A DNA stretch of 64,000 nt from Cenococcum geophilum (lineage: Eukaryota). The notes under the pieces are model-generated. The model was not told the DNA's origin and searched no databases. It worked only from the letters and a program-made list of their open reading frames with translations. Shown one piece after another: positions 1-64,000 of the stretch (the first letter of the stretch is position 1; each line of letters opens with the position of its first letter). The stretch spans positions 20,026,001-20,090,000 of the forward strand of contig CP158635.1 of NCBI GenBank assembly GCA_050273025.1, in the 5' to 3' direction. Both the position numbers and the translations under genes were made by a program.

Positions 1-2255
1 ACACCAACTAGTTTCTCCGGTTCTTTCCCTTATTGAAAGGGGACCTGCGTTCCAGAAACTTCCCATAGAAAAACAAACGGCCCCGCCTCCTACTAGGAAT
101 ACCTCCTGGTCTGAAATGCCGACTGCACCAAAGCCCACCAGTAGAGGCCGTGGTCCATTATTCGATAATAGGTCTAAGCTCTTCACTTCGATGTTTCGCC
201 TAAGCCTGATGACCAGGAGCTCTTCCTTTGCAAAGAGTATCCGGTTTTTGGTAACTCCACCTATCAGCAATAGATCCTTTCCAAAAGGGACAAGATTCGC
301 CCCAAATCGTGGATAGCTTAATTCGGCGCAGATTGGTGTAACATACTGGCTTCGATCGTTACAGGAGATCTCTACTCCCTGGCCAATCCTCAACTCCCAC
401 TCCCAGATGTCCGAAATCAGCTTTCCATCAGCAGTCATACCGCCAGTGAGCACGCCTGTGACCACTGTAGTCGTGAATTCTCCAAAGGTAGCCATAGACG
501 CACCAAATCTTGCAGGTGGACAACCTCCACTCACTGAGACATTACGCCAACCTCGGTCAGGTTCCCATATTTTCCATTCATCTAGTGTACTTCCTGAGCT
601 TGTCTTGCCGCCAAATACAAGAACACCTTCAATGTCACTGTCCTCGTGCACAATTCGCACCCGCACTGCACAATGCCTAAAGCGGGCAGGTTCCAGAATT
701 TCTACCTGTTTCCAGATGCCGTCCTTGAAAAACCAACAGTTTGGGTTTGCATGATTTGGCGATGTTCGGCCACCCACCATGAGAGCATATTCATCTTTGA
801 TGGTGGTAATCGTATGACACATGTAAGCTTCCTTCGTCGGTGGCCCTTCAAGTGACTCGAGTCCCTTATTCGATCCTGTTTCTGCTTTTAAGTACGAGTC
901 AGCAGTCATCAGTCGGGTTTGTGCACCAAGCCCTCCATGGAAAGCTACAATGCCGCGCCCGAGACTAAAGGCAGCACCGAAGCGACGTCGATTACCGGAA
1001 CCATTTCCAGAACAAGCCGCATAAGTGAATTCAAAGTTCGGGCTATCCAGAGCGGGTGGAATATTATTCCAAAAGGTAACATCGAGCACTTCATCGTTCG
1101 CGGATGCGACATTGGTGTGATTGAATCCACCCTGACAGTTCCTTGCGACCAAGAGAAAATAATGTCCCGAAAATAATGCAAATTCCTCCCATTCGTCAAA
1201 TGGCTCAATTAAATCTAACGCCAGCCTTTGCTCTTGAGAGATATACTCAGAATTAGCCCAGAGCTGCCACAAGTTTTGTACATGGACTGATGGCCAACCA
1301 GCCTCGACGAAGCGGCGATGCTGATCCTGCAATTTTGGGTAACTCGATATGCATCGAAGTGCCGTTCTGAGCTTTTCAAAGTGTTTGATCATCGTCTGTG
1401 CAAATGGATGATCAGGTCCATCGGGAAGGTATTGCTCTAGCAAACAAAACCGTGCTAGGTAAAATAGCTTAGAACACGAAAATTTGCGAATTATGGTAGA
1501 CGCTTACCGTCGTTAAAGGAGCTGGTCCACCTAATAAGAGAATTGGCCTCTTCAACGCCCATATACGTAATAGATACCTCTGCCACGAATAAGACCGATT
1601 GATTTGCAATGTCAAGCTTCCTTTTCAGCACTTGCTCGAGTACTTTAAGGTCTCGAAGATCACATCCCAAGGCAATGTATCTCTTGTTCCGAAGTAATAT
1701 AGGTGGCTCTGACATGCAACGTTTCTCGCCTAGAAAAGACTCCCGAAAAAGGCTACTGGCCAGAATGATGTCTCTCTTTTTGGCCACGAGCTGGGGATAA
1801 TCCACATCCACGAAGGTAGCATGATTGCATATCGAGGGGTATTTGTGCCAGAACTGAAAGGGTAAGGGGTCACTGGCGGTATGAGTGTCCAGGAAAAGTG
1901 GAAAACTGAACGATGCCTTTCTTACTCACTATCCACATCCTAGATTGATGACAACCTTCTCCTTTCCTGTATCTTCTTCCAAGAATTTCCGTACTACAAG
2001 CTCAATGGCTTGCATGCGTAACCAGTAGCCTCTGTTGATGAGTGGGTTGCGCCTGCGGAACTTCTTCACAAAGGGTTGATAAAAATCTGGCTCGCCAGGA
2101 TAATACAGCTTTGTAACGCTCTGCTTGGAGACAATACTGCTGTCATTTGTATTCATAATCGAATCATCCTGCTTTTCTTGATCCGGTTTCGCCGCAGCCT
2201 TCTGTGGCGCCTTTTTACTTGGGTCCTGGCCGGATGTATTTGGAGATAGAGACAT
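1..2255 (-). CDS. PPM2: Leucine carboxyl methyltransferase 2 / tRNA wybutosine-synthesizing protein 4 (LCM domain plus Kelch repeats); 3' end runs off the window
   Basis: ATG at 2255. LCM motifs IMNTNDSSIVSK, RRNPLINRGYWLR, INLGCG|YDPLPFQ, DVDYP, LGCDLRD, AEVSITYM, HPFAQTM, EPFDEWEEFALF. GT-AG introns at 1929-1873 and 1507-1455 restore the frame. Kelch-like GG motifs follow downstream. Confidence 0.9.
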
Positions 2256-2686
2256 ATTGGGATTGGTATGTTAGATGAGAGAGTATTGGCTATTTGTGCC
2301 GAATGATGACGGCTTTATTGACCGGTAGCTTTATGAGAAATCTGATTTACGTCATTTGTGATTTGCGTGGAATGACTGTGATGACTGTCAATGCACTCTC
2401 GGCTTTCCAAGTTTCTCCCGCCACACCGCGCTGCCCCACTCGAGCCGTTGTGGCTGGTGGCGTGGACGGAAAGCTTGGGCTCAGCACCTCCGCCTGGGCT
2501 TAGGCCAAAGATTTCGGCGATTTGGATACATCATTGCCGTCCATGTCGATTCTTATCATTCACAAATTAGCGCGGAGGTGACAACTAGTCGAGCCTTCAC
2601 TCCGCGTCTTGCTAAAAGCCTTCCCAACCTCCGCTTCTGCTTTGGCCGTCACCGCCGTGCCTGGAGCTCTTTGAGAGCAATCCATC

Positions 2687-4201
2687 ATGATGGCTATGAA
2701 CTTTGTAACATTCAACCAGGATCATAGCATCCTAGGTGTCGGTGCGCATATCCTGAGATCATGGTAGCAGTCTTCTAACGTTTGCTTCTTTAGGGACGAC
2801 CAAGGGTTTCCGGCTATACTACACAGATCCGTTCAGCAAATGCTTCGAGTCACAAGAGGGGGATATTGCCATACTAGAAATGCTCTTCTCAACATCCCTG
2901 GTGGCACTGATTCTATCGCCACGGGTACTACGAATTCAGAACACAAAAGTATGTGTCAGTTGGCTGCTGAAGGATAGATACCAATAGACTGACCCAGTCA
3001 GAGGCACTCAACAATTTGCGAACTAACGTTTCCAACACGAGTTTTGGCCGTACGGCTGAACCGAAAACGCCTAGTCGTCGTTCTGGAGGATCAAATATAC
3101 ATTTACGATATCAGTAACATGAATATGCTGTACACAGCGGACACTTCTCCTAACCCCAACGGTATGATAGCCGCCTTGCTTGGTGTAATTAAGCGTCTTC
3201 TAATAACTCATAGCAATTTGCGCTCTATCTCCCTCCTCAGACCACAATTACTTGGTCTATCCTCTGCCTATGAAAGCTGCACCAACTTCCTTTGCGCCCC
3301 CATCACACGCACCACCTGCTGCAAATCACATTGCGCCGACCAGTGGGGAGGTTCTGATATTCGACGCGACGAAAATGGAGGCCGTTAATGTAGTGGAGGC
3401 GCACAATTCCCCGTTATCATGCATAGCACTAAACAATGAAGGAACGCTTCTGGCAACTGCTTCAGAGAAGGGGACTATTATCCGTGTCTTCTCGGTGCCT
3501 GATGCGCAAAAGCTCTATCAGTTCCGAAGAGGCTCGATACCAGCTCGAATTTTCAGCATGTCCTTTAACTCCACCTCCACACTTCTCTGTGTCTCCTCCG
3601 CTACAGAGACTGTCCATATTTTCCGCCTCGCCCTCCCCAACGCAAGCCGGAGTAATAGTATATCTTCCCAGGTGAGGCCGTCCTCAATTTCCCGTGAGCG
3701 GAGCACTAGCCCAAGTAGTGAGGGAACAAGAGAGACCTCAGAGTATGAAGAAAGCACTACCGATGCCACAACATCGGAGAGGAAGCCGCTCAACCCCACA
3801 TTTGCAAGCATGATACGACGGACCTCCCAGAATGTTGGGAAAACTTTTGCAGCGACGGTCGGGGGCTACTTGCCTAGTGCTGTAGCAGAGATTTGGGAGC
3901 CGTCTCGAGATTTCGCTTGGGTCAAGATACCCAAGTCTTCCACAGGACCATCATCAGGCCCCATAAGGACTGTGGTAGCGCTAAGCAACAATGGGCCGCA
4001 AGTGATGGTAGTTACCAGTGAGGGGAACTTCTTCATATTCAACGTTGATTTGGAGAAAGGGGGCGAGGGGGCCTTGGTTAAGCAATTTTCGTAAGTTCCA
4101 TTTACCTCCAATATCCGTGGTCTAAGTAGCAGCGAATACTGATCACTCACAGTGTGCTTGAAGCGAATGAGCATCTCGGTCGCTCATTGATAGATGAGTG
4201 A
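2687..4201 (+). CDS. ATG18: Autophagy-related PROPPIN WD40 protein Atg18 (multi-exon)
   Basis: N-terminus [12 protein letters not shown]. Exons encode [32 protein letters not shown], the phosphoinositide-binding FRRG motif and WEPSRDFAW. Last intron 4091-4152, stop TGA 4199-4201. Confidence 0.95.
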
Positions 4202-4896
4202 AATTTCTTGGATTTGGCTGCAGGCACTCGTATTGTGATTAATTTTGATGTACTGGGTGGCGTGTACGGTGGTTAACTGTTATGCTTGCAAATTCGCCCG
4301 CTCCCTCATTTGTTTCGGCACTTTTTACTTAAGCGGGTAGAGCTGTGGTTTCAGCATTTTATGGCGTTCATAATCTTGCAGGGACTCACATTTCAGGGGG
4401 CCCTGGAAATTTGCAATGTGTATTACTGTTCGCTTGAGTATTGAATTCAGAGTCAAATGACTCCAAGTTTCCGTATCTGAAATACATGCGCAAGCCAATC
4501 GATACGCGATCGATTCGGCTACCGTCACAGATACATTTGGGTCAAGCCGTTGAAGAAAACCACAATAGAATACGCAAAAATTTTTTTATGGCTCCGCTAA
4601 GAAGGCCGTATTATAATCTTTTATAAGCTCTGCTAAACGACTCGAAGCCCTTCATTAAGGCATGGAAAGGGTAGGAAAGCTGGCTGGTAACGATTAAACG
4701 TACCGCTTCCGTTGTCTGCCTGGTAAGGCTGGCGTGGCTGGCCCACACCCCGCAGAACTCCGAGAGACACGGCCAGAAAGCTGTGAGTTCTAAATACATC
4801 AGACTTCTCAATCCCATTTCAAACCTACGACCTACGACCTATAACCTATGAATAATCTGTTATCATTCATTCCACAGTTCCACTTGGTCTGATATC

Positions 4897-6105
4897 ATGG
4901 TTCGACCAAACACCACCGGAAACCCGCTCGGTGCGGGTTCACTAGCAACCTTCATGGCTTTGAGTCTGCCTAAAGACGTGACACCACAGCTTAAGAACCC
5001 TTTTGATGCTATTGCACTTGCTGTGCACGCCGGAATGCTTGCTGTAGGCTTCAGGCTGGTAGGTCTCGGAGAAGACCACCGAGTTGGTACATTCCCTAGC
5101 TGCTCCCTTTGCATGCCCTACTGACAGCTTTTAGAGGTACAATCTGAAGCCAATGACTCACAACCTCTGCCATCAGAGTGGAATTCGGCTTCTTCCTATG
5201 CCTTTCGATATGCGCATTCGCAATCTTCAATGGAATATTTGGTCAAGGTGAACAGACTTGGTGGGAAAGCTGTCGCGTTCGGAATTGCTCTCGGCGATGA
5301 CAAGACTACCAACTTTGACGTAACCGTCAAGGACTACATATCCGAATCTTCCCTCCCCTCCACACCAGCGTCTTCCGATAGCTCCACCGAAGATGCTTCA
5401 AAAGCTCTCCAAGACGTCTTCATATCCCCCGGCCGTCTGACCGACCTGGGGGCGCTCCTAAAGATCAGTATCATCCAGAAACTTGCTCCAGGCCTGCGCA
5501 AAGAAGGATACGAAGATACAACAACACAAGCGGGATCTAGCGATACACGAGAGGGACACCGGCGACGTTCGCCACCGCCCCGTGAGCCCGAACGTCCTGG
5601 ATACAACCCTCTTGACCGCGACCCGCAGCCTGAACCAGCTCGACCTTATCCATTCAACGACCCGTTAGCCGTGCGCCCCGACCCGAGACGTCCGCTGCCA
5701 GAGCCGATGCCCGGGTTTGAAGACGAATATGAAATTAACCGACCGCCACGCGGCTTCGGGACGGGCGGTCGGAACCCACTAAATATTGGCGAAAATGATC
5801 TTTACCCTCCGGGCCTTGGCCCTCACGATCCCCTTCGACCTTCTTTTGGAGGAGGGCTTCCCCAACCAGGACGTGGTGGGGGTATGCACCCGACCTTCGA
5901 CGACCCGCTATTTGGGCGGCAGGGGCTGGGCGGAGCCTATGACCCAATGGCAACCCCTGGGGCTCGTTACGACCCTGTAGGGCCGGGAGGTACTCCTCGG
6001 GATGGTAGGATGGGCCCCAGATTCCCTGGTGGTAGTGGTGGTAGTGGTATGGGATGGAGGCCCCCAAATCCATTTGGCGGCTTCAGTGATGACGCATTCA
6101 TTTGA
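4897..6105 (+). CDS. PI31: PI31 proteasome regulator (PSMF1/Fub1 family)
   Basis: FP-domain segments AIALAVHAGMLAVGFRLVGLGE and YAFRYAHSQSSMEY. One intron 5087-5134. Pro/Gly-rich tail with IGENDLYPPG, GGMHPTFDDPLF and PGARYDPVGP. HbYX-like end (AFI). Confidence 0.9.
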
Positions 6106-9100
6106 ACGTTCGGCTCTATGGCTTAGGCAGGGTTTTAAGAAGTGTACGAAATGATAATGTAGCAATGCCTAGTTTACGATGATATGAAGCTTCAAGATTT
6201 GTACATGCGGGAACGAAAACATGTTGGCGCTAGTTAGCGCTGGCTTTGTTGTATTATAGGTCTAGTTGACTGCATCCCTAAGACGCACCTCTTCCCAAAA
6301 ATAAATAAAAAGGGTTGAAACAAGAATCTTAACGGCTTTGGATATTTACTATAACAGATGCTCCTCAATGTCTCGCTATTCGCGGTACGATCACATTCTC
6401 TATACGTGTAGCTAGCATTAATTCATGAACCCAGAGAATTTTGTGGATTATTGTAGTGCTAATGACGGTGTAATTTACACACTTTCAACCACTTTACACC
6501 ATAGATGTATTTTTCCTTCGTGTAGCCAGGTATATCACAGCATTTTTACCCTAATCACCAATGTACCTTCATTCGCACTTCTGTAGACCTACATCTAGCT
6601 TTTCAGGACCTTTCTTTCGAGCGTCGAATCTATTCTGCGACAGAACTTTACTGACGCGAGCGGTTTCCAGGTAGTGGCTACCTTGAAATGCCACATTCAC
6701 GATCTACGATGATCCACAAGTACTCAAGAGAAATCCCTGCGAGGTTACACAACGCTTTAGCGTGATGTTCCCTAAGGTATGGAAGTAGAGTATCAAGACA
6801 CTCAAGGCGCGTCAGAATGTTATATGGGAGTTGCACGGAGTTAATTTATGCCTGGATTTCGCTTTGTTGAAGCCCTTAACCTACAACCCTTCAGAAGTAC
6901 AGACGAGCACACTTTTGAAAGATTTGCCAAATAATGTTCGCATTTGTGGATATTTGATGGATCAAAAATTGAAATCTCTCGCTCATGAGTGATGAGAAGA
7001 CCACATTCAGTGGATTCTGCTGCAAACGGCCCCTTTTATGGTTCTATGCCTAAAAGCAGCAGAGAGCTGTTAGTGAACGACTGAGGTCAAAGTAGAGATT
7101 TGACTAACGGCGGCAGACGCACACTGCATACGCCTAAGCCACGGCACCGGGCTCCAGCGGCGGCGCCGGCGGGAGAGAGGCGCGCTGGGTAACGCCAAGC
7201 GCCTTTGTGCATGTGTTAAACGACGTGTTCGCGCTTACTGCCGCGCCCTAGCGCTTATTGGCGTCTGTTGAGCGCTTATGCAGCAAGGGCTCCGTGTGGG
7301 TCGGCTGCGTTTACTGCGCTGACGGTTTGGCACTGGAATGCAGGGGAAAATCCGCTGACCCTGGGTGCAAACAGTTATACAAGATGCATGCAATCAGCAA
7401 ACGAGCATATTCTAGAAAGCTCCTCGCGCCTACCACGAGGACATGTTTTACATATGGGAGACGAGGGTGCGCCTTCGGACAAGATGCAATGGACTGCTCC
7501 GCAGGATCGCCCTTGCTCATCTCCTGCTAGACCTAGCCATTGGTAAAAGGGTTGAAGCCCTAGCACCTAGCTGTCTTGGAGTTTACTGTGGGGATGGAAG
7601 ATAGGGGTGCTGGCAGACATCTAGGATTTAGAGGAGTAGCATATGAGGTGAGGCAACGGCTGGAACGTGTACTGATTTGTAGTGTGGGATTTTATATAAT
7701 TGATCCTCTTTGCTTCAATCTTACTTAATCGAATAGTCTGGGAGCAAAGGGTCCGGTGCATAGTCGCTGGCTCTGGGGTCTAGAATTCTGACCAGGGCTC
7801 CAGCGTATGGGGAATGGCTATAATACACGGCGAGGAGTAGTTTACGACGGTTGCAGATTGGAAATGTTGGAGATCATGAGTTTGATCAAAAACGTTTTTA
7901 AATATTAAAGAAAACGTTCCATATTTTAGCCCTACTTCAATAAAATTGGGGTTTGTGGTGTCTGCGAAATTAAACGTCTGTCTTGGCGCGGTTAGCTCCG
8001 CAGTCCTTGCGACTATCGAGTTTTCTTGTAATCGACTGGCACATTGATGGTCTAACTAGACATTCCGCATGTAGAGTATGTAGATGCTGTGGAGCTTATG
8101 CATGGTTTGCTATGGAACGGATAGATTCTGAATGATATCTTTTCAACGGGTTGTTTGGAAAGCTGCTCGGCAGACGAGGCCGGCTAACGGTTCAAGGCAA
8201 TTCCGAAAACGAGGTTCGTATTTGGGCTAATAGAGCTCAGGAGCAACTAGTCAAAATGTCTCCGGACTTTGATTAGATCTCTTGGACTAGGATCCGTTTT
8301 TGGCAGGTGGGTTTCGTGGGAAAGATTGATTTGTGGTCCAGGTTGCAGCAAATAATTTAGTCGTTGGCGAGGGAACAACGTTCTGCAGGCATTCAGTCCG
8401 TTGATCAGGCGGAAATGTGATGAGCTTGGATGTTGTTAACGCTCTTGGTTGGAGCGATCGTGCGAGGGGTGGCATTGGGACGGATGCGAAAATGTGGTTG
8501 ACGTGCCAGCACGGACATGCGGATGGCGTGAGTGGCAAAGATCCTCAATAGACATGTTTTGCAATCGCGCTTCAACCGAGTCAAGGCCCACCACGCATCA
8601 CCAAATCCGGCTGCAAAGTCCTGTCAGTTTACAACCTTAATAATGAGGTCAAGACTTGGCTTTCTGATCCTCACGGCATGAATAGCTGCTTTCCCAGTGC
8701 TCTATGAGTTTTTGTCAATCACGATCATCGTCGAATGGAGACAGCAAAACTTGCCTAATTGCCGCCCCATTGTTTCCACTCTACCGCGACCACTCGCACT
8801 GCGCTTTTTAAGAACGCTAGTTGGTGGCGCAGTTGGGGGACCCTCATTCGTCCTCTCATCGGATGAGATCGCCCTGAAAACGCGATTTGAGCTGTATGCC
8901 AAGAGCCGTTCGGGCAAGGCATCCAGATGGAGGACCGGTCCGCATATGCGAGGGCATCGCGCGCAGGCTTCGTCAGTCATGTGCTGCCGGGACTTCCATG
9001 TGGTGGATGAGGCTGAACGTCTACTCAGCCACGATGCCATCCGCTGCAGAAACGCAACGGACCCGAACTGGACACGTCAAACCGAGCACCGAACCAACTA

Positions 9101-10395
9101 GCACTGGCGGGGGAAGTCTTCTTATTGCATGAGGTGTTGGGCAGGCAACATAACCAACACCAACAGATCAGCCAGGGATAGAGCAGGAATGCATGCGTGT
9201 ATCAATTGGAGAATCCCAGGGTATGCCGTTCATGGCGTTAGAGCATGACGCGAGGCGAGCGCGAAGCTGAATGTATCGATTAGGATAGGCAGCGCTAGGC
9301 ATCCAAATTCAGCTTCCTGGGCCAGATGCATGCAGCATGCAGAGATAGGGGTGTTTGAAGCGAGATGCGTCTGGGTGGACGCCCTGGAGCGCTTCCGGCC
9401 CGTCTGTCCATGCCAGATTCATCTCGGCCTAAGCGCGCTGATTCGCGTTCGAGAAAACGGATGATCCATGCACGCTGCAGAGGAATGGATCCGTTACAAA
9501 CAAGAAAGCAGCATGTAGAGAAGTCCGGGCATAGGCGCTGAAGTCCTGACACAAACCCAACGAAGCAAAAGCCGCATACATCAAAACACAGAGACCCTTG
9601 CGAAATAGACTGCCGTTTTATTCCGGCTTGCAGAAATGAAAGGAGGTGTTACCATCTATGGCGCCGTTAACGCCGAGCTAATGCTGCCATACCACTGGTC
9701 CAGTGAGAAACTGCAGCGTCTATCAACAAGCACAATTGTCCTTGATGTGCTGCACTATGCGTTAGAGCGCAAGAAAGCGGCTGCTCTTCCTCCTCTCAGC
9801 CAATCTGGAAGTGAGAGGATTGCAGCGGGCCAGCGTCTCACGAGACGGCTGGCTCATGCATGAGACTACATTGCAACATAGTCATTGCGCTGATCCCTGG
9901 TACGCGGGGTCGGCATCCCTTGTTGACAGCAGCGATGCCTGCTTCCCTCGCACTGTCAGGGCTGTGAATCCTTCGACAACCGTTCCGTCCTTCTGACACC
10001 TTGTCACTAGGTCAGTGCTGCCCGCAACCAAGGTCAGAGAACAGTGATGGCAGCGCACGTACCAGACGAGAAACAGACTGCGGAACTATTGATTTGAGTT
10101 ATCTCAATAACAAATACAAGAAAAGCGACCGCACTGCACGGCGCATGGCGACGTTTAAGTCGCAGGAACCCTGGGGTCAACCAACACCGAAAATGCCCAT
10201 TTCTTCAGTACTCCAGAATTTCCTGCGGTATTGCAGGATCCAATGCTGCCCAAGTAATTACTGCTGCCCACCCAACTGCGTGTCAAAACAGCCAACCCAG
10301 CGCAATGGTCGCCGATGCCTTCTTGGCACCTGCGACACACCATTTTCTTGTTTTGGAACTCTAAGCGCACCTAACCACCGCCTCGCTTTCAGACT

Positions 10396-11762
10396 CTAGT
10401 ATCCAGTAGGGCTTACCGGGAAACCATCATCCTTGAAAAGTGGTGTGGTCTGTGTCATAGGAGAAATAGGAGAGGATGAATGGATCCCAAAACTGCTTGA
10501 TTGCCGGTTGTGTGGGACGTCCGAATTTCCAATGGCCGTTGAGGTAGTCTCAGGAGACAGAGTTTGATGCATGAGCTCAAACCGTCGAGGGCAGCCATCT
10601 TCTTCGTGCCTGCTCCCTGTAATTAGCGCGTGAGCTGCGTGTTGAATCTCAAGTAGCTCACCTCCGAAGGGTATCTTTCCGCGCAAAGTGTGCATCGCAC
10701 GCAGAGCACTTGAAATTGCGAGCCTTGATGTGCACCTAAGGAGCCCATCAGTAATTTCCCTAGCAGCAGTCTAGACAGACTCACGCTCTGCTCATGCCTA
10801 AGCAGATCAGTCCTCCTAACGAATCTCCTTTCGCATCCAGGGTAAGGACAGTGATTCGGGTGTGGCCTTGTAGGATTGTGCGTTTGTAAATGGCTTTTGA
10901 GGTTGTAACTCCTTTGGAACAGCCTCCCACAGATTTGACAGGAAAAGTTCGCATTTTCCGGGGTGGTTGGATTCCTGCGTATCCGCGTTCTACCGACGGG
11001 TCCATTCGTATGCCCTCTCCTACCTGAACTCCTTCTCCTCCCAGTTATGTCTCTGAGACCAATGTGCTTCTCTTCAAACTCGCCTTGCTCTTCAAATGGA
11101 GACTCAAACTTGGTAAAGGCTGGCGAATCATACATATAGGCGTAGGGGAATGTCATCATAGAAAGGCGCCCTGGCGACACGGTTTGGGGTTCATGCCTTA
11201 TTCCATGGCTCGGCGACGAGACGTCATCAATAAGCCTCTCCCGTTGTGCTTCCAATTTCACCTTTGGAGCAAACCGCGTCTCTAGCTCCTCTTGGGAATA
11301 GTTTGACGCGTCGTACGAAGAGGACAGCGATGATCTGTGAGAAAGAGCATGACCACCTGAGGGGCCCGGCGAATGTTGGTTATCCATAAGTCCCGCGGAA
11401 GGATATGAAAACGAATTGTTCCATGTTAAAGGCGAACGAGAAACGGGCGGTTCGTAAAGACTCGGCCAGGAGTCTGTATGGGCCTCCGTCACAAGAGGAG
11501 ATGTCCTGCAAGTAAGGTGAGCTACCCAGGACTCTGTGGGTTGCGGAGAAGGCGGATATAGAGTGGTATTGCTTTGGGCTGCGGCTGCGGAGAGCGGTAA
11601 CGAGTAATTGTATAACCCAAGACCATCTGGAGAGTAGTTCACGGTATCAGAATCGCTTCGAGCCGGAGAAGGGTAAGTAGAAGATTTCCCGAGTGTGGGG
11701 CATTTCATGGAGCGTTGAAATGGGGGCATTGTGGAAGGCGAAGGGTGGGTTGATGGGTCCAT
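10396..11762 (-). CDS. C2H2 zinc-finger transcription factor (three fingers)
   Basis: Fingers CQICGRLFQRSYNLKSHLQTH, CPYPGCERRFVRRTDLLRHEQSVH and CSACDAHFARKDTLRRHEEDGC after removing introns 10784-10736 and 10661-10610. Ser/Pro-rich N-terminus; first ATG at 11762. Confidence 0.88.
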
Positions 11763-12621
11763 GTTGTTAGAGTTAGCAGGACGGAGGCGAGTCAGGTGCC
11801 AAGGAATGGCAGTGGGTGGTGGGGGAGTGCAGATGCTCAGGTGAGTATTGGCTGGAACGAATGTGGAGTGATGGTAGGTAGATTTATATAACAATAAACT
11901 GCAGTTAAGTGGACGGCAAGATGTGATGGCTTTGGGAGTGCTGGGCCGAGCTATAAATCTAGGCCATTCAGCAAAGAGAACAGCCTCAATGAAAAGAACA
12001 AGTTACAGGTATTTACAGATGTTGCGGCGGTGTGGTAAAGCAGAACGAGGCAGACTTCGGAGATGAGAGAAGGGTACCCTAGTCTGCTCCAGCCGCGGGC
12101 GGCAGGCGTCAATGAGCGCAGCTGTTCTCGAAGGGCCAGTTGAGGCTGCGCCGGTGCAGCAGCGGCCATGTCGCGCAGGAGCGGCACTGCAGCGACATTG
12201 CAGTAGAGGAGAAACGCTGCTAGGAGATGCTGGGCTGGGCCCCTGCTCGGAGGGGGAAGGTGCATGGGGAGGGGTGAGGCCGATGCTCTAGCGTACCCGA
12301 GAGTCGGGAACCGCCCAGCGGTCCGAATCAGATTGCGCCAATTCACGCGCCTTCAAACTTAGCCGCAATCGAACGGTGAGAGTGGCCCCTGCATAAAGTG
12401 CGTTATGAAATTGTCCGCGCTTGGACAATCCCCGGCGGGGCCGCCCCATGCTAATGCATGCCAACGTTGATACTCTTCGAGGTAGTTACCAAACACAGTT
12501 GCCCTCGCGCGCTCCGAATGCAAACAGAAACGTGCAATTTGAAATGAGAAAGAGAAACGGACTACATTGGCTCGCCGCAATGAAAGCAACTCAGTAGCGT
12601 ATTGTGACCCATGGCCAGTGC

Positions 12622-15600
12622 CTAATCCCCTTTGATATCTTCGGCATCCCGTTGCCCTTGTAGCTGAGAAATCATAGCAGTGAGCTGCTCTACTTGCGAA
12701 CTGAGCTTGAGAACCAATGATCTCACCTGGGCGTCCGATTCGGAGGAGACCGTCGCGGTGTGGTGGCGACTGCCTATGGGAGATCTGCCGGGGAGGTTCT
12801 CGTCAAGGGAGGCTTGGACGCCTGTCGCAGGCGCCAACGGTCGCGGAGAATTAACCGATGACTTCAGAGGTGGCCGTTTCATCATTGGAGAAGGTGCGGG
12901 TCCTCCCATCGACGATACTCGCGATGCCCGACCGATCGAACGATTCATGAAATAGCTATATCCATGTTCATAGACCCATATCGCTGCAACGAAAGGGATA
13001 TGAGTGAGCCTCAGCAGGACTATTCGAGTGCTTCTCAACTTTTCCGCTGGAAGGACGAGTCGGAGCGGTCGGAAAAAAAGTGGGATCAGGTTCTGCAGCA
13101 CCAGTAAGTCACATTATCGACCACACCGTTGTAAAAATCATCTAAAAACGCTGAAAGGCGAATGGCAGCTCAAGGTCAGTTGGCGAATAGGATTCGGAGG
13201 AATGCACCGCCAACAGCTGCGCATCTCAACCACTCAGCCCCGAACTACCAGAGCAAGGCTTAAGATCACCGCTAGCCAAACCCAAGCATTCAAGGATTTT
13301 TTAAAAAAAAGTAAATAGACGGGGTAAACATAAGCGGTTGGTGCTCGATGGTTGGGTAAATCAACCCCGAGGCTATGCTCGTAGCGAGTGTATGGAGTTA
13401 CCGGCGCTTATTTTGCAGCGTTTCAGATGTTACTGAAAATAGCAGAAGCACTCACCAGCGGCGGAAGATAATACGTTAACCGGTTCGATGTGGAGGCTTC
13501 CAAGACATATACCGAGTAACTGTGAATCTACGGTCAGAGGCATTGCGGTGAAGTCAGCCTTGCGCCAAGTACCCACATATACAAATATTCGTCGCGGGCG
13601 TGATCCAGAACCTAACATTAAGCGTTAGAATACTCTACTTTTACACATAACTAGCACGCCTTGCGATTGTTTCAGGCACAAACCACGCCGGCCTACGCGA
13701 GATTCTCTCAAGTGCAGATTCTCTAATGCGAAAAGGCGGAGGGAGGTTCTGTAGCTAGAATCCATTCGGCTGGCGTTGGTGTTCCATGCGATTGCAAGGA
13801 TTGTAAAAATATTCGGTCTTGTCCAACCATTTTGCCAAGACCATCATTTTCGCTTACTAGGGCGATGCAATGGCCAGACGACAGAATGGAGTCTTTCTTA
13901 CTTTGGTTAAACTGTTCGACAGCAGCGAGATCAATGAGGTGATAAGGAGGATGTTAGTCAAAGCCACGAAGACCAGCTGCAGCATTGGTCAGCGGACAGG
14001 AAATGCATGTGGTGAAGAGGCTGAAGTCCCACCATTACGGGCGGTCCAAAGTATGGGGAACTAGTAACTAGTCAGAAAGCAAGGAACTTCGAGCAATTTT
14101 TACTCTTTCCGGGATTGTACATCTCCTGAGCCACATCCTGTAGTAGCTCCGTCAGTCACTTTGCGCACTCATGCAGGCTCAGCCCAATTCTAACTCCTAC
14201 GGGAAACTCACGAATCCAAGATAGCTTGACCTGTCCGAGGACTTAGCGAATTGGTGACGGCAGTGGCGGGCCAACGCTGCCTCACTCACCCAAAGAATAC
14301 TTTAACCAGGATCCAGGACATCTCACTCGGGGTGAACTGATCTCGGGCAAGTAGAGTGAAAGTTGTCAGGAATCCTGAGTGTGCATCAGCTTTTCGTTAG
14401 TGCTTTAGGATATGTAGCGGTGAGGTCATACCAAGATAAAGTATAATTACTAACGAAAGAAATTTACAAAAATCTTTCGTCTGCGGGTCGATCACAGTCG
14501 GTCAGGGTCACCGCCAGATGTTTACAGTCCACTCACCATTTCCTTAAGGCAAGGTATCTGTGCTTTTCCTTAGCTCGGCGTGCCCGAAAATGAAAATTAA
14601 ACAATGATTCAAATGGTGGAAGATATATTAGCAGACCCCGGAATGATTCTTGAATGCCGCAAAGGGTGGCAGGACAATTGAAGTAGATCCAGCCGCCACC
14701 AACTACGGCCCGCTAGAGGCAAGTCTGAACAAGAAAAAACACCAATGGATGAAAGAAACACTTACTAACGTCCCAAAGTACGGATTTAAGCTCAGCAAAG
14801 AACATATTCTGATCACACGTTAGAGCTAGGTCCGCAGATGGAGGTAGAAGTCTATCCGTGTTACCTTGGAACCAAAAGAAGTGCTTCCAGAGCCAAAATA
14901 TCAAATGACATTTCAATGATCTCGGCGGAATTGATATTTAGTCCAACAATTCCTAGATTAGGTCAGTTAAAAGCGGCTCCTTACTCTAATCGTGTGATGA
15001 TTGATTACTTAGAACTAGGAAAGCTGTCCCAACTGCTACGATGCCGAGGTCCCACAAGAACCAAAAGTCGGTAGTGTAGAAGGAGGTTTGTCCAGCGTCT
15101 TGAATCTCCCCGAACTCATCATATGCAAATCCAGCAATCCATATGTAAAGGAGGATCTCCGCAGGAGTTATTCTAGAGAAACTTCGTTGAACAAGCACAG
15201 CATAATACAAAGCTAAGAATGTTGCAAAGAAAATAGTCTCGAATGTTTTCAAATATCTGGGAACTCGCAGTCTGCAAAAAGGGTCTGCACGCCTTTGTGT
15301 CCATCAGCAAAGTTATGAAGTGATCATCAAAAGTTGAAAGGAATGAAGAAGCTGGTTGGTACTCCAGCGGAACCCACCTTCTGTTATACAATTTAGCTTG
15401 CTTGACGGAGTTTACACTCAATGTTTCCCAAAACACGATGTCACCCTTAAAGAGTTAGCACATGGAAGGTTGGCTAGTTAGGGTGCGCGCAATATGCCTC
15501 ACCCGCCATATACCATTTATGATTTTCTGGACGGCACGTTGGCTGAGAAATTTCTTGGAACCAGAAACGGCCGCTATCTCCAAGGCACTAAGATGCACAA

Positions 15601-16522
15601 ATTGAGAAGTGAAGTCGTCACTGTGGGCAGCGCCCGCCGTATTTTCGGTGACCGAGTCCGTACCAAAATGGGATGACGTTCGGGAATATCGGAGCCTCTC
15701 GGACCTTGACGTTTCTGGAAGAAGTGGTGTGCCTTCGTGCGCTGAGTTGTTTGCTGTGTTGCCGTTTGATTGGCTTGTTATTCTTGCCTCCGCATCTTGG
15801 GATTGCTCTATCCCACGAGCCACAGGTGGCAGCTCGTAAAGAAGAAAATCGATAGCCTCTCTTTCAGAGAGATGCGTCACAAACCGCCAAGCAACAATCT
15901 CACAGGCATACCCTCTTGCCTCATTGACTCCTCGATCATCATCGGATTCCAGAGCTGAAAAGTGCGTCTTGAGAGCGCTACCACCAAGTCAGCATAAACA
16001 TACTCTGCTGTTACTCTCAAAGCCACGTAGATGCTGGTGTGCTGCTACTCGGTGTTGCCAGCATCTGCGAGGGTTTATGGAATACTAACAGAAGAGCTGA
16101 TACTATGGCAGGGTGATGAACATCATCGGAGAGATATCTAATTAGTGGCGCCAAAGACCGACCTGTTGGGAGTGTGCGAAGCTCGCCAAAACTATGAGGG
16201 GCTTCAATGGCATCTGCAAAATAGCTATTTAGCATTGAGGTTAGCCCAAGACTCTGTCTACAAATGGAAATGATCAATCGAAACAATAGGAAACAGTCTT
16301 TTTTGACCACTAACGGCGACCAGCATCGAGCAGTTACAGCGCTAAGCCAATTACCTCAAAGAGGCGAATACCTCTTTGAAAATAATGTTTAGTCAATTGA
16401 GGGCAGAGCTTAGCTTACAAAGAGAGCTTCCTGACGATGTCGGCGAAGGGCTCATCATCCTCGATGACAGGCACTTCTGGGGAGCTTTCGGTCCACATCG
16501 GGGTGGTTGGTCGAGACGCCAT
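12622..16522 (-). CDS. YVC1: YVC1/TRPY1-like non-selective cation (TRP) channel, many introns
   Basis: Exons encode EARGYACEIVAWRF, SALEIAAVSGSKKFLSQRAVQKIINGIW, DPFCRLRVPRYLK, a hydrophobic transmembrane series (EILLYIWIAGFAYDE, WFLWDLGI, NILLITSLISLLSNS) and a coiled-coil C-terminus. Full exon map not resolved; family-level assignment. Confidence 0.82.
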
Positions 16523-16790
16523 TTTGACCTAAGGTTCAGGGTTTATCACAATTTCGGTATCAAGGTGGGAGACAGCCATGAAGGGCACGTAGTAGAAATT
16601 GTGAGGACGAGAAATTGGTGTTTTCCTAGTGCGACGCGATGACACCACGAAACTAAAAGTTTACAGTCTTGGCAATGTTAAAACGCCCTATCCCTGTAAT
16701 CGATGCACTTCACATCCACCAAGACATGAACAGACGTTCTTTTGAACTTAGCAGATTTTTATTACTCAATCTCCTGAACTGTTATCCATT

Positions 16791-19332
16791 ATGCTAACCT
16801 CGGTCACTAACAACATTACTCGCCAGGGACTCATCACCCTTGAAGCCTATCTCAGCGAAATCGAGTGTCTTCCTCCCCATAGGCCTAGAAGGTCAAGGCA
16901 TTATGACCAAGCATTACTTGCTACAATTCCTGTGCTAGAAGAAGGTGGAACACAGATTGCTCAAATACCAGAACGTCTGATTTCGTCCTCACATCCCGCA
17001 ATACCTCAGGATTTTACGGGTGACCGTGCTGATAAAAATGCAATCAAAACCATTCAGATCGAAAATTCAATCCAACCATACCCATGCAAAAAAGCTAGTC
17101 TCTCAGTAACCTCTGCTAAAAAACTGCATCTAGAGCCAATGACTAGAGAGTTTCGCAGTTACTAGGAAGGTAGGGAATTAAACCTTCGGTCAGAAAGAGC
17201 TAATGAGAAAGCGCTATCTCTACCTGCAGCCATCTTTACGGATTCTATTCATGATACAAACACCAGCAAAAACACCATTAACCTATCTCCTACACACAAG
17301 GAAAATACAGATATGTGCAATGATCGGGATTTCCCCGGTACCCGGCAGGAAAACCCGATATCAGAGGATGCTGAATATCATGGATACACACCTGGCAGAC
17401 CAATCCTATTCGTAAAGGCCGGTACACGGAGAAGAAGACTCCCAGCTTACACTTGTGCCAGAAATATCTGACTATGAATCCAAAAATTCGGTAGGGGTTT
17501 GAAACTATATAAGTGATCTGAATATCGGCTTACTTGAGCTTGGAGTATCAGACAAGCAACTGTGATACTTCCGCTCTCTTATCCGATACTATTGAAGATA
17601 GCCAAGGGGCCCTTCTCAATCGTGTCATATTGCCAATGTCAAAGCCCGAAGATTATGATGCCATGCATTTCTGTAGTCTTCCAAGGATATTCCAGACTAC
17701 CAAAGTTTCAGACCACGCCAAAACCAGTCCGTTGTATCTATCTTTTCCAGAAGTCAACAAACAGTACAAAGGGAACTCAAAGAGACAAGACATTGGTACT
17801 GACGGTTTTGTTGGATTAGAGCGGCATATTTCTAAGGACAGCTCGAGATTAAGGCGCCGAAATCGATCACGCATTTTTGGTCATAGCAAGCTGACTCTGG
17901 CGAATGGTGACCTCCCGAAACCAAGCTTCTCCGAACTCAGGCCCGCAAGCCGACTTTTGCTAGGAATGTCAAAAGGTAACGTTACGGTTTGTTTCTAAGA
18001 TGACTTAGATGAGCGTATAGATCCTCCGAGATCTCAAACGGCCTCTAATTCATTTAACTCAGGAAATCGCCTATCTATTAGTCAACTTAAAGTGCAAGAA
18101 CCTTAGGAGCAAGACGCAAGCCACAAAAGAGGATCAGATGCAAGAGCACAGCCCAGACCTCAAATCAAGCGAAGGATGGCATTCGGCTGCGACATTTGCT
18201 TCCAATTATCCAGCGTCACCGCCCCTACAAGAGTTTCCTCTAGCAGCGACTTAGAAGGAAGCGAATCTGAGAGAGCAGGCAGTACCAGCTTCAGACCTGA
18301 GACTACTTACGACAGCAGAAGAGGCGGAGGCCGACGAGAGGACCCGCATCATCCTTTTAGGAAGCACTTCACCTCAGTTGATGAAGGTGCCGATATTTTG
18401 AACTCCAGGGCTCTTGAAGATCCAATGTCACACTCGCCCGGGCCAAGCAGCGAGGATGAAACCGGGGAATGAATCGATTGAGGCGCAAGAGGCCATTTAC
18501 GACAAAGCAAGCCCACCCTTTAACTCACGAGGCTCCTGTTACCCTAGCGAACTAATTAATTGTGTTGATGCGGGCGAGATTGAAAATTATTTACATCCGC
18601 CCTCAAAAGCAACTCGTACTGTAAGGATAGCATCAACAAGTGTTCACATACCACCAACAACAAGCACCACCTCTCCATTGCCACGGCAAACAGGTAAGGA
18701 TAGTGCTCAACCACAAACCGTGCGCTGTGTCTTCTTGGTCTTCGACCTACCAACTTAGAAATTCATCACTGATTCCCTATATTATCTAGAAAGCGCCCCT
18801 GAAGCCTATACTAAAAAGAGGTTAGTTTGCACACTGCTCTTGTGACCAACTCTGACAAGGATTAGATTTAGACGGGGCAAAGAAATCGAGGTATTGGCTC
18901 ATCTTATATAGAGCTGCCTGAGGTTCTTTGGAAGGGCAACGCTAATTCCATAACGTAGATTCCCTAGAACCCTTCTCAGTTATGACACATGAGCAAAGTA
19001 ACTGTTTTATTACCACAGATCGCCAGCTGGGCTCTGATGAGCTTGACGGATCTTGGAGACTCTTGCGGAGCTTGATGGGAATGTAGGAAGAGCGAGAAGA
19101 TGACGAACACGAACTCTTCGAGCCAAATCCGGCCTTCGCCTTAAGGCTATCTCATATCAATTCCCTGTCACGAGTGACCCTCTCAACGTGTCCAGATTGC
19201 AGCTGGCGGCCCCCCGAAGAATCTTCAACCTTGGTTCAGAGTACCAATCAAAAATGTGGAACGGTTCCGAGAAGCAGGCGGAAAATGCCGTCGCTCCCGT
19301 CCCAACCACCATTCGTAAAACTAAGCGAGTGA
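16791..19332 (+). pseudogene. Degenerating spliced hypothetical gene at the edge of the RIP block
   Basis: Plausible introns (e.g. 17976-18020) join ORF segments in frame. In-frame TAGs at 17163, 18104 and 19084 and an apparent +1 frameshift in GGGG near 18465. Ends RRKMPSLPSQPPFVKLSE*. Start is uncertain. Confidence 0.55.
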
Positions 19333-20030
19333 GACTGCTCCATATATTTTTTTATGTTCACCTGTAGTACTAAGCGTTGATTTATTGGTCTATTCAGAGG
19401 CTCGGCTCTCAAATTTTATAGTGCTAAGAATACACTATATATAATTGGGAAATCACGTAAAAAGAACTAATTATATCCTCTTTTACTAAGCTTAGCTTTC
19501 CCTAAAAACCAAAATATAAATATCCTTTAAATATTTATCTATTACCTAATCTACCTAACCTAAGTTTAGATACTCTAAACTCGGTTACCTTACTAAATTT
19601 ATCGCTGCTACTTTAGAAGCTATCTACGCCTAACTAAATTAATGTCGGGTGAAACCTGAGCAGATAGCTATATAGCTGCGAGGTACGTGCGCTGCACGTG
19701 CCTAGGGAAAACCCTTCCTAACCTCGCATACAGACTCCTCATTTTCCCTTAAGGATTCATCTGTCTATATAATATACTCTATTGTTCTATTAATTGGACT
19801 CCCTATTTACATCCTCACCTTATAATTAAATTAATTATTTACCCCTACGTGCTATTTAATATATTGGCCTTGACCTTTCTACCTAATACCTTTTAAGGCT
19901 TTAAATTTGGCTCCTTTACCCTACCTCCTCTATAGCCTCCTTAATTAAATCTATAAATCTAGACTTTATATTTAGATCTATAGCTACTTACCTATTTATT
20001 CTAGTGTGTCCAAGAGTTAGTGTTACTAGC

Positions 20031-23000
20031 TGTTATAAACGCTTTAAGTACAATGTTACGACTACTTGGAGAGGAGTCAAAAGAAGCTAGTTAGTTAATA
20101 TAAGCACGGTTTAGGATAGAACCCGTGGAACTATGTGACGAGGAATAGTAAGCAGAGTCACGTGATGTAATCTATATAATCTGTATAATCTATAAGATCT
20201 GTAATAAAGCGAATAGAGCAGACAGAGTAGATAGAGTAACGACTTTCTTAGAAGTATAGTTGTGTATTTAAGGACCCTTAGTCCCTACCTAGATAGTTCC
20301 TTCCTTATAGTAATTCTTAGAATATAATTGGAGTTAATCTATTAGGCAACCACTCTACTAGTTATTATTACGTTATTAACTTACTTACAATACCTATATA
20401 CCTAGCCTATTAATAAGTCTACCGTAGTTTCTGCTATAAGGCTCCGTTATATAATTACTACTATAGTTACGGTTTTAATAAGTTAAATAATATACCACTA
20501 AAAGCAGCCACTATAACGCCATTAACAGCGGCAACTACTTTAAGATTAGGTAATAACACTAGTATAGTAGACACTAACTTATAATAACCTATAATAATAG
20601 GACAGTTATAAGAGATAGTTAACTAATTAATAGGGGATAATATAATACTTAAAAATAGGATTAACGGGATAGGAGTAGTAAAGATTAAGCTACTATTAAT
20701 TAAGAGATTCTTAGGGGAAAGATTAAAGTTTAAAGGATTCCTTATATAAATATACTTTAAGGTTTTATAAGAAGGAGCTAAGCTACTAATACCTATAGAT
20801 TAAGTAGCGTATATAGGATTATTCTTATTAGAAAGGGCACTTAAATAATTTAAGCCTTACCTTATAGAGATATAAGTAAATAGAATAACGACTATAAACT
20901 AAGAGGTACGGTTTATATTTTTAAGCTAGGGCAGATTTATAGAGTGACTTACGTAAATATTTAGAGATCTAAAGGTAATAACTATGGTAGAAAAAAAACT
21001 CTAAGATATTATATAACGAACTTTAGTAATTAAGTATATAATGTAGTTCTAAACGCTAGTAATATAAGTTAAGTAGAATAATAAGGCGCTTATAATATAG
21101 TATAAATAGGGACTTAAGGCTAAAGTCTAGGACGTAATTATCCTAATAAAAGATGTGGATACCCTAAGGGAACTAATAGATTAAGTAATAAAGATTAATA
21201 ATAGGATCTACTAAAGGGAATAGGCTAAAAGGGCTAGAATAGAGTTTTATAGTTATATAAGACGTAAAGTACGTAATAACCTAAGCTAAATTAAAAAATA
21301 TAGTATGGCGTAGAGCTAATAGACCTAAGTAGTACTAAAGAAACCTATAAGAGATGGAGTAAGAAACTATAGAAACCTAAAAGTTAGGGATTAAGTAATT
21401 ATAGGACTAGGGAGTATAGGCTAAACCAAGGATCTTAGTAGTAGAAGATATTTAAGCAAACTCTATAATAAAAGTAATGGTTTAAAAATAGAGCTTATAT
21501 AAATTGCGGAAAATAGGGTTATTTTACTAAAGACTATAAAAGTAGTTAGAGTTATTACGTAGTAAAGGGAATTAAACTAGTAGTATGTGATATATATATA
21601 TAGAGGGATAATAGTACGCTATAAGGAATAAAAGAATGTTTAATTAGAAGTTTTGCGTTTTATTATAATAACGTATACTAAATTTATAAAGACGCTAAGT
21701 ATAGTATAAGCTATTAGCTATAAGAGCTAGAGTTAAAAAGACTTAAAGGAACTAAAGAGTTAAATAAAGAATAAAATCGACTCTATAAGCTAAATTAAGA
21801 TATTATAGCAATATATAGATAAAGATTAGTAATAATAACAATAGAGTTAGAGTACTTATTAATTAATAGTAATAAGGGTAATAAAGGAACTAACTAGGGG
21901 TATTTAAACCTTAATAATGTAATAGAAGTAGAGACTAAGACCGCTATAGAGTAAGGTTTAGTAATAGGTATTATAATACTATTGGATATAGTATTTATTA
22001 CTTTATAAGATAAAAGGAGTAATATTTAGAGATAATTAAGTAAGTAGATAATTGCTAGTGCTAGCTTACTACTTAATAAAGGCAAAAGGCTAAAGGCTTA
22101 AGATTCTTAAAATAAGATAAGAGATAACTAAGATTCTTAAGATAAAATAAGGTATGCTTAAGGACCTATAATAGATAAAAACCGATAGAATAGAGTAATA
22201 GCTTAGTTTAGCAATATATAAATAAGCTTAGGATGAAGTTTTCTAAAGGTATAAGACTTTTAAGATAAGATAAGTAAGATCTAGGACTTTTAAGACGAGA
22301 TAAGAATATTAGTAAAGCCTAGTTAAACTAAGGCTAGAGTATAGCTTAAGAAAGAAGTAAGCTTAGGGTTAAAGAATCTAAGGGGTTAAGAATTTGGAGT
22401 ATAAATAAGGATACCTATAAGAAAGAAGTAAGAGACTTTACTATAAATTAGGGAATTTATAGTATAAATAGTAGTTAGATTAGGAGATAGATATATAAAC
22501 CTAGAAGACTTACTAGGCAAATATAGTATTTAACCTAAAGATTAAAAAGTTAATATAGCAATTAAGAAGTAAGAGAACTTTAAGGATCTAATTATAAGAT
22601 ATAAACAATAAGAAACTATAAATAAGTTTAGAGCAAAAATCCTTATATAATAAAAAAAGAAACTAGATATAAAATCTAGTATATTAGGTTATATAAAGAA
22701 TAAAGCACCTATATAAAGAATTACTAATAGACTAAGAATAGGTATACTAAGAGCTAAGTAGCTTACTAAACTAAAAAATAAAGAGGATTTAGGGATTTTA
22801 ACTAGGTTCGAAGAATAATATATAAAAGGCTATTATAATATAGTAATAAGAAGATACTTCCTTATGGACAAGCCGTATATACTTTAGCAGCTATATTAAA
22901 AGTGGTATAGGTAAAGATATAATAATAAGTAGGAAGATTTTTATATATAGTTAGATAAAAGAGTTATCTAAAACTATTTAATTACGGAAAAAGCAATAAA

Positions 23001-26000
23001 TTATATTAAGGGAGCCTTAATTATAATATTAAAGGATCTAGAGGAACGATTAAAGGATTAAAGAAGTAAAAGATGCGTCTTAGTACCTATAAATAAAGTT
23101 ATAACGTTTAGATTAACGCGATAAAGGTTTAAACTTAAGGATAAAGATAAGTTAAAAGTTAACCTAAAGCATGTGGCATACTATATGCTATTATAGATTA
23201 TATATATAGACAATATATATAAAATGCATAAAAATCTAAAAGAAAAGAACTGGAAATACCCTATAAGGATATATTAGGCGCTAAATAAATAATAGTATAA
23301 AAATGCTAAGTATATATACGGCTGGTATTTAATAAAAGTTTAGGAGTTAAAAGACTTAATACTTTAACTAAAAAAATTCCTTACGGAAGAATACCTAGAT
23401 AGATAATAATAGTGGGAATATCTAGAGAATACCTATTTATAGTATATTAAAGATAAAAAGTAGACTAAGTATTAGCTAAAGAGTAAGTTAAGTATATAAG
23501 AATTAAGCAGCTAATAGTTAGAAAAAGTAGAGGCCTATAGAACTAGAGGAAGCTAGTAGTAGAGTCTTAAACCCTTAAAGGAATTTAAGAACAATACCTA
23601 AATTTAAAAGTTAATTAGTAAGATTAATAGTTTAAAGTATTAGTAGATAGTAGAGTAATATAAAACTATATCTTACTAGTAGCAGTTAAAAGGATGGGAC
23701 TACTATATAGGCAAAAAGAGCACCCTTATTTATTAGTAACAATTTTAGGATATTTAATAGCCTATAAAAAAGGTATTATTAATCTTAAAACGGGACCTAT
23801 TTAGATAACTATTAAAGGGAAATAAGTTAAGATATCTTTTAATATATTACTATTAGGGAATAATAAGGTAGTATTAGGAATGCTTTAGTTATAGAAATAT
23901 AATCTAAAGATTAATTAGGTTATAGGTTAGGTTAATATTAGAGATATATAATAATATAAAATATAATAACAAACTAAGTTAGTATAGTATTAAGTTAGAG
24001 TAATATATAAGGAAACTAATTAAGGATTAAGTTATATACTAAAGAGATACTATAAATATAGTAAGAAGCTATAGTTACTAGAAAGTAAAAAGCTATTAGA
24101 TTATATAGTATAGGACTATAAGATAGAATTAGAACTAGAAATAAGTCTAAGGTTTTACCTAACCTATAAGTTAATAGAAAAAGAATTATAGGCACTTAAA
24201 GAGTTTATTTAGGAAAACCCTTAAAAGGGATATATTAGACTATCGCAGTTATTAGTAGGATATTTAGTACTATTCGTACTAAAGAAGAATAGAAAACTTA
24301 GACTATATATTAACTATAAATAGTTAAATAGCATTACTAAAAAGAATAGGTATCTTTTACCCTTAATAAGTGAAATCTAAAATAGGATTAGTAACACGTA
24401 AATCTTTATAAAGATAGATCTAAGATAGGCGTACTATTAGATTAGAATTAAGGAAGGCAATAAATAAAAGGCAGCCTTTAGGTTAAAGGAAGGACTATAT
24501 AAACCACTAGTTATATAATTTAGGCTTATAAATATATTAGTAACGTTTTAGAAGTATATTAATAATATATTAAGAGAACACTTAAATAAATTTATTATAG
24601 TATACCTTAACAATATTATTATCTACTTAATAAATAAGGAAGAATATAGAGAATATATTAAATGGGTTTTAAAGAGACTATAAGAAGAACAGATACTAAT
24701 AGCAATTAAAAAATATAAATTCTTTACTAGGAAAATAGATTTTATTAAATTTATTATTAAACTAGGCTAACTTAGTATAGATCTAAAGAAGATTAAGGCT
24801 ATAGTAAATTAGTAAGAACTAGAAAATATAATATAGTTAAGGTTATTTCTAGGGTTCTATAACTACTATAGAAGGTTTATAGCTTAATAGTTAAAGAATA
24901 TTAAGCCACTTATAAGATTAATAAAGAAGGAAGAACTATAGGTATAGGGAGAGAAATAAAAGGAACTATTTAAGAAAGTTAAATAGTTATTTACCTAGAA
25001 GCTAGTTCTTAAAATCTATTAGCTATAATTAGAGATAGTAGTTAAAATAAATTATAAGAACCTAATGGGGTTCCTAATAATAAAAGAACTTAACTATAAA
25101 TAAATTAGATAGGCGGAGATACTTATAGAATACTATTTTAAGATTTAATATACTAAGGGTATAGAGAATATATAAGCGGATGCTTTAAGTAAAAAAGCTA
25201 AACTATAAAATAATAAAAAGCCATTAAGGGCTTTATTATAAAGGGATATAGATAAATTAATTAGGTATAATTATCTAAAAATCGCAGCAATATAAGAAGA
25301 GAAGATCTATAAATTACTAGAGAGTAATTAGATATAAAAGATCCTAGATATATAAATAAAGGATCTAGACTTAGAGCAGTATAAAAATTAAAAAGTAATA
25401 TATATACTAAGAGCTATTATAAAAGAGTTTATTAAGTTATTTTATAAAGAACTAACTTAAGGATATAACGGAGCTATAGGCTTAGTATTAAAACTTTAAG
25501 AAGAGTATATTATTAATAGAATTTAAGGACTAGCTAGGTAAGTTATAAAAGAATATCTAAATTATTAAAGGAATAAACTAATAAGGTATAAGCTATATAG
25601 AGAGCTATAACCTATTAAAATACTAGAGAGACTATAGGAGGTTATATTATAGGACTTTATTATTAAGTTACTAAAGTTAAGAGACCCTATTATTAGATAA
25701 GATTATAACGCGATCTTAGTAATAATAGATAAGCTTATAAAGTAGGGATACTTTATAGTATATTTAGAAGAAATATTAGCGGAAAATATCGCTAAAATCT
25801 ATATTAAAGAAGTATTTATAAGATATAGAGTACTAAGTAAAATTATATTAGATAGAGATCTAAGATTTATAGTAGTATTTTAAGAAGTGTTCTTAGTAGA
25901 GTAAAGAGTTTAAGTAGTAACTTCTACTATATATTATTTATAGACAGACAGTTAAATAGAAAGATTAAATTAGATACTAAAATAGTATCTAAGGTATTAT

Positions 26001-27833
26001 ATTAATTATGTATAGAATAATTAGGTATTGCTATTACTAGTTATATAGTTTATATATAATATAATACCATAAAAAGGAATAGGTATATTACTATTTAAGG
26101 CGAATTACGGATATAAGCTAAGGACCTTATTATCGCTATATTAAGTAAAAAAAATAAGTAATATAGCTAAGTAAAGAATAAAGAGTTTAATAAATCTTTA
26201 TATAGACCTTACGGAAATAGCTAAGGTAGTATAGTAAAGAATAAAAAAGTACTATAATACTAAGAGATCTAAAGGACCAGATCTTAAGGAGGGAGATAAA
26301 GTATAGCTACTATATAAAAATTTTAAGAGTTAATAACTAAGTAAGAAGTTAGACCACGTTAGACTAGGACCTTTTAAAATTATATAGAAAATTATATTAG
26401 TTATATTTAAGTTAAATCTACTAGCTAGGATAAAGATCTACCCTATATAGTATATTATAATGCTAAAGCTAGTATATAGAAATATTAAGCCACTAGTTTA
26501 TAAAGTAGACACATATAAAGAATAAGAGGAAGATAAATAGTAAGTTTTAAAGATTATTAGTTATAAGGATATAAATAATAAAATATAGTATAAAGTAAAG
26601 TAGATAGGCTATAATAGGGCTATCTAGGAGCTATTAGAGAACCTAAAGAACGCTATAGAAAAGGTATAGGAGTATTAGAAGAGAAAAGGTTAAGCAATAT
26701 TAATAAAGGGGAATTACTAAAGAATAAGTTACCTAAGGGGGACCTAGGAGGAGCAACTACTAAACTACTTAGAGTTATTTCCTTCCCTATTAAAAGAGAA
26801 TCTATTTTTTTATTACTAAGTTTCTATAAACCTTATTAAATAAGTTTCTACTTCTTTAAATAAACCTTTTTATAAATACGTTCTAAATGCTAAAAATAAA
26901 TATAAGCTAGACGCTAAACTTTAAGGATACGTATAGACTCTTTTAAGGCATATTAGACCATAAGCAGCGCTAAAGATAGCTTACTATTAAGCTTTATAGC
27001 GGTAGATTAAATATAAAACCCTATAATAAATTACTTAGGAAACTTAGAGACTATTAAGAGTTATAAAACGCGCATACTTAGCGTTAGAAATTAAGTGAAT
27101 ATTATAAAACAATTAAACGTTTACTTTAGTGTACTTTATATAAAAAGAAGGTTATTAAAATAAAGAACTTGCCAACGTAATATAAACTAACCCTTTTTTT
27201 ATATAATAAGAATATAAAGATAATATTATTTTACTAAGTAATAGTATAAAAGAGACTATATACGTATAATAAAGAGTTAAAGAAGAAGAAGGTGCTTTAG
27301 GTATTATAAGTAATAATATTAACTAAATTAATTAGATAGATATTATACCTCTAGTAAATAACTTAAAGATATTAGGTATCTTTAAGAACAAAGATAAAAA
27401 AGAGGGAGATAGTATTATAAACGCTTTAAGTATAATATTATAACTACTTAGAGAGGAGCTAGAAGAAGCTAATTAGTTAATATAAGTATAGTCTAAAATA
27501 GAACCTATAGAACTATATAATAAGGAATAGTAAATAAAGTTATATAATATAATCTATATAATCTATATAATCTATAAGATCTATAATAGAGTAAATAGAG
27601 TAAATAGAGCAGATAGAGTAACGACTTTCTTAGGAGTACGGTTGTATATTTAAGGACCCTTAGTCCCTACCTAAATAGTTCCTTCCTTATAGTAATTCTT
27701 AGAATATAATTAGAGTTAATTTATTAGGCAACTACTCTACTAGTTATTATTACGTTGTTAACTTATTTGCAATACCTATATACCTAGCCTATTAACGAGT
27801 CTACCGTAGTTCCTACTATAAGGCTCCGTTACA
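20031..27833 (+). mobile_element. Ty3/Gypsy chromovirus LTR retrotransposon, copy 1 (RIP-inactivated, RNase H deletion)
   Basis: 421 bp LTRs 20031-20451 and 27413-27833. TSD CTAGC/CTAGT. Purine tract before the 3' LTR. RIP-altered gag CCHC knuckle (~21500), RT YLDD read as YLNN (~24603), integrase, chromodomain (~26530-26680). Confidence 0.95.
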
Positions 27834-29509
27834 CTAGTAGCGTCGCTATAAAGAGGCTAATAATATAAGCAGTTAGCGAGCTTATAGAGTTATAACAGTT
27901 AGCTATAAAACTGCAGCTAGCTAACAGCTCGCTGCCTTAGTAGTAAGATTTAGTAGTAAGCTATAGCTTTTAGTAGAAGTTAAGGATATTTAAATTCTTG
28001 GCTAAGATCTAGTTAGTTAATTATATGCTAATTAATAAGAAGCCTCTAGGAATCTCTTGCTTAGCTATAGTATTCTTACTTATATAAGTATTTATATACT
28101 AAGAAATAATTTAATACGTATACCATTACTAAAATTAATTAAATTAGTGTTATGCCTAAGCCTAACCCACTTGACCATATAAACTAAAAAGATAGCAGCA
28201 GTGTCTTGCGACTGGACGGGCTGCCGGTTGGAATGCCTTATAAGCTCTCTAGCTTATACCGCTATATAGGTAGCGCAAGGTCTAACAATTAGGTATTAAC
28301 TACCCTTAACTATATTATAACTATATATAATTAAAGCTCTATATTTCTAATATAGTTTCCTTATTAAACTATCTATATTAGTTATAAGTAGCTAGTTATA
28401 TAATAGCTTTATAGTAGTATAATAAAGGGTAGCTATTAAGTTGTTTTATTTTATATATATAGTTGCAAATATATATATATATAATCTTAGATACACTTAT
28501 ATATAAAAATAGTATAAAAATAAAGGGTTATATATTTAATATAGCCTCTATATATTACTATTAATAATCTATATAAATAGCTAGTAGTTTAGTTATATTA
28601 TAGTAAAGTAGTAGAAGGGCATTTAGGCTTTAGGGTTTAAGGAAGATCTTTATAGGTTTTATTATAGAGTATTATCTACTACCTAGAGCTAAGGCATAAC
28701 TTACTCTATAATAATAAGTAACTAAGACTTCTTAAGTTAGGAATATTCTATTTATAGTAACTACTACCTCTCTAATATCTAGTTAAAATATAAGTAATTA
28801 TTAGTATGACTTTTACAACGTGCAGAATATATATTATAATAATATATACTATATGGTGTTATAAATAGATAATTAATTCTCTAAGATCTACGCGTCGCAA
28901 GAGGTAAGGCTTGTCGCGTGTTCTCCTATAACCTCTATCAACCAATTACGATTTTCTATACCCGGCATGGAAAATCGCCATTAGCTCGCTTACCACTAGC
29001 GCCTTAGCTACCCTTACGATATATCTAACACTTCTAGCTACACTAGGAATACTTTAGAAAACGTAAAGATCTAATATCCTACAACTGTGCAATTTAAAAA
29101 TCTATATACGCACTTCTCCTTCCTTCCTTACTATTATAGTATAGGTTATAATAGTACTAGGTAGTGTTATAGGTGCAGGTAAATTATTATACATCGGCAA
29201 AATATGGTACCCTTTCAATGGCCTCAATGGTTGGTGGTTGACGCAATTGGCGCGCAGTTGAGGTCATTTGGCAACTCGACCGACTAGCCTATGTCGTGTT
29301 TTTTTAACACGCAGCCTGCGCGCAGCCTGCGCGCAACCTGCGCGCAACCTGCCAGCAATCTACGCATTTGGCAACCATAATTATATTTACCTCTTTTATA
29401 CTAATAGCATATTTTAAATAAATAAAAGCTATTTTAAAGCTATTTATAAGGCTAGCAAAATAAATAATATTATTTTAGATAATTTAATATAATATAGCGA
29501 TGGTTCTCT

Positions 29510-29875
29510 TCTACCTATCTACCTATTAACTTACCTACCTGCCTATCTACCTACCTGCCTGCATCGCCTACCTGTCTACATTACCTACCTATCTGCATTG
29601 CCTACCTGTCTGCATTACCTACCTGTCTGCATTGCCTACCTGCCTGCATTGCCTACCTGTCTGCATTGCCTACCTATCTGCATCGCCTACCTATCTGCAT
29701 CGCCTACCTGTTTGCATCTGCCTACCTGTCTATATCTGCCTACCCGTCAGCATCTGCCTACCTGTCTGCATCTGCTTGCCTGTCTGCATCTGCTTACCTG
29801 TCTGTATCTGCCTACCTGTCTGCATCTGCCTACCCGTCAGCATCTCCCTGTTTATACCTACCTGTCTGTGCTACC
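29510..29875. repeat. Minisatellite, 18-21 bp unit (CTGCCTACCTGTCTGCAT-like)
   Basis: Tandem degenerate copies read directly from the sequence. Confidence 0.9.
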
Positions 29876-29924
29876 TTGATTCGATCTATTAATCGAATCG
29901 TTTATAGTGTTCGCTGGCTAGTCG

Positions 29925-30350
29925 TTGTCGTCTGGTTCTGGCGACGGTCGTCTGGTTCTAGCGACGGTCGTCTAGTTCTGGTAACGGTCGTCTGGCTCTG
30001 GTAACGGTCGTCTGGCTCTGGTAACGGTCGTCTGGTTCTGGCGACGGTCGTCTAGTTCTAGCGACGGTCGTCTGGTTCTGGCGACGGTCGTCTGGTTCTG
30101 GCGACGGTCGTCTGGCTCTGGCGACGGTCGTCTGGTTTTGGCGACAGTCGTCTGACTCTGGAGACGGTCGTCTGGCTCTGGCGACGGTCGTCTGGTTCTG
30201 GTAACGGTCGTCTGGTTCTGGCGACGGTCGTCTGGTTCTAGCGACAGTTGTCTGGCTCTGGCGATAGTCGTCTGGCTCTGACGACGATTGTCTGGTTCTG
30301 GCGACGGTCGTCTGGTTCTAGCGATAGTCATCTAGTTCTAGCAACGGTCC
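29925..30350. repeat. Minisatellite, 21 bp unit (GGCGACGGTCGTCTGGTTCT-like)
   Basis: About 20 tandem copies. Confidence 0.95.
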
Positions 30351-30477
30351 TCTGCTGGCTGCCGTTCTAGTGCCTCCCTAGGTAGGGAGGATGTAAGGAG
30401 GGAAGGAAGGGTAAAAAATAAGGCGGCTACATAGGCAGAGACACGTGTAGACGCTATCGGGAATATAGCGGGGACCC

Positions 30478-31330
30478 GATGCAGAGCTTCGTGTAGAGCC
30501 TCCGTACGCAGAGCTTCGCGCAGAGCCTTGTGCAGAGCCTCTGTACGTAGAGCTTCGTATAGAGCTTCGTGTAGAGCTTCGTGTAGAGCCTCCGTATGCA
30601 GAGCTTCGCGCAGAGCCTCGTGCAGAGCTTCGTGTAGAGCCTCCGTACGCAGAGCTTCGCGCAGAGCCTCGTGCAGAGCCTCGTGCAGAGCTTCGTGCAG
30701 AGCCTCCGTACGCAGAGCCTCGCGTAGAGCCTCGTGCAGAGCCTCTACGTAGAGCTTCGTGCAGAGCCTCCGTACGCAGAGCTTCGCGCAGAGCCTCATG
30801 CAGAGCCTCTGTACGTAGAGCTTCGTGCAGAGCTTCGTGCAGAGCTTCGTGCAGAGCTTCGTGCAGAGCTTCGTGCAGAGCTTCGTGCAGAGCCTCCGTA
30901 CGCAGAGCCTCGCGCAGAGCCTCGTGCAGAGCCTCTACGTAGAGCTTCGTGCAGAGCCTCCGTACGCAGAGCCTCGCGCAGAGCTTCGTGCAGAGCCTCT
31001 ACGTAGAGCTTCGTGCAGAGCCTCCGTACGCAGAGCTTCGCGCAGAGCCTCGTGCAGAGCCTCTGTACGTAGAGCTTCGTGTAGAGCTTCGTGTAGAGCT
31101 TCGTGTAGAGCTTCGTGTAGAGCTTCGTGTAGAGCTTCGTGTAGAGCTTCGTGTAGAGCTTCGTGTAGAGCTTCGTGTAGAGCTTCGTGTAGAGCCTTGT
31201 GCAGAGCCTCGTGTAGAGCTTCGTGTAGAGCTTCGTGTAGAGCCTTGTGCAGAGCCTCGTGTAGAGCTTCGTGTAGAGCTTCGTGTAGAGCTTCGTGTAG
31301 AGCCTTGTGCAGAGCCTTATGCAGAGCCTC
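30478..31330. repeat. Minisatellite, 12 bp unit GTG(C/T)AGAGCTTC with 15 bp variants
   Basis: Dozens of tandem copies with higher-order patterning. Confidence 0.95.
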
Positions 31331-31379
31331 TAAGTAATAAGACTATGTAAGATTATATAAGATTGCGTAATTGGCATAT

Positions 31380-31672
31380 AGCTTTACCTTAATTGCATGT
31401 CAAGGAATATACAGTTAGCTTTTAAAGTTGTTAAATAGGTTAACTGCGTGTCAAGGAATATGCAGTTAGCTTTTAAAGTTGTCAAGTTAGTTAATTGCGT
31501 ATTAAGTTAGTTAAATTACATGTCAAGTTGGTTAATTGCGTATTAAGTTGGTTAAATTGCATGTTAAGTTGGTCAATTGCGTATTAAGTTGGTTAAATTG
31601 CATGTCAAGTTGGTCAATTGCGTGTCAAGTTGGTCAATTGCGTGTCAAGTTGGTCAAATTGCATGTCAATTA
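31380..31672. repeat. Minisatellite, 20-21 bp unit AATTGCGTGTCAAGTTGGTC
   Basis: Tandem copies with RIP-type variants. Confidence 0.9.
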
Positions 31673-32365
31673 CGCGAAACGCGCCACACAAAGTCTACTT
31701 GAATCTCATCCTGCGAATATTTTCCCGATGTAAGTTGCCGTAGATTGCCGTAGATTGCGGTTATATAATATAGAGATCGTATATACCCTCTTTACTATAT
31801 TTATACGTTAATTAACTAGGTCACTAATATAGTGCGTTTTACTTATTCCACTATCTTTAACTCAATTTGGTTTATGTCGATAAGTTACTTAAGGGCTAAT
31901 AATGGTTTGCTTTTAGTTATAGCGTCTATAGGGTTACTATCTCCGTTAATTTATTTAACTTCCGCTATTTCGCGTCTTTTATATAACTAGCGTAGGCATA
32001 TAATATTAATTATAAGTCTCTTCTCTTATATAGTTCTTAGTTTAACAAGGCATTTATAAATTAACTTAAAATTAGTATAAAGAATAAGCGAAAGGCTAAT
32101 ATTAAGTTACAATTTAATTATGGCCTTAATTATAGCGCTAATATTAAAACTATAGGCTATAGTATATAATTCGGAGGCTAGTACGCTTCTAGTAATTCTT
32201 TTACACTTAACTAAGGACCAGTAGACAATATTCGCCTTATTTAATAAGTCTGCTAGTACTAGGATATATCCAATCTATAATAAAAGGTCTTTATTATTTA
32301 TAAATAAGGAATTAGTAAATATAAGTAGTTAAAGTATTTTTATATCAAGCTTAATAAAGCTTAAG

Positions 32366-32695
32366 TGTAACGGAATCCCCCGAGAGGTACATATCCAATG
32401 AGATGGTAGGAGGTTTTATCTATGTCCCATCTATGTTCCAGAAGACATAGTCAGACAGGTTAGGGGCGAAAGGTTTTACTAGCGTCTTGGAAGAAACATA
32501 TAGGAAGCTGGTTCCCCTCTAGAGAAGAACTAGCGATTAGTCTCTAAATAGAAGTGGTTAGAAGCATTTGTCCTTTAATACGTGAAACTTATTCTACCTT
32601 TAACTTACCTTTAACTTACCTTTAACTTACCTTCTACTTACCGGTGATACTGTCGATTAGATAATCATACGTTCCGGTTAAGCTGGCCTCTTACA
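32366..32695. mobile_element. Solo LTR (330 bp) of a different family inserted in the Copia pol
   Basis: TGTAA...TTACA termini, perfect 5 bp TSD TTAAG (32361-32365, 32696-32700). The Copia frame resumes across it. Confidence 0.9.
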
Positions 32696-32766
32696 TTAAG
32701 CCTCTTATTAAGTTCTTAATTTGCCACTAAATTCTCTTATTAAGTAGTTTTGCGTCTTTCTTATTA

Positions 32767-35700
32767 TGTAACGGAGCCTTATAGCAGGAACTACGGTAAA
32801 CTTGTTAATGGGCTAAGTATATAGGTATTGCAAGTAAGTTAATAACGTAATAATAACTGGTAGAGTGGTTGCCTAATAGATTAACTCTAATTATATTCTA
32901 AGAATTACTATAAGAAAGAAACTATCTAGGTAGGGATTAAGGGTCCTTAAATACATAACCGTACTCTTAAGAAAGTTATTACTCTATCTACTCTATCTAC
33001 TCTATTTGCTTTATTATAGATCTTATAGATTATATAGATTATATAGATTATATTATGTAACTCTACTTACTATTTCTTATTATATAGTTCTACGGGTTCC
33101 ATCCTAAACTATACTTATATTAACTAACTAGCTTCTTTTAACTCCTCTCTAAGTAGTTATAATATTATACTTAAAGCGTTTATAATATTATCTCCCTCCT
33201 TTTTATCTTCGTTCTTAAAGATACCTAGTATCTCTAAATTATTTACTAGAGGTATAATATCCGTCTAATTAATTTAGTTAATATTATTACTTATAATACC
33301 TAAAGCACCTTTTTCTTCTTTAACTCTTTATTATATATATATAGTCTCTTCTATATTATTACTTAGTAAAGTAATATTATCTCTATATTCTTATTACGCA
33401 AAAGAAGGGTTAGTCTATATTACGTTAGCAGGTCCTTTATTTTAATAACCCTCTTTTTATATAGAGTGCACTAAAGTAAATATTTAATTATTTTATAATA
33501 TTTGCTTAATTTCTAACGCTAAGTATATATATCCTATAACTCTTAATAGTCTCTAAGTTCCCTAAGTAATTTATTATAGGGTTTTATATTTAATCTGCTA
33601 CTATAAAGCTTAATAATAAGCTATCCTTAGCGCTACTTGCGGTCTAATATACCTTAGAAGAGTTTATATATATCCTTAAAGCTTAATATCTAGCTTATAC
33701 TTATCTTTAGCGTTTAAGATATATCTATAAAAAGGTTTATTTAAAGAAATAGAAACTTATTTAATAAGGTTTATAAAAACTTAGTAATAAAAGAATAGAT
33801 TTTCTTTTAATAGTAAAGGAAATAACTCTAAGTAGTTTAGCAGTTGCTCTTCCTAGGTCCCCCTTAGGTAACTTATTCTTTAGTAATTTCCCTTTATTAA
33901 TATTACCTAACCTTTTTTCTTTTAATACTTCTATACCTTTCCTATAGCGTTCTTTAGGTTCTCTAGTAGTTCCTAGGTAGTCTTATTATAGCCTATCTAC
34001 TTTACTTTATACTCTATTTTATTATCTATATCCTTATAACTAACGATCTTTAAAACTTACTATTTATCTTCCTTTTATCCTCTATATATATCTGCTTTAT
34101 AAACTAATAGCTTAACATTTTTATATACTAGCTCTAGCATTACAATATACTATATAGGGTAGATCTTTATTCTAGCTAGTAGATTTAACTTAAATATAAC
34201 TAATAAAAAATTTTATATAATTTTAAAAGGTCCTAGTCTAACATAGTCTAACTTCTTACTTAGTTATTAACTCTTAAAATTTTTATATAGTAACTATACT
34301 TTATCTCCCTCCTTAAGATCTAGTCCCTTAGATCTCTTAACATTATAATACTTTTTTATTCTTTACTATACTACCTTAGCTATTTCTATAAGGTCTATAT
34401 AAAGATTTATTAAACTCTTTATTCTTTACTTAGCTATACTATTTATCTTTTTTACTTAATATAGCGATAATAAGGTCCTTAGCTTATATCCGTAATTTGC
34501 CTTAAATAGTAACATACCTATTCCTTCTTATAGTATTATATTATATATAAATTATATAACTAGTAATAGTAATACCTAATTATTCTATATATAATTAATA
34601 TAATACCTTAAATACTATTCTAGTGTCTAATTTAATCTTTCTATTTAACCGTCTATCTATAGATAATATATAGTAAAAGTTACTACTTAAACTCCTTACT
34701 CTGCTAAAAATACTTCCTAAAATACTACTATAAATCTTAGATCTCTATTTAATATAATCTTACTTAGTGCTCTATATCTTATAAATACTTCTTTAATATA
34801 GATTCTAGTAATATCTTCTGCTAATATTTCTTCTAAATATGCTATAAAATATCCCTACTTTATAAGCTTATCTATTATTACTAAAATTATATTATAATCT
34901 TATCTGGTAATAGGGTCTCTTAACTTTAGTAACTTAATAATAAAGTCCTATAATATAACCTCCTATAGTCTCTCTAGTATTTTAATAGGTTATAGCTTTC
35001 TATATAGTTTATACCTCGTTAGTTTATTCCTTTAGTAATCTAGATATTCTTTTATAACTTACCTAGCTAGTTCCTAAATTCCATTAATAATATACTCTTT
35101 TTAAAGTCTTAACACTAAGCCTATAGCTCTATTATATCCTTAAGTTAGTCCTTTATAAAATAACTTAATAAACTCTTTTATAATAGCTCTTAGTATATAT
35201 ATTACTTCTTAATTTTTATACTACTTTAAGTCTAAATCCTCTATTTATACGTCTAGGATTTTTTATATTTAATTACGCTTTAATAATTTATAAATCTTCT
35301 CTTCTTATATTACTGTAATCTTTAAATAATTATACCTAATTAATCTATCTGTATCCCTTTGTAATAAAGCCCCTAATAGCTTTTTATCGTTTTATAGTTT
35401 AGCTTTTCTACTTAGAGTATTTACTTATGTATTCTCTATTCCCTTAATATACTAAATCTTAAAATAATATTCTATAAGCATCTCCGCCTATCTAACCTAT
35501 ATATAATTAAGTTCTTTTATTATTAGGAACCCTACTAAGTTCTTATAATTCGTCTTAACTATAAATAGTTTCTCTATACCTTATAAGAATAATCTCTATT
35601 TCTTTAGTACTATAACTATACCTAATAACTTCTTATTATAGATGTTATAGTTTAGTTCTAGTAGTATTATCTTTTAACTATAGTATACTACTAGGTACTA

Positions 35701-38700
35701 TCTATCTTTATATTTTTATAAAAAGCACGCTCCTAGTATATAGTCTAATATATCCATTTTAACTACTATTTCTAATTATAGCTAATAGATTTTAAGAACT
35801 AGCTCCTAGGTAAATAACCATTTAACCTTTTTAAATAGTTCCTTTTATTCCTCTTCTTATACCTATAGTTCTTTCTTCTTTATTAATCTTATAAATGGCT
35901 TAATATCCTTTAACTATTAAGCTATAAACTTTCTATAGTAGTTACAGAACCCTAAAAATAACCTTAACTATATTATATTTTCTAGTTCTTACCAATTTAC
36001 TATAACCTTAATCTTCTTTAAATCTATACTAAATTAGCCTAGTTTAATAATAAATCTAATAAAATCTATTTTCCTAGTAAAGAATTTATATTTCTTAATT
36101 ACTACTAGTATCTATTCTTCTTATAGTCTCTTTAAAACCCATTTAATATATTCTCTATATTCTTCCTTATTTATTAAGTAGATAATAATAATATTAAGGT
36201 ATACTATAACAAATTTATCCAAGTATTCTCTTAATATATTATTAATACGCTTTTAAAATATTATTAGTATGTTTATAAGCCTAAATTATATAACTAATAG
36301 TTTATATAGTCCTTCCTTTAACCTAAAGGCTACCTTTTATTTATTATCTTCCTTAATTCTAATTTAATAGTACGCCTATCTTAGATCTATCTTTATAAAG
36401 ATTTATATATTACTAATCCTATCTTAGATTTCGCTTATTAAGGGTAAAAAATACCTATCCTTTCTAGTAATGCTATTTAACTATCTATAGTTAATATATA
36501 GTCTAAGTTTTCTATTCTTCTTTAGTACGAATAGTACTAGATATCCCGCTAATAACTATAATAGTCTAATATATCCCTTTTAAAGGTTTTCTTAGACAAA
36601 CTTCTTAAGTACCTATAACTCTTTTTCTATTAACTTATAGGTTAGGTAAAACCTTAAACTTATTTCTAGTTCTAATTCTATCTTATAGTTCTATACTATA
36701 TAATCTAATAGCTTTTTACTTTTTAGTAACCATAGCTTCTTACTATATTTATAGTATCTCTTTAGTATATAACTTAATCCTTAATTAGTCTCCTTATATA
36801 TCGCTCTAACTTAATACTATACTAACTTAGTTTATTATTATATCTTATATTATTATATATCTTTAATATTAACCTAACCTATAACCTAATTAATCTTTAG
36901 ATTATATTCCTATAACTAAGGCATTCCTAATACTATCTTATTATTCCCTAATAGTAATATATTAAAAGACATCTTAACTTATCTTCCTTTAATGGTTATC
37001 TAAATAGGTCCTATTTTAAGATTAATAATACCTCCTCTATAGGCTATTAGATCTCCTAAAATTATTACTAATAAATAAGGGTGCTCCTTTTGCCTATATA
37101 GTAGTCCTATCCTTTTAACTGCTATTAATAAAATATAGTTTCGTATTACTCCACTATCTACTAATACTTTAAACTATTAATCTTACTAATTAACTTTTAA
37201 ATTTAGGTATTATTCTTAAATTCCTTTAAGGGTTTAAAGCTCTATTACTAGCTCCCTTTAGTTTTATAAGCCTCTACTTTTCCTAACTATTAGCTACTTA
37301 ATCCTTATACACTTAACTTACTCTTTAGCCAATATTTAGTCCACTTTTTATCTTTAATATACTATAGATAGGTATTCTCTAAACATTCCTACTATTATTA
37401 TCTATCTAGGCATTCTTCTATAAGGAATCTTTTTAGTTAAAGTATTAAGTTTTCTAACTCCTAAACTTCTACTAGATACTAGCTATATATATACTTAGTA
37501 TTTCTATACTATTACTTATCTAGCGCCTAATATATCCTTATAGGGTATTTCCAGTTTTTTATATTATAGATTTTTATAGATTTTATATATATTATCTATA
37601 TATGCAATCTATAATAGCGTATAGTATACTATATACTTTAGGTTAATTCTTAACTTATCTTTATTCTTAAGTTTAAACCTTTATTACGTTAATTTAAATA
37701 TTATAACTTTATTTGTAGGTACTAAGACGCATCTCTTACTTCTCTAGTCCTCTAATTATTCCTTTAAATCCTTTAATATTATAATTAAGGCTCCCTTAAT
37801 ATAATTTATCGCTTTTTCCGTAATTAGGTAGTCTTAGATAACTTTTTCGTCTAACTATATATAGAAATCTTCCCACTTATTATTATATCTTTACCTATAC
37901 CACTTCTAATATAGCTACTAGAGTATATATAGCTTATCTATAAGGAAGTATCTTCTTATTACTACGTTATAACAGCCTTTTATATATTATTCCTTAAACC
38001 TAATTAGAATCCCTAAATCCTCTTTATTTTTTAATTTAGTAAGCTACTTAGCTCTTAGTATACCTATTCTTAACCTATTAGTAATTCTTTATATAGGTAC
38101 TCTGTCCTTTATATAACCTAATATACTAGATTTTATATCTAGTTTCTTTTTTTATTATATAAGGATTTTTGCTCTAAACTTATTTATAGTTTCTTATTGT
38201 TTATATCTTATAATTAGATCCTTAAAGTTCTCTTACTTCTTAATTGCTATATTAACTTTTTAATCTTTAGGTTAAATACTATATTCGCCTAGTAAGTCTT
38301 TTAAGTCTATATATCTATCTCCTAATTTAACTACTGTTTATACTATAGATTCTTTAATCTATAGCGAAGTCTCTTACTTCTTTTTACGGGTGTCTTTATT
38401 CGTACTCTAAATTCTTAACCCCTTAAATTCTTTAACCCTAAGCTTACTTTTTTCTTAAGCTATACTTTAGCCTTAGTCTAACTAGGCTTTACTAGTGTCC
38501 TTATCTTATTTTAAGAGTCCTAAATCTCACTTATTTTGTCTTAAGAGTCTTATACCTTTAGGAAACTTTATCCTAAGCTTATTTATATATTACTAAACTA
38601 AGCTATTACTCTATTTTATTGGTTTTCGTCTATTATAGGTTCTTAAATATACCTTATCTTATCTTAAGAATCTTAGTTATCTCTTATCTCGTCTTAAAAA

Positions 38701-40772
38701 TCTTAAGCCTTTAGCCTTTTACCTTTATTAAGTAGTAAGCTAGCACTAGCAGTTATTTACTTGCTTAATTATCTCTAAATATTACTCCTTCCGTCTTATA
38801 AAGCAATGGATACCGTATCTAACGGTATTATAATACCTATTACTAAACCTTGCTCTATAGCGGTTTTAGTCTCTACCTCTATTATATTATTAAGGTTTAA
38901 ATACCCCTAGTTAGTTCCTTTACTATCCTTATTACTATTAATTAATAAGTACTTTAACTCTATTATTATTATTACTAATTATTATCTATATATTACTATA
39001 ATATCTTAATCTAGTTTATAGAGTTAATCTTATTCTTTATTTAACTCTTTAGTTCTTTTAAGTCCTTTTAACTCTAGCTCTTATAGCTAATAGCTTATAC
39101 TATACTTAGCGTCTTTATAAATTTAGTATGCGTTATTATAATAAAACGCAAAACTTCTAATTAAATACTCTTTTGTTCCTTATAGTATACTATTATCCCT
39201 CTATATATATATATTATATACTACTAGTCTAGTTCCCTTTACTACATAATAATTCTAACTACCTCTATAGTCTCTAATAAAACAACCCTATTTTCCGCAA
39301 TTTATATAAGCTCTATTTTTAAACTATTGCTTTTATTATAGAGTCCGCTTAAATATCTTCTACTACTAAGATCCTTAGTTTAGCCTATACTCCCTAGTCC
39401 TATAATTACTTAATTCTTAATTTTTAGGTTTCTATAGTTTCTTACTCCATCTTTTATAGGTTTCTTTAGTACTACTTAAGTCTATTAGCTCTACGCTATA
39501 CTATATTTTCTAATTTAGCTTAGGTTGTTATATACTTTATATCTTATATAACTATAGAACTCTATCCTAGCCCTTCTTAACCTATTCCCCTTGGTAGATC
39601 CTATTATTAATCTTTATTACTTAATCTATTAGTTCCCTTAGGGTATCTATATCTTCTATTAGGATAATTACGTCCTAGACTTTAACCTTAAGTCCCTATT
39701 TATACTATGCTATAAGCGCCTTATTATTCCACTTAACTTATATTACTAGCGTTTAGAACTGCGTTATATCTTAATTACTAAAGTTTATTATATAATGTTT
39801 TAGAGTTTTCTTTTTACTATAGTTATTACTTTTAAATCTTTAAACATTTATATAAGTCGCTCTATAAATCCGCCCTAGCTTAAGAACATAAACTATACCT
39901 CTTAGTTTATAGTTGTTATTCTATTTACTTATATCTCTATAAGGTAAGACTTAAACTATTTAAGTACTCTTTTTAATAAGAATAATCCTATATACGCTAC
40001 TTAATCCATAGGTATTAGTAGCTTAGCTCCTTTTTATAAAACCTTAAAGTATATTTACGTAAGGAATCCTTTAAACTTTAATTTTTTTCTAAAAATCTCT
40101 TAATTAATAGTAGCTTAATCTTTACTGCTTCTATCCTATTAATCCTATTTTTAAGTATCGTATTATCCCCTATTAGTTAATTAACTATCTCTTATAACTA
40201 TCCTACTGTCATAAGTTATTATAAGTTAGTGTTTACTATACTAGTGTTATTACCTAATCTTAAAGTAGTTGCCACCGTTAATAGCGTTATAGTAACTGCT
40301 TTTAGTGGTATATTATTTAACTTATTAAAACCGTAACTATGGTAGTAATTATATAACAAAGCCTTATAGTAGGAACTATGGTAGACTTATTAATAGGCTA
40401 GGTATATAGGTATTATAAATAAGTTAATAACGTAATAATAACTAGTAGAGTAGTTGCCTAATAGATTAACTCTAATTATATTTTAAGAATTACTATAAGG
40501 AAGGAACTATTTAGGTAGGGACTAAGGGTCCTTAAATACACAACCGTACTCCTAAGAAAGTCGTTGCTCTATCTGCTCTATCTACTCTATTCGCTCTATT
40601 ATAGATCTTATAGATTATATAGATTACACAGATTACATTACGTGACTTTGCTTACTATTTCTTATTATATGGTTCTACGGGTTCTATCCTGGACCGTGCT
40701 TATATTAACTAACTAGCTTCTTCTAACTCCTCTCTAAGTAGTTATAACATTGTACTTAAAGCGTTTGTAACA
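32767..40772 (-). mobile_element. Ty3/Gypsy chromovirus LTR retrotransposon, copy 2 (full length, RIP-inactivated)
   Basis: Reverse complement of the 20031-27833 family. TG...CA outer ends, ~421 bp LTRs (32767-33187, 40352-40772), perfect TSD TATTA. Confidence 0.95.
33296..33530 (+). pseudogene. RIP-mutated antisense ORF in the Gypsy 3' region with Zn2Cys6-like cysteine spacing (homologue at ~27070-27305, minus strand)
   Basis: Reversing C>T/G>A changes gives approximately MPKAPSSSSTL...VMPSPCSRCAKEGLVCV.LAGP...PSSCAECTKAN....CDV. Only one Cys codon (GAG TGC ACT) survives intact; the others are TAT/TAC. Confidence 0.55.
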
Positions 40773-41289
40773 TATTAGGGTTAATTACCTAAGCAGCGTA
40801 GGATAAATTAAAAGAAGTTTTAGGCTAGCATACGGACGCAATATAAGCTCCTCTTACTTGTTAGGCGATATATTAGTCCTTAGGTATAAGTACTATACAA
40901 ATAGTGCCTCTAGAACTAGTTATTGTAGTAGCTTCCTTAATATTAATAAGGGTTAAGTTTTAGCATTAGCGCTCTTATATAAGCGTGATTATATAATCCT
41001 GTTATTAGACAATACCTCTGTTGAACTTAATTAGGTATTCCGGTATAAGTTACTTACGTTTTTTAGTTAGGAACTTAGCTTTTTTAATATTCTCCTGTTT
41101 TGAAGCTATAAAAACTAAGTTAGCTAGTAAGAGGGTATTATTAGTCTGTAAACCAACTATTCCAAAACTTATAGTATTATTAAGGTAAAGTAGGCAGGGG
41201 TTATAAGTGAATTGGCTTATGTTTAGTTCTTTAATATAGTAGTTATAGTAAGTCTTAAACCAATAATTGCCTGCCTTAGGAATACCGTA

Positions 41290-41431
41290 TCCCTTGCAAC
41301 GTTAGGGTCCTTAGAGTACGTGGTCCGTGCAGAAACACCACAATATTTCTGAGTACGGGCACCAAATTCAGCCAATCTAATTAGTTGGTTCTTATCGATA
41401 ACCTAAGGACCCAAATTGACGTTGCAAGGGA
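41290..41431. mobile_element. 142 bp MITE, Tc1/mariner-type
   Basis: TA TSD. TIR TCCCTTGCAACGT...ACGTTGCAAGGGA, extended by GGGTCCTTAG/CTAAGGACCC. Splits the Copia RT motif RPLY|GIP. Confidence 0.9.
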
Positions 41432-44050
41432 TAAAGGTCTAACGACCTTTAAAATTATGCCTTATAAGACTCTAAGTGCTGTACTAAGTTTAAGAGGTGC
41501 TTTAATATAAAAGTCTTGGTTTAGTTTCGTAGTTAATTGTATATAGGCCTATAAAATGTCTCGCAAGTAGAGATATATACTATTATTCTAAGTTATAGCT
41601 GTAATGTAAAGAATAAGGCGTTGGCTAACTCGTTAAATTGTAGGTAATTAGGTTAGTACAAGGTCTTTCTTTAGGTTGTTATAGGCCTATATAACTAGTC
41701 TTAACTTCTTAAAGGCTTTATTAGTGCTGGGGTTCTTAATCTTATTAATAAATCTAGAGTTAAATACTCTATTGCCTTGTGGTATATCCTTAGGGTTAAC
41801 TAATTTAAAAACTCCTTTCTTAAGCAATCCCTTAATCTCCTTCTAGCGTAATACTGTAAACTAATTAGGATTTATAAGTTAATTATTATCCTTATCCTAT
41901 AGATAAATTAAGATATTCACGGTATTTACTTTAATAGAGTACTTACGTAGTTTACCTCTTCCGCGTTTAACGGGTTAAGGTCTAGGCTTAGTTTAAGGTT
42001 AAGGTTTAGGCTCGGTTTAAGGTAAAGGTAGTTTAATATTATTATCTTCTAGTTACGTATCTTCTGTAATTTTAGGGTTTACTATATATAGTTTAATAAC
42101 TGTGCTATAGAAGTTAGTGGGTCCGTAGGGAAGTTATATAGTATAGGTCTTATTTTTAATACTAAGTAGGTTATACGGACCAGACTAGTAGCTAGGTTGG
42201 CCCGTAGGTCCTTCTCTCTATACTAATATAGGTAAGTTAAGCGGTAGGTTATAAATCGCGGTTATTTTAGGTCCGTTACGTATATTAAGGGCATCTACTA
42301 CTTAGCGCTTAACTCTAAGCTTCTTAACTTCTTCTATAGCCTTTTTAAGAGCTACTACTCGTTTTATAACTATAGGATTAGGTACGTTGGATTCCACTAT
42401 ATATAGGTAAGCTCTAAATACTAATAAGGTAGGTATAAGACCATTAGGGCCTATAGAGTCGTTAATTGCTTTAAAAGCTATTTATAAAGCTATATCTTTA
42501 TTAATATCCGGTAGTTCCGTAATAATAATATGGTATATATAATGGAGGGGGTTATAGTAATGTTTTACTATTCTAACTAAATTATGGGCTTTAATAGGTA
42601 CGCCTTTTATAACTATTCCGAGTATTATAGCGTATTGTTTAAATTTTTTGCTTATAAAGTTCTTGCTTATATTATATATAATAATATTAGGGGGTCCTAG
42701 GTATGTGTTAATCTAGCACATTTATAGTACATTTTATATATACTTAGCGCTAATGCTTTACAGCTATCTACCGGCTTAAAATTATATTCCTTTATTAATA
42801 ATATATAGTAGAGGTGTGCCATTAATATATATAATATTAACCATAATTAAGTAGTTAAAATTAATATTATTATGTAAGGTAAATCTAAATCTACTAGGCG
42901 ACTTTCTATGTTTTTAATAATAGTGGTAGTAACGTGTAAGATAGTCTAAAGTCTTACTATTAATGTTATGCCCTAAGCGTTTAAGTATTCGTGCAAGACG
43001 CTTAACTAAAGGGTGGCCGAAGCGACGATGTAGTCGTCTTAATTTAATGTTAGTTAAGTAGTAAGGGTTTTAATTAAATAATATAGTTAAGTAGTTATAT
43101 AGGGATGTATTCTAAAGGAGGAATAGATAGCTAAAGTGATATATAACTAGTACTTCGCTCTAAGGGGTAATTAGTATATTTTTTAGGTTATTAAAGTACA
43201 CTTATAGTTAATCTATATCTACCAGGTAAAGCAAAAATAGAGTATTAACTTTAATAATATAAAACTTGATTGTGCCAATTAGGGTAGTTACTTTAGTTAA
43301 TCTAATTAATAAGGTTAATCCGATACCGAATTATACATTAACTATACCTTATATAGTGGTATTAAGTTATATACCAGTATTAAGTCTTTAGAATGCTAGG
43401 AATTAACTATATCCTACTATAAATTATTTAGATACTCCTATATCAATTATTATACCTATAAAGTAGTTTATAGTATAGCGGGACGTAAATATGGTTATAT
43501 TGTAGGTAAAGGGGTCCTAGTTAGTTATAAGAGGTATTATATTATCTATAGTTATAACTAAATAGCTAAAGGCTTTATTAGCTAGGGTAGTAGCTATAGA
43601 AGTTACTTTATGCTATTCTATTTGGCTAAAAGAGGTATAGAAGTGGTTAATGTCTAGTTAAGAGTTCTTATCAGTTGCCTTATAATTTGTGTTAATAGTT
43701 AGTGCTTAAAAAGCTTCCTTAAGCTCTTCTTCTAAGTTAATATCGTTATCTTTGTAGTCCATAATATATTAATTAAGTCGTTTATTAAATTAGTTGTCGA
43801 ATTTACTAAACTTATCTCTATTAGCGGTTCTAAACTTAGCTTTAGACTCTTCTTATTCTTCTTAGGTATAGTTCTATAATTAGCAGCCTTCCTTATTATA
43901 TATAAAGCAACGTAGTTTATAATATAGAGAGAAATAAGGGCGGGTGCGGTCACGGTTATAGTTTTAGTCGTAAGTTCGGTTTTAATATTAGTTATAGTTT
44001 TAATACTAATTATAGTTATTCTCCCTTCTAAAGTACTAACGATCTATATA

Positions 44051-45074
44051 GTAGTAGTAGTAGATTCTTTAATTAACGTCTAATACGGATCCTATCTAGG
44101 CCCACACAGACTACTCCGTACATAAGGGGAAAGTAATATTAACAGAAAAAACCCCTTGCTATTAGGGGGGAGGAAAAACCCTATAAGCCACCTCAGTAGG
44201 ATGAAAAACCCCAAATTACCATGCCTACATAAGCAGCAGCCCTGCGGGCCTACAGCTCGTCCTCCTCCTTAGATATTTCGAACTCCTTAGGAACCACTAC
44301 TTTCTTCTCTAGCTTATTTAAAGCTAGGGTTCACTACGTCCTAGCTAGGCCTTGCCGATCAATTACTGTGTGCTTATAGTTATGCCCCATATCTTAACCA
44401 CCCCTATATACTATCTCTTATTAACTATTACCATATACGCCATACCTTCCCCCCCCCTAAGGCCTATCGAAGGCGTAAGGGGGATTCATCCGTTCTACTA
44501 TCCTAAAACTAAAAGACAAAAGTGGGATGTATATATATGTATCTGGGTATCTTTTATGCCTAGGCCCCAGTCACTAGGCCCTCTCTAAGGGCACCACTCC
44601 GTTAAGAGGAGATAAGGAAAACCGTACGGGGTTATCCAGCTGCCGCTTTTAGTAGTATTATAGCAGTACGGCAAGTGACCGCATGCTCCGCGGGCGATCG
44701 CCCTAGGGGTTAAGAGGGGCCGTATATTTGCTCGTTCGTTTGTTCGTTTACGTTTACTTATTCATTAATATGAGGTTATTGATGCTTTCTACTGGGGGAC
44801 AGGGGGTAATATCAAATACTGTGCATCCATGTTGGATCGTACAGGTGCCCTGGATAGGAGAATGTAGTAGTCGTCGTACTGTAGAGAGCCAACAGTAGTG
44901 GTTTTCAAGATCTCACCATCTGAAAATTTTTCACCACCGCCCTCAACGCCTACAACCACCACAGGTCCTGTCCGCACGCTATGCGACGTCTCTGCGTTGG
45001 CTCTGGATCTGAACTTCGAAGACCAGGTTCGTAGCCGTCACCACGTATAGGTGCAGGGTCCGATTTCGACGGCC
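44051..45074 (-). mobile_element. 1.0 kb non-autonomous non-LTR retroposon (SINE-like) with a (TAC)n tail
   Basis: Direct repeat TAACGATCTATATA(GTA) at 44037 and 45075. (GTA)4 next to the left copy, i.e. a (TAC)n 3' tail on the minus strand. No RT ORF inside. Confidence 0.85.
44992..45074 (-). ncRNA. Putative HDV-like self-cleaving ribozyme at the 5' end of the retroposon
   Basis: P1 GGCCGUC/GACGGCU with G1-U wobble; P2 CUGC/GCAG; P3 ACC/GGU; L3 UAUACGU; P4 CUGGUCU/AGAUCCAG; J4/2 CCAAC. G1 (45074) abuts the TSD. Folded by hand. Confidence 0.72.
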
Positions 45075-46294
45075 TAACGATCTATATAGTAAGCTTAAGT
45101 TTAAGCTTACTTTAGGTTCTGTTTTTTATAAGCCGTAATTAAGGACTATAGTTTATTAATAAGGGGGCCTAGTTCTTAAGGTGGGTCTAATACAGCGAAT
45201 TAGTATACGTAAATTCCCTAGTAAGACGTAATAAGTTTATTAGTTAGGAATAGTGTTGTTTATAGTTCTAGGGTAAGGCTATACTATAGTTAGGAAAGTA
45301 TATTAATTAATATTTGGAGGCAATCACTAGTTAATTTGTCTATATTCTTATCTATTATCATCCTTAATAAAATTATATTCTATTTACTAAGGTTCTTATA
45401 TTCTAAGCCAGGGCCTTTAAAGAAATTGCAAAGGTACCTATAAGCGTCTTTAAATAAGAAATTACTAAGTCTACTGTTAAAGTACTAGTTTAAGGCTAGA
45501 CCTATTAATATAATTAGTAAAGCTTTATTGTAAGCCCCTTATGGAATATTAAATCGGTTATAGATATTATAGAAAATAGTAAGTTTATAATTAAAGCTGC
45601 TATTTATACTATTATATTTAAGTTCCTCTATATACATCTTTGCTGCGTTAGAAATCTCTTTACCCTATTTTAGTATAGTTAGCATCTATAGAAGGGGAGC
45701 GGTTTAGGGTCGTGGGGTTATATACGGTGAAGGTCCTACTAGTGTTCTTTTAGATAGTAGTAGGGTTATAGTCTAGACACTTAATAGTTGTTATAGTTAA
45801 AATAGGGTTATATAAACTGTTAGGTCTTATAATACTTTATAGTTAAGACCGCGCTTAAGTATATTATTAATTTTATTTAACTAAAACCTATTTTTATTTA
45901 GCTTATTATATACCTTATCTAAGTTCTCTTAAGTCTAAGAATATTAGCGTTCTTCCTAGGTTAATTTAAATAAGAGTTGCGCATATATTATGCGTTTCTC
46001 CTTTATGCGTATATATACTCCTCTGTGTTATAGGAAGATATATATACTTTAAAGGTGCTATATATTTACTTTTAAAAATATATTAACACTAAATGTTTTA
46101 AAATTGTCTTAAAAGGAGGATTAAAGTCTATTATCTATTAACTTATACTTATTATATTTCTATAACTTAAATAGTATAAAGTCTATAAGGTCTTTACTAG
46201 TTACCATTTATATATTAATCCCGTTCCTCTATTATTCTATTTCTGCCTTTTAGTCTATAGGTATAGCCATCTTAAAAAAAATAAGGAAGATGCG

Positions 46295-46580
46295 TAGAAT
46301 AGTTTAGGGGATGGTTTAAGTGGTCGTTTAAGGGATAGTTTAAGTAGTAGTTAGGGTGGTTACGTTCTTAGTGTGGTCGCGTTCTTAACGTGGTTACGTT
46401 AACTACTGGTATAGTAGTCTGTCTCTAGTTAAGGTGGAGCATTAGACGTCTTTTAAATCTAGGGTAGATTTAAGGTATTTCCGGGTAAGGTAGAGCGTTA
46501 GACATCTTCCAAATCTAGAGTACTTTAATTCTCTTTAACTAAAATAGGGCCTTTGCAAGGTGGAGCGTAAACGTCTTCTA
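46295..46580. repeat. Short tandem repeats in the Copia 5' leader
   Basis: Repeated GTTTAAGGGATAGT, GTGGTTACGTTCTTA and AAGGTGGAGCGTTAGACGTCTTC units between the LTR and gag. Confidence 0.6.
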
Positions 46581-47788
46581 AGTAAGTATATATCTCCTAA
46601 TCTATACGCGCTTACTAATTAGTATTAGTATAACTTTTATAATGTGTAGAATATATATATTATAATAATATGTACTATGCGGTGTTATAGATAGATGATT
46701 AATTCTCTAAGATCTACGCGTCGTAAGAGGTAAGGCTTGTCGCGTGTTCTCCTGTGACCTCTGTTAACCAATTACGATTTTCCATACCCGGCATAGAAAA
46801 TCGCCATTGGCTCGCTTACCACTAGCGCCTTAGCCGCCCTTACGATGTGTCTAATACTTTTAGCTACAGTAGTAATACTTATTAATTTTAATAAGGGCGT
46901 GTACTAAGATATTTCCTAGTATATAAATACTTATATATGTGAGAATAAATAAAGTATTTTCCGTAATATCTGTATTACGCGCTATAAACCAATTCTTTTA
47001 TATAAATTTTTACTAATTTATTATCTATATAAAATATAAAATATTTTATACGTTAGCTAAGTAGTAGAGTTTTTTTCTCTACTTCTTTTTTATTAAATTT
47101 ATAATCTATATATTACTTAACTTCTTTGGTACTGCGTAGGGTTTATAAATTAATTACTTTCTCCCCTTTTTAATTAATAATAATACTAAATTAGACGATT
47201 AAGATAATTCTATACTATAAGAGCCTCTAGCTAGTTAAAACTATATATATATATTTCCTATTAATGGGATAATCCAGTAGTTTAATTAACTATATTAACT
47301 CTAGTAGAGCTTAAACTATACCCTAGTTAATAAGCTTAAATATTAATTTTACTAGCTATAAGCTAACTATAGAGGCAGTAAAGCCGGATTAGTAGGATAT
47401 ATTAAAAAGAGCTTTATATTTAATTAAATCTAATATAGAAATAGAGCCTCCGGAGCCTTTACTACTAACTATTTTACTTATCTTTTTAAGCCCCTATAGG
47501 TATATAGGATGAATTTAGCTATATTTAAATACTATATTAGGTAAATTAAGGCTAAAATTTAATTAGGTAATATTAATATTTATATATAGGGGGGTGCTGC
47601 TAAAAAACCGCAATAAAATACCATAAAGTTTATACTAATTTCCTAATCGGGACAGCTAGTTGACAGCTTGACAGTCAGCGTACGTTATCCAACAGTCAGC
47701 GGACAGCGAGCGATCCAATTGACGCAGTCAGTCAGCTATTTTTCTCGAGCTCGCAGCTAAGCTGACTGTTGGACACACTGAAAGAGTC

Positions 47789-47815
47789 AATAATAATAAT
47801 AATAATAATAATAAT
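47789..47815. repeat. (AAT)9 microsatellite
   Basis: Read directly from the sequence. Confidence 0.9.
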
Positions 47816-47835
47816 ATATATTCAATCACCCGATA

Positions 47836-48184
47836 ACGTGAGCGATAGGGTTATGACGGTCGGCATAGTTATGACGGTTTGGAACATCAAAACTGCGCAC
47901 AAACGAAATTTGTTAAGAACTTCCATAACTATACCGACTGTCATAACCCTATCACTCACGTTCGTTGTTTGCTATAATTACTTATGTACGGTTGGTGGCG
48001 ACTAAGTGAGATTAGATGCGCGTACTGAATTTAAAATTTTGGAGCGCTCGCCAAAGGGTGGTGCACTCGCTAAAAGGGGCAGTATTTTGGTGTTCCAAAC
48101 CATTCTCGCAGTAAGCCCAATTAGGAAGGCGGTAGTAGCCGACCGTCATAACTATGCCGACCGTCATAACCCTATCGCTCACGT
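47836..48184. mobile_element. 349 bp Fot1/pogo-type MITE
   Basis: TA TSD. Perfect 43 bp TIRs starting ACGTGAGCGATAGGGTTATGACGG. A third TIR copy lies inside at ~47924-47961. Confidence 0.88.
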
Positions 48185-48353
48185 TATATATACGCGTTAA
48201 ATTGAAGAAGTTGGACGATATTTGATAAAGTGGATGATTTAATGATTCGAGGGGAACAAGGGCAACCCCCCTGGACAGGAAACGGCCTGACTTGTCTCCA
48301 AAACTCACAGAATTACGCATTCCTAAACACACAGGTACCGCATCCCCTAGCTG

Positions 48354-49654
48354 CAGTGATGCAACTGGTTTAGTTCATTATTTAGTCTAGTTCGGTTTTC
48401 TAATAATTAAATCCTTAACCGGTTCGGAGCTTTAATTGGCTTAATCTAGATTAGTTTTAAAGCTTTAGCGGTAACTAAGTAACTAATAAAACTAGATCTA
48501 GATTAATATAGAACCTTAGTAGTAAGGATTTAGGTAGGGGCAAACGCCACTATAGAGAGCTAATCCTATTAAATCCATTATAATTCGCTATATAATTATT
48601 AAGCCGTATACTAAGGATCGTTTTATAGTATAGCAATATCTAATTAATCCGCTAAAGCTTTATAGATAAGCGGATTAATCCGTGGTGGTTAATCCTCGCC
48701 CTTATTACGTCACCCTTATTACTGCCCTTATCGCGTTATCCTTACTACTGCCCTCATCGCGTCATCCTTATTACTGCCCTTATCGCGTTGTCCTTACTAC
48801 TGCCCTTATTGCGTTATTCTTATTACTACCCTTATCGCGTCGTCCTTATTGCTACCTACATTACTACCCTCCTTATTTAATACTGTTAATCCTATAGATA
48901 GCTTTATTAATATCACTAGCCAATTATTGCGTAAAGGTAGTAGTAGCTATGCTAGTAGCAGTTATGCGGGCAAGGCTCCTACTATTCCTAAAAGGCGCAT
49001 TAGTAAAGCCTCTAATGGTAGAAAATGGAAGCGCCTAAAGATAACTATAAATATAACTAATCTAGAGTCTTTTACCTATTACAAATCTAAATCTAAATCC
49101 GAGCTAGAGCCTCTACTATTATGCTTGGCGGATAAGCTAAAACAAATTAAGCTTTTTAGGTAGTAGTACTAAAGAACTAATAAAATCGCTGGCTAAAAGC
49201 GTAGTAAAAAAAAGTTATCGTATATATAGGGTAACGGAAAAGGCTTTGTAATTATTTATAAGACTATAGGAGTTAAATACTACTACTGCTGTAAATGCTT
49301 AGACAAGAAGAAGGATACTATATATAAGCCGCTTAGTAAGAAACTCTACTCTATATACTGCCTATTTACTAATTATAATTAGCGCTTAACAGCAATTTTA
49401 CTATTCTTAGCTACTAGAAACAAACTTACTAAATTAATAATAAAGGCAATCCGATTAAGCCTAAAGGAATAATTAAGTAGTATGCTAAGCAGTAGGAGTA
49501 TATCTGGAATATTTAGTTTAAAGCCTTTAAGCTTTTACTAATTCGCTAGCTTATATACTACTATATTGCATACTACTAGATTAAAAACGTCTACTTTATT
49601 AAAATAATTTAGTATATATATAAAGGACTTATAAAGCTAATTCCGTCGCGTATA
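48354..49654 (+). mobile_element. 5' part of a RIP-mutated hAT transposon, cut by a later insertion
   Basis: CAGTG terminus, AATCC/GGATT subterminal repeats, BED-finger remnant (SYI*GNG...YYYCCKC) and FKLLLIR*LI...*IKNVYF...LIPSR, typical of the fungal hAT N-terminal region. Confidence 0.7.
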
Positions 49655-50869
49655 CATCAGGAAATTTTTTTTTAGGCACGTTATCGCAAGCGAAAATCGG
49701 GGTCTGCAAAACCAGCGTAAGTCGCGATTTTGGCAATTTGCGGCGATTTGCAGCAATTTGCTACAAATGTATAAGTAGCCTGTGCAAATTGCTGTAAATT
49801 GCCACAAATTGCCACAAATTGCCAAAATTGCCAGTTAAGCAGACCCTAATTTTCAGCTACTACAACATGCTTAAAAAAAAATCTTAATAGTAGAGGCTTT
49901 TAATACAGAGGCTTTTGGGTTAAACGCTTTTAATAGCTTTTATAGTTCGTAATTAAAGATCACATTAGTCACGAATTTAGTGCATAGTTGGACTGCAGAG
50001 CTTTAATATAAAGACCTCTGCTTAAGATCTAATGGAGTAGTTAATTATGATTTTAATTAGAAGCATTATATATTAAAAAAATTTGGTCACCTAATAACCA
50101 AGTTCCCGTGGCGCAGTAGTATCAAAGGCAGTAGAATTAAAGCAAGTACCCTACCCTAATTCAATATAATACGCGCGCAGGAAGAAAACATATATAGACG
50201 CCAAGACCTCCCCTTAGAGCCTCCCCTCTAGGGGGGGTGTCCCAGGGGAGGTAGTGCAGGCATAGTAGCAACGTCTCTAACGCGTCGTCCTGGCCACGTC
50301 GTTAATCACCCAGCTTGGACGACATAAAGGCTAACAAGTGCAAATCACGTAGGAACCAAAATTGACCTTTTTTAATATCGTAGAGCTCGATCGGAAACAA
50401 TTTTTAATGCAAGAACAGACGTCGTGCGATACGTCGTTGTAGAGCTGTGATTTTTTAAAGCTGTGAGAACGGGGTAGTTAATTTGGTTAAGGACGACAAT
50501 CGGGAGGCTCGGCGACAGCGCGATTGCCCAACAATAATACAATAGCTTAGCAATAATGCAATAGCTCGGTAATAACGTAATGGCTTAGCGATAATGTAAT
50601 AAGGCTCGGCACTAAGCTTAGGAGGAAGGAGAGGAATAAGAGGACTTTAGGATTGCTCGGCCGTTACAAGAAAGTAGTAATACTTGCGTGGTGTTAAGCT
50701 CAAAAATCCTATCTTAGGAGTTTAATCAACAGCCCCTACGTAAAACGTCAATAACGTTCAATTTTAAAGACTTAAATTGGTAGATCTTCCAGGAGCACCT
50801 ATTACGAAGAGCTCCAAGTATAAGATCTAGAATATTTAGTAGTGGTATAGGTATAAGGGTGGGTATTAA

Positions 50870-52500
50870 TTCGCGTTCCCAGACGTCGTTATATAACGCG
50901 ATTTTCTAGTACGGATCGCTAAGCTTATCTAAAGATAGATTATTCTTAATAGATTAGTTATAAAGGAAGCGGGTAGCGCTAAAGCCTTACTCTTTTATAA
51001 TCCGATTAAACACGTAGTAGTGAAATAAAGAGTGGCGGCCAAATTGTCCATCCTTATACTTAAGCATATACTTAGCGTACGCAGCCAGGGTAACCGTACG
51101 GCTTTATAGCGTATTAAAATCGGCCCTGCCATAAGGAAACAAAGTAGGAAAGGTACCTCGCATAATATAATTAGCTAATCGCTCCAAGAGGTATTTACCG
51201 CACAATAGGAACCTCTAAGCCCGCCTATAAGCATTACTAATAATAAACTTCGCGACTTAAAAGGTCCAACTTATTAAGATTAGGCACTAGATTAGGAACT
51301 AAAGTATCTAGTATATCGTCATTAAATTCGCCATCTAATATACTATTGCTAAGCCTAACAGGCTAAGGATTAATAGCACGAGTAGGATTGCCTATAGGAG
51401 CTAAAGTAGCTTACGATTTAGGAGGAAGGTAAGCCCTTAGGTTACTAAAGTTAGACTCTAAGTTATTAAAATGGGGAAGCTAATCCAATATAGAGCTATT
51501 TTTAGGTAAGTTAGTAAGCCGGCTACTATATATTTCAACGTCGCGATAATCCAAATAATTAATTTTTAAAAAGTAAAGCCACTGCTCTATAGTAGAGCGC
51601 CTTGCGGTATACTGCTTATAGAACCGCCAACTTAGGTATTTACTACCCTCTACCAAAGCAGGCCTCACGATTAGTATACTAAGTTCAGCAGGTAACTGTG
51701 GTAGTTATCTTTAAGTCTTTAGTATATTCTGACCAAAGCAAAAACGTACCTAGTATAGTGATGTTGCTAGCCTCATACACGCACGACTTACAGATAAATG
51801 TGTACGCGCGCTATTAGAAGCTCCTCTACCGCGGTAAGTATAGGTAAGAAGCTAGGAACAGGCCCTAGATTGAGCTTGTTGCTTTCACTAAATAGAAAGG
51901 GAAGTGCTAGATCCTTAAGGCTTTGGCGTCCTTAATATAGGCTTTATATACACCTATACTGTCACCCTCTATAGCTAGGCCTATTTAAAACCACCGCTCC
52001 TTACAACAACTGCATATCTCTATACATTTAGCCTATAGCGTACTCCTGAACTTCTTAATTCGTTCCTAATTAACAGCCAAAACGAGGCGTAGTATAGCCG
52101 GTGCCAGAGCTTACTACGAAAAAGGTGGTACTAGTACTAGAGTAGGTATTAGCGCTAAAGTAGGTATTGGAGCTAGTTCTAGTAAGGACGCATCTAGGCT
52201 CTCTTAAATACCCCTTCCACTATATAGAGCTTTATCTATATATAGCGGAGGAGTCGGCAAGTGAGCTTTATCCTGCTAATTAAGAATACGGTGCCCCTAT
52301 TATATTACCCTAATTACCTTCTACCGCCGAGCTATTTTAGGGGTATCTTAACTATTCTAGCCGCAAGGTAAGAAGGTATTCTTAGTATTAGTTTTAGGTG
52401 GAGCGTTTCGCTAGCGCTTCGCAGAATAAGTCTTAGTAGTAGAACCTAGCTCCGCCTAAGCTTTCCACTTATTTAAATCATATTTAGAGGCCTAGAAGAG
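50870..52500 (-). pseudogene. Helitron-type DUF6570 / Helitron_like_N fragment
   Basis: ICSCCKERWF, LPILTAVEELLIARVH, LPQLPAELSILIVRP, WLYFLKINYLDY, GTFPTLFPYGRADF, MLKYKDGQFGRH. Many TAA/TAG stops; no HUH or PIF1 motifs seen. Confidence 0.75.
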
Positions 52501-52899
52501 TAAATAGAAGTAGAATAATATATAGGGAAAACGCGCCTTTAACCGACACAACTGGTAGAGCTTTAAAAGCTTCTTTAAAGGGCCGTCTTTAACAATATTA
52601 AGGCGGGGCTTGCATATATAACACTTACTATATTTAATTATAGTAGGTTCCGCCACGTTTACAATATATATAATAGTATTAATAGAAATATTAATAAAAA
52701 GGAACGGTGTAATATTAAAATATTTTTAGGTTCGTTATATAGATTCTACTATAACTTACTATACGCAAGTTTTTTTAAGCCAATTAGAATCCTTAGCAAA
52801 GTTTAAAAATCTAGAGACCACTTATAAACTCGGGTCAATAACTAATATATAGGAAGTATAACCGTAGGGTTAGGCTAGTAAACCTCTCTTATTAAATAT

Positions 52900-53780
52900 A
52901 AAATTACCGCATATTACTAGGCATACTACCTAGTTCTTTAAGCGGCAAGTTAGCAGACTTCGTTATTAAGCACGAAATTGCCATATATTGCCTAGCATAT
53001 CGCCCAGTTCCTTAAACGGCAAGCTAATAGACTTCCATTACTAAGTAAAAGATTGCCGTATATTGCCTAGCATATTACCTAGTTCCTTAAGCAGCAAGCC
53101 AGCAAACTTCCATCACTAAGTGCGAAATTGCCATATATTACCTAGCATATCGCCTAGTTCCTTAAGCGGCAAGCTAGCGGACTTCCATCACTAAGCATAA
53201 AATTACCGTATATTGCTAGGTATATTACCTAATTCTTTAAATTACAAGCTAGCAGGCGTTGCCCATTAGTAGAGCATTCTAATATATTAGTTCGCATATT
53301 ACCCGGTTCCTCCATTACAAGCTAGCAGACTTATTACATTAAGTTAATAGGTGTCGCTTATTAATAGAGCACTGTAATATATCCAGTTGCTTGTTACCTA
53401 GTTCCTATATCGTAAGCCAGTAGGCATCGCTTATTAATAAAGCACTATAATATATTAGCTTGCGCATTACCCGGTTCTTTAAATAGCAAAACAGTAAACT
53501 TCTCTCATTAATAAAATAATTGCGGCATATTGCCGACACACTACCCTATTCCACAAAAAAAAGTCCAGTATATACCTTCCATTAACCGTAAGACTGTAGT
53601 ATATCGCCAAGAACATTACTTACTACAATTCCACTAAAAAAACACCAGTATATTCCTTCCATTAGCCATAATACTGCGGTATATTACCCACTATATTACC
53701 TAATTCTCAAAACAATAGCCTAGTATACTTCTTCCACTAGACAAGACTTTGCGGCAAATTGCCTAGCATATTACCTAATT
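52900..53780. repeat. Degenerate tandem array, ~75 bp unit (GCGGCAAGCTAGCAGACTTCC...AAATTGCC...CAGTTCCTTAA)
   Basis: Unit starts at ~52943, 53017, 53092 and 53167; more divergent copies follow. Confidence 0.85.
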
Positions 53781-53799
53781 CTGCGCTAGAAATCTTAAA

Positions 53800-56700
53800 A
53801 ATACCTCGCTACTACAATCTAGAGCACTTCCACTAGCTACTCCTTTAAACTCCCCGGCTTATTTATATCTACGTTTAGTATCTTATCCGCGGCGGTCTTC
53901 TTAAACTTATACTTATTTAGAATTCCAATCTTAATATAGGAAGCCGTATTACACAGAATATATACTATTATAAGAGGATTTTCTTAGCCAATTTGGTAGA
54001 TGCGGTATATAAACTATTACTATTTACTAAAGGACGGATTAAGCTCTATAAGCACAATAAAGTATACCTCATTAAGAGTAATACCCTCCGCAATAGCCTT
54101 TAGGGATAAAAAAAGAATCCATAGCCCGCTTAGCTGCCTCCACAAGTTATTAATTATGCTGTTCTTTTGCTTTAGTAGTGTTCCTCTAGGAAGGTATACA
54201 ACGGCATCCTCGCTATATTTAGCAACCAAGGCCTAAAACAAGTATTAGCTTAGAGTTCTAGTTAAGCAAGCTGCTATTAAGAGGTAAATATAGAGTGTTT
54301 TATCACTTACTGCCATATATACCGCCCTAATAGTTAGGAAATTAGTGCCAATAACAACCTTGCTATAATACCCCCCGACGTTTTTTAATTATATAACTTC
54401 TTCACAGATAACTAAAAGCGCCTCAAACTTTGCGTCGCCGTAAAGAATTTCCTCCTTATTTTTATCTAAGATGCTTCTAATAGGAGATTTAATTAATTTT
54501 GCGTGAAATTTTGCTTATATGTCGATTTTGTTAATATCTACTAGATCCTTATTATATTTATCCCTCTATAAAAGTAACCCGGGCATTATCGCTGTAATAT
54601 AGCACGTAAAGTAGGTGCTTAAGGAGCTGCTAGCTATACGTACTGGTTATTTCCCCTTAGGAGAACCATCTTCTTTCCATTCGACCATTTTCTATAGAAA
54701 TACTTCTTCTATTTCTAATACTATTGCACCTTCTATAGCCTATAGCAATTCAATTTCTTTAGTTCTATACTTATAGTTTAGGTAGTAAATGCGGAGCTCG
54801 CCCAAAATAACTTTTAATTTTTTTCCGTCAAAGCCGATAGTATTCGAGGTACGGCGAATTTTAAAGTGCATAAGTATTTCTCCACCAACCTAAACCGATT
54901 CTTTATATACCGTAGACTACAAGACCCCTTTAGGGTTGCTCTTTCCTTATTTTAAAAAATAACTCTATAGCTTTGCCATTTTTTCGACTTCGACAGGCGT
55001 GCATTTTTTAAAAATGCTATTATCTTTAGCGTTTACCCAATCTAGATCTATAAGGCCACTTATAATATACCAACATATATTTATAACACTATTCTCCATT
55101 AGAGTCCCTAATATAGCCTAGGCAAAGAATCTAAGGTATTTCGGTACAGTACTTTTATAGAAACGAAGAAATTAGTTAACTATAGTCTCTTTATTCTTCT
55201 CGTTATAAAACTTATCCTATAAAATCCTACTAAAAAACGTGGTCTTAACTAACTGCTGACCTTTATCTTCCTACTTACCGCTAAATAAGAAGCAATAGAC
55301 ACGTCTAGTAATTATAAAGTTGTCAATAACACGCTGTTTTAGGCATTTAGATATTATAATTATAACAAATCTTATTACCAAGGCAGCTGGGGTACTAACT
55401 AAAGAATTACCCTTTCTAGGTAGTAGGACACTGTTAGAGAACCATAGGTAAGGAGTCTTTACTTTATCTATAAGAGTCTAACTAGCATTTAAAGTATTAT
55501 AGGCGGTCTAGTTTCCTAACATTCCTATTTCTAGCCACTTGTCCTAAGTCGGTCGCTCTATGCCCGGAGAAATATCCGCCGTTAAATAGCACATTGCAAC
55601 TCTTAGCGGTGCCTGCGCTTACGTTATAAGTAGTAAGTCTTTAAATAATAAGTTATAATTATCTCTCTAGGCAGTAATAATATGTGGAACTATAACAACT
55701 AGGCTAGCACTATACTATTTACGTATCTTAGATATAGGGTTGCAATTTACGCACAAGCATAGTAGAGGTATTTTATCTTAGCTAGGACACTCAGCGTTAC
55801 TAGTCTAGTGGCCCTCCAGTAGATATTAAGTAGCATTTCCAGCCGCTTAATTAGTAGCCACTTTATCCAGGTTTATAGCATAGTAGTAATTAAGAATAAT
55901 AGTTAAGTATGCGGTTACTGTCTTGCCGGTCCCTATACCATTTATAAAAACCCTACTATTTAGCTCTATGCGTTCCTAGTAGAATATCTTAGATACACTA
56001 TATAGCTAGTATAGGAACGCCCTAAACTTCAGATTTAGACCCTATTTACGGGGAATAGGGACCATATTATTTCCTAGGAGGGCCCCTTTAGAAACCCCCC
56101 ATAGCTTAGCTAAGCGTTTATACATCTACTACTCTATTCTCTTAACCTTACCGCCTACTTTTACTATAGCGGCTTCTTAAAATCTAAAAAAAGTTAACGT
56201 TAGTCTAATTTAAGATATACTCCATATACTTATATATCCATACCTTTCCTTAATACAATTAGCAGCCTCTACCTCCCTATTAGCTTCGTTTATTATATTT
56301 TTAAGGGCCTCTTCTTTTAGGTTGTTATCTTCTGCAGAAACCTATATAGTATTACTAACCAGATCGTCTACGATTACACTCCGTAGTTAGGCTGGTTTAG
56401 AATCTAGAGCGGTTGCGCTTTAAAGAGTATTATAATTATCTTCGTTCTCCTTTATACTATTAGGACCCCCTACAGGCTAGATAGCTAGACCACCGCGGCC
56501 GTCCTCGGTAGCTTACCGCAATTTACCTTTAGATGCTCTAGCAGGTTACTCCCTTTTATAACTACGTTTCTTCTAACCTAATAGACTTAGAATGCTGCTA
56601 TACGCTAATAAGGTTAATAAAGCATTACTCTTACTTTCGGCGTCTTTATTAACAAACTCATTATCTAAGTACTCTAAGTGCTTACGGGTCTGCTTAGACG

Positions 56701-57600
56701 CAGTCTTCCGCCGTTTCTTATATATGGGCTTACCGCGCAAAGACTAGCGAATTAGTGTATCGGTAATGCTAGGAGGGTTTATACTCTGCTTGCGCGGTAT
56801 TTAATACGGTATTTCTGCAATTAAATGCTCAGCTACAATTGTTAGTATATAAATAGCCAGATATTATTAATAAAACTTACAATCGGTACTCTTAAGTAGA
56901 AATTCCACTTTACTTTTATAGTATAGTATACATCGCTAAAATACGGCTTATAATACTCCTTGCCAGGCAATATAAGCTTCCTCTTTAGATTTAATATTAA
57001 CCCATATAATTTAACCTTTATTTAAGTTAAAGCCTACTAATGCTATAACCTCTTAAAATAGCAAGAAACGGATTTCTTTAACTATAGGAGTTTCTATATT
57101 GGCTTCTATAATATTATAGATTATATAAAGCTCTATAGTGTTTTAAGTGGTTAAATTAATCTATTAAAATTAGAAGGTTATATTTTTAAGCAAAAGCGGC
57201 TTACCTAATAGTATAGGACCTAGTGATTTTAAGATTTACTTAGGAGCAAATATAAGTACTAGCGTTACTATAGGTTCCAATTAGGTGGGAGTCTAACTTC
57301 TAGGTTTAGACTTTGCCTTTTTTTACTATTTTATAGCATTAGTTCTCTAGGATGTTATTAAAGCAATAATAGCATCTTTAGACTAGCTATCTAAAACACC
57401 TTCTACCTTAGGCAAGCTACTAAGAATCTTTTAAATAAACTTATCGCGTAGCAGTTTATCTCCGGTAGTACGAAACATAACTTTATTAAGCCCAGCCTTT
57501 ATTATACCATCTAAGAGTATATTCTTAATTTCCTTAAGGCGATGAGTATTAATATCCTATCCCTTTATAATATCCAAGTCCTTTATAGTAACGCGTAAAG
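53800..57600 (-). pseudogene. SNF2-family helicase/ATPase, copy A (RIP-inactivated)
   Basis: Walker A VFINGIGTGKT (~55930). Motif II RIL*DKFYNEKN (DEFH after reversing RIP, ~55210). Motif III ILGTLMEN (SGTPMEN). IRRT. Motif V SLKAIAEGITL and motif VI FIYRIYQIG. Intron at ~56185-56243. 5' limit approximate. Confidence 0.8.
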
Positions 57601-57949
57601 ATACTAAGATGGAATAAAGGAGTAGAGCGTTACTATATAAGAGCGGAAGAATCTAGTTAGTGTTTAGTGAAGGTACAAGTCTAAAGTAGGTAGGGAAGAC
57701 AAACCAATTATAAGAGTTAATTAACCAGGCAAATTGCCGCAGTTTTGGGGAGTAAGTTACAGCTTAAAGTAGCAATTAGTGGTTAAACTAATTAATTAAC
57801 TAATTAATGCCGCGTAGAGGTACCGTGTAAGAGTTAGTTAAGGTAGTAAAGGTAAAGAGTGTAAGGCAAAGTAATAGCAAAGTTAGGAAGATTACCGCTA
57901 TCTAATGCTTATTAATGGCAAGGTAAATTAAGAAGTTCTAGTAAATACG

Positions 57950-59050
57950 CAGAATGCCAAGTCTAGCGGCATTTTGCAGTAGATTACCTTAGGTAGTATA
58001 AGTCTTATATAGTTATAATCTTTAGGATTTAAAAACTAAACTAACTTATTAGTTTATTAAACTTTATAAATCCTACCTAGACTACTAATATAAAAAGGTA
58101 ATAACTTAGCTAAGTATAGAATGCACGTATTGTTTTTAATTATTTTATAATAGGAGACTAGGTATAGCTAATTAAGCCTTTACTATAGCCTCCTTTAAGC
58201 CCTCTACCGCCCTTAATTAATCCTCTATATTAAACAGCCGCTAGTTAAACCGTTTAACCACTTATAGCACTTAATACACCTCATTTAGCATATAGTACGT
58301 CCTCCCTTATAACCTTAAGCTAATTCTTTACTAAAAGCTCTTAAAACATTACCTTTCTCTAATTTATATTATTATGCGCTTCGGTTAATTGCGAATATAG
58401 TTTTATAACCTTAGAGATGGTCCTACTTTATTACTTAGGCGTCCCAGATTAGATTAGCAATAGATATATTTTAAGCCTTCTTAGCTTTTTAAAGTTCCTT
58501 AATTTCCATCTTTAAACTCTTAATATTCTAGCAATTAGCAGCTAACGCAGTCTACAAAGCATCCTACCCCTCCTTTATACTACTAATTGTCTAACTTGCA
58601 ATATTAGAGAAATTCCTCTTTTATAGTCTTCTAGTTTCTATAACAGCCGTCTCCGCGGCGCTATTTTTATTTAACTTGGTTCTCTCTAGACTATATACGG
58701 CGGCATTTCTAGCGACTAATAGGACAGAATAGGTTAGCGGAGGCTTCTTAACAGGTGGCTGGGCTATCTTTATAGCTTCAACTACCTTACTATTCTTCTC
58801 CTACTTAATTAGAAATCCTCCAATCTCCTTTTAGCAACTATCCGCCGCCTTCTTCTTTCGCGGCTTTAGACCTAGCTTAGTAGTCCCATCTCCGTTCTTT
58901 AGTAACGCCTTTTTAATATAGGGACGCTTAGTGCGCTTAGCTAGGGTGGCTACATACCTAGGGTTTTCATTTATCTGTAATAACCAATCAGCGTAAGATA
59001 TCTATAACTACTCACTAGCATATATACTATTGCGACGTTCACTTTAAAAA
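57950..59050 (-). pseudogene. RIP-mutated hypothetical Lys-rich/coiled-coil gene
   Basis: One long frame interrupted only by TAA/TAG stops (e.g. KPRKKKAADS, NIKSLKMEIKEL*KAKKA). No family recognised. Confidence 0.45.
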
Positions 59051-59149
59051 TAGGTTAAGTTAAGGGGAAATTGGTTCTAATGCAGAGAGTAGGTAATAAA
59101 TAGATAGATAGTGTTTAGCAGTAAGATCTAAGAGGGAAGCTTATCCTTA

Positions 59150-60250
59150 TTAACGTTAAGAACGCGTATAAAGCGGATAGGTAGTAGTAATTCGGGCGAG
59201 GACTCCAATAGAGGATTTTCTTATATAATCGGCAGCTGGTTAATAGAGGAAGGGTAGAAACCTATAGTTATAATATTATATATTACGACTTTTTACCCAA
59301 CTTCCTTAAATATATCTATATATATATAGGTAGTAGCCTTCTACAGCATTTTATCGGCATCGCAATATTAACGCGTTTTAATAAGGCTTACTAATAAAAT
59401 CACACTAGCTAGGGTGCCCGTAGTATGCTAACCTAAATAGGAGCGCCCAAAGCGCCTAATATAAAAAGTCTCTTTTACCAGACAAAGGGATATAGAGCTT
59501 AAAGCTCCTTATTTAAACCTAAAGGGACTATTCGGTTGCAAATCGCCTCTATTATAACTATTTAATCTATACGCCTTTTAGTGTCACCCGTTTTATAATT
59601 AGTGGCGGCTACTATAGCTTATTTAAATCTGTAATAGAGTTAATTGTTTAGTAAGGCTCTAGAATAAGGCTCCAGATTTAACTTCGTATATTAATACGTA
59701 ATTAACTAACGTCGGTAAGCGATTCAAATAAGCCCCTCTCTACCACCAGGCCTCTATCGCAACTCCCTACTTTAGTATAGTAATAGAGCCTCCTCCTCGG
59801 CCAACGTCCTCTCTATAATCGGCGTTTCCTATATCTTTACCCACCTCCTATACAAGCACCCCCCAAAAATAAGCTCATCGCGATTACAAAGGTTAAGATA
59901 ATAATATTATATAAGGCATGCAAATGCGACTATAGTATCGCAATTGAGGCATATAGAGTCGCCATATTATAAGAAGTCGTTACTTTAGCGCGTATATAAG
60001 AGCTCTAGATTAAAATGGAATATAGAATAAGAGCTTAAAGCTATATATTAAAATAGTGCCAAGAACCTCATTTTAACTACTATAATCTAAAACGAGCTAT
60101 ATACCAGTATAAAGAGAACAGCAGCAAAATAAGCGGGGGTTCTAGATTTTATAGCTAATGCGCCCCTTAATAGGCACCAAGTTAGTAACAAAGCTCCAGG
60201 AGTTACTAATTAGCCTTATATTAAGCACGGAGTTATAAAGAATCTATTCT
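59150..60250 (-). pseudogene. RIP-mutated hypothetical gene
   Basis: Coding-like frame (ICLNCDTIVAFACL...RDELIFGGCLYRRWV...IERTLAEEEALL) with RIP-type stops and a likely intron donor at ~59432. No family recognised. Confidence 0.35.
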
Positions 60251-60399
60251 TTCTCAGCCGTATTTTAAATTAGGTATAGATCTAGAGCTCTAAGAGCTAT
60301 ATTAACTTCACATTTACTCCGCTCCACTAATTAAATAGTTAGATCTAAAGTCTACATTAATTATAACTCCGGCTAGGAGCTCTAATCTAACAAGATTAC

Positions 60400-61370
60400 T
60401 GCCTTAAAGAGCAAGCCAGTAGACTTTAATCACTAAGCGCGAAATTGCCGCATATTGTCTAGCACACGCCCAGTTCCTTAAGCGGCAGGCTAGCAAACTT
60501 CCATCAGTAAGCAAGAAATTGCCGCACATTACCTGGCACATTGCCCAATTCTTTAAGCGGCAAGCTAGCAGACTTCCATTACTGAGCGCGAAATTGCCAT
60601 ACATTGCCTAGCATACCGCCCAGTTCTTTAAGCGGTAAGCTAGCAGACTTCTATCACTAAGTACAAAGTTGCCGTATATTACTAGGCACATTACCCAATT
60701 CTTTAAATTACAAGCTAGCAGGCGTCGCCCATTAGCAGAGTATTCTAACACATTAGCTCGCATATTGTCCGGTTCCTATGTCGCAAGCTAGTAGACTTAC
60801 CATATTAACAGAACACCACAACACATCGCCTAGCGCATTACTTGGGTCCTTAAATAGTAAGCCAGTAGGCGTCTCTTATTAGTAAAGCATTATAATATAT
60901 CCGATCGTGCGTTACCCGGTTCCTATATCATAAGTTAATAGGCTCCTCTTATAAGCAGAGTATTCCAAATATTGGCTCGCATATTGCCTGGTTCCCGCGT
61001 CGCAAGCTAGCGGCTTCTTTTATTAACAGAGCACTACGATATATTACTCGCGCATTGCCCTCCTTAAATAGCAAAATAGTACCTTTTCTTATTAATAAAA
61101 GAATTACGGCATATTGCCGACATATCGCCCAGTTCCACAAAAAAAAACTTAGCATATGCCTTCTATTAACCGTAAGACTACGGCATATCACCAAGTATAT
61201 TACTTAATTCTATAAAAAAAAACAATCTAGCATTTATCTTTTACTAACTATAAGACTGCGGAATACTGCCTACTATATTACCTAATTCTAAAAATAATAG
61301 TCTGTTATACTTCTTCCGCTAGAGAAGAATTTACAGCAAACTACCTAGCATATTACCCAATTCCGCGCTA
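60400..61370. repeat. Second copy of the ~75 bp tandem array
   Basis: Same unit as 52900-53780 (starts ~60483, 60558, 60632). Confidence 0.85.
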
Positions 61371-61379
61371 AAAGGATTA

Positions 61380-64000
61380 AAACTTTATCGCTACTATAAT
61401 CTATAACATTTACATTAGCTACTTCTTTAAATTTTCCAGCTTATTCGTGTCTACGTCTAGTCTCTTATTAGCAGCGTTTTTCTTAAACTTAAGCTTATCT
61501 AGAATTCCACTTTTAATACAGGAAGCCATTAATAGTAACACCCTCCGCAATAGCCGTTAGAAATAATAAGAGAATTTATAGCCCGCTTAGCTGCTTCCAC
61601 AAGTTATAAATTATATAGTCTTTTTGCTTCAGTAGTATTCCTCCAAGGAGGTATATAACGGCATCCTTACTATATTTAGCAACTAAGGCCTAAAATAAGT
61701 GTTAGCTTAGAGTTCCAGTTAAGTATACTGCTATTAAGAGGTAAAAAGATAGAGTATTTTGCCACTTACTGCTATATATACTGCCCTAATAATTAAAAAA
61801 TTAGTACTAATAATAAATTTACTACAATAGCCTTTAATATATAGCGCTGCTATAGCTGCTATAACTTCTTTATAGATAGCTAAAAGCGTCTTAAAACTTC
61901 GCGTTGTTATAAAGAATTTCCTCCTTATTCTAATCCAAGATACTTCTAATAGGATTTTTAACTATATTAGTGTGGTATTAGACTAGACATTTATTTTTTT
62001 TTATTATCCGGAAGATCCTTATTAAATCTATCCTTCTATAAAAGTAACCCAGGCGTCATTACTATATTATAGCATATAAAGTAGCTGCTTAAGGAGCTGC
62101 TAGCTATTTATACTAGTTTTTTCCCAGTAGAAGAACTATCTTCTCTCCATTCAACCATTTTTTACTAAAATACCTCTTCTATTTCTAACACTATTGCACC
62201 TTCTATACTATATAGAAATTTAAGTTCTTTAGTTTTATAATTACACTTTATATATTAAATTTGGAGCTCGCCTAGAACAACTTTTAGTTTTTGGTCATTA
62301 AAGCCAATAGTATCCCAGTTACGGCGAATAAGAAAATTCATAAGAATTAGGCCACTAACCTTAACCAATTCTTTATATGTCGTAGACTGCGAGGCACTTT
62401 TAGGGTTACTCCTTCCCTGCTTTAAAAATTAGGTCCATAGTTTAGCTATTTTATTAACTTCCACGGACGTGCATTTTCTAAAAATGCTAGGGTTAGCTTA
62501 AGCGGTTGCCCAATCTATATCTTTAAGGGCGCTTATAATAAATTAGCATATATCTATAACACCATTCTCTATTACTGTGCTAGAGCTTAGGCAAAGAATC
62601 TTAGGTATAGAGGTACCCCCATTTTTTTTTAAGAGCGAAGGAATTAGTTAATATAAATTTCTTAATTTTTTTTTATTATAAAACTTATCCTATAAGATTC
62701 TGCTAAAGAGCGTAGTTACAACGGTCTATATACCTCTATAGGGGGCCGTTAAAGAACTATAAGCAGGGCGTTTTCTTTTTACCTATAAGAGTCTAACTAT
62801 TATTCATTACATCGTAATCTAACTAGTCCCCTAAAGTCCCCATTTAAAGCCATTCCTAAGGGTTTAGTCGCGCCATTTCTTTATACACACCTTCTATCTT
62901 ATAGGACATTGCAAACCGTAGTAGCGTCTACTCTTTTATTATAAGCGTAGAGTCCTTAAATAATAAGATATAATTATCTCTCTAGCCAGTAATCACACTT
63001 AGAATTATAATGACTAGATTTACACTATGCTATCTTTATATTATAGATATAGCGTTTTAGTTTATATATAAGTATAAAAAAGGCATCTTGTCCTAGCTAG
63101 GATACTCGGTATCTTTAGCCTAGTTATTCTCCTATAGATACTAATTCGTATTCCCAGCTACTTAATTAGCAGCCACTTCGTCTAGGTTTATAGCAGAGTA
63201 ATAACTAAGGACAATAGTTAAGTACGCGGTTATAATTTTTCCGGTTCCTACACTATTAGCAAAAACCCTACCGTTTAGTTAGTGCGCTCCTAGTAGAATA
63301 TCTTAGATACGCTATACAGCTAGTATGGGAATAATTTAAACCTTAGATTTAGACCCCATTTACTAAAAATGGGGACCAGGTTCTTCGCTAAGACGGCCTT
63401 TTTAGAAACTCTGTATAGCTTAGCCAAACATTTATACATCTATTACTCTATTTATTAAACCTTACCTCCTGCTTTGGCTATAGCGGCCTCTTAAAATCTA
63501 AAAAGAGCTAATATTAGTCTAATTCAAGATATACTCCATATAACTATATGCTTATACCTTTACGCAATAGGCATTATAGCCTATATCTCCTTAGCTTAAG
63601 TTATATTATCCTTAAGCGCATTTTTACCTAAGGTATCTTTAATCGCATTAATTTCTATAGTTTTACTAAGGAAAGCTTTTATGGGTATAAAGTTTAATTA
63701 TTATATAGAGTCTAAGCTAATTAGGGATATAAAGTAGTTTTGCTCTTAGGAGTATCGCAATTATTTTTACCGTGCTCTATATCGTTAGGATTATCCATAG
63801 GCTAGATAACTAGATTATTGCGGCTGTTCCTAGCAGCTTGCCGTAGCTTACCACAGTTTGCCGTAGTTTGCCCATAGATACCTCTAGTAGGTTGCTCCCT
63901 TTTATAATTACGTTTCTTCGGACTTAATAAACTTAGAATACCACTATGTGTTAATAAGATGGATAAAGCATTACTCTTATTCTCGCTATCTTTATTAATA
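61380..64000 (-). pseudogene. SNF2-family helicase/ATPase, copy B (diverged paralogue, partial, internal deletions)
   Basis: Collinear with copy A: VFANSVGTGK (~63250), RIL*DKFYNKK (~62685), LIRRN, same intron position (~63500-63557). The motif VI segment is missing at ~61530. Confidence 0.8.

Follow-up and report, generated by a model that had tools for sequence, protein, structure and literature searches.

A hAT-like transposon gene in Cenococcum geophilum breaks off at position 49,654 of the window (the whole 64,000-bp stretch of contig CP158635.1 analyzed here) and is followed by 14 kb of decayed genes. The initial annotation read these as a giant cargo-carrying DNA transposon that fits no standard description. 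This raises the question of what kind of element the block represents, what moved it, and whether the genes it carries took part in its spread.

Extension of the sequence past the window, with the numbering continued, shows that 49655..64000 makes up the left 14 kb of an element 24,176 bp long (locus L011). The window stops 9.8 kb short of its right end and of the remainder of the hAT gene that it interrupts. The 5′ part of the hAT frame (48352..49654, plus strand) stops at ...LIPSR, followed by TA|CATCAGGAAATT. The right terminus, ...AAAAAAATTTCCTAATA|TA, ends at extended position 73830 and the hAT gene resumes at 73831-75621; the initial annotation had expected both downstream. AAAAAAATTTCCTAATA is a RIP form of TTTCCTGATG, and the termini read CATCAGG…CCTGATG. 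A 2-bp target-site duplication, TA, is found at 49653..49654 (plus strand), with its second copy at extended 73831-73832. The empty site has one TA: an uninterrupted hAT copy (G000:C2) joins both flanks with a single TA and an in-frame continuation, which bears out the proposed interruption. The Pfam domain Dimer_Tnp_hAT matches the continuation at this locus (E 0.0084) and in the intact copy (E 7e-05). The left-end module (49655..49889, plus strand) consists of the outer TIR CATCAGGAAATTTTTTTT, a palindromic subterminal segment, and, up to 49889, an inner TIR in inverted orientation; the 21-kb family has a 168-bp version. Subterminal repeats and the right TIR occupy extended 73330-73830.

The element belongs to a family of 21–25 kb that comprises 24-kb and 21-kb subfamilies and occupies at least 37 loci in the genome, RIP-dead in every copy read. 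Five further copies are colinear with most or all of the 24 kb at 86–92% identity. Between copies C1 and C7 there are 2171 transitions and 0 transversions across 24 kb, in line with the original description of the block as RIP-mutated and multicopy. Gene order and both ends are common to 12 copies at unrelated sites, and 11 of these 12, all read at both ends, show a 2-bp duplication (TA in seven, AA in two, TT and AT in one each). The remaining copy, C7, has no matching duplication (AG/CT), and its flanks suggest a deletion of ~50 bp. A TA-specific target is rejected because AA, TT, and AT also occur, and RIP may itself inflate TA. Several copies contain further nested insertions. Paired TIRs, target duplications, and the many sites uphold the view of one large multicopy cargo-carrying DNA transposon.

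The mobilizing enzyme, for which a Pfam search had been proposed, is encoded just outside the window. A Plavaka transposase gene occupies extended 66600-69830 (plus strand), with an intron near 67790-67840, and both exons match the Plavaka domain PF18759 above the 26.3-bit cut-off (E 1.6e-21 and 4.3e-16). With a RIP-aware consensus as query, it aligns over ~1100 aa with intact transposases (E 7e-126). In none of the copies read is the transposase frame open. The 12 copies share 0 non-triplet indels in this frame, and 9/32 transversions between subfamilies are synonymous (P 0.08). In a quick tree of 32 rows, drawn from proteins other than the labelled PlavakaA/B ones, the transposase clusters with ascomycete Plavakas, separate from basidiomycete ones (SH-aLRT 100).

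In the CMCT group, a DDE transposase cleaves the element at its TIRs, and integration follows with a 2-bp stagger. The first D of the acidic triad is present in 7/12 copies and the last E in 8/12, the remaining copies showing RIP-type changes, and copy C5 has CIMC as the CMCT C(2)C motif after the second D; we take these residues to have the corresponding roles in the Plavaka transposase. The region of the H(3-4)H motif is RIP-damaged and its position uncertain. The PlavakaB group of the CMCT clade, as characterized in the relevant passages of Kojima 2025 (PMC12730594), has 5′-CATCA..TGATG-3′ termini and 2- or 3-bp duplications. The element has the same termini, with RIP variants CATTA and TATTA, and its duplication is 2 bp in the 11/12 copies. 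The element is thus very probably a RIP-inactivated copy of a PlavakaB-type cut-and-paste transposon, 21–25 kb in size, of an ascomycete. The combination of Plavaka transposase, PlavakaB termini, and 2-bp duplication replaces the earlier view that no standard description applies. The transposon inserted into the hAT element with a 2-bp duplication and has moved as a whole unit to many sites.

Within the window, the order proposed earlier (SNF2-B, unknown, coiled-coil, SNF2-A, and DUF6570, all on the minus strand) agrees with what we find. SNF2-A (53830..57620, minus strand) is a divergent SNF2-family ATPase gene of ~1250 codons, with a GT..AG intron near 54240-54310 and an N-terminal family domain at 57289-57592 (minus strand). 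SNF2-B (61490..64000, on to about 65200, minus strand, its 5′ part past the window) is an old SNF2-A paralogue that was frameshifted before amplification. The two units form an old tandem duplication of 7.3–7.5 kb (70–78% in DNA, 48–61% in protein). Pfam applied directly to a RIP-damaged SNF2-A copy gave no match, nor did a word-indexed homologue search or a PDB sequence search with SNF2-A. A phmmer search over all representatives returned 62 matches, and SNF2-A matches intact Dothideomycete proteins bearing SNF2-rel_dom and Helicase_C (E 1e-63). Intact SNF2 homologues are present in Lindgomyces, Kalmusia, Plenodomus, Chaetomidium, and Bipolaris (KAF2463962.1, KAJ4289901.1, KAI8930622.1, KAK4152384.1, and EMD86701.1). 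Because of these homologue domains, the GTGKT (Walker A) and DEFH (DExH) motifs across copies, and the predicted structure of the homologue P0013, which resembles Mot1, CSB, Sth1, and Chd1 (E about 1e-16), SNF2-A qualifies as an SNF2-family ATPase. Judged by sequence, SNF2-A and SNF2-B are real SNF2-like genes, as the initial annotation held.

Between the two units lie the frames annotated as coiled-coil and unknown (57900..60390, minus strand). They exist in the order given, frameshifted between subfamilies (4 and 9 shared frameshifts), and neither has a Pfam match. When 18 read-through frames from the in-window portion of the element were compared with Pfam, DUF6570 was the only domain matched. 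Two arrays of ~75-bp tandem repeats are located at 52872..53800, subterminal in the 21-kb family, and at 60402..61300. Past the window, an ORF at extended 65340-66480 (minus strand) encodes a small protein sharing the N-terminal domain of SNF2-A (the N-domain ORF), and a DUF6532 gene region with a further frame occupies extended 70700-73270 (plus strand). Neither the N-domain ORF nor the DUF6532 region has shared non-triplet indels among the 12 copies.

The SNF2-A frame was kept between subfamilies and later stopped by RIP. Its exons contain 0 shared non-triplet indels in the 12 copies, its only two falling in the intron and at the upstream edge, versus 18 in 3.7 kb of SNF2-B (P 2e-6), some of which lie next to one another and may represent single events. 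We therefore consider it probable that the family spread with SNF2-A, the N-domain ORF, and the DUF6532 gene as functional accessory genes, at a time when SNF2-B and the 58–60-kb remnants were already dead. Selection at the amino-acid level is unsupported in SNF2-A, because synonymous transversions between subfamilies are not in excess (13/72, expected 17%, P 0.48), transversion density is high (16–22 per kb, above the 6.5 of dead SNF2-B), and the transposase itself reaches only P 0.08. A third-codon-position test was negative in all eight regions tried.

These neutral-looking substitutions are also what one would see if the same transposon carried its SNF2 genes as inert captured DNA, in the manner of Pack-CACTA, with the frame contrast due to chance or to recombination between subfamilies. 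SNF2-B, the 58–60-kb remnants, and the Helitron piece clearly ride along as dead cargo, and uneven transversion density indicates a mosaic history. Against this stand the 0 exonic frameshifts in 4 kb with 74 transversions, compared with 18 frameshifts and 24 transversions in SNF2-B. Furthermore, the closest intact homologues of SNF2-A are patchy and multicopy in Bipolaris maydis, and the genome carrying the element also contains another multicopy SNF2 family, which is diverged and has one long frame. On balance, we regard inert cargo as rather unlikely. In that second family, only 1/35 loci was, by eye, near a Plavaka match among the matches listed, from a search in which 123 of 266 candidates were scored. 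A metagenome search for an SNF2–Plavaka locus (query P0012) gave 26 pattern matches, 0 confirmed, and a search with P0187 yielded nothing on this linkage. If SNF2-A was a working accessory gene, its motor might tentatively be pictured as moving nucleosomes or bound proteins on element DNA, aiding transposition or countering silencing.

The Helitron fragment noted earlier is present as a Helitron-like piece with a DUF6570 domain, as a nested passenger of one subfamily and not as a core gene. This internally deleted element (49890..52841, minus strand) has its 5′ end at 52841, a deletion joint near 50905/50919, and a truncation at the inner TIR. DUF6570 (51516-51904, minus strand; Pfam) is, we presume, a Helitron-associated domain. 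The piece is found only in the 24-kb subfamily and is absent from 6/6 copies of the 21-kb family. Its 5′ end is sharp in free copies, and both its ends match one longer free copy whose middle it lacks. It inserted beside the inner TIR of one lineage; its middle and 3′ end were lost afterwards, the 3′ end probably when the inner TIR was cut.

The own boundaries and distribution of this piece, and the extra nested insertions in several copies, are what one would expect of a chance pile of unrelated repeats without common mobility, a highly improbable reading that is refuted for everything except the Helitron piece by the ends and gene order shared at unrelated sites, the individual duplications of 11 copies, and the exactly restored empty site G000:C2. 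The hallmark of Starships is a DUF3435 tyrosine recombinase as first gene. Large size, multi-gene cargo, and the DUF6570 domain would suit a Starship-like or Helitron-driven giant element, which is nevertheless very hard to credit given the TIRs with 2-bp duplication, the Helitron part missing from the 21-kb copies and lacking its middle, and no Pfam match to DUF3435 or a tyrosine recombinase in the scanned frames (plus-strand 52900-57800 and 60500-65200 and minus-strand 64000-65200 and 66800-69800 lying outside the scan); no such mechanism need be invoked, since movement is already explained by the Plavaka gene together with the paired TIRs.

The TA-flanked, CATC-ended element at 29192..31730 had been proposed as a small partner sharing the terminus of the giant element. 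It is a real, separate 2.5-kb non-autonomous element, but its ends differ, and BLASTN against the giant element gave no match of 25 bp or more; it is rejected as a direct partner on its different ends. Its internal tandem arrays are 72–81% like those of the true non-autonomous partners, which are located elsewhere. The data do not support a stand-alone MITE as the source of the left end, the 230-bp left-end module being joined to a longer non-autonomous element in 6/6 loci fetched; an exact pattern search for the module gave one match, among those same six loci. What survives of the initial annotation overall is the multicopy cargo-carrying TIR transposon, without the indescribable type, the Helitron core gene, or this partner.

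Among known systems, PlavakaB resembles the element in termini, 2-bp duplication, transposase, and size, the PlavakaB-1_GyCo consensus being 24,396 nt in the passages of PMC12730594 that describe it. As described there, PlavakaB differs in belonging to Agaricomycotina and carrying TET/JBP cargo, whereas here an ascomycete-clade transposase is accompanied by SNF2-type, N-domain, and DUF6532 genes. The main text of that paper has 0 occurrences of "SNF2". In our scanned frames no TET/JBP dioxygenase was matched by Pfam, from which RIP damage conceals even SNF2 domains. The RIP-mutated 26-kb X3X3R8 repeat of Stagonospora (Parastagonospora) nodorum (Hane and Oliver 2010, PMC3017866), compared by its description alone, contains a tandem pair of Rad5/SNF2-like helicase units and, after them, a block in the opposite orientation. 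It differs in that it is classed as an endogenous gene cluster and includes a ubiquitin-conjugating enzyme; the sections describing it mention no transposase or termini. P. nodorum Plavaka proteins fall in the same clade as the element's transposase. The 17–19-kb giant Plavaka families of the red alga Bostrychia (bioRxiv 10.1101/2025.02.11.637652) are portrayed in the corresponding sections with conserved accessory genes, tandem arrays, and a proposed chromatin action, although these genes encode methylase-SET and ParB/2OG-oxygenase proteins, not SNF2. The Chinese white truffle Plavaka, in the relevant part of PMC12581995, is likewise an ascomycete Plavaka with 2-bp duplications; it has CATAC termini and no cargo described there. 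It is possible, though speculative, that an ascomycete lineage of giant Plavakas uses a dedicated, fast-evolving SNF2-type motor and a small N-domain protein to open or defend element chromatin, with X3X3R8 as an unrecognised member.

The Plavaka type, the ~24-kb size, and the presence in ascomycetes are all already in print. SNF2 cargo of a Plavaka appears not to have been published previously; no paper in the literature searched names it. If SNF2 is a working part, this would be a cut-and-paste element carrying its own ATP-driven chromatin motor, a counter-silencing tool distinct from the TET/JBP and SET/methylase cargo of other Plavakas. That one paralogue retained its frame and the other did not, within the same element, gives an initial hint of function at the sequence level, and intact homologues are available. 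Transposon genes may also lie behind the multicopy "Rad5/SNF2-like" gene models of Dothideomycete genomes.

The insertion that begins at 49655 is a real, fully bounded and dead transposon of the PlavakaB type. Its left junction reads ...CCGTCGCGTATA followed by CATCAGGAAATTTTTTTT, and 70 kb of added downstream sequence contain the counterpart, ...AAAAAAATTTCCTAATA followed by TA, at extended position 73830 (window numbering continued past 64000). These matching ends give the element a length of 24,176 bp. The host of the insertion is a hAT element. At an empty site on contig C2 of the 178-Mb, seven-contig genome, the host repeat aligns to 48352-49646 and then to extended 73828-75621, with a single TA between, and the hAT frame is unbroken through the joint. 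Both the right terminus and the hAT continuation anticipated in the initial annotation are thereby located.

From ~19,500 onwards the window is rich in AT and its RIP index is positive, neither of which holds for the first 19 kb. Directly upstream of the hAT copy, 47833-48187 is a short element whose inverted ends match perfectly over 46 bp; it may be a MITE. The window also contains two copies of an LTR-type repeat of 7.8-8 kb, ~91% alike and in opposite orientation, forming a large inverted pair (20031-27833 and 32763-40772), and a 256-bp direct repeat of 90% identity (28799-29054 and 46623-46880).

Twelve copies of the giant element were read at both ends, six from a 24-25-kb subfamily and six from a 21-kb family. 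A 2-bp target duplication flanks 11 of the 12 (TA in seven, AA in two, TT and AT in one each). Copy C7 has AG/CT flanks and no matching duplication; both flanks align to one repeat, with ~50 bp missing between them. At least 37 long matches to the query 57900-60350 were found (40 places scored among 570 candidates). Copies of one subfamily differ nearly exclusively by transitions (2171 transitions and no transversions between copies C1 and C7), and must therefore have been near-identical at the time of RIP. Between subfamilies, transversions amount to 0.8-1.1%.

With stops read as X, extended 66600-69830 (plus strand) contains two frames matching Pfam Plavaka (E 1.6e-21 and 4.3e-16), separated by a GT..AG intron. 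Intact transposases align across both exons of an in-script RIP-aware consensus (best E 7e-126). A quickly built tree, with 32 rows selected out of 86 hits, places the transposase within a clade of 15 (SH-aLRT 100) that includes Ciborinia, Polychaeton and Parastagonospora, separate from 17 basidiomycete rows. PlavakaB elements have CATCA..TGATG termini and 2-3-bp duplications, and a 24,396-nt family is present in the supplement of the same work (Kojima 2025, PMC12730594). Plavaka is also on record in truffle (PMC12581995) and, as elements of 17-19 kb with accessory genes, in the red alga Bostrychia (bioRxiv 10.1101/2025.02.11.637652). The Cenococcum genome has at least three Plavaka families; the transposase at C7:7210032-7212713, from a different family, carries 14 stops in 2.7 kb, far fewer than the other listed copies.

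The small non-autonomous partner proposed in the initial annotation exists, but in another element. Elements of ~2.1 kb share the giant's two ends (82% over 204 bp and 79% over 117 bp), and a non-autonomous partner lies within another giant copy (L129:495-3100), at the position of window 57884. The 29192-31730 element originally put forward has different ends and matches the giant over no stretch of 25 bp or longer. Its internal arrays are 72-81% like those of the ~2.1-kb partners, and its mover is probably another Plavaka family. One non-autonomous copy (L136:545-2674) has TG and GA flanks and no 2-bp duplication.

The Helitron-like piece (49890-52841), which contains DUF6570, is a nested passenger. 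It is missing in all six copies of the 21-kb family, where the 168-bp end module abuts the sequence at 52842. About 30 further loci match 50919-52500 (75-80%). In one fetched free copy, the matches to 49954-50905 and 50919-52702 sit 8.5 kb apart, so the piece is internally deleted. GGTCAATAA forms a sharp boundary in most of 13 aligned free copies, the same as that of the insert at 52841. On the opposite side, homology ends at the inner inverted TIR, within a repeat run that goes on in a free copy; the piece would have lost its far end through a cut at this TIR.

The cargo includes two paralogous SNF2-like genes on the minus strand, SNF2-A (53830-57620) and SNF2-B (61490 to about extended 65200). 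Pfam detected no SNF2 domain in their damaged frames. A phmmer search with 53900-56002 of SNF2-A returned 62 proteins, including long ones at 20-31% identity, and 16 of 17 homologues scanned contain Helicase_C and/or SNF2-rel_dom. The ten looked up include Bipolaris, Lindgomyces, Plenodomus and Kalmusia, with several copies in Bipolaris maydis. Homologues align to SNF2-A within a single frame (E 1e-63) and to SNF2-B only through shifting frames; the motifs GTGKT and DEFH are legible when copies are compared. The predicted structure of homologue P0013 (pLDDT 76) matches Mot1, CSB, Sth1 and Chd1. At the protein level SNF2-A and SNF2-B are 48-61% identical over long segments, which makes the duplication old. 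An N-terminal-domain profile of the homologues matches the beginning of SNF2-A and, apart from it, a frame at extended 65956-66277; Pfam places DUF6532 at extended 71774-72196.

Elements of this kind are already known, and the cargo has apparently not been described so far: no account of SNF2 as Plavaka cargo appeared in the literature covered, on SNF2 in fungal DNA transposons, on X3X3R8 and on Plavaka in Parastagonospora. Hane and Oliver (2010, PMC3017866) described X3X3R8, a repeat of 26 kb mutated by RIP, as an endogenous cluster; it has two SNF2-like helicases in tandem and a block in reverse orientation, and the layout so described resembles that of the giant. A metagenome locus scan confirmed no Plavaka-SNF2 linkage in other fungi. 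Another multicopy SNF2 family of the Cenococcum genome occupies 35 loci, C1:3535133-3539080 and C3:17363708-17367646 among them; it is 33-40% identical to the SNF2-A homologue P0012 and has a single frame of ~1320 codons. Among the Plavaka matches listed, one lies near a locus of this family, 9 kb off and in divergent orientation. Three loci (C2:14473801, C1:1213888 and C6:11161523) have only 58331-59110 in common with the giant (84-85%), and two of them are 8-10 kb from Plavaka matches outside its family, hinting that modules are exchanged between Plavaka families.

We compared frame retention across the cargo by counting indels of non-multiples of three common to 2-10 of the 12 copies. SNF2-B has 18 such indels in 3.7 kb, the two unknown frames (within 57900-60390) have 4 and 9, and the 741-bp frame after the transposase has 2; no such indel falls in the transposase, in the N-domain and last frames or in the DUF6532 region. 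The two in SNF2-A lie in an intron and at the upstream edge. The contrast between SNF2-A and SNF2-B has a P of 2e-6, with some adjacent SNF2-B events perhaps counted twice. Speaking against a working cargo, no region has an excess of changes at third codon positions, and 9 of 32 transposase transversions are synonymous (P 0.08). SNF2-A may have been carried passively, with a mosaic history, as its synonymous share of transversions is near expectation (13 of 72 vs 17%, P 0.48) and its transversions per kb exceed those of the dead SNF2-B; however, passive carriage sits poorly with the lack of any exonic shared frameshift in SNF2-A. From these sequence comparisons we infer that SNF2-A kept its frame while evolving fast, and the pattern suggests that the cargo had a function.
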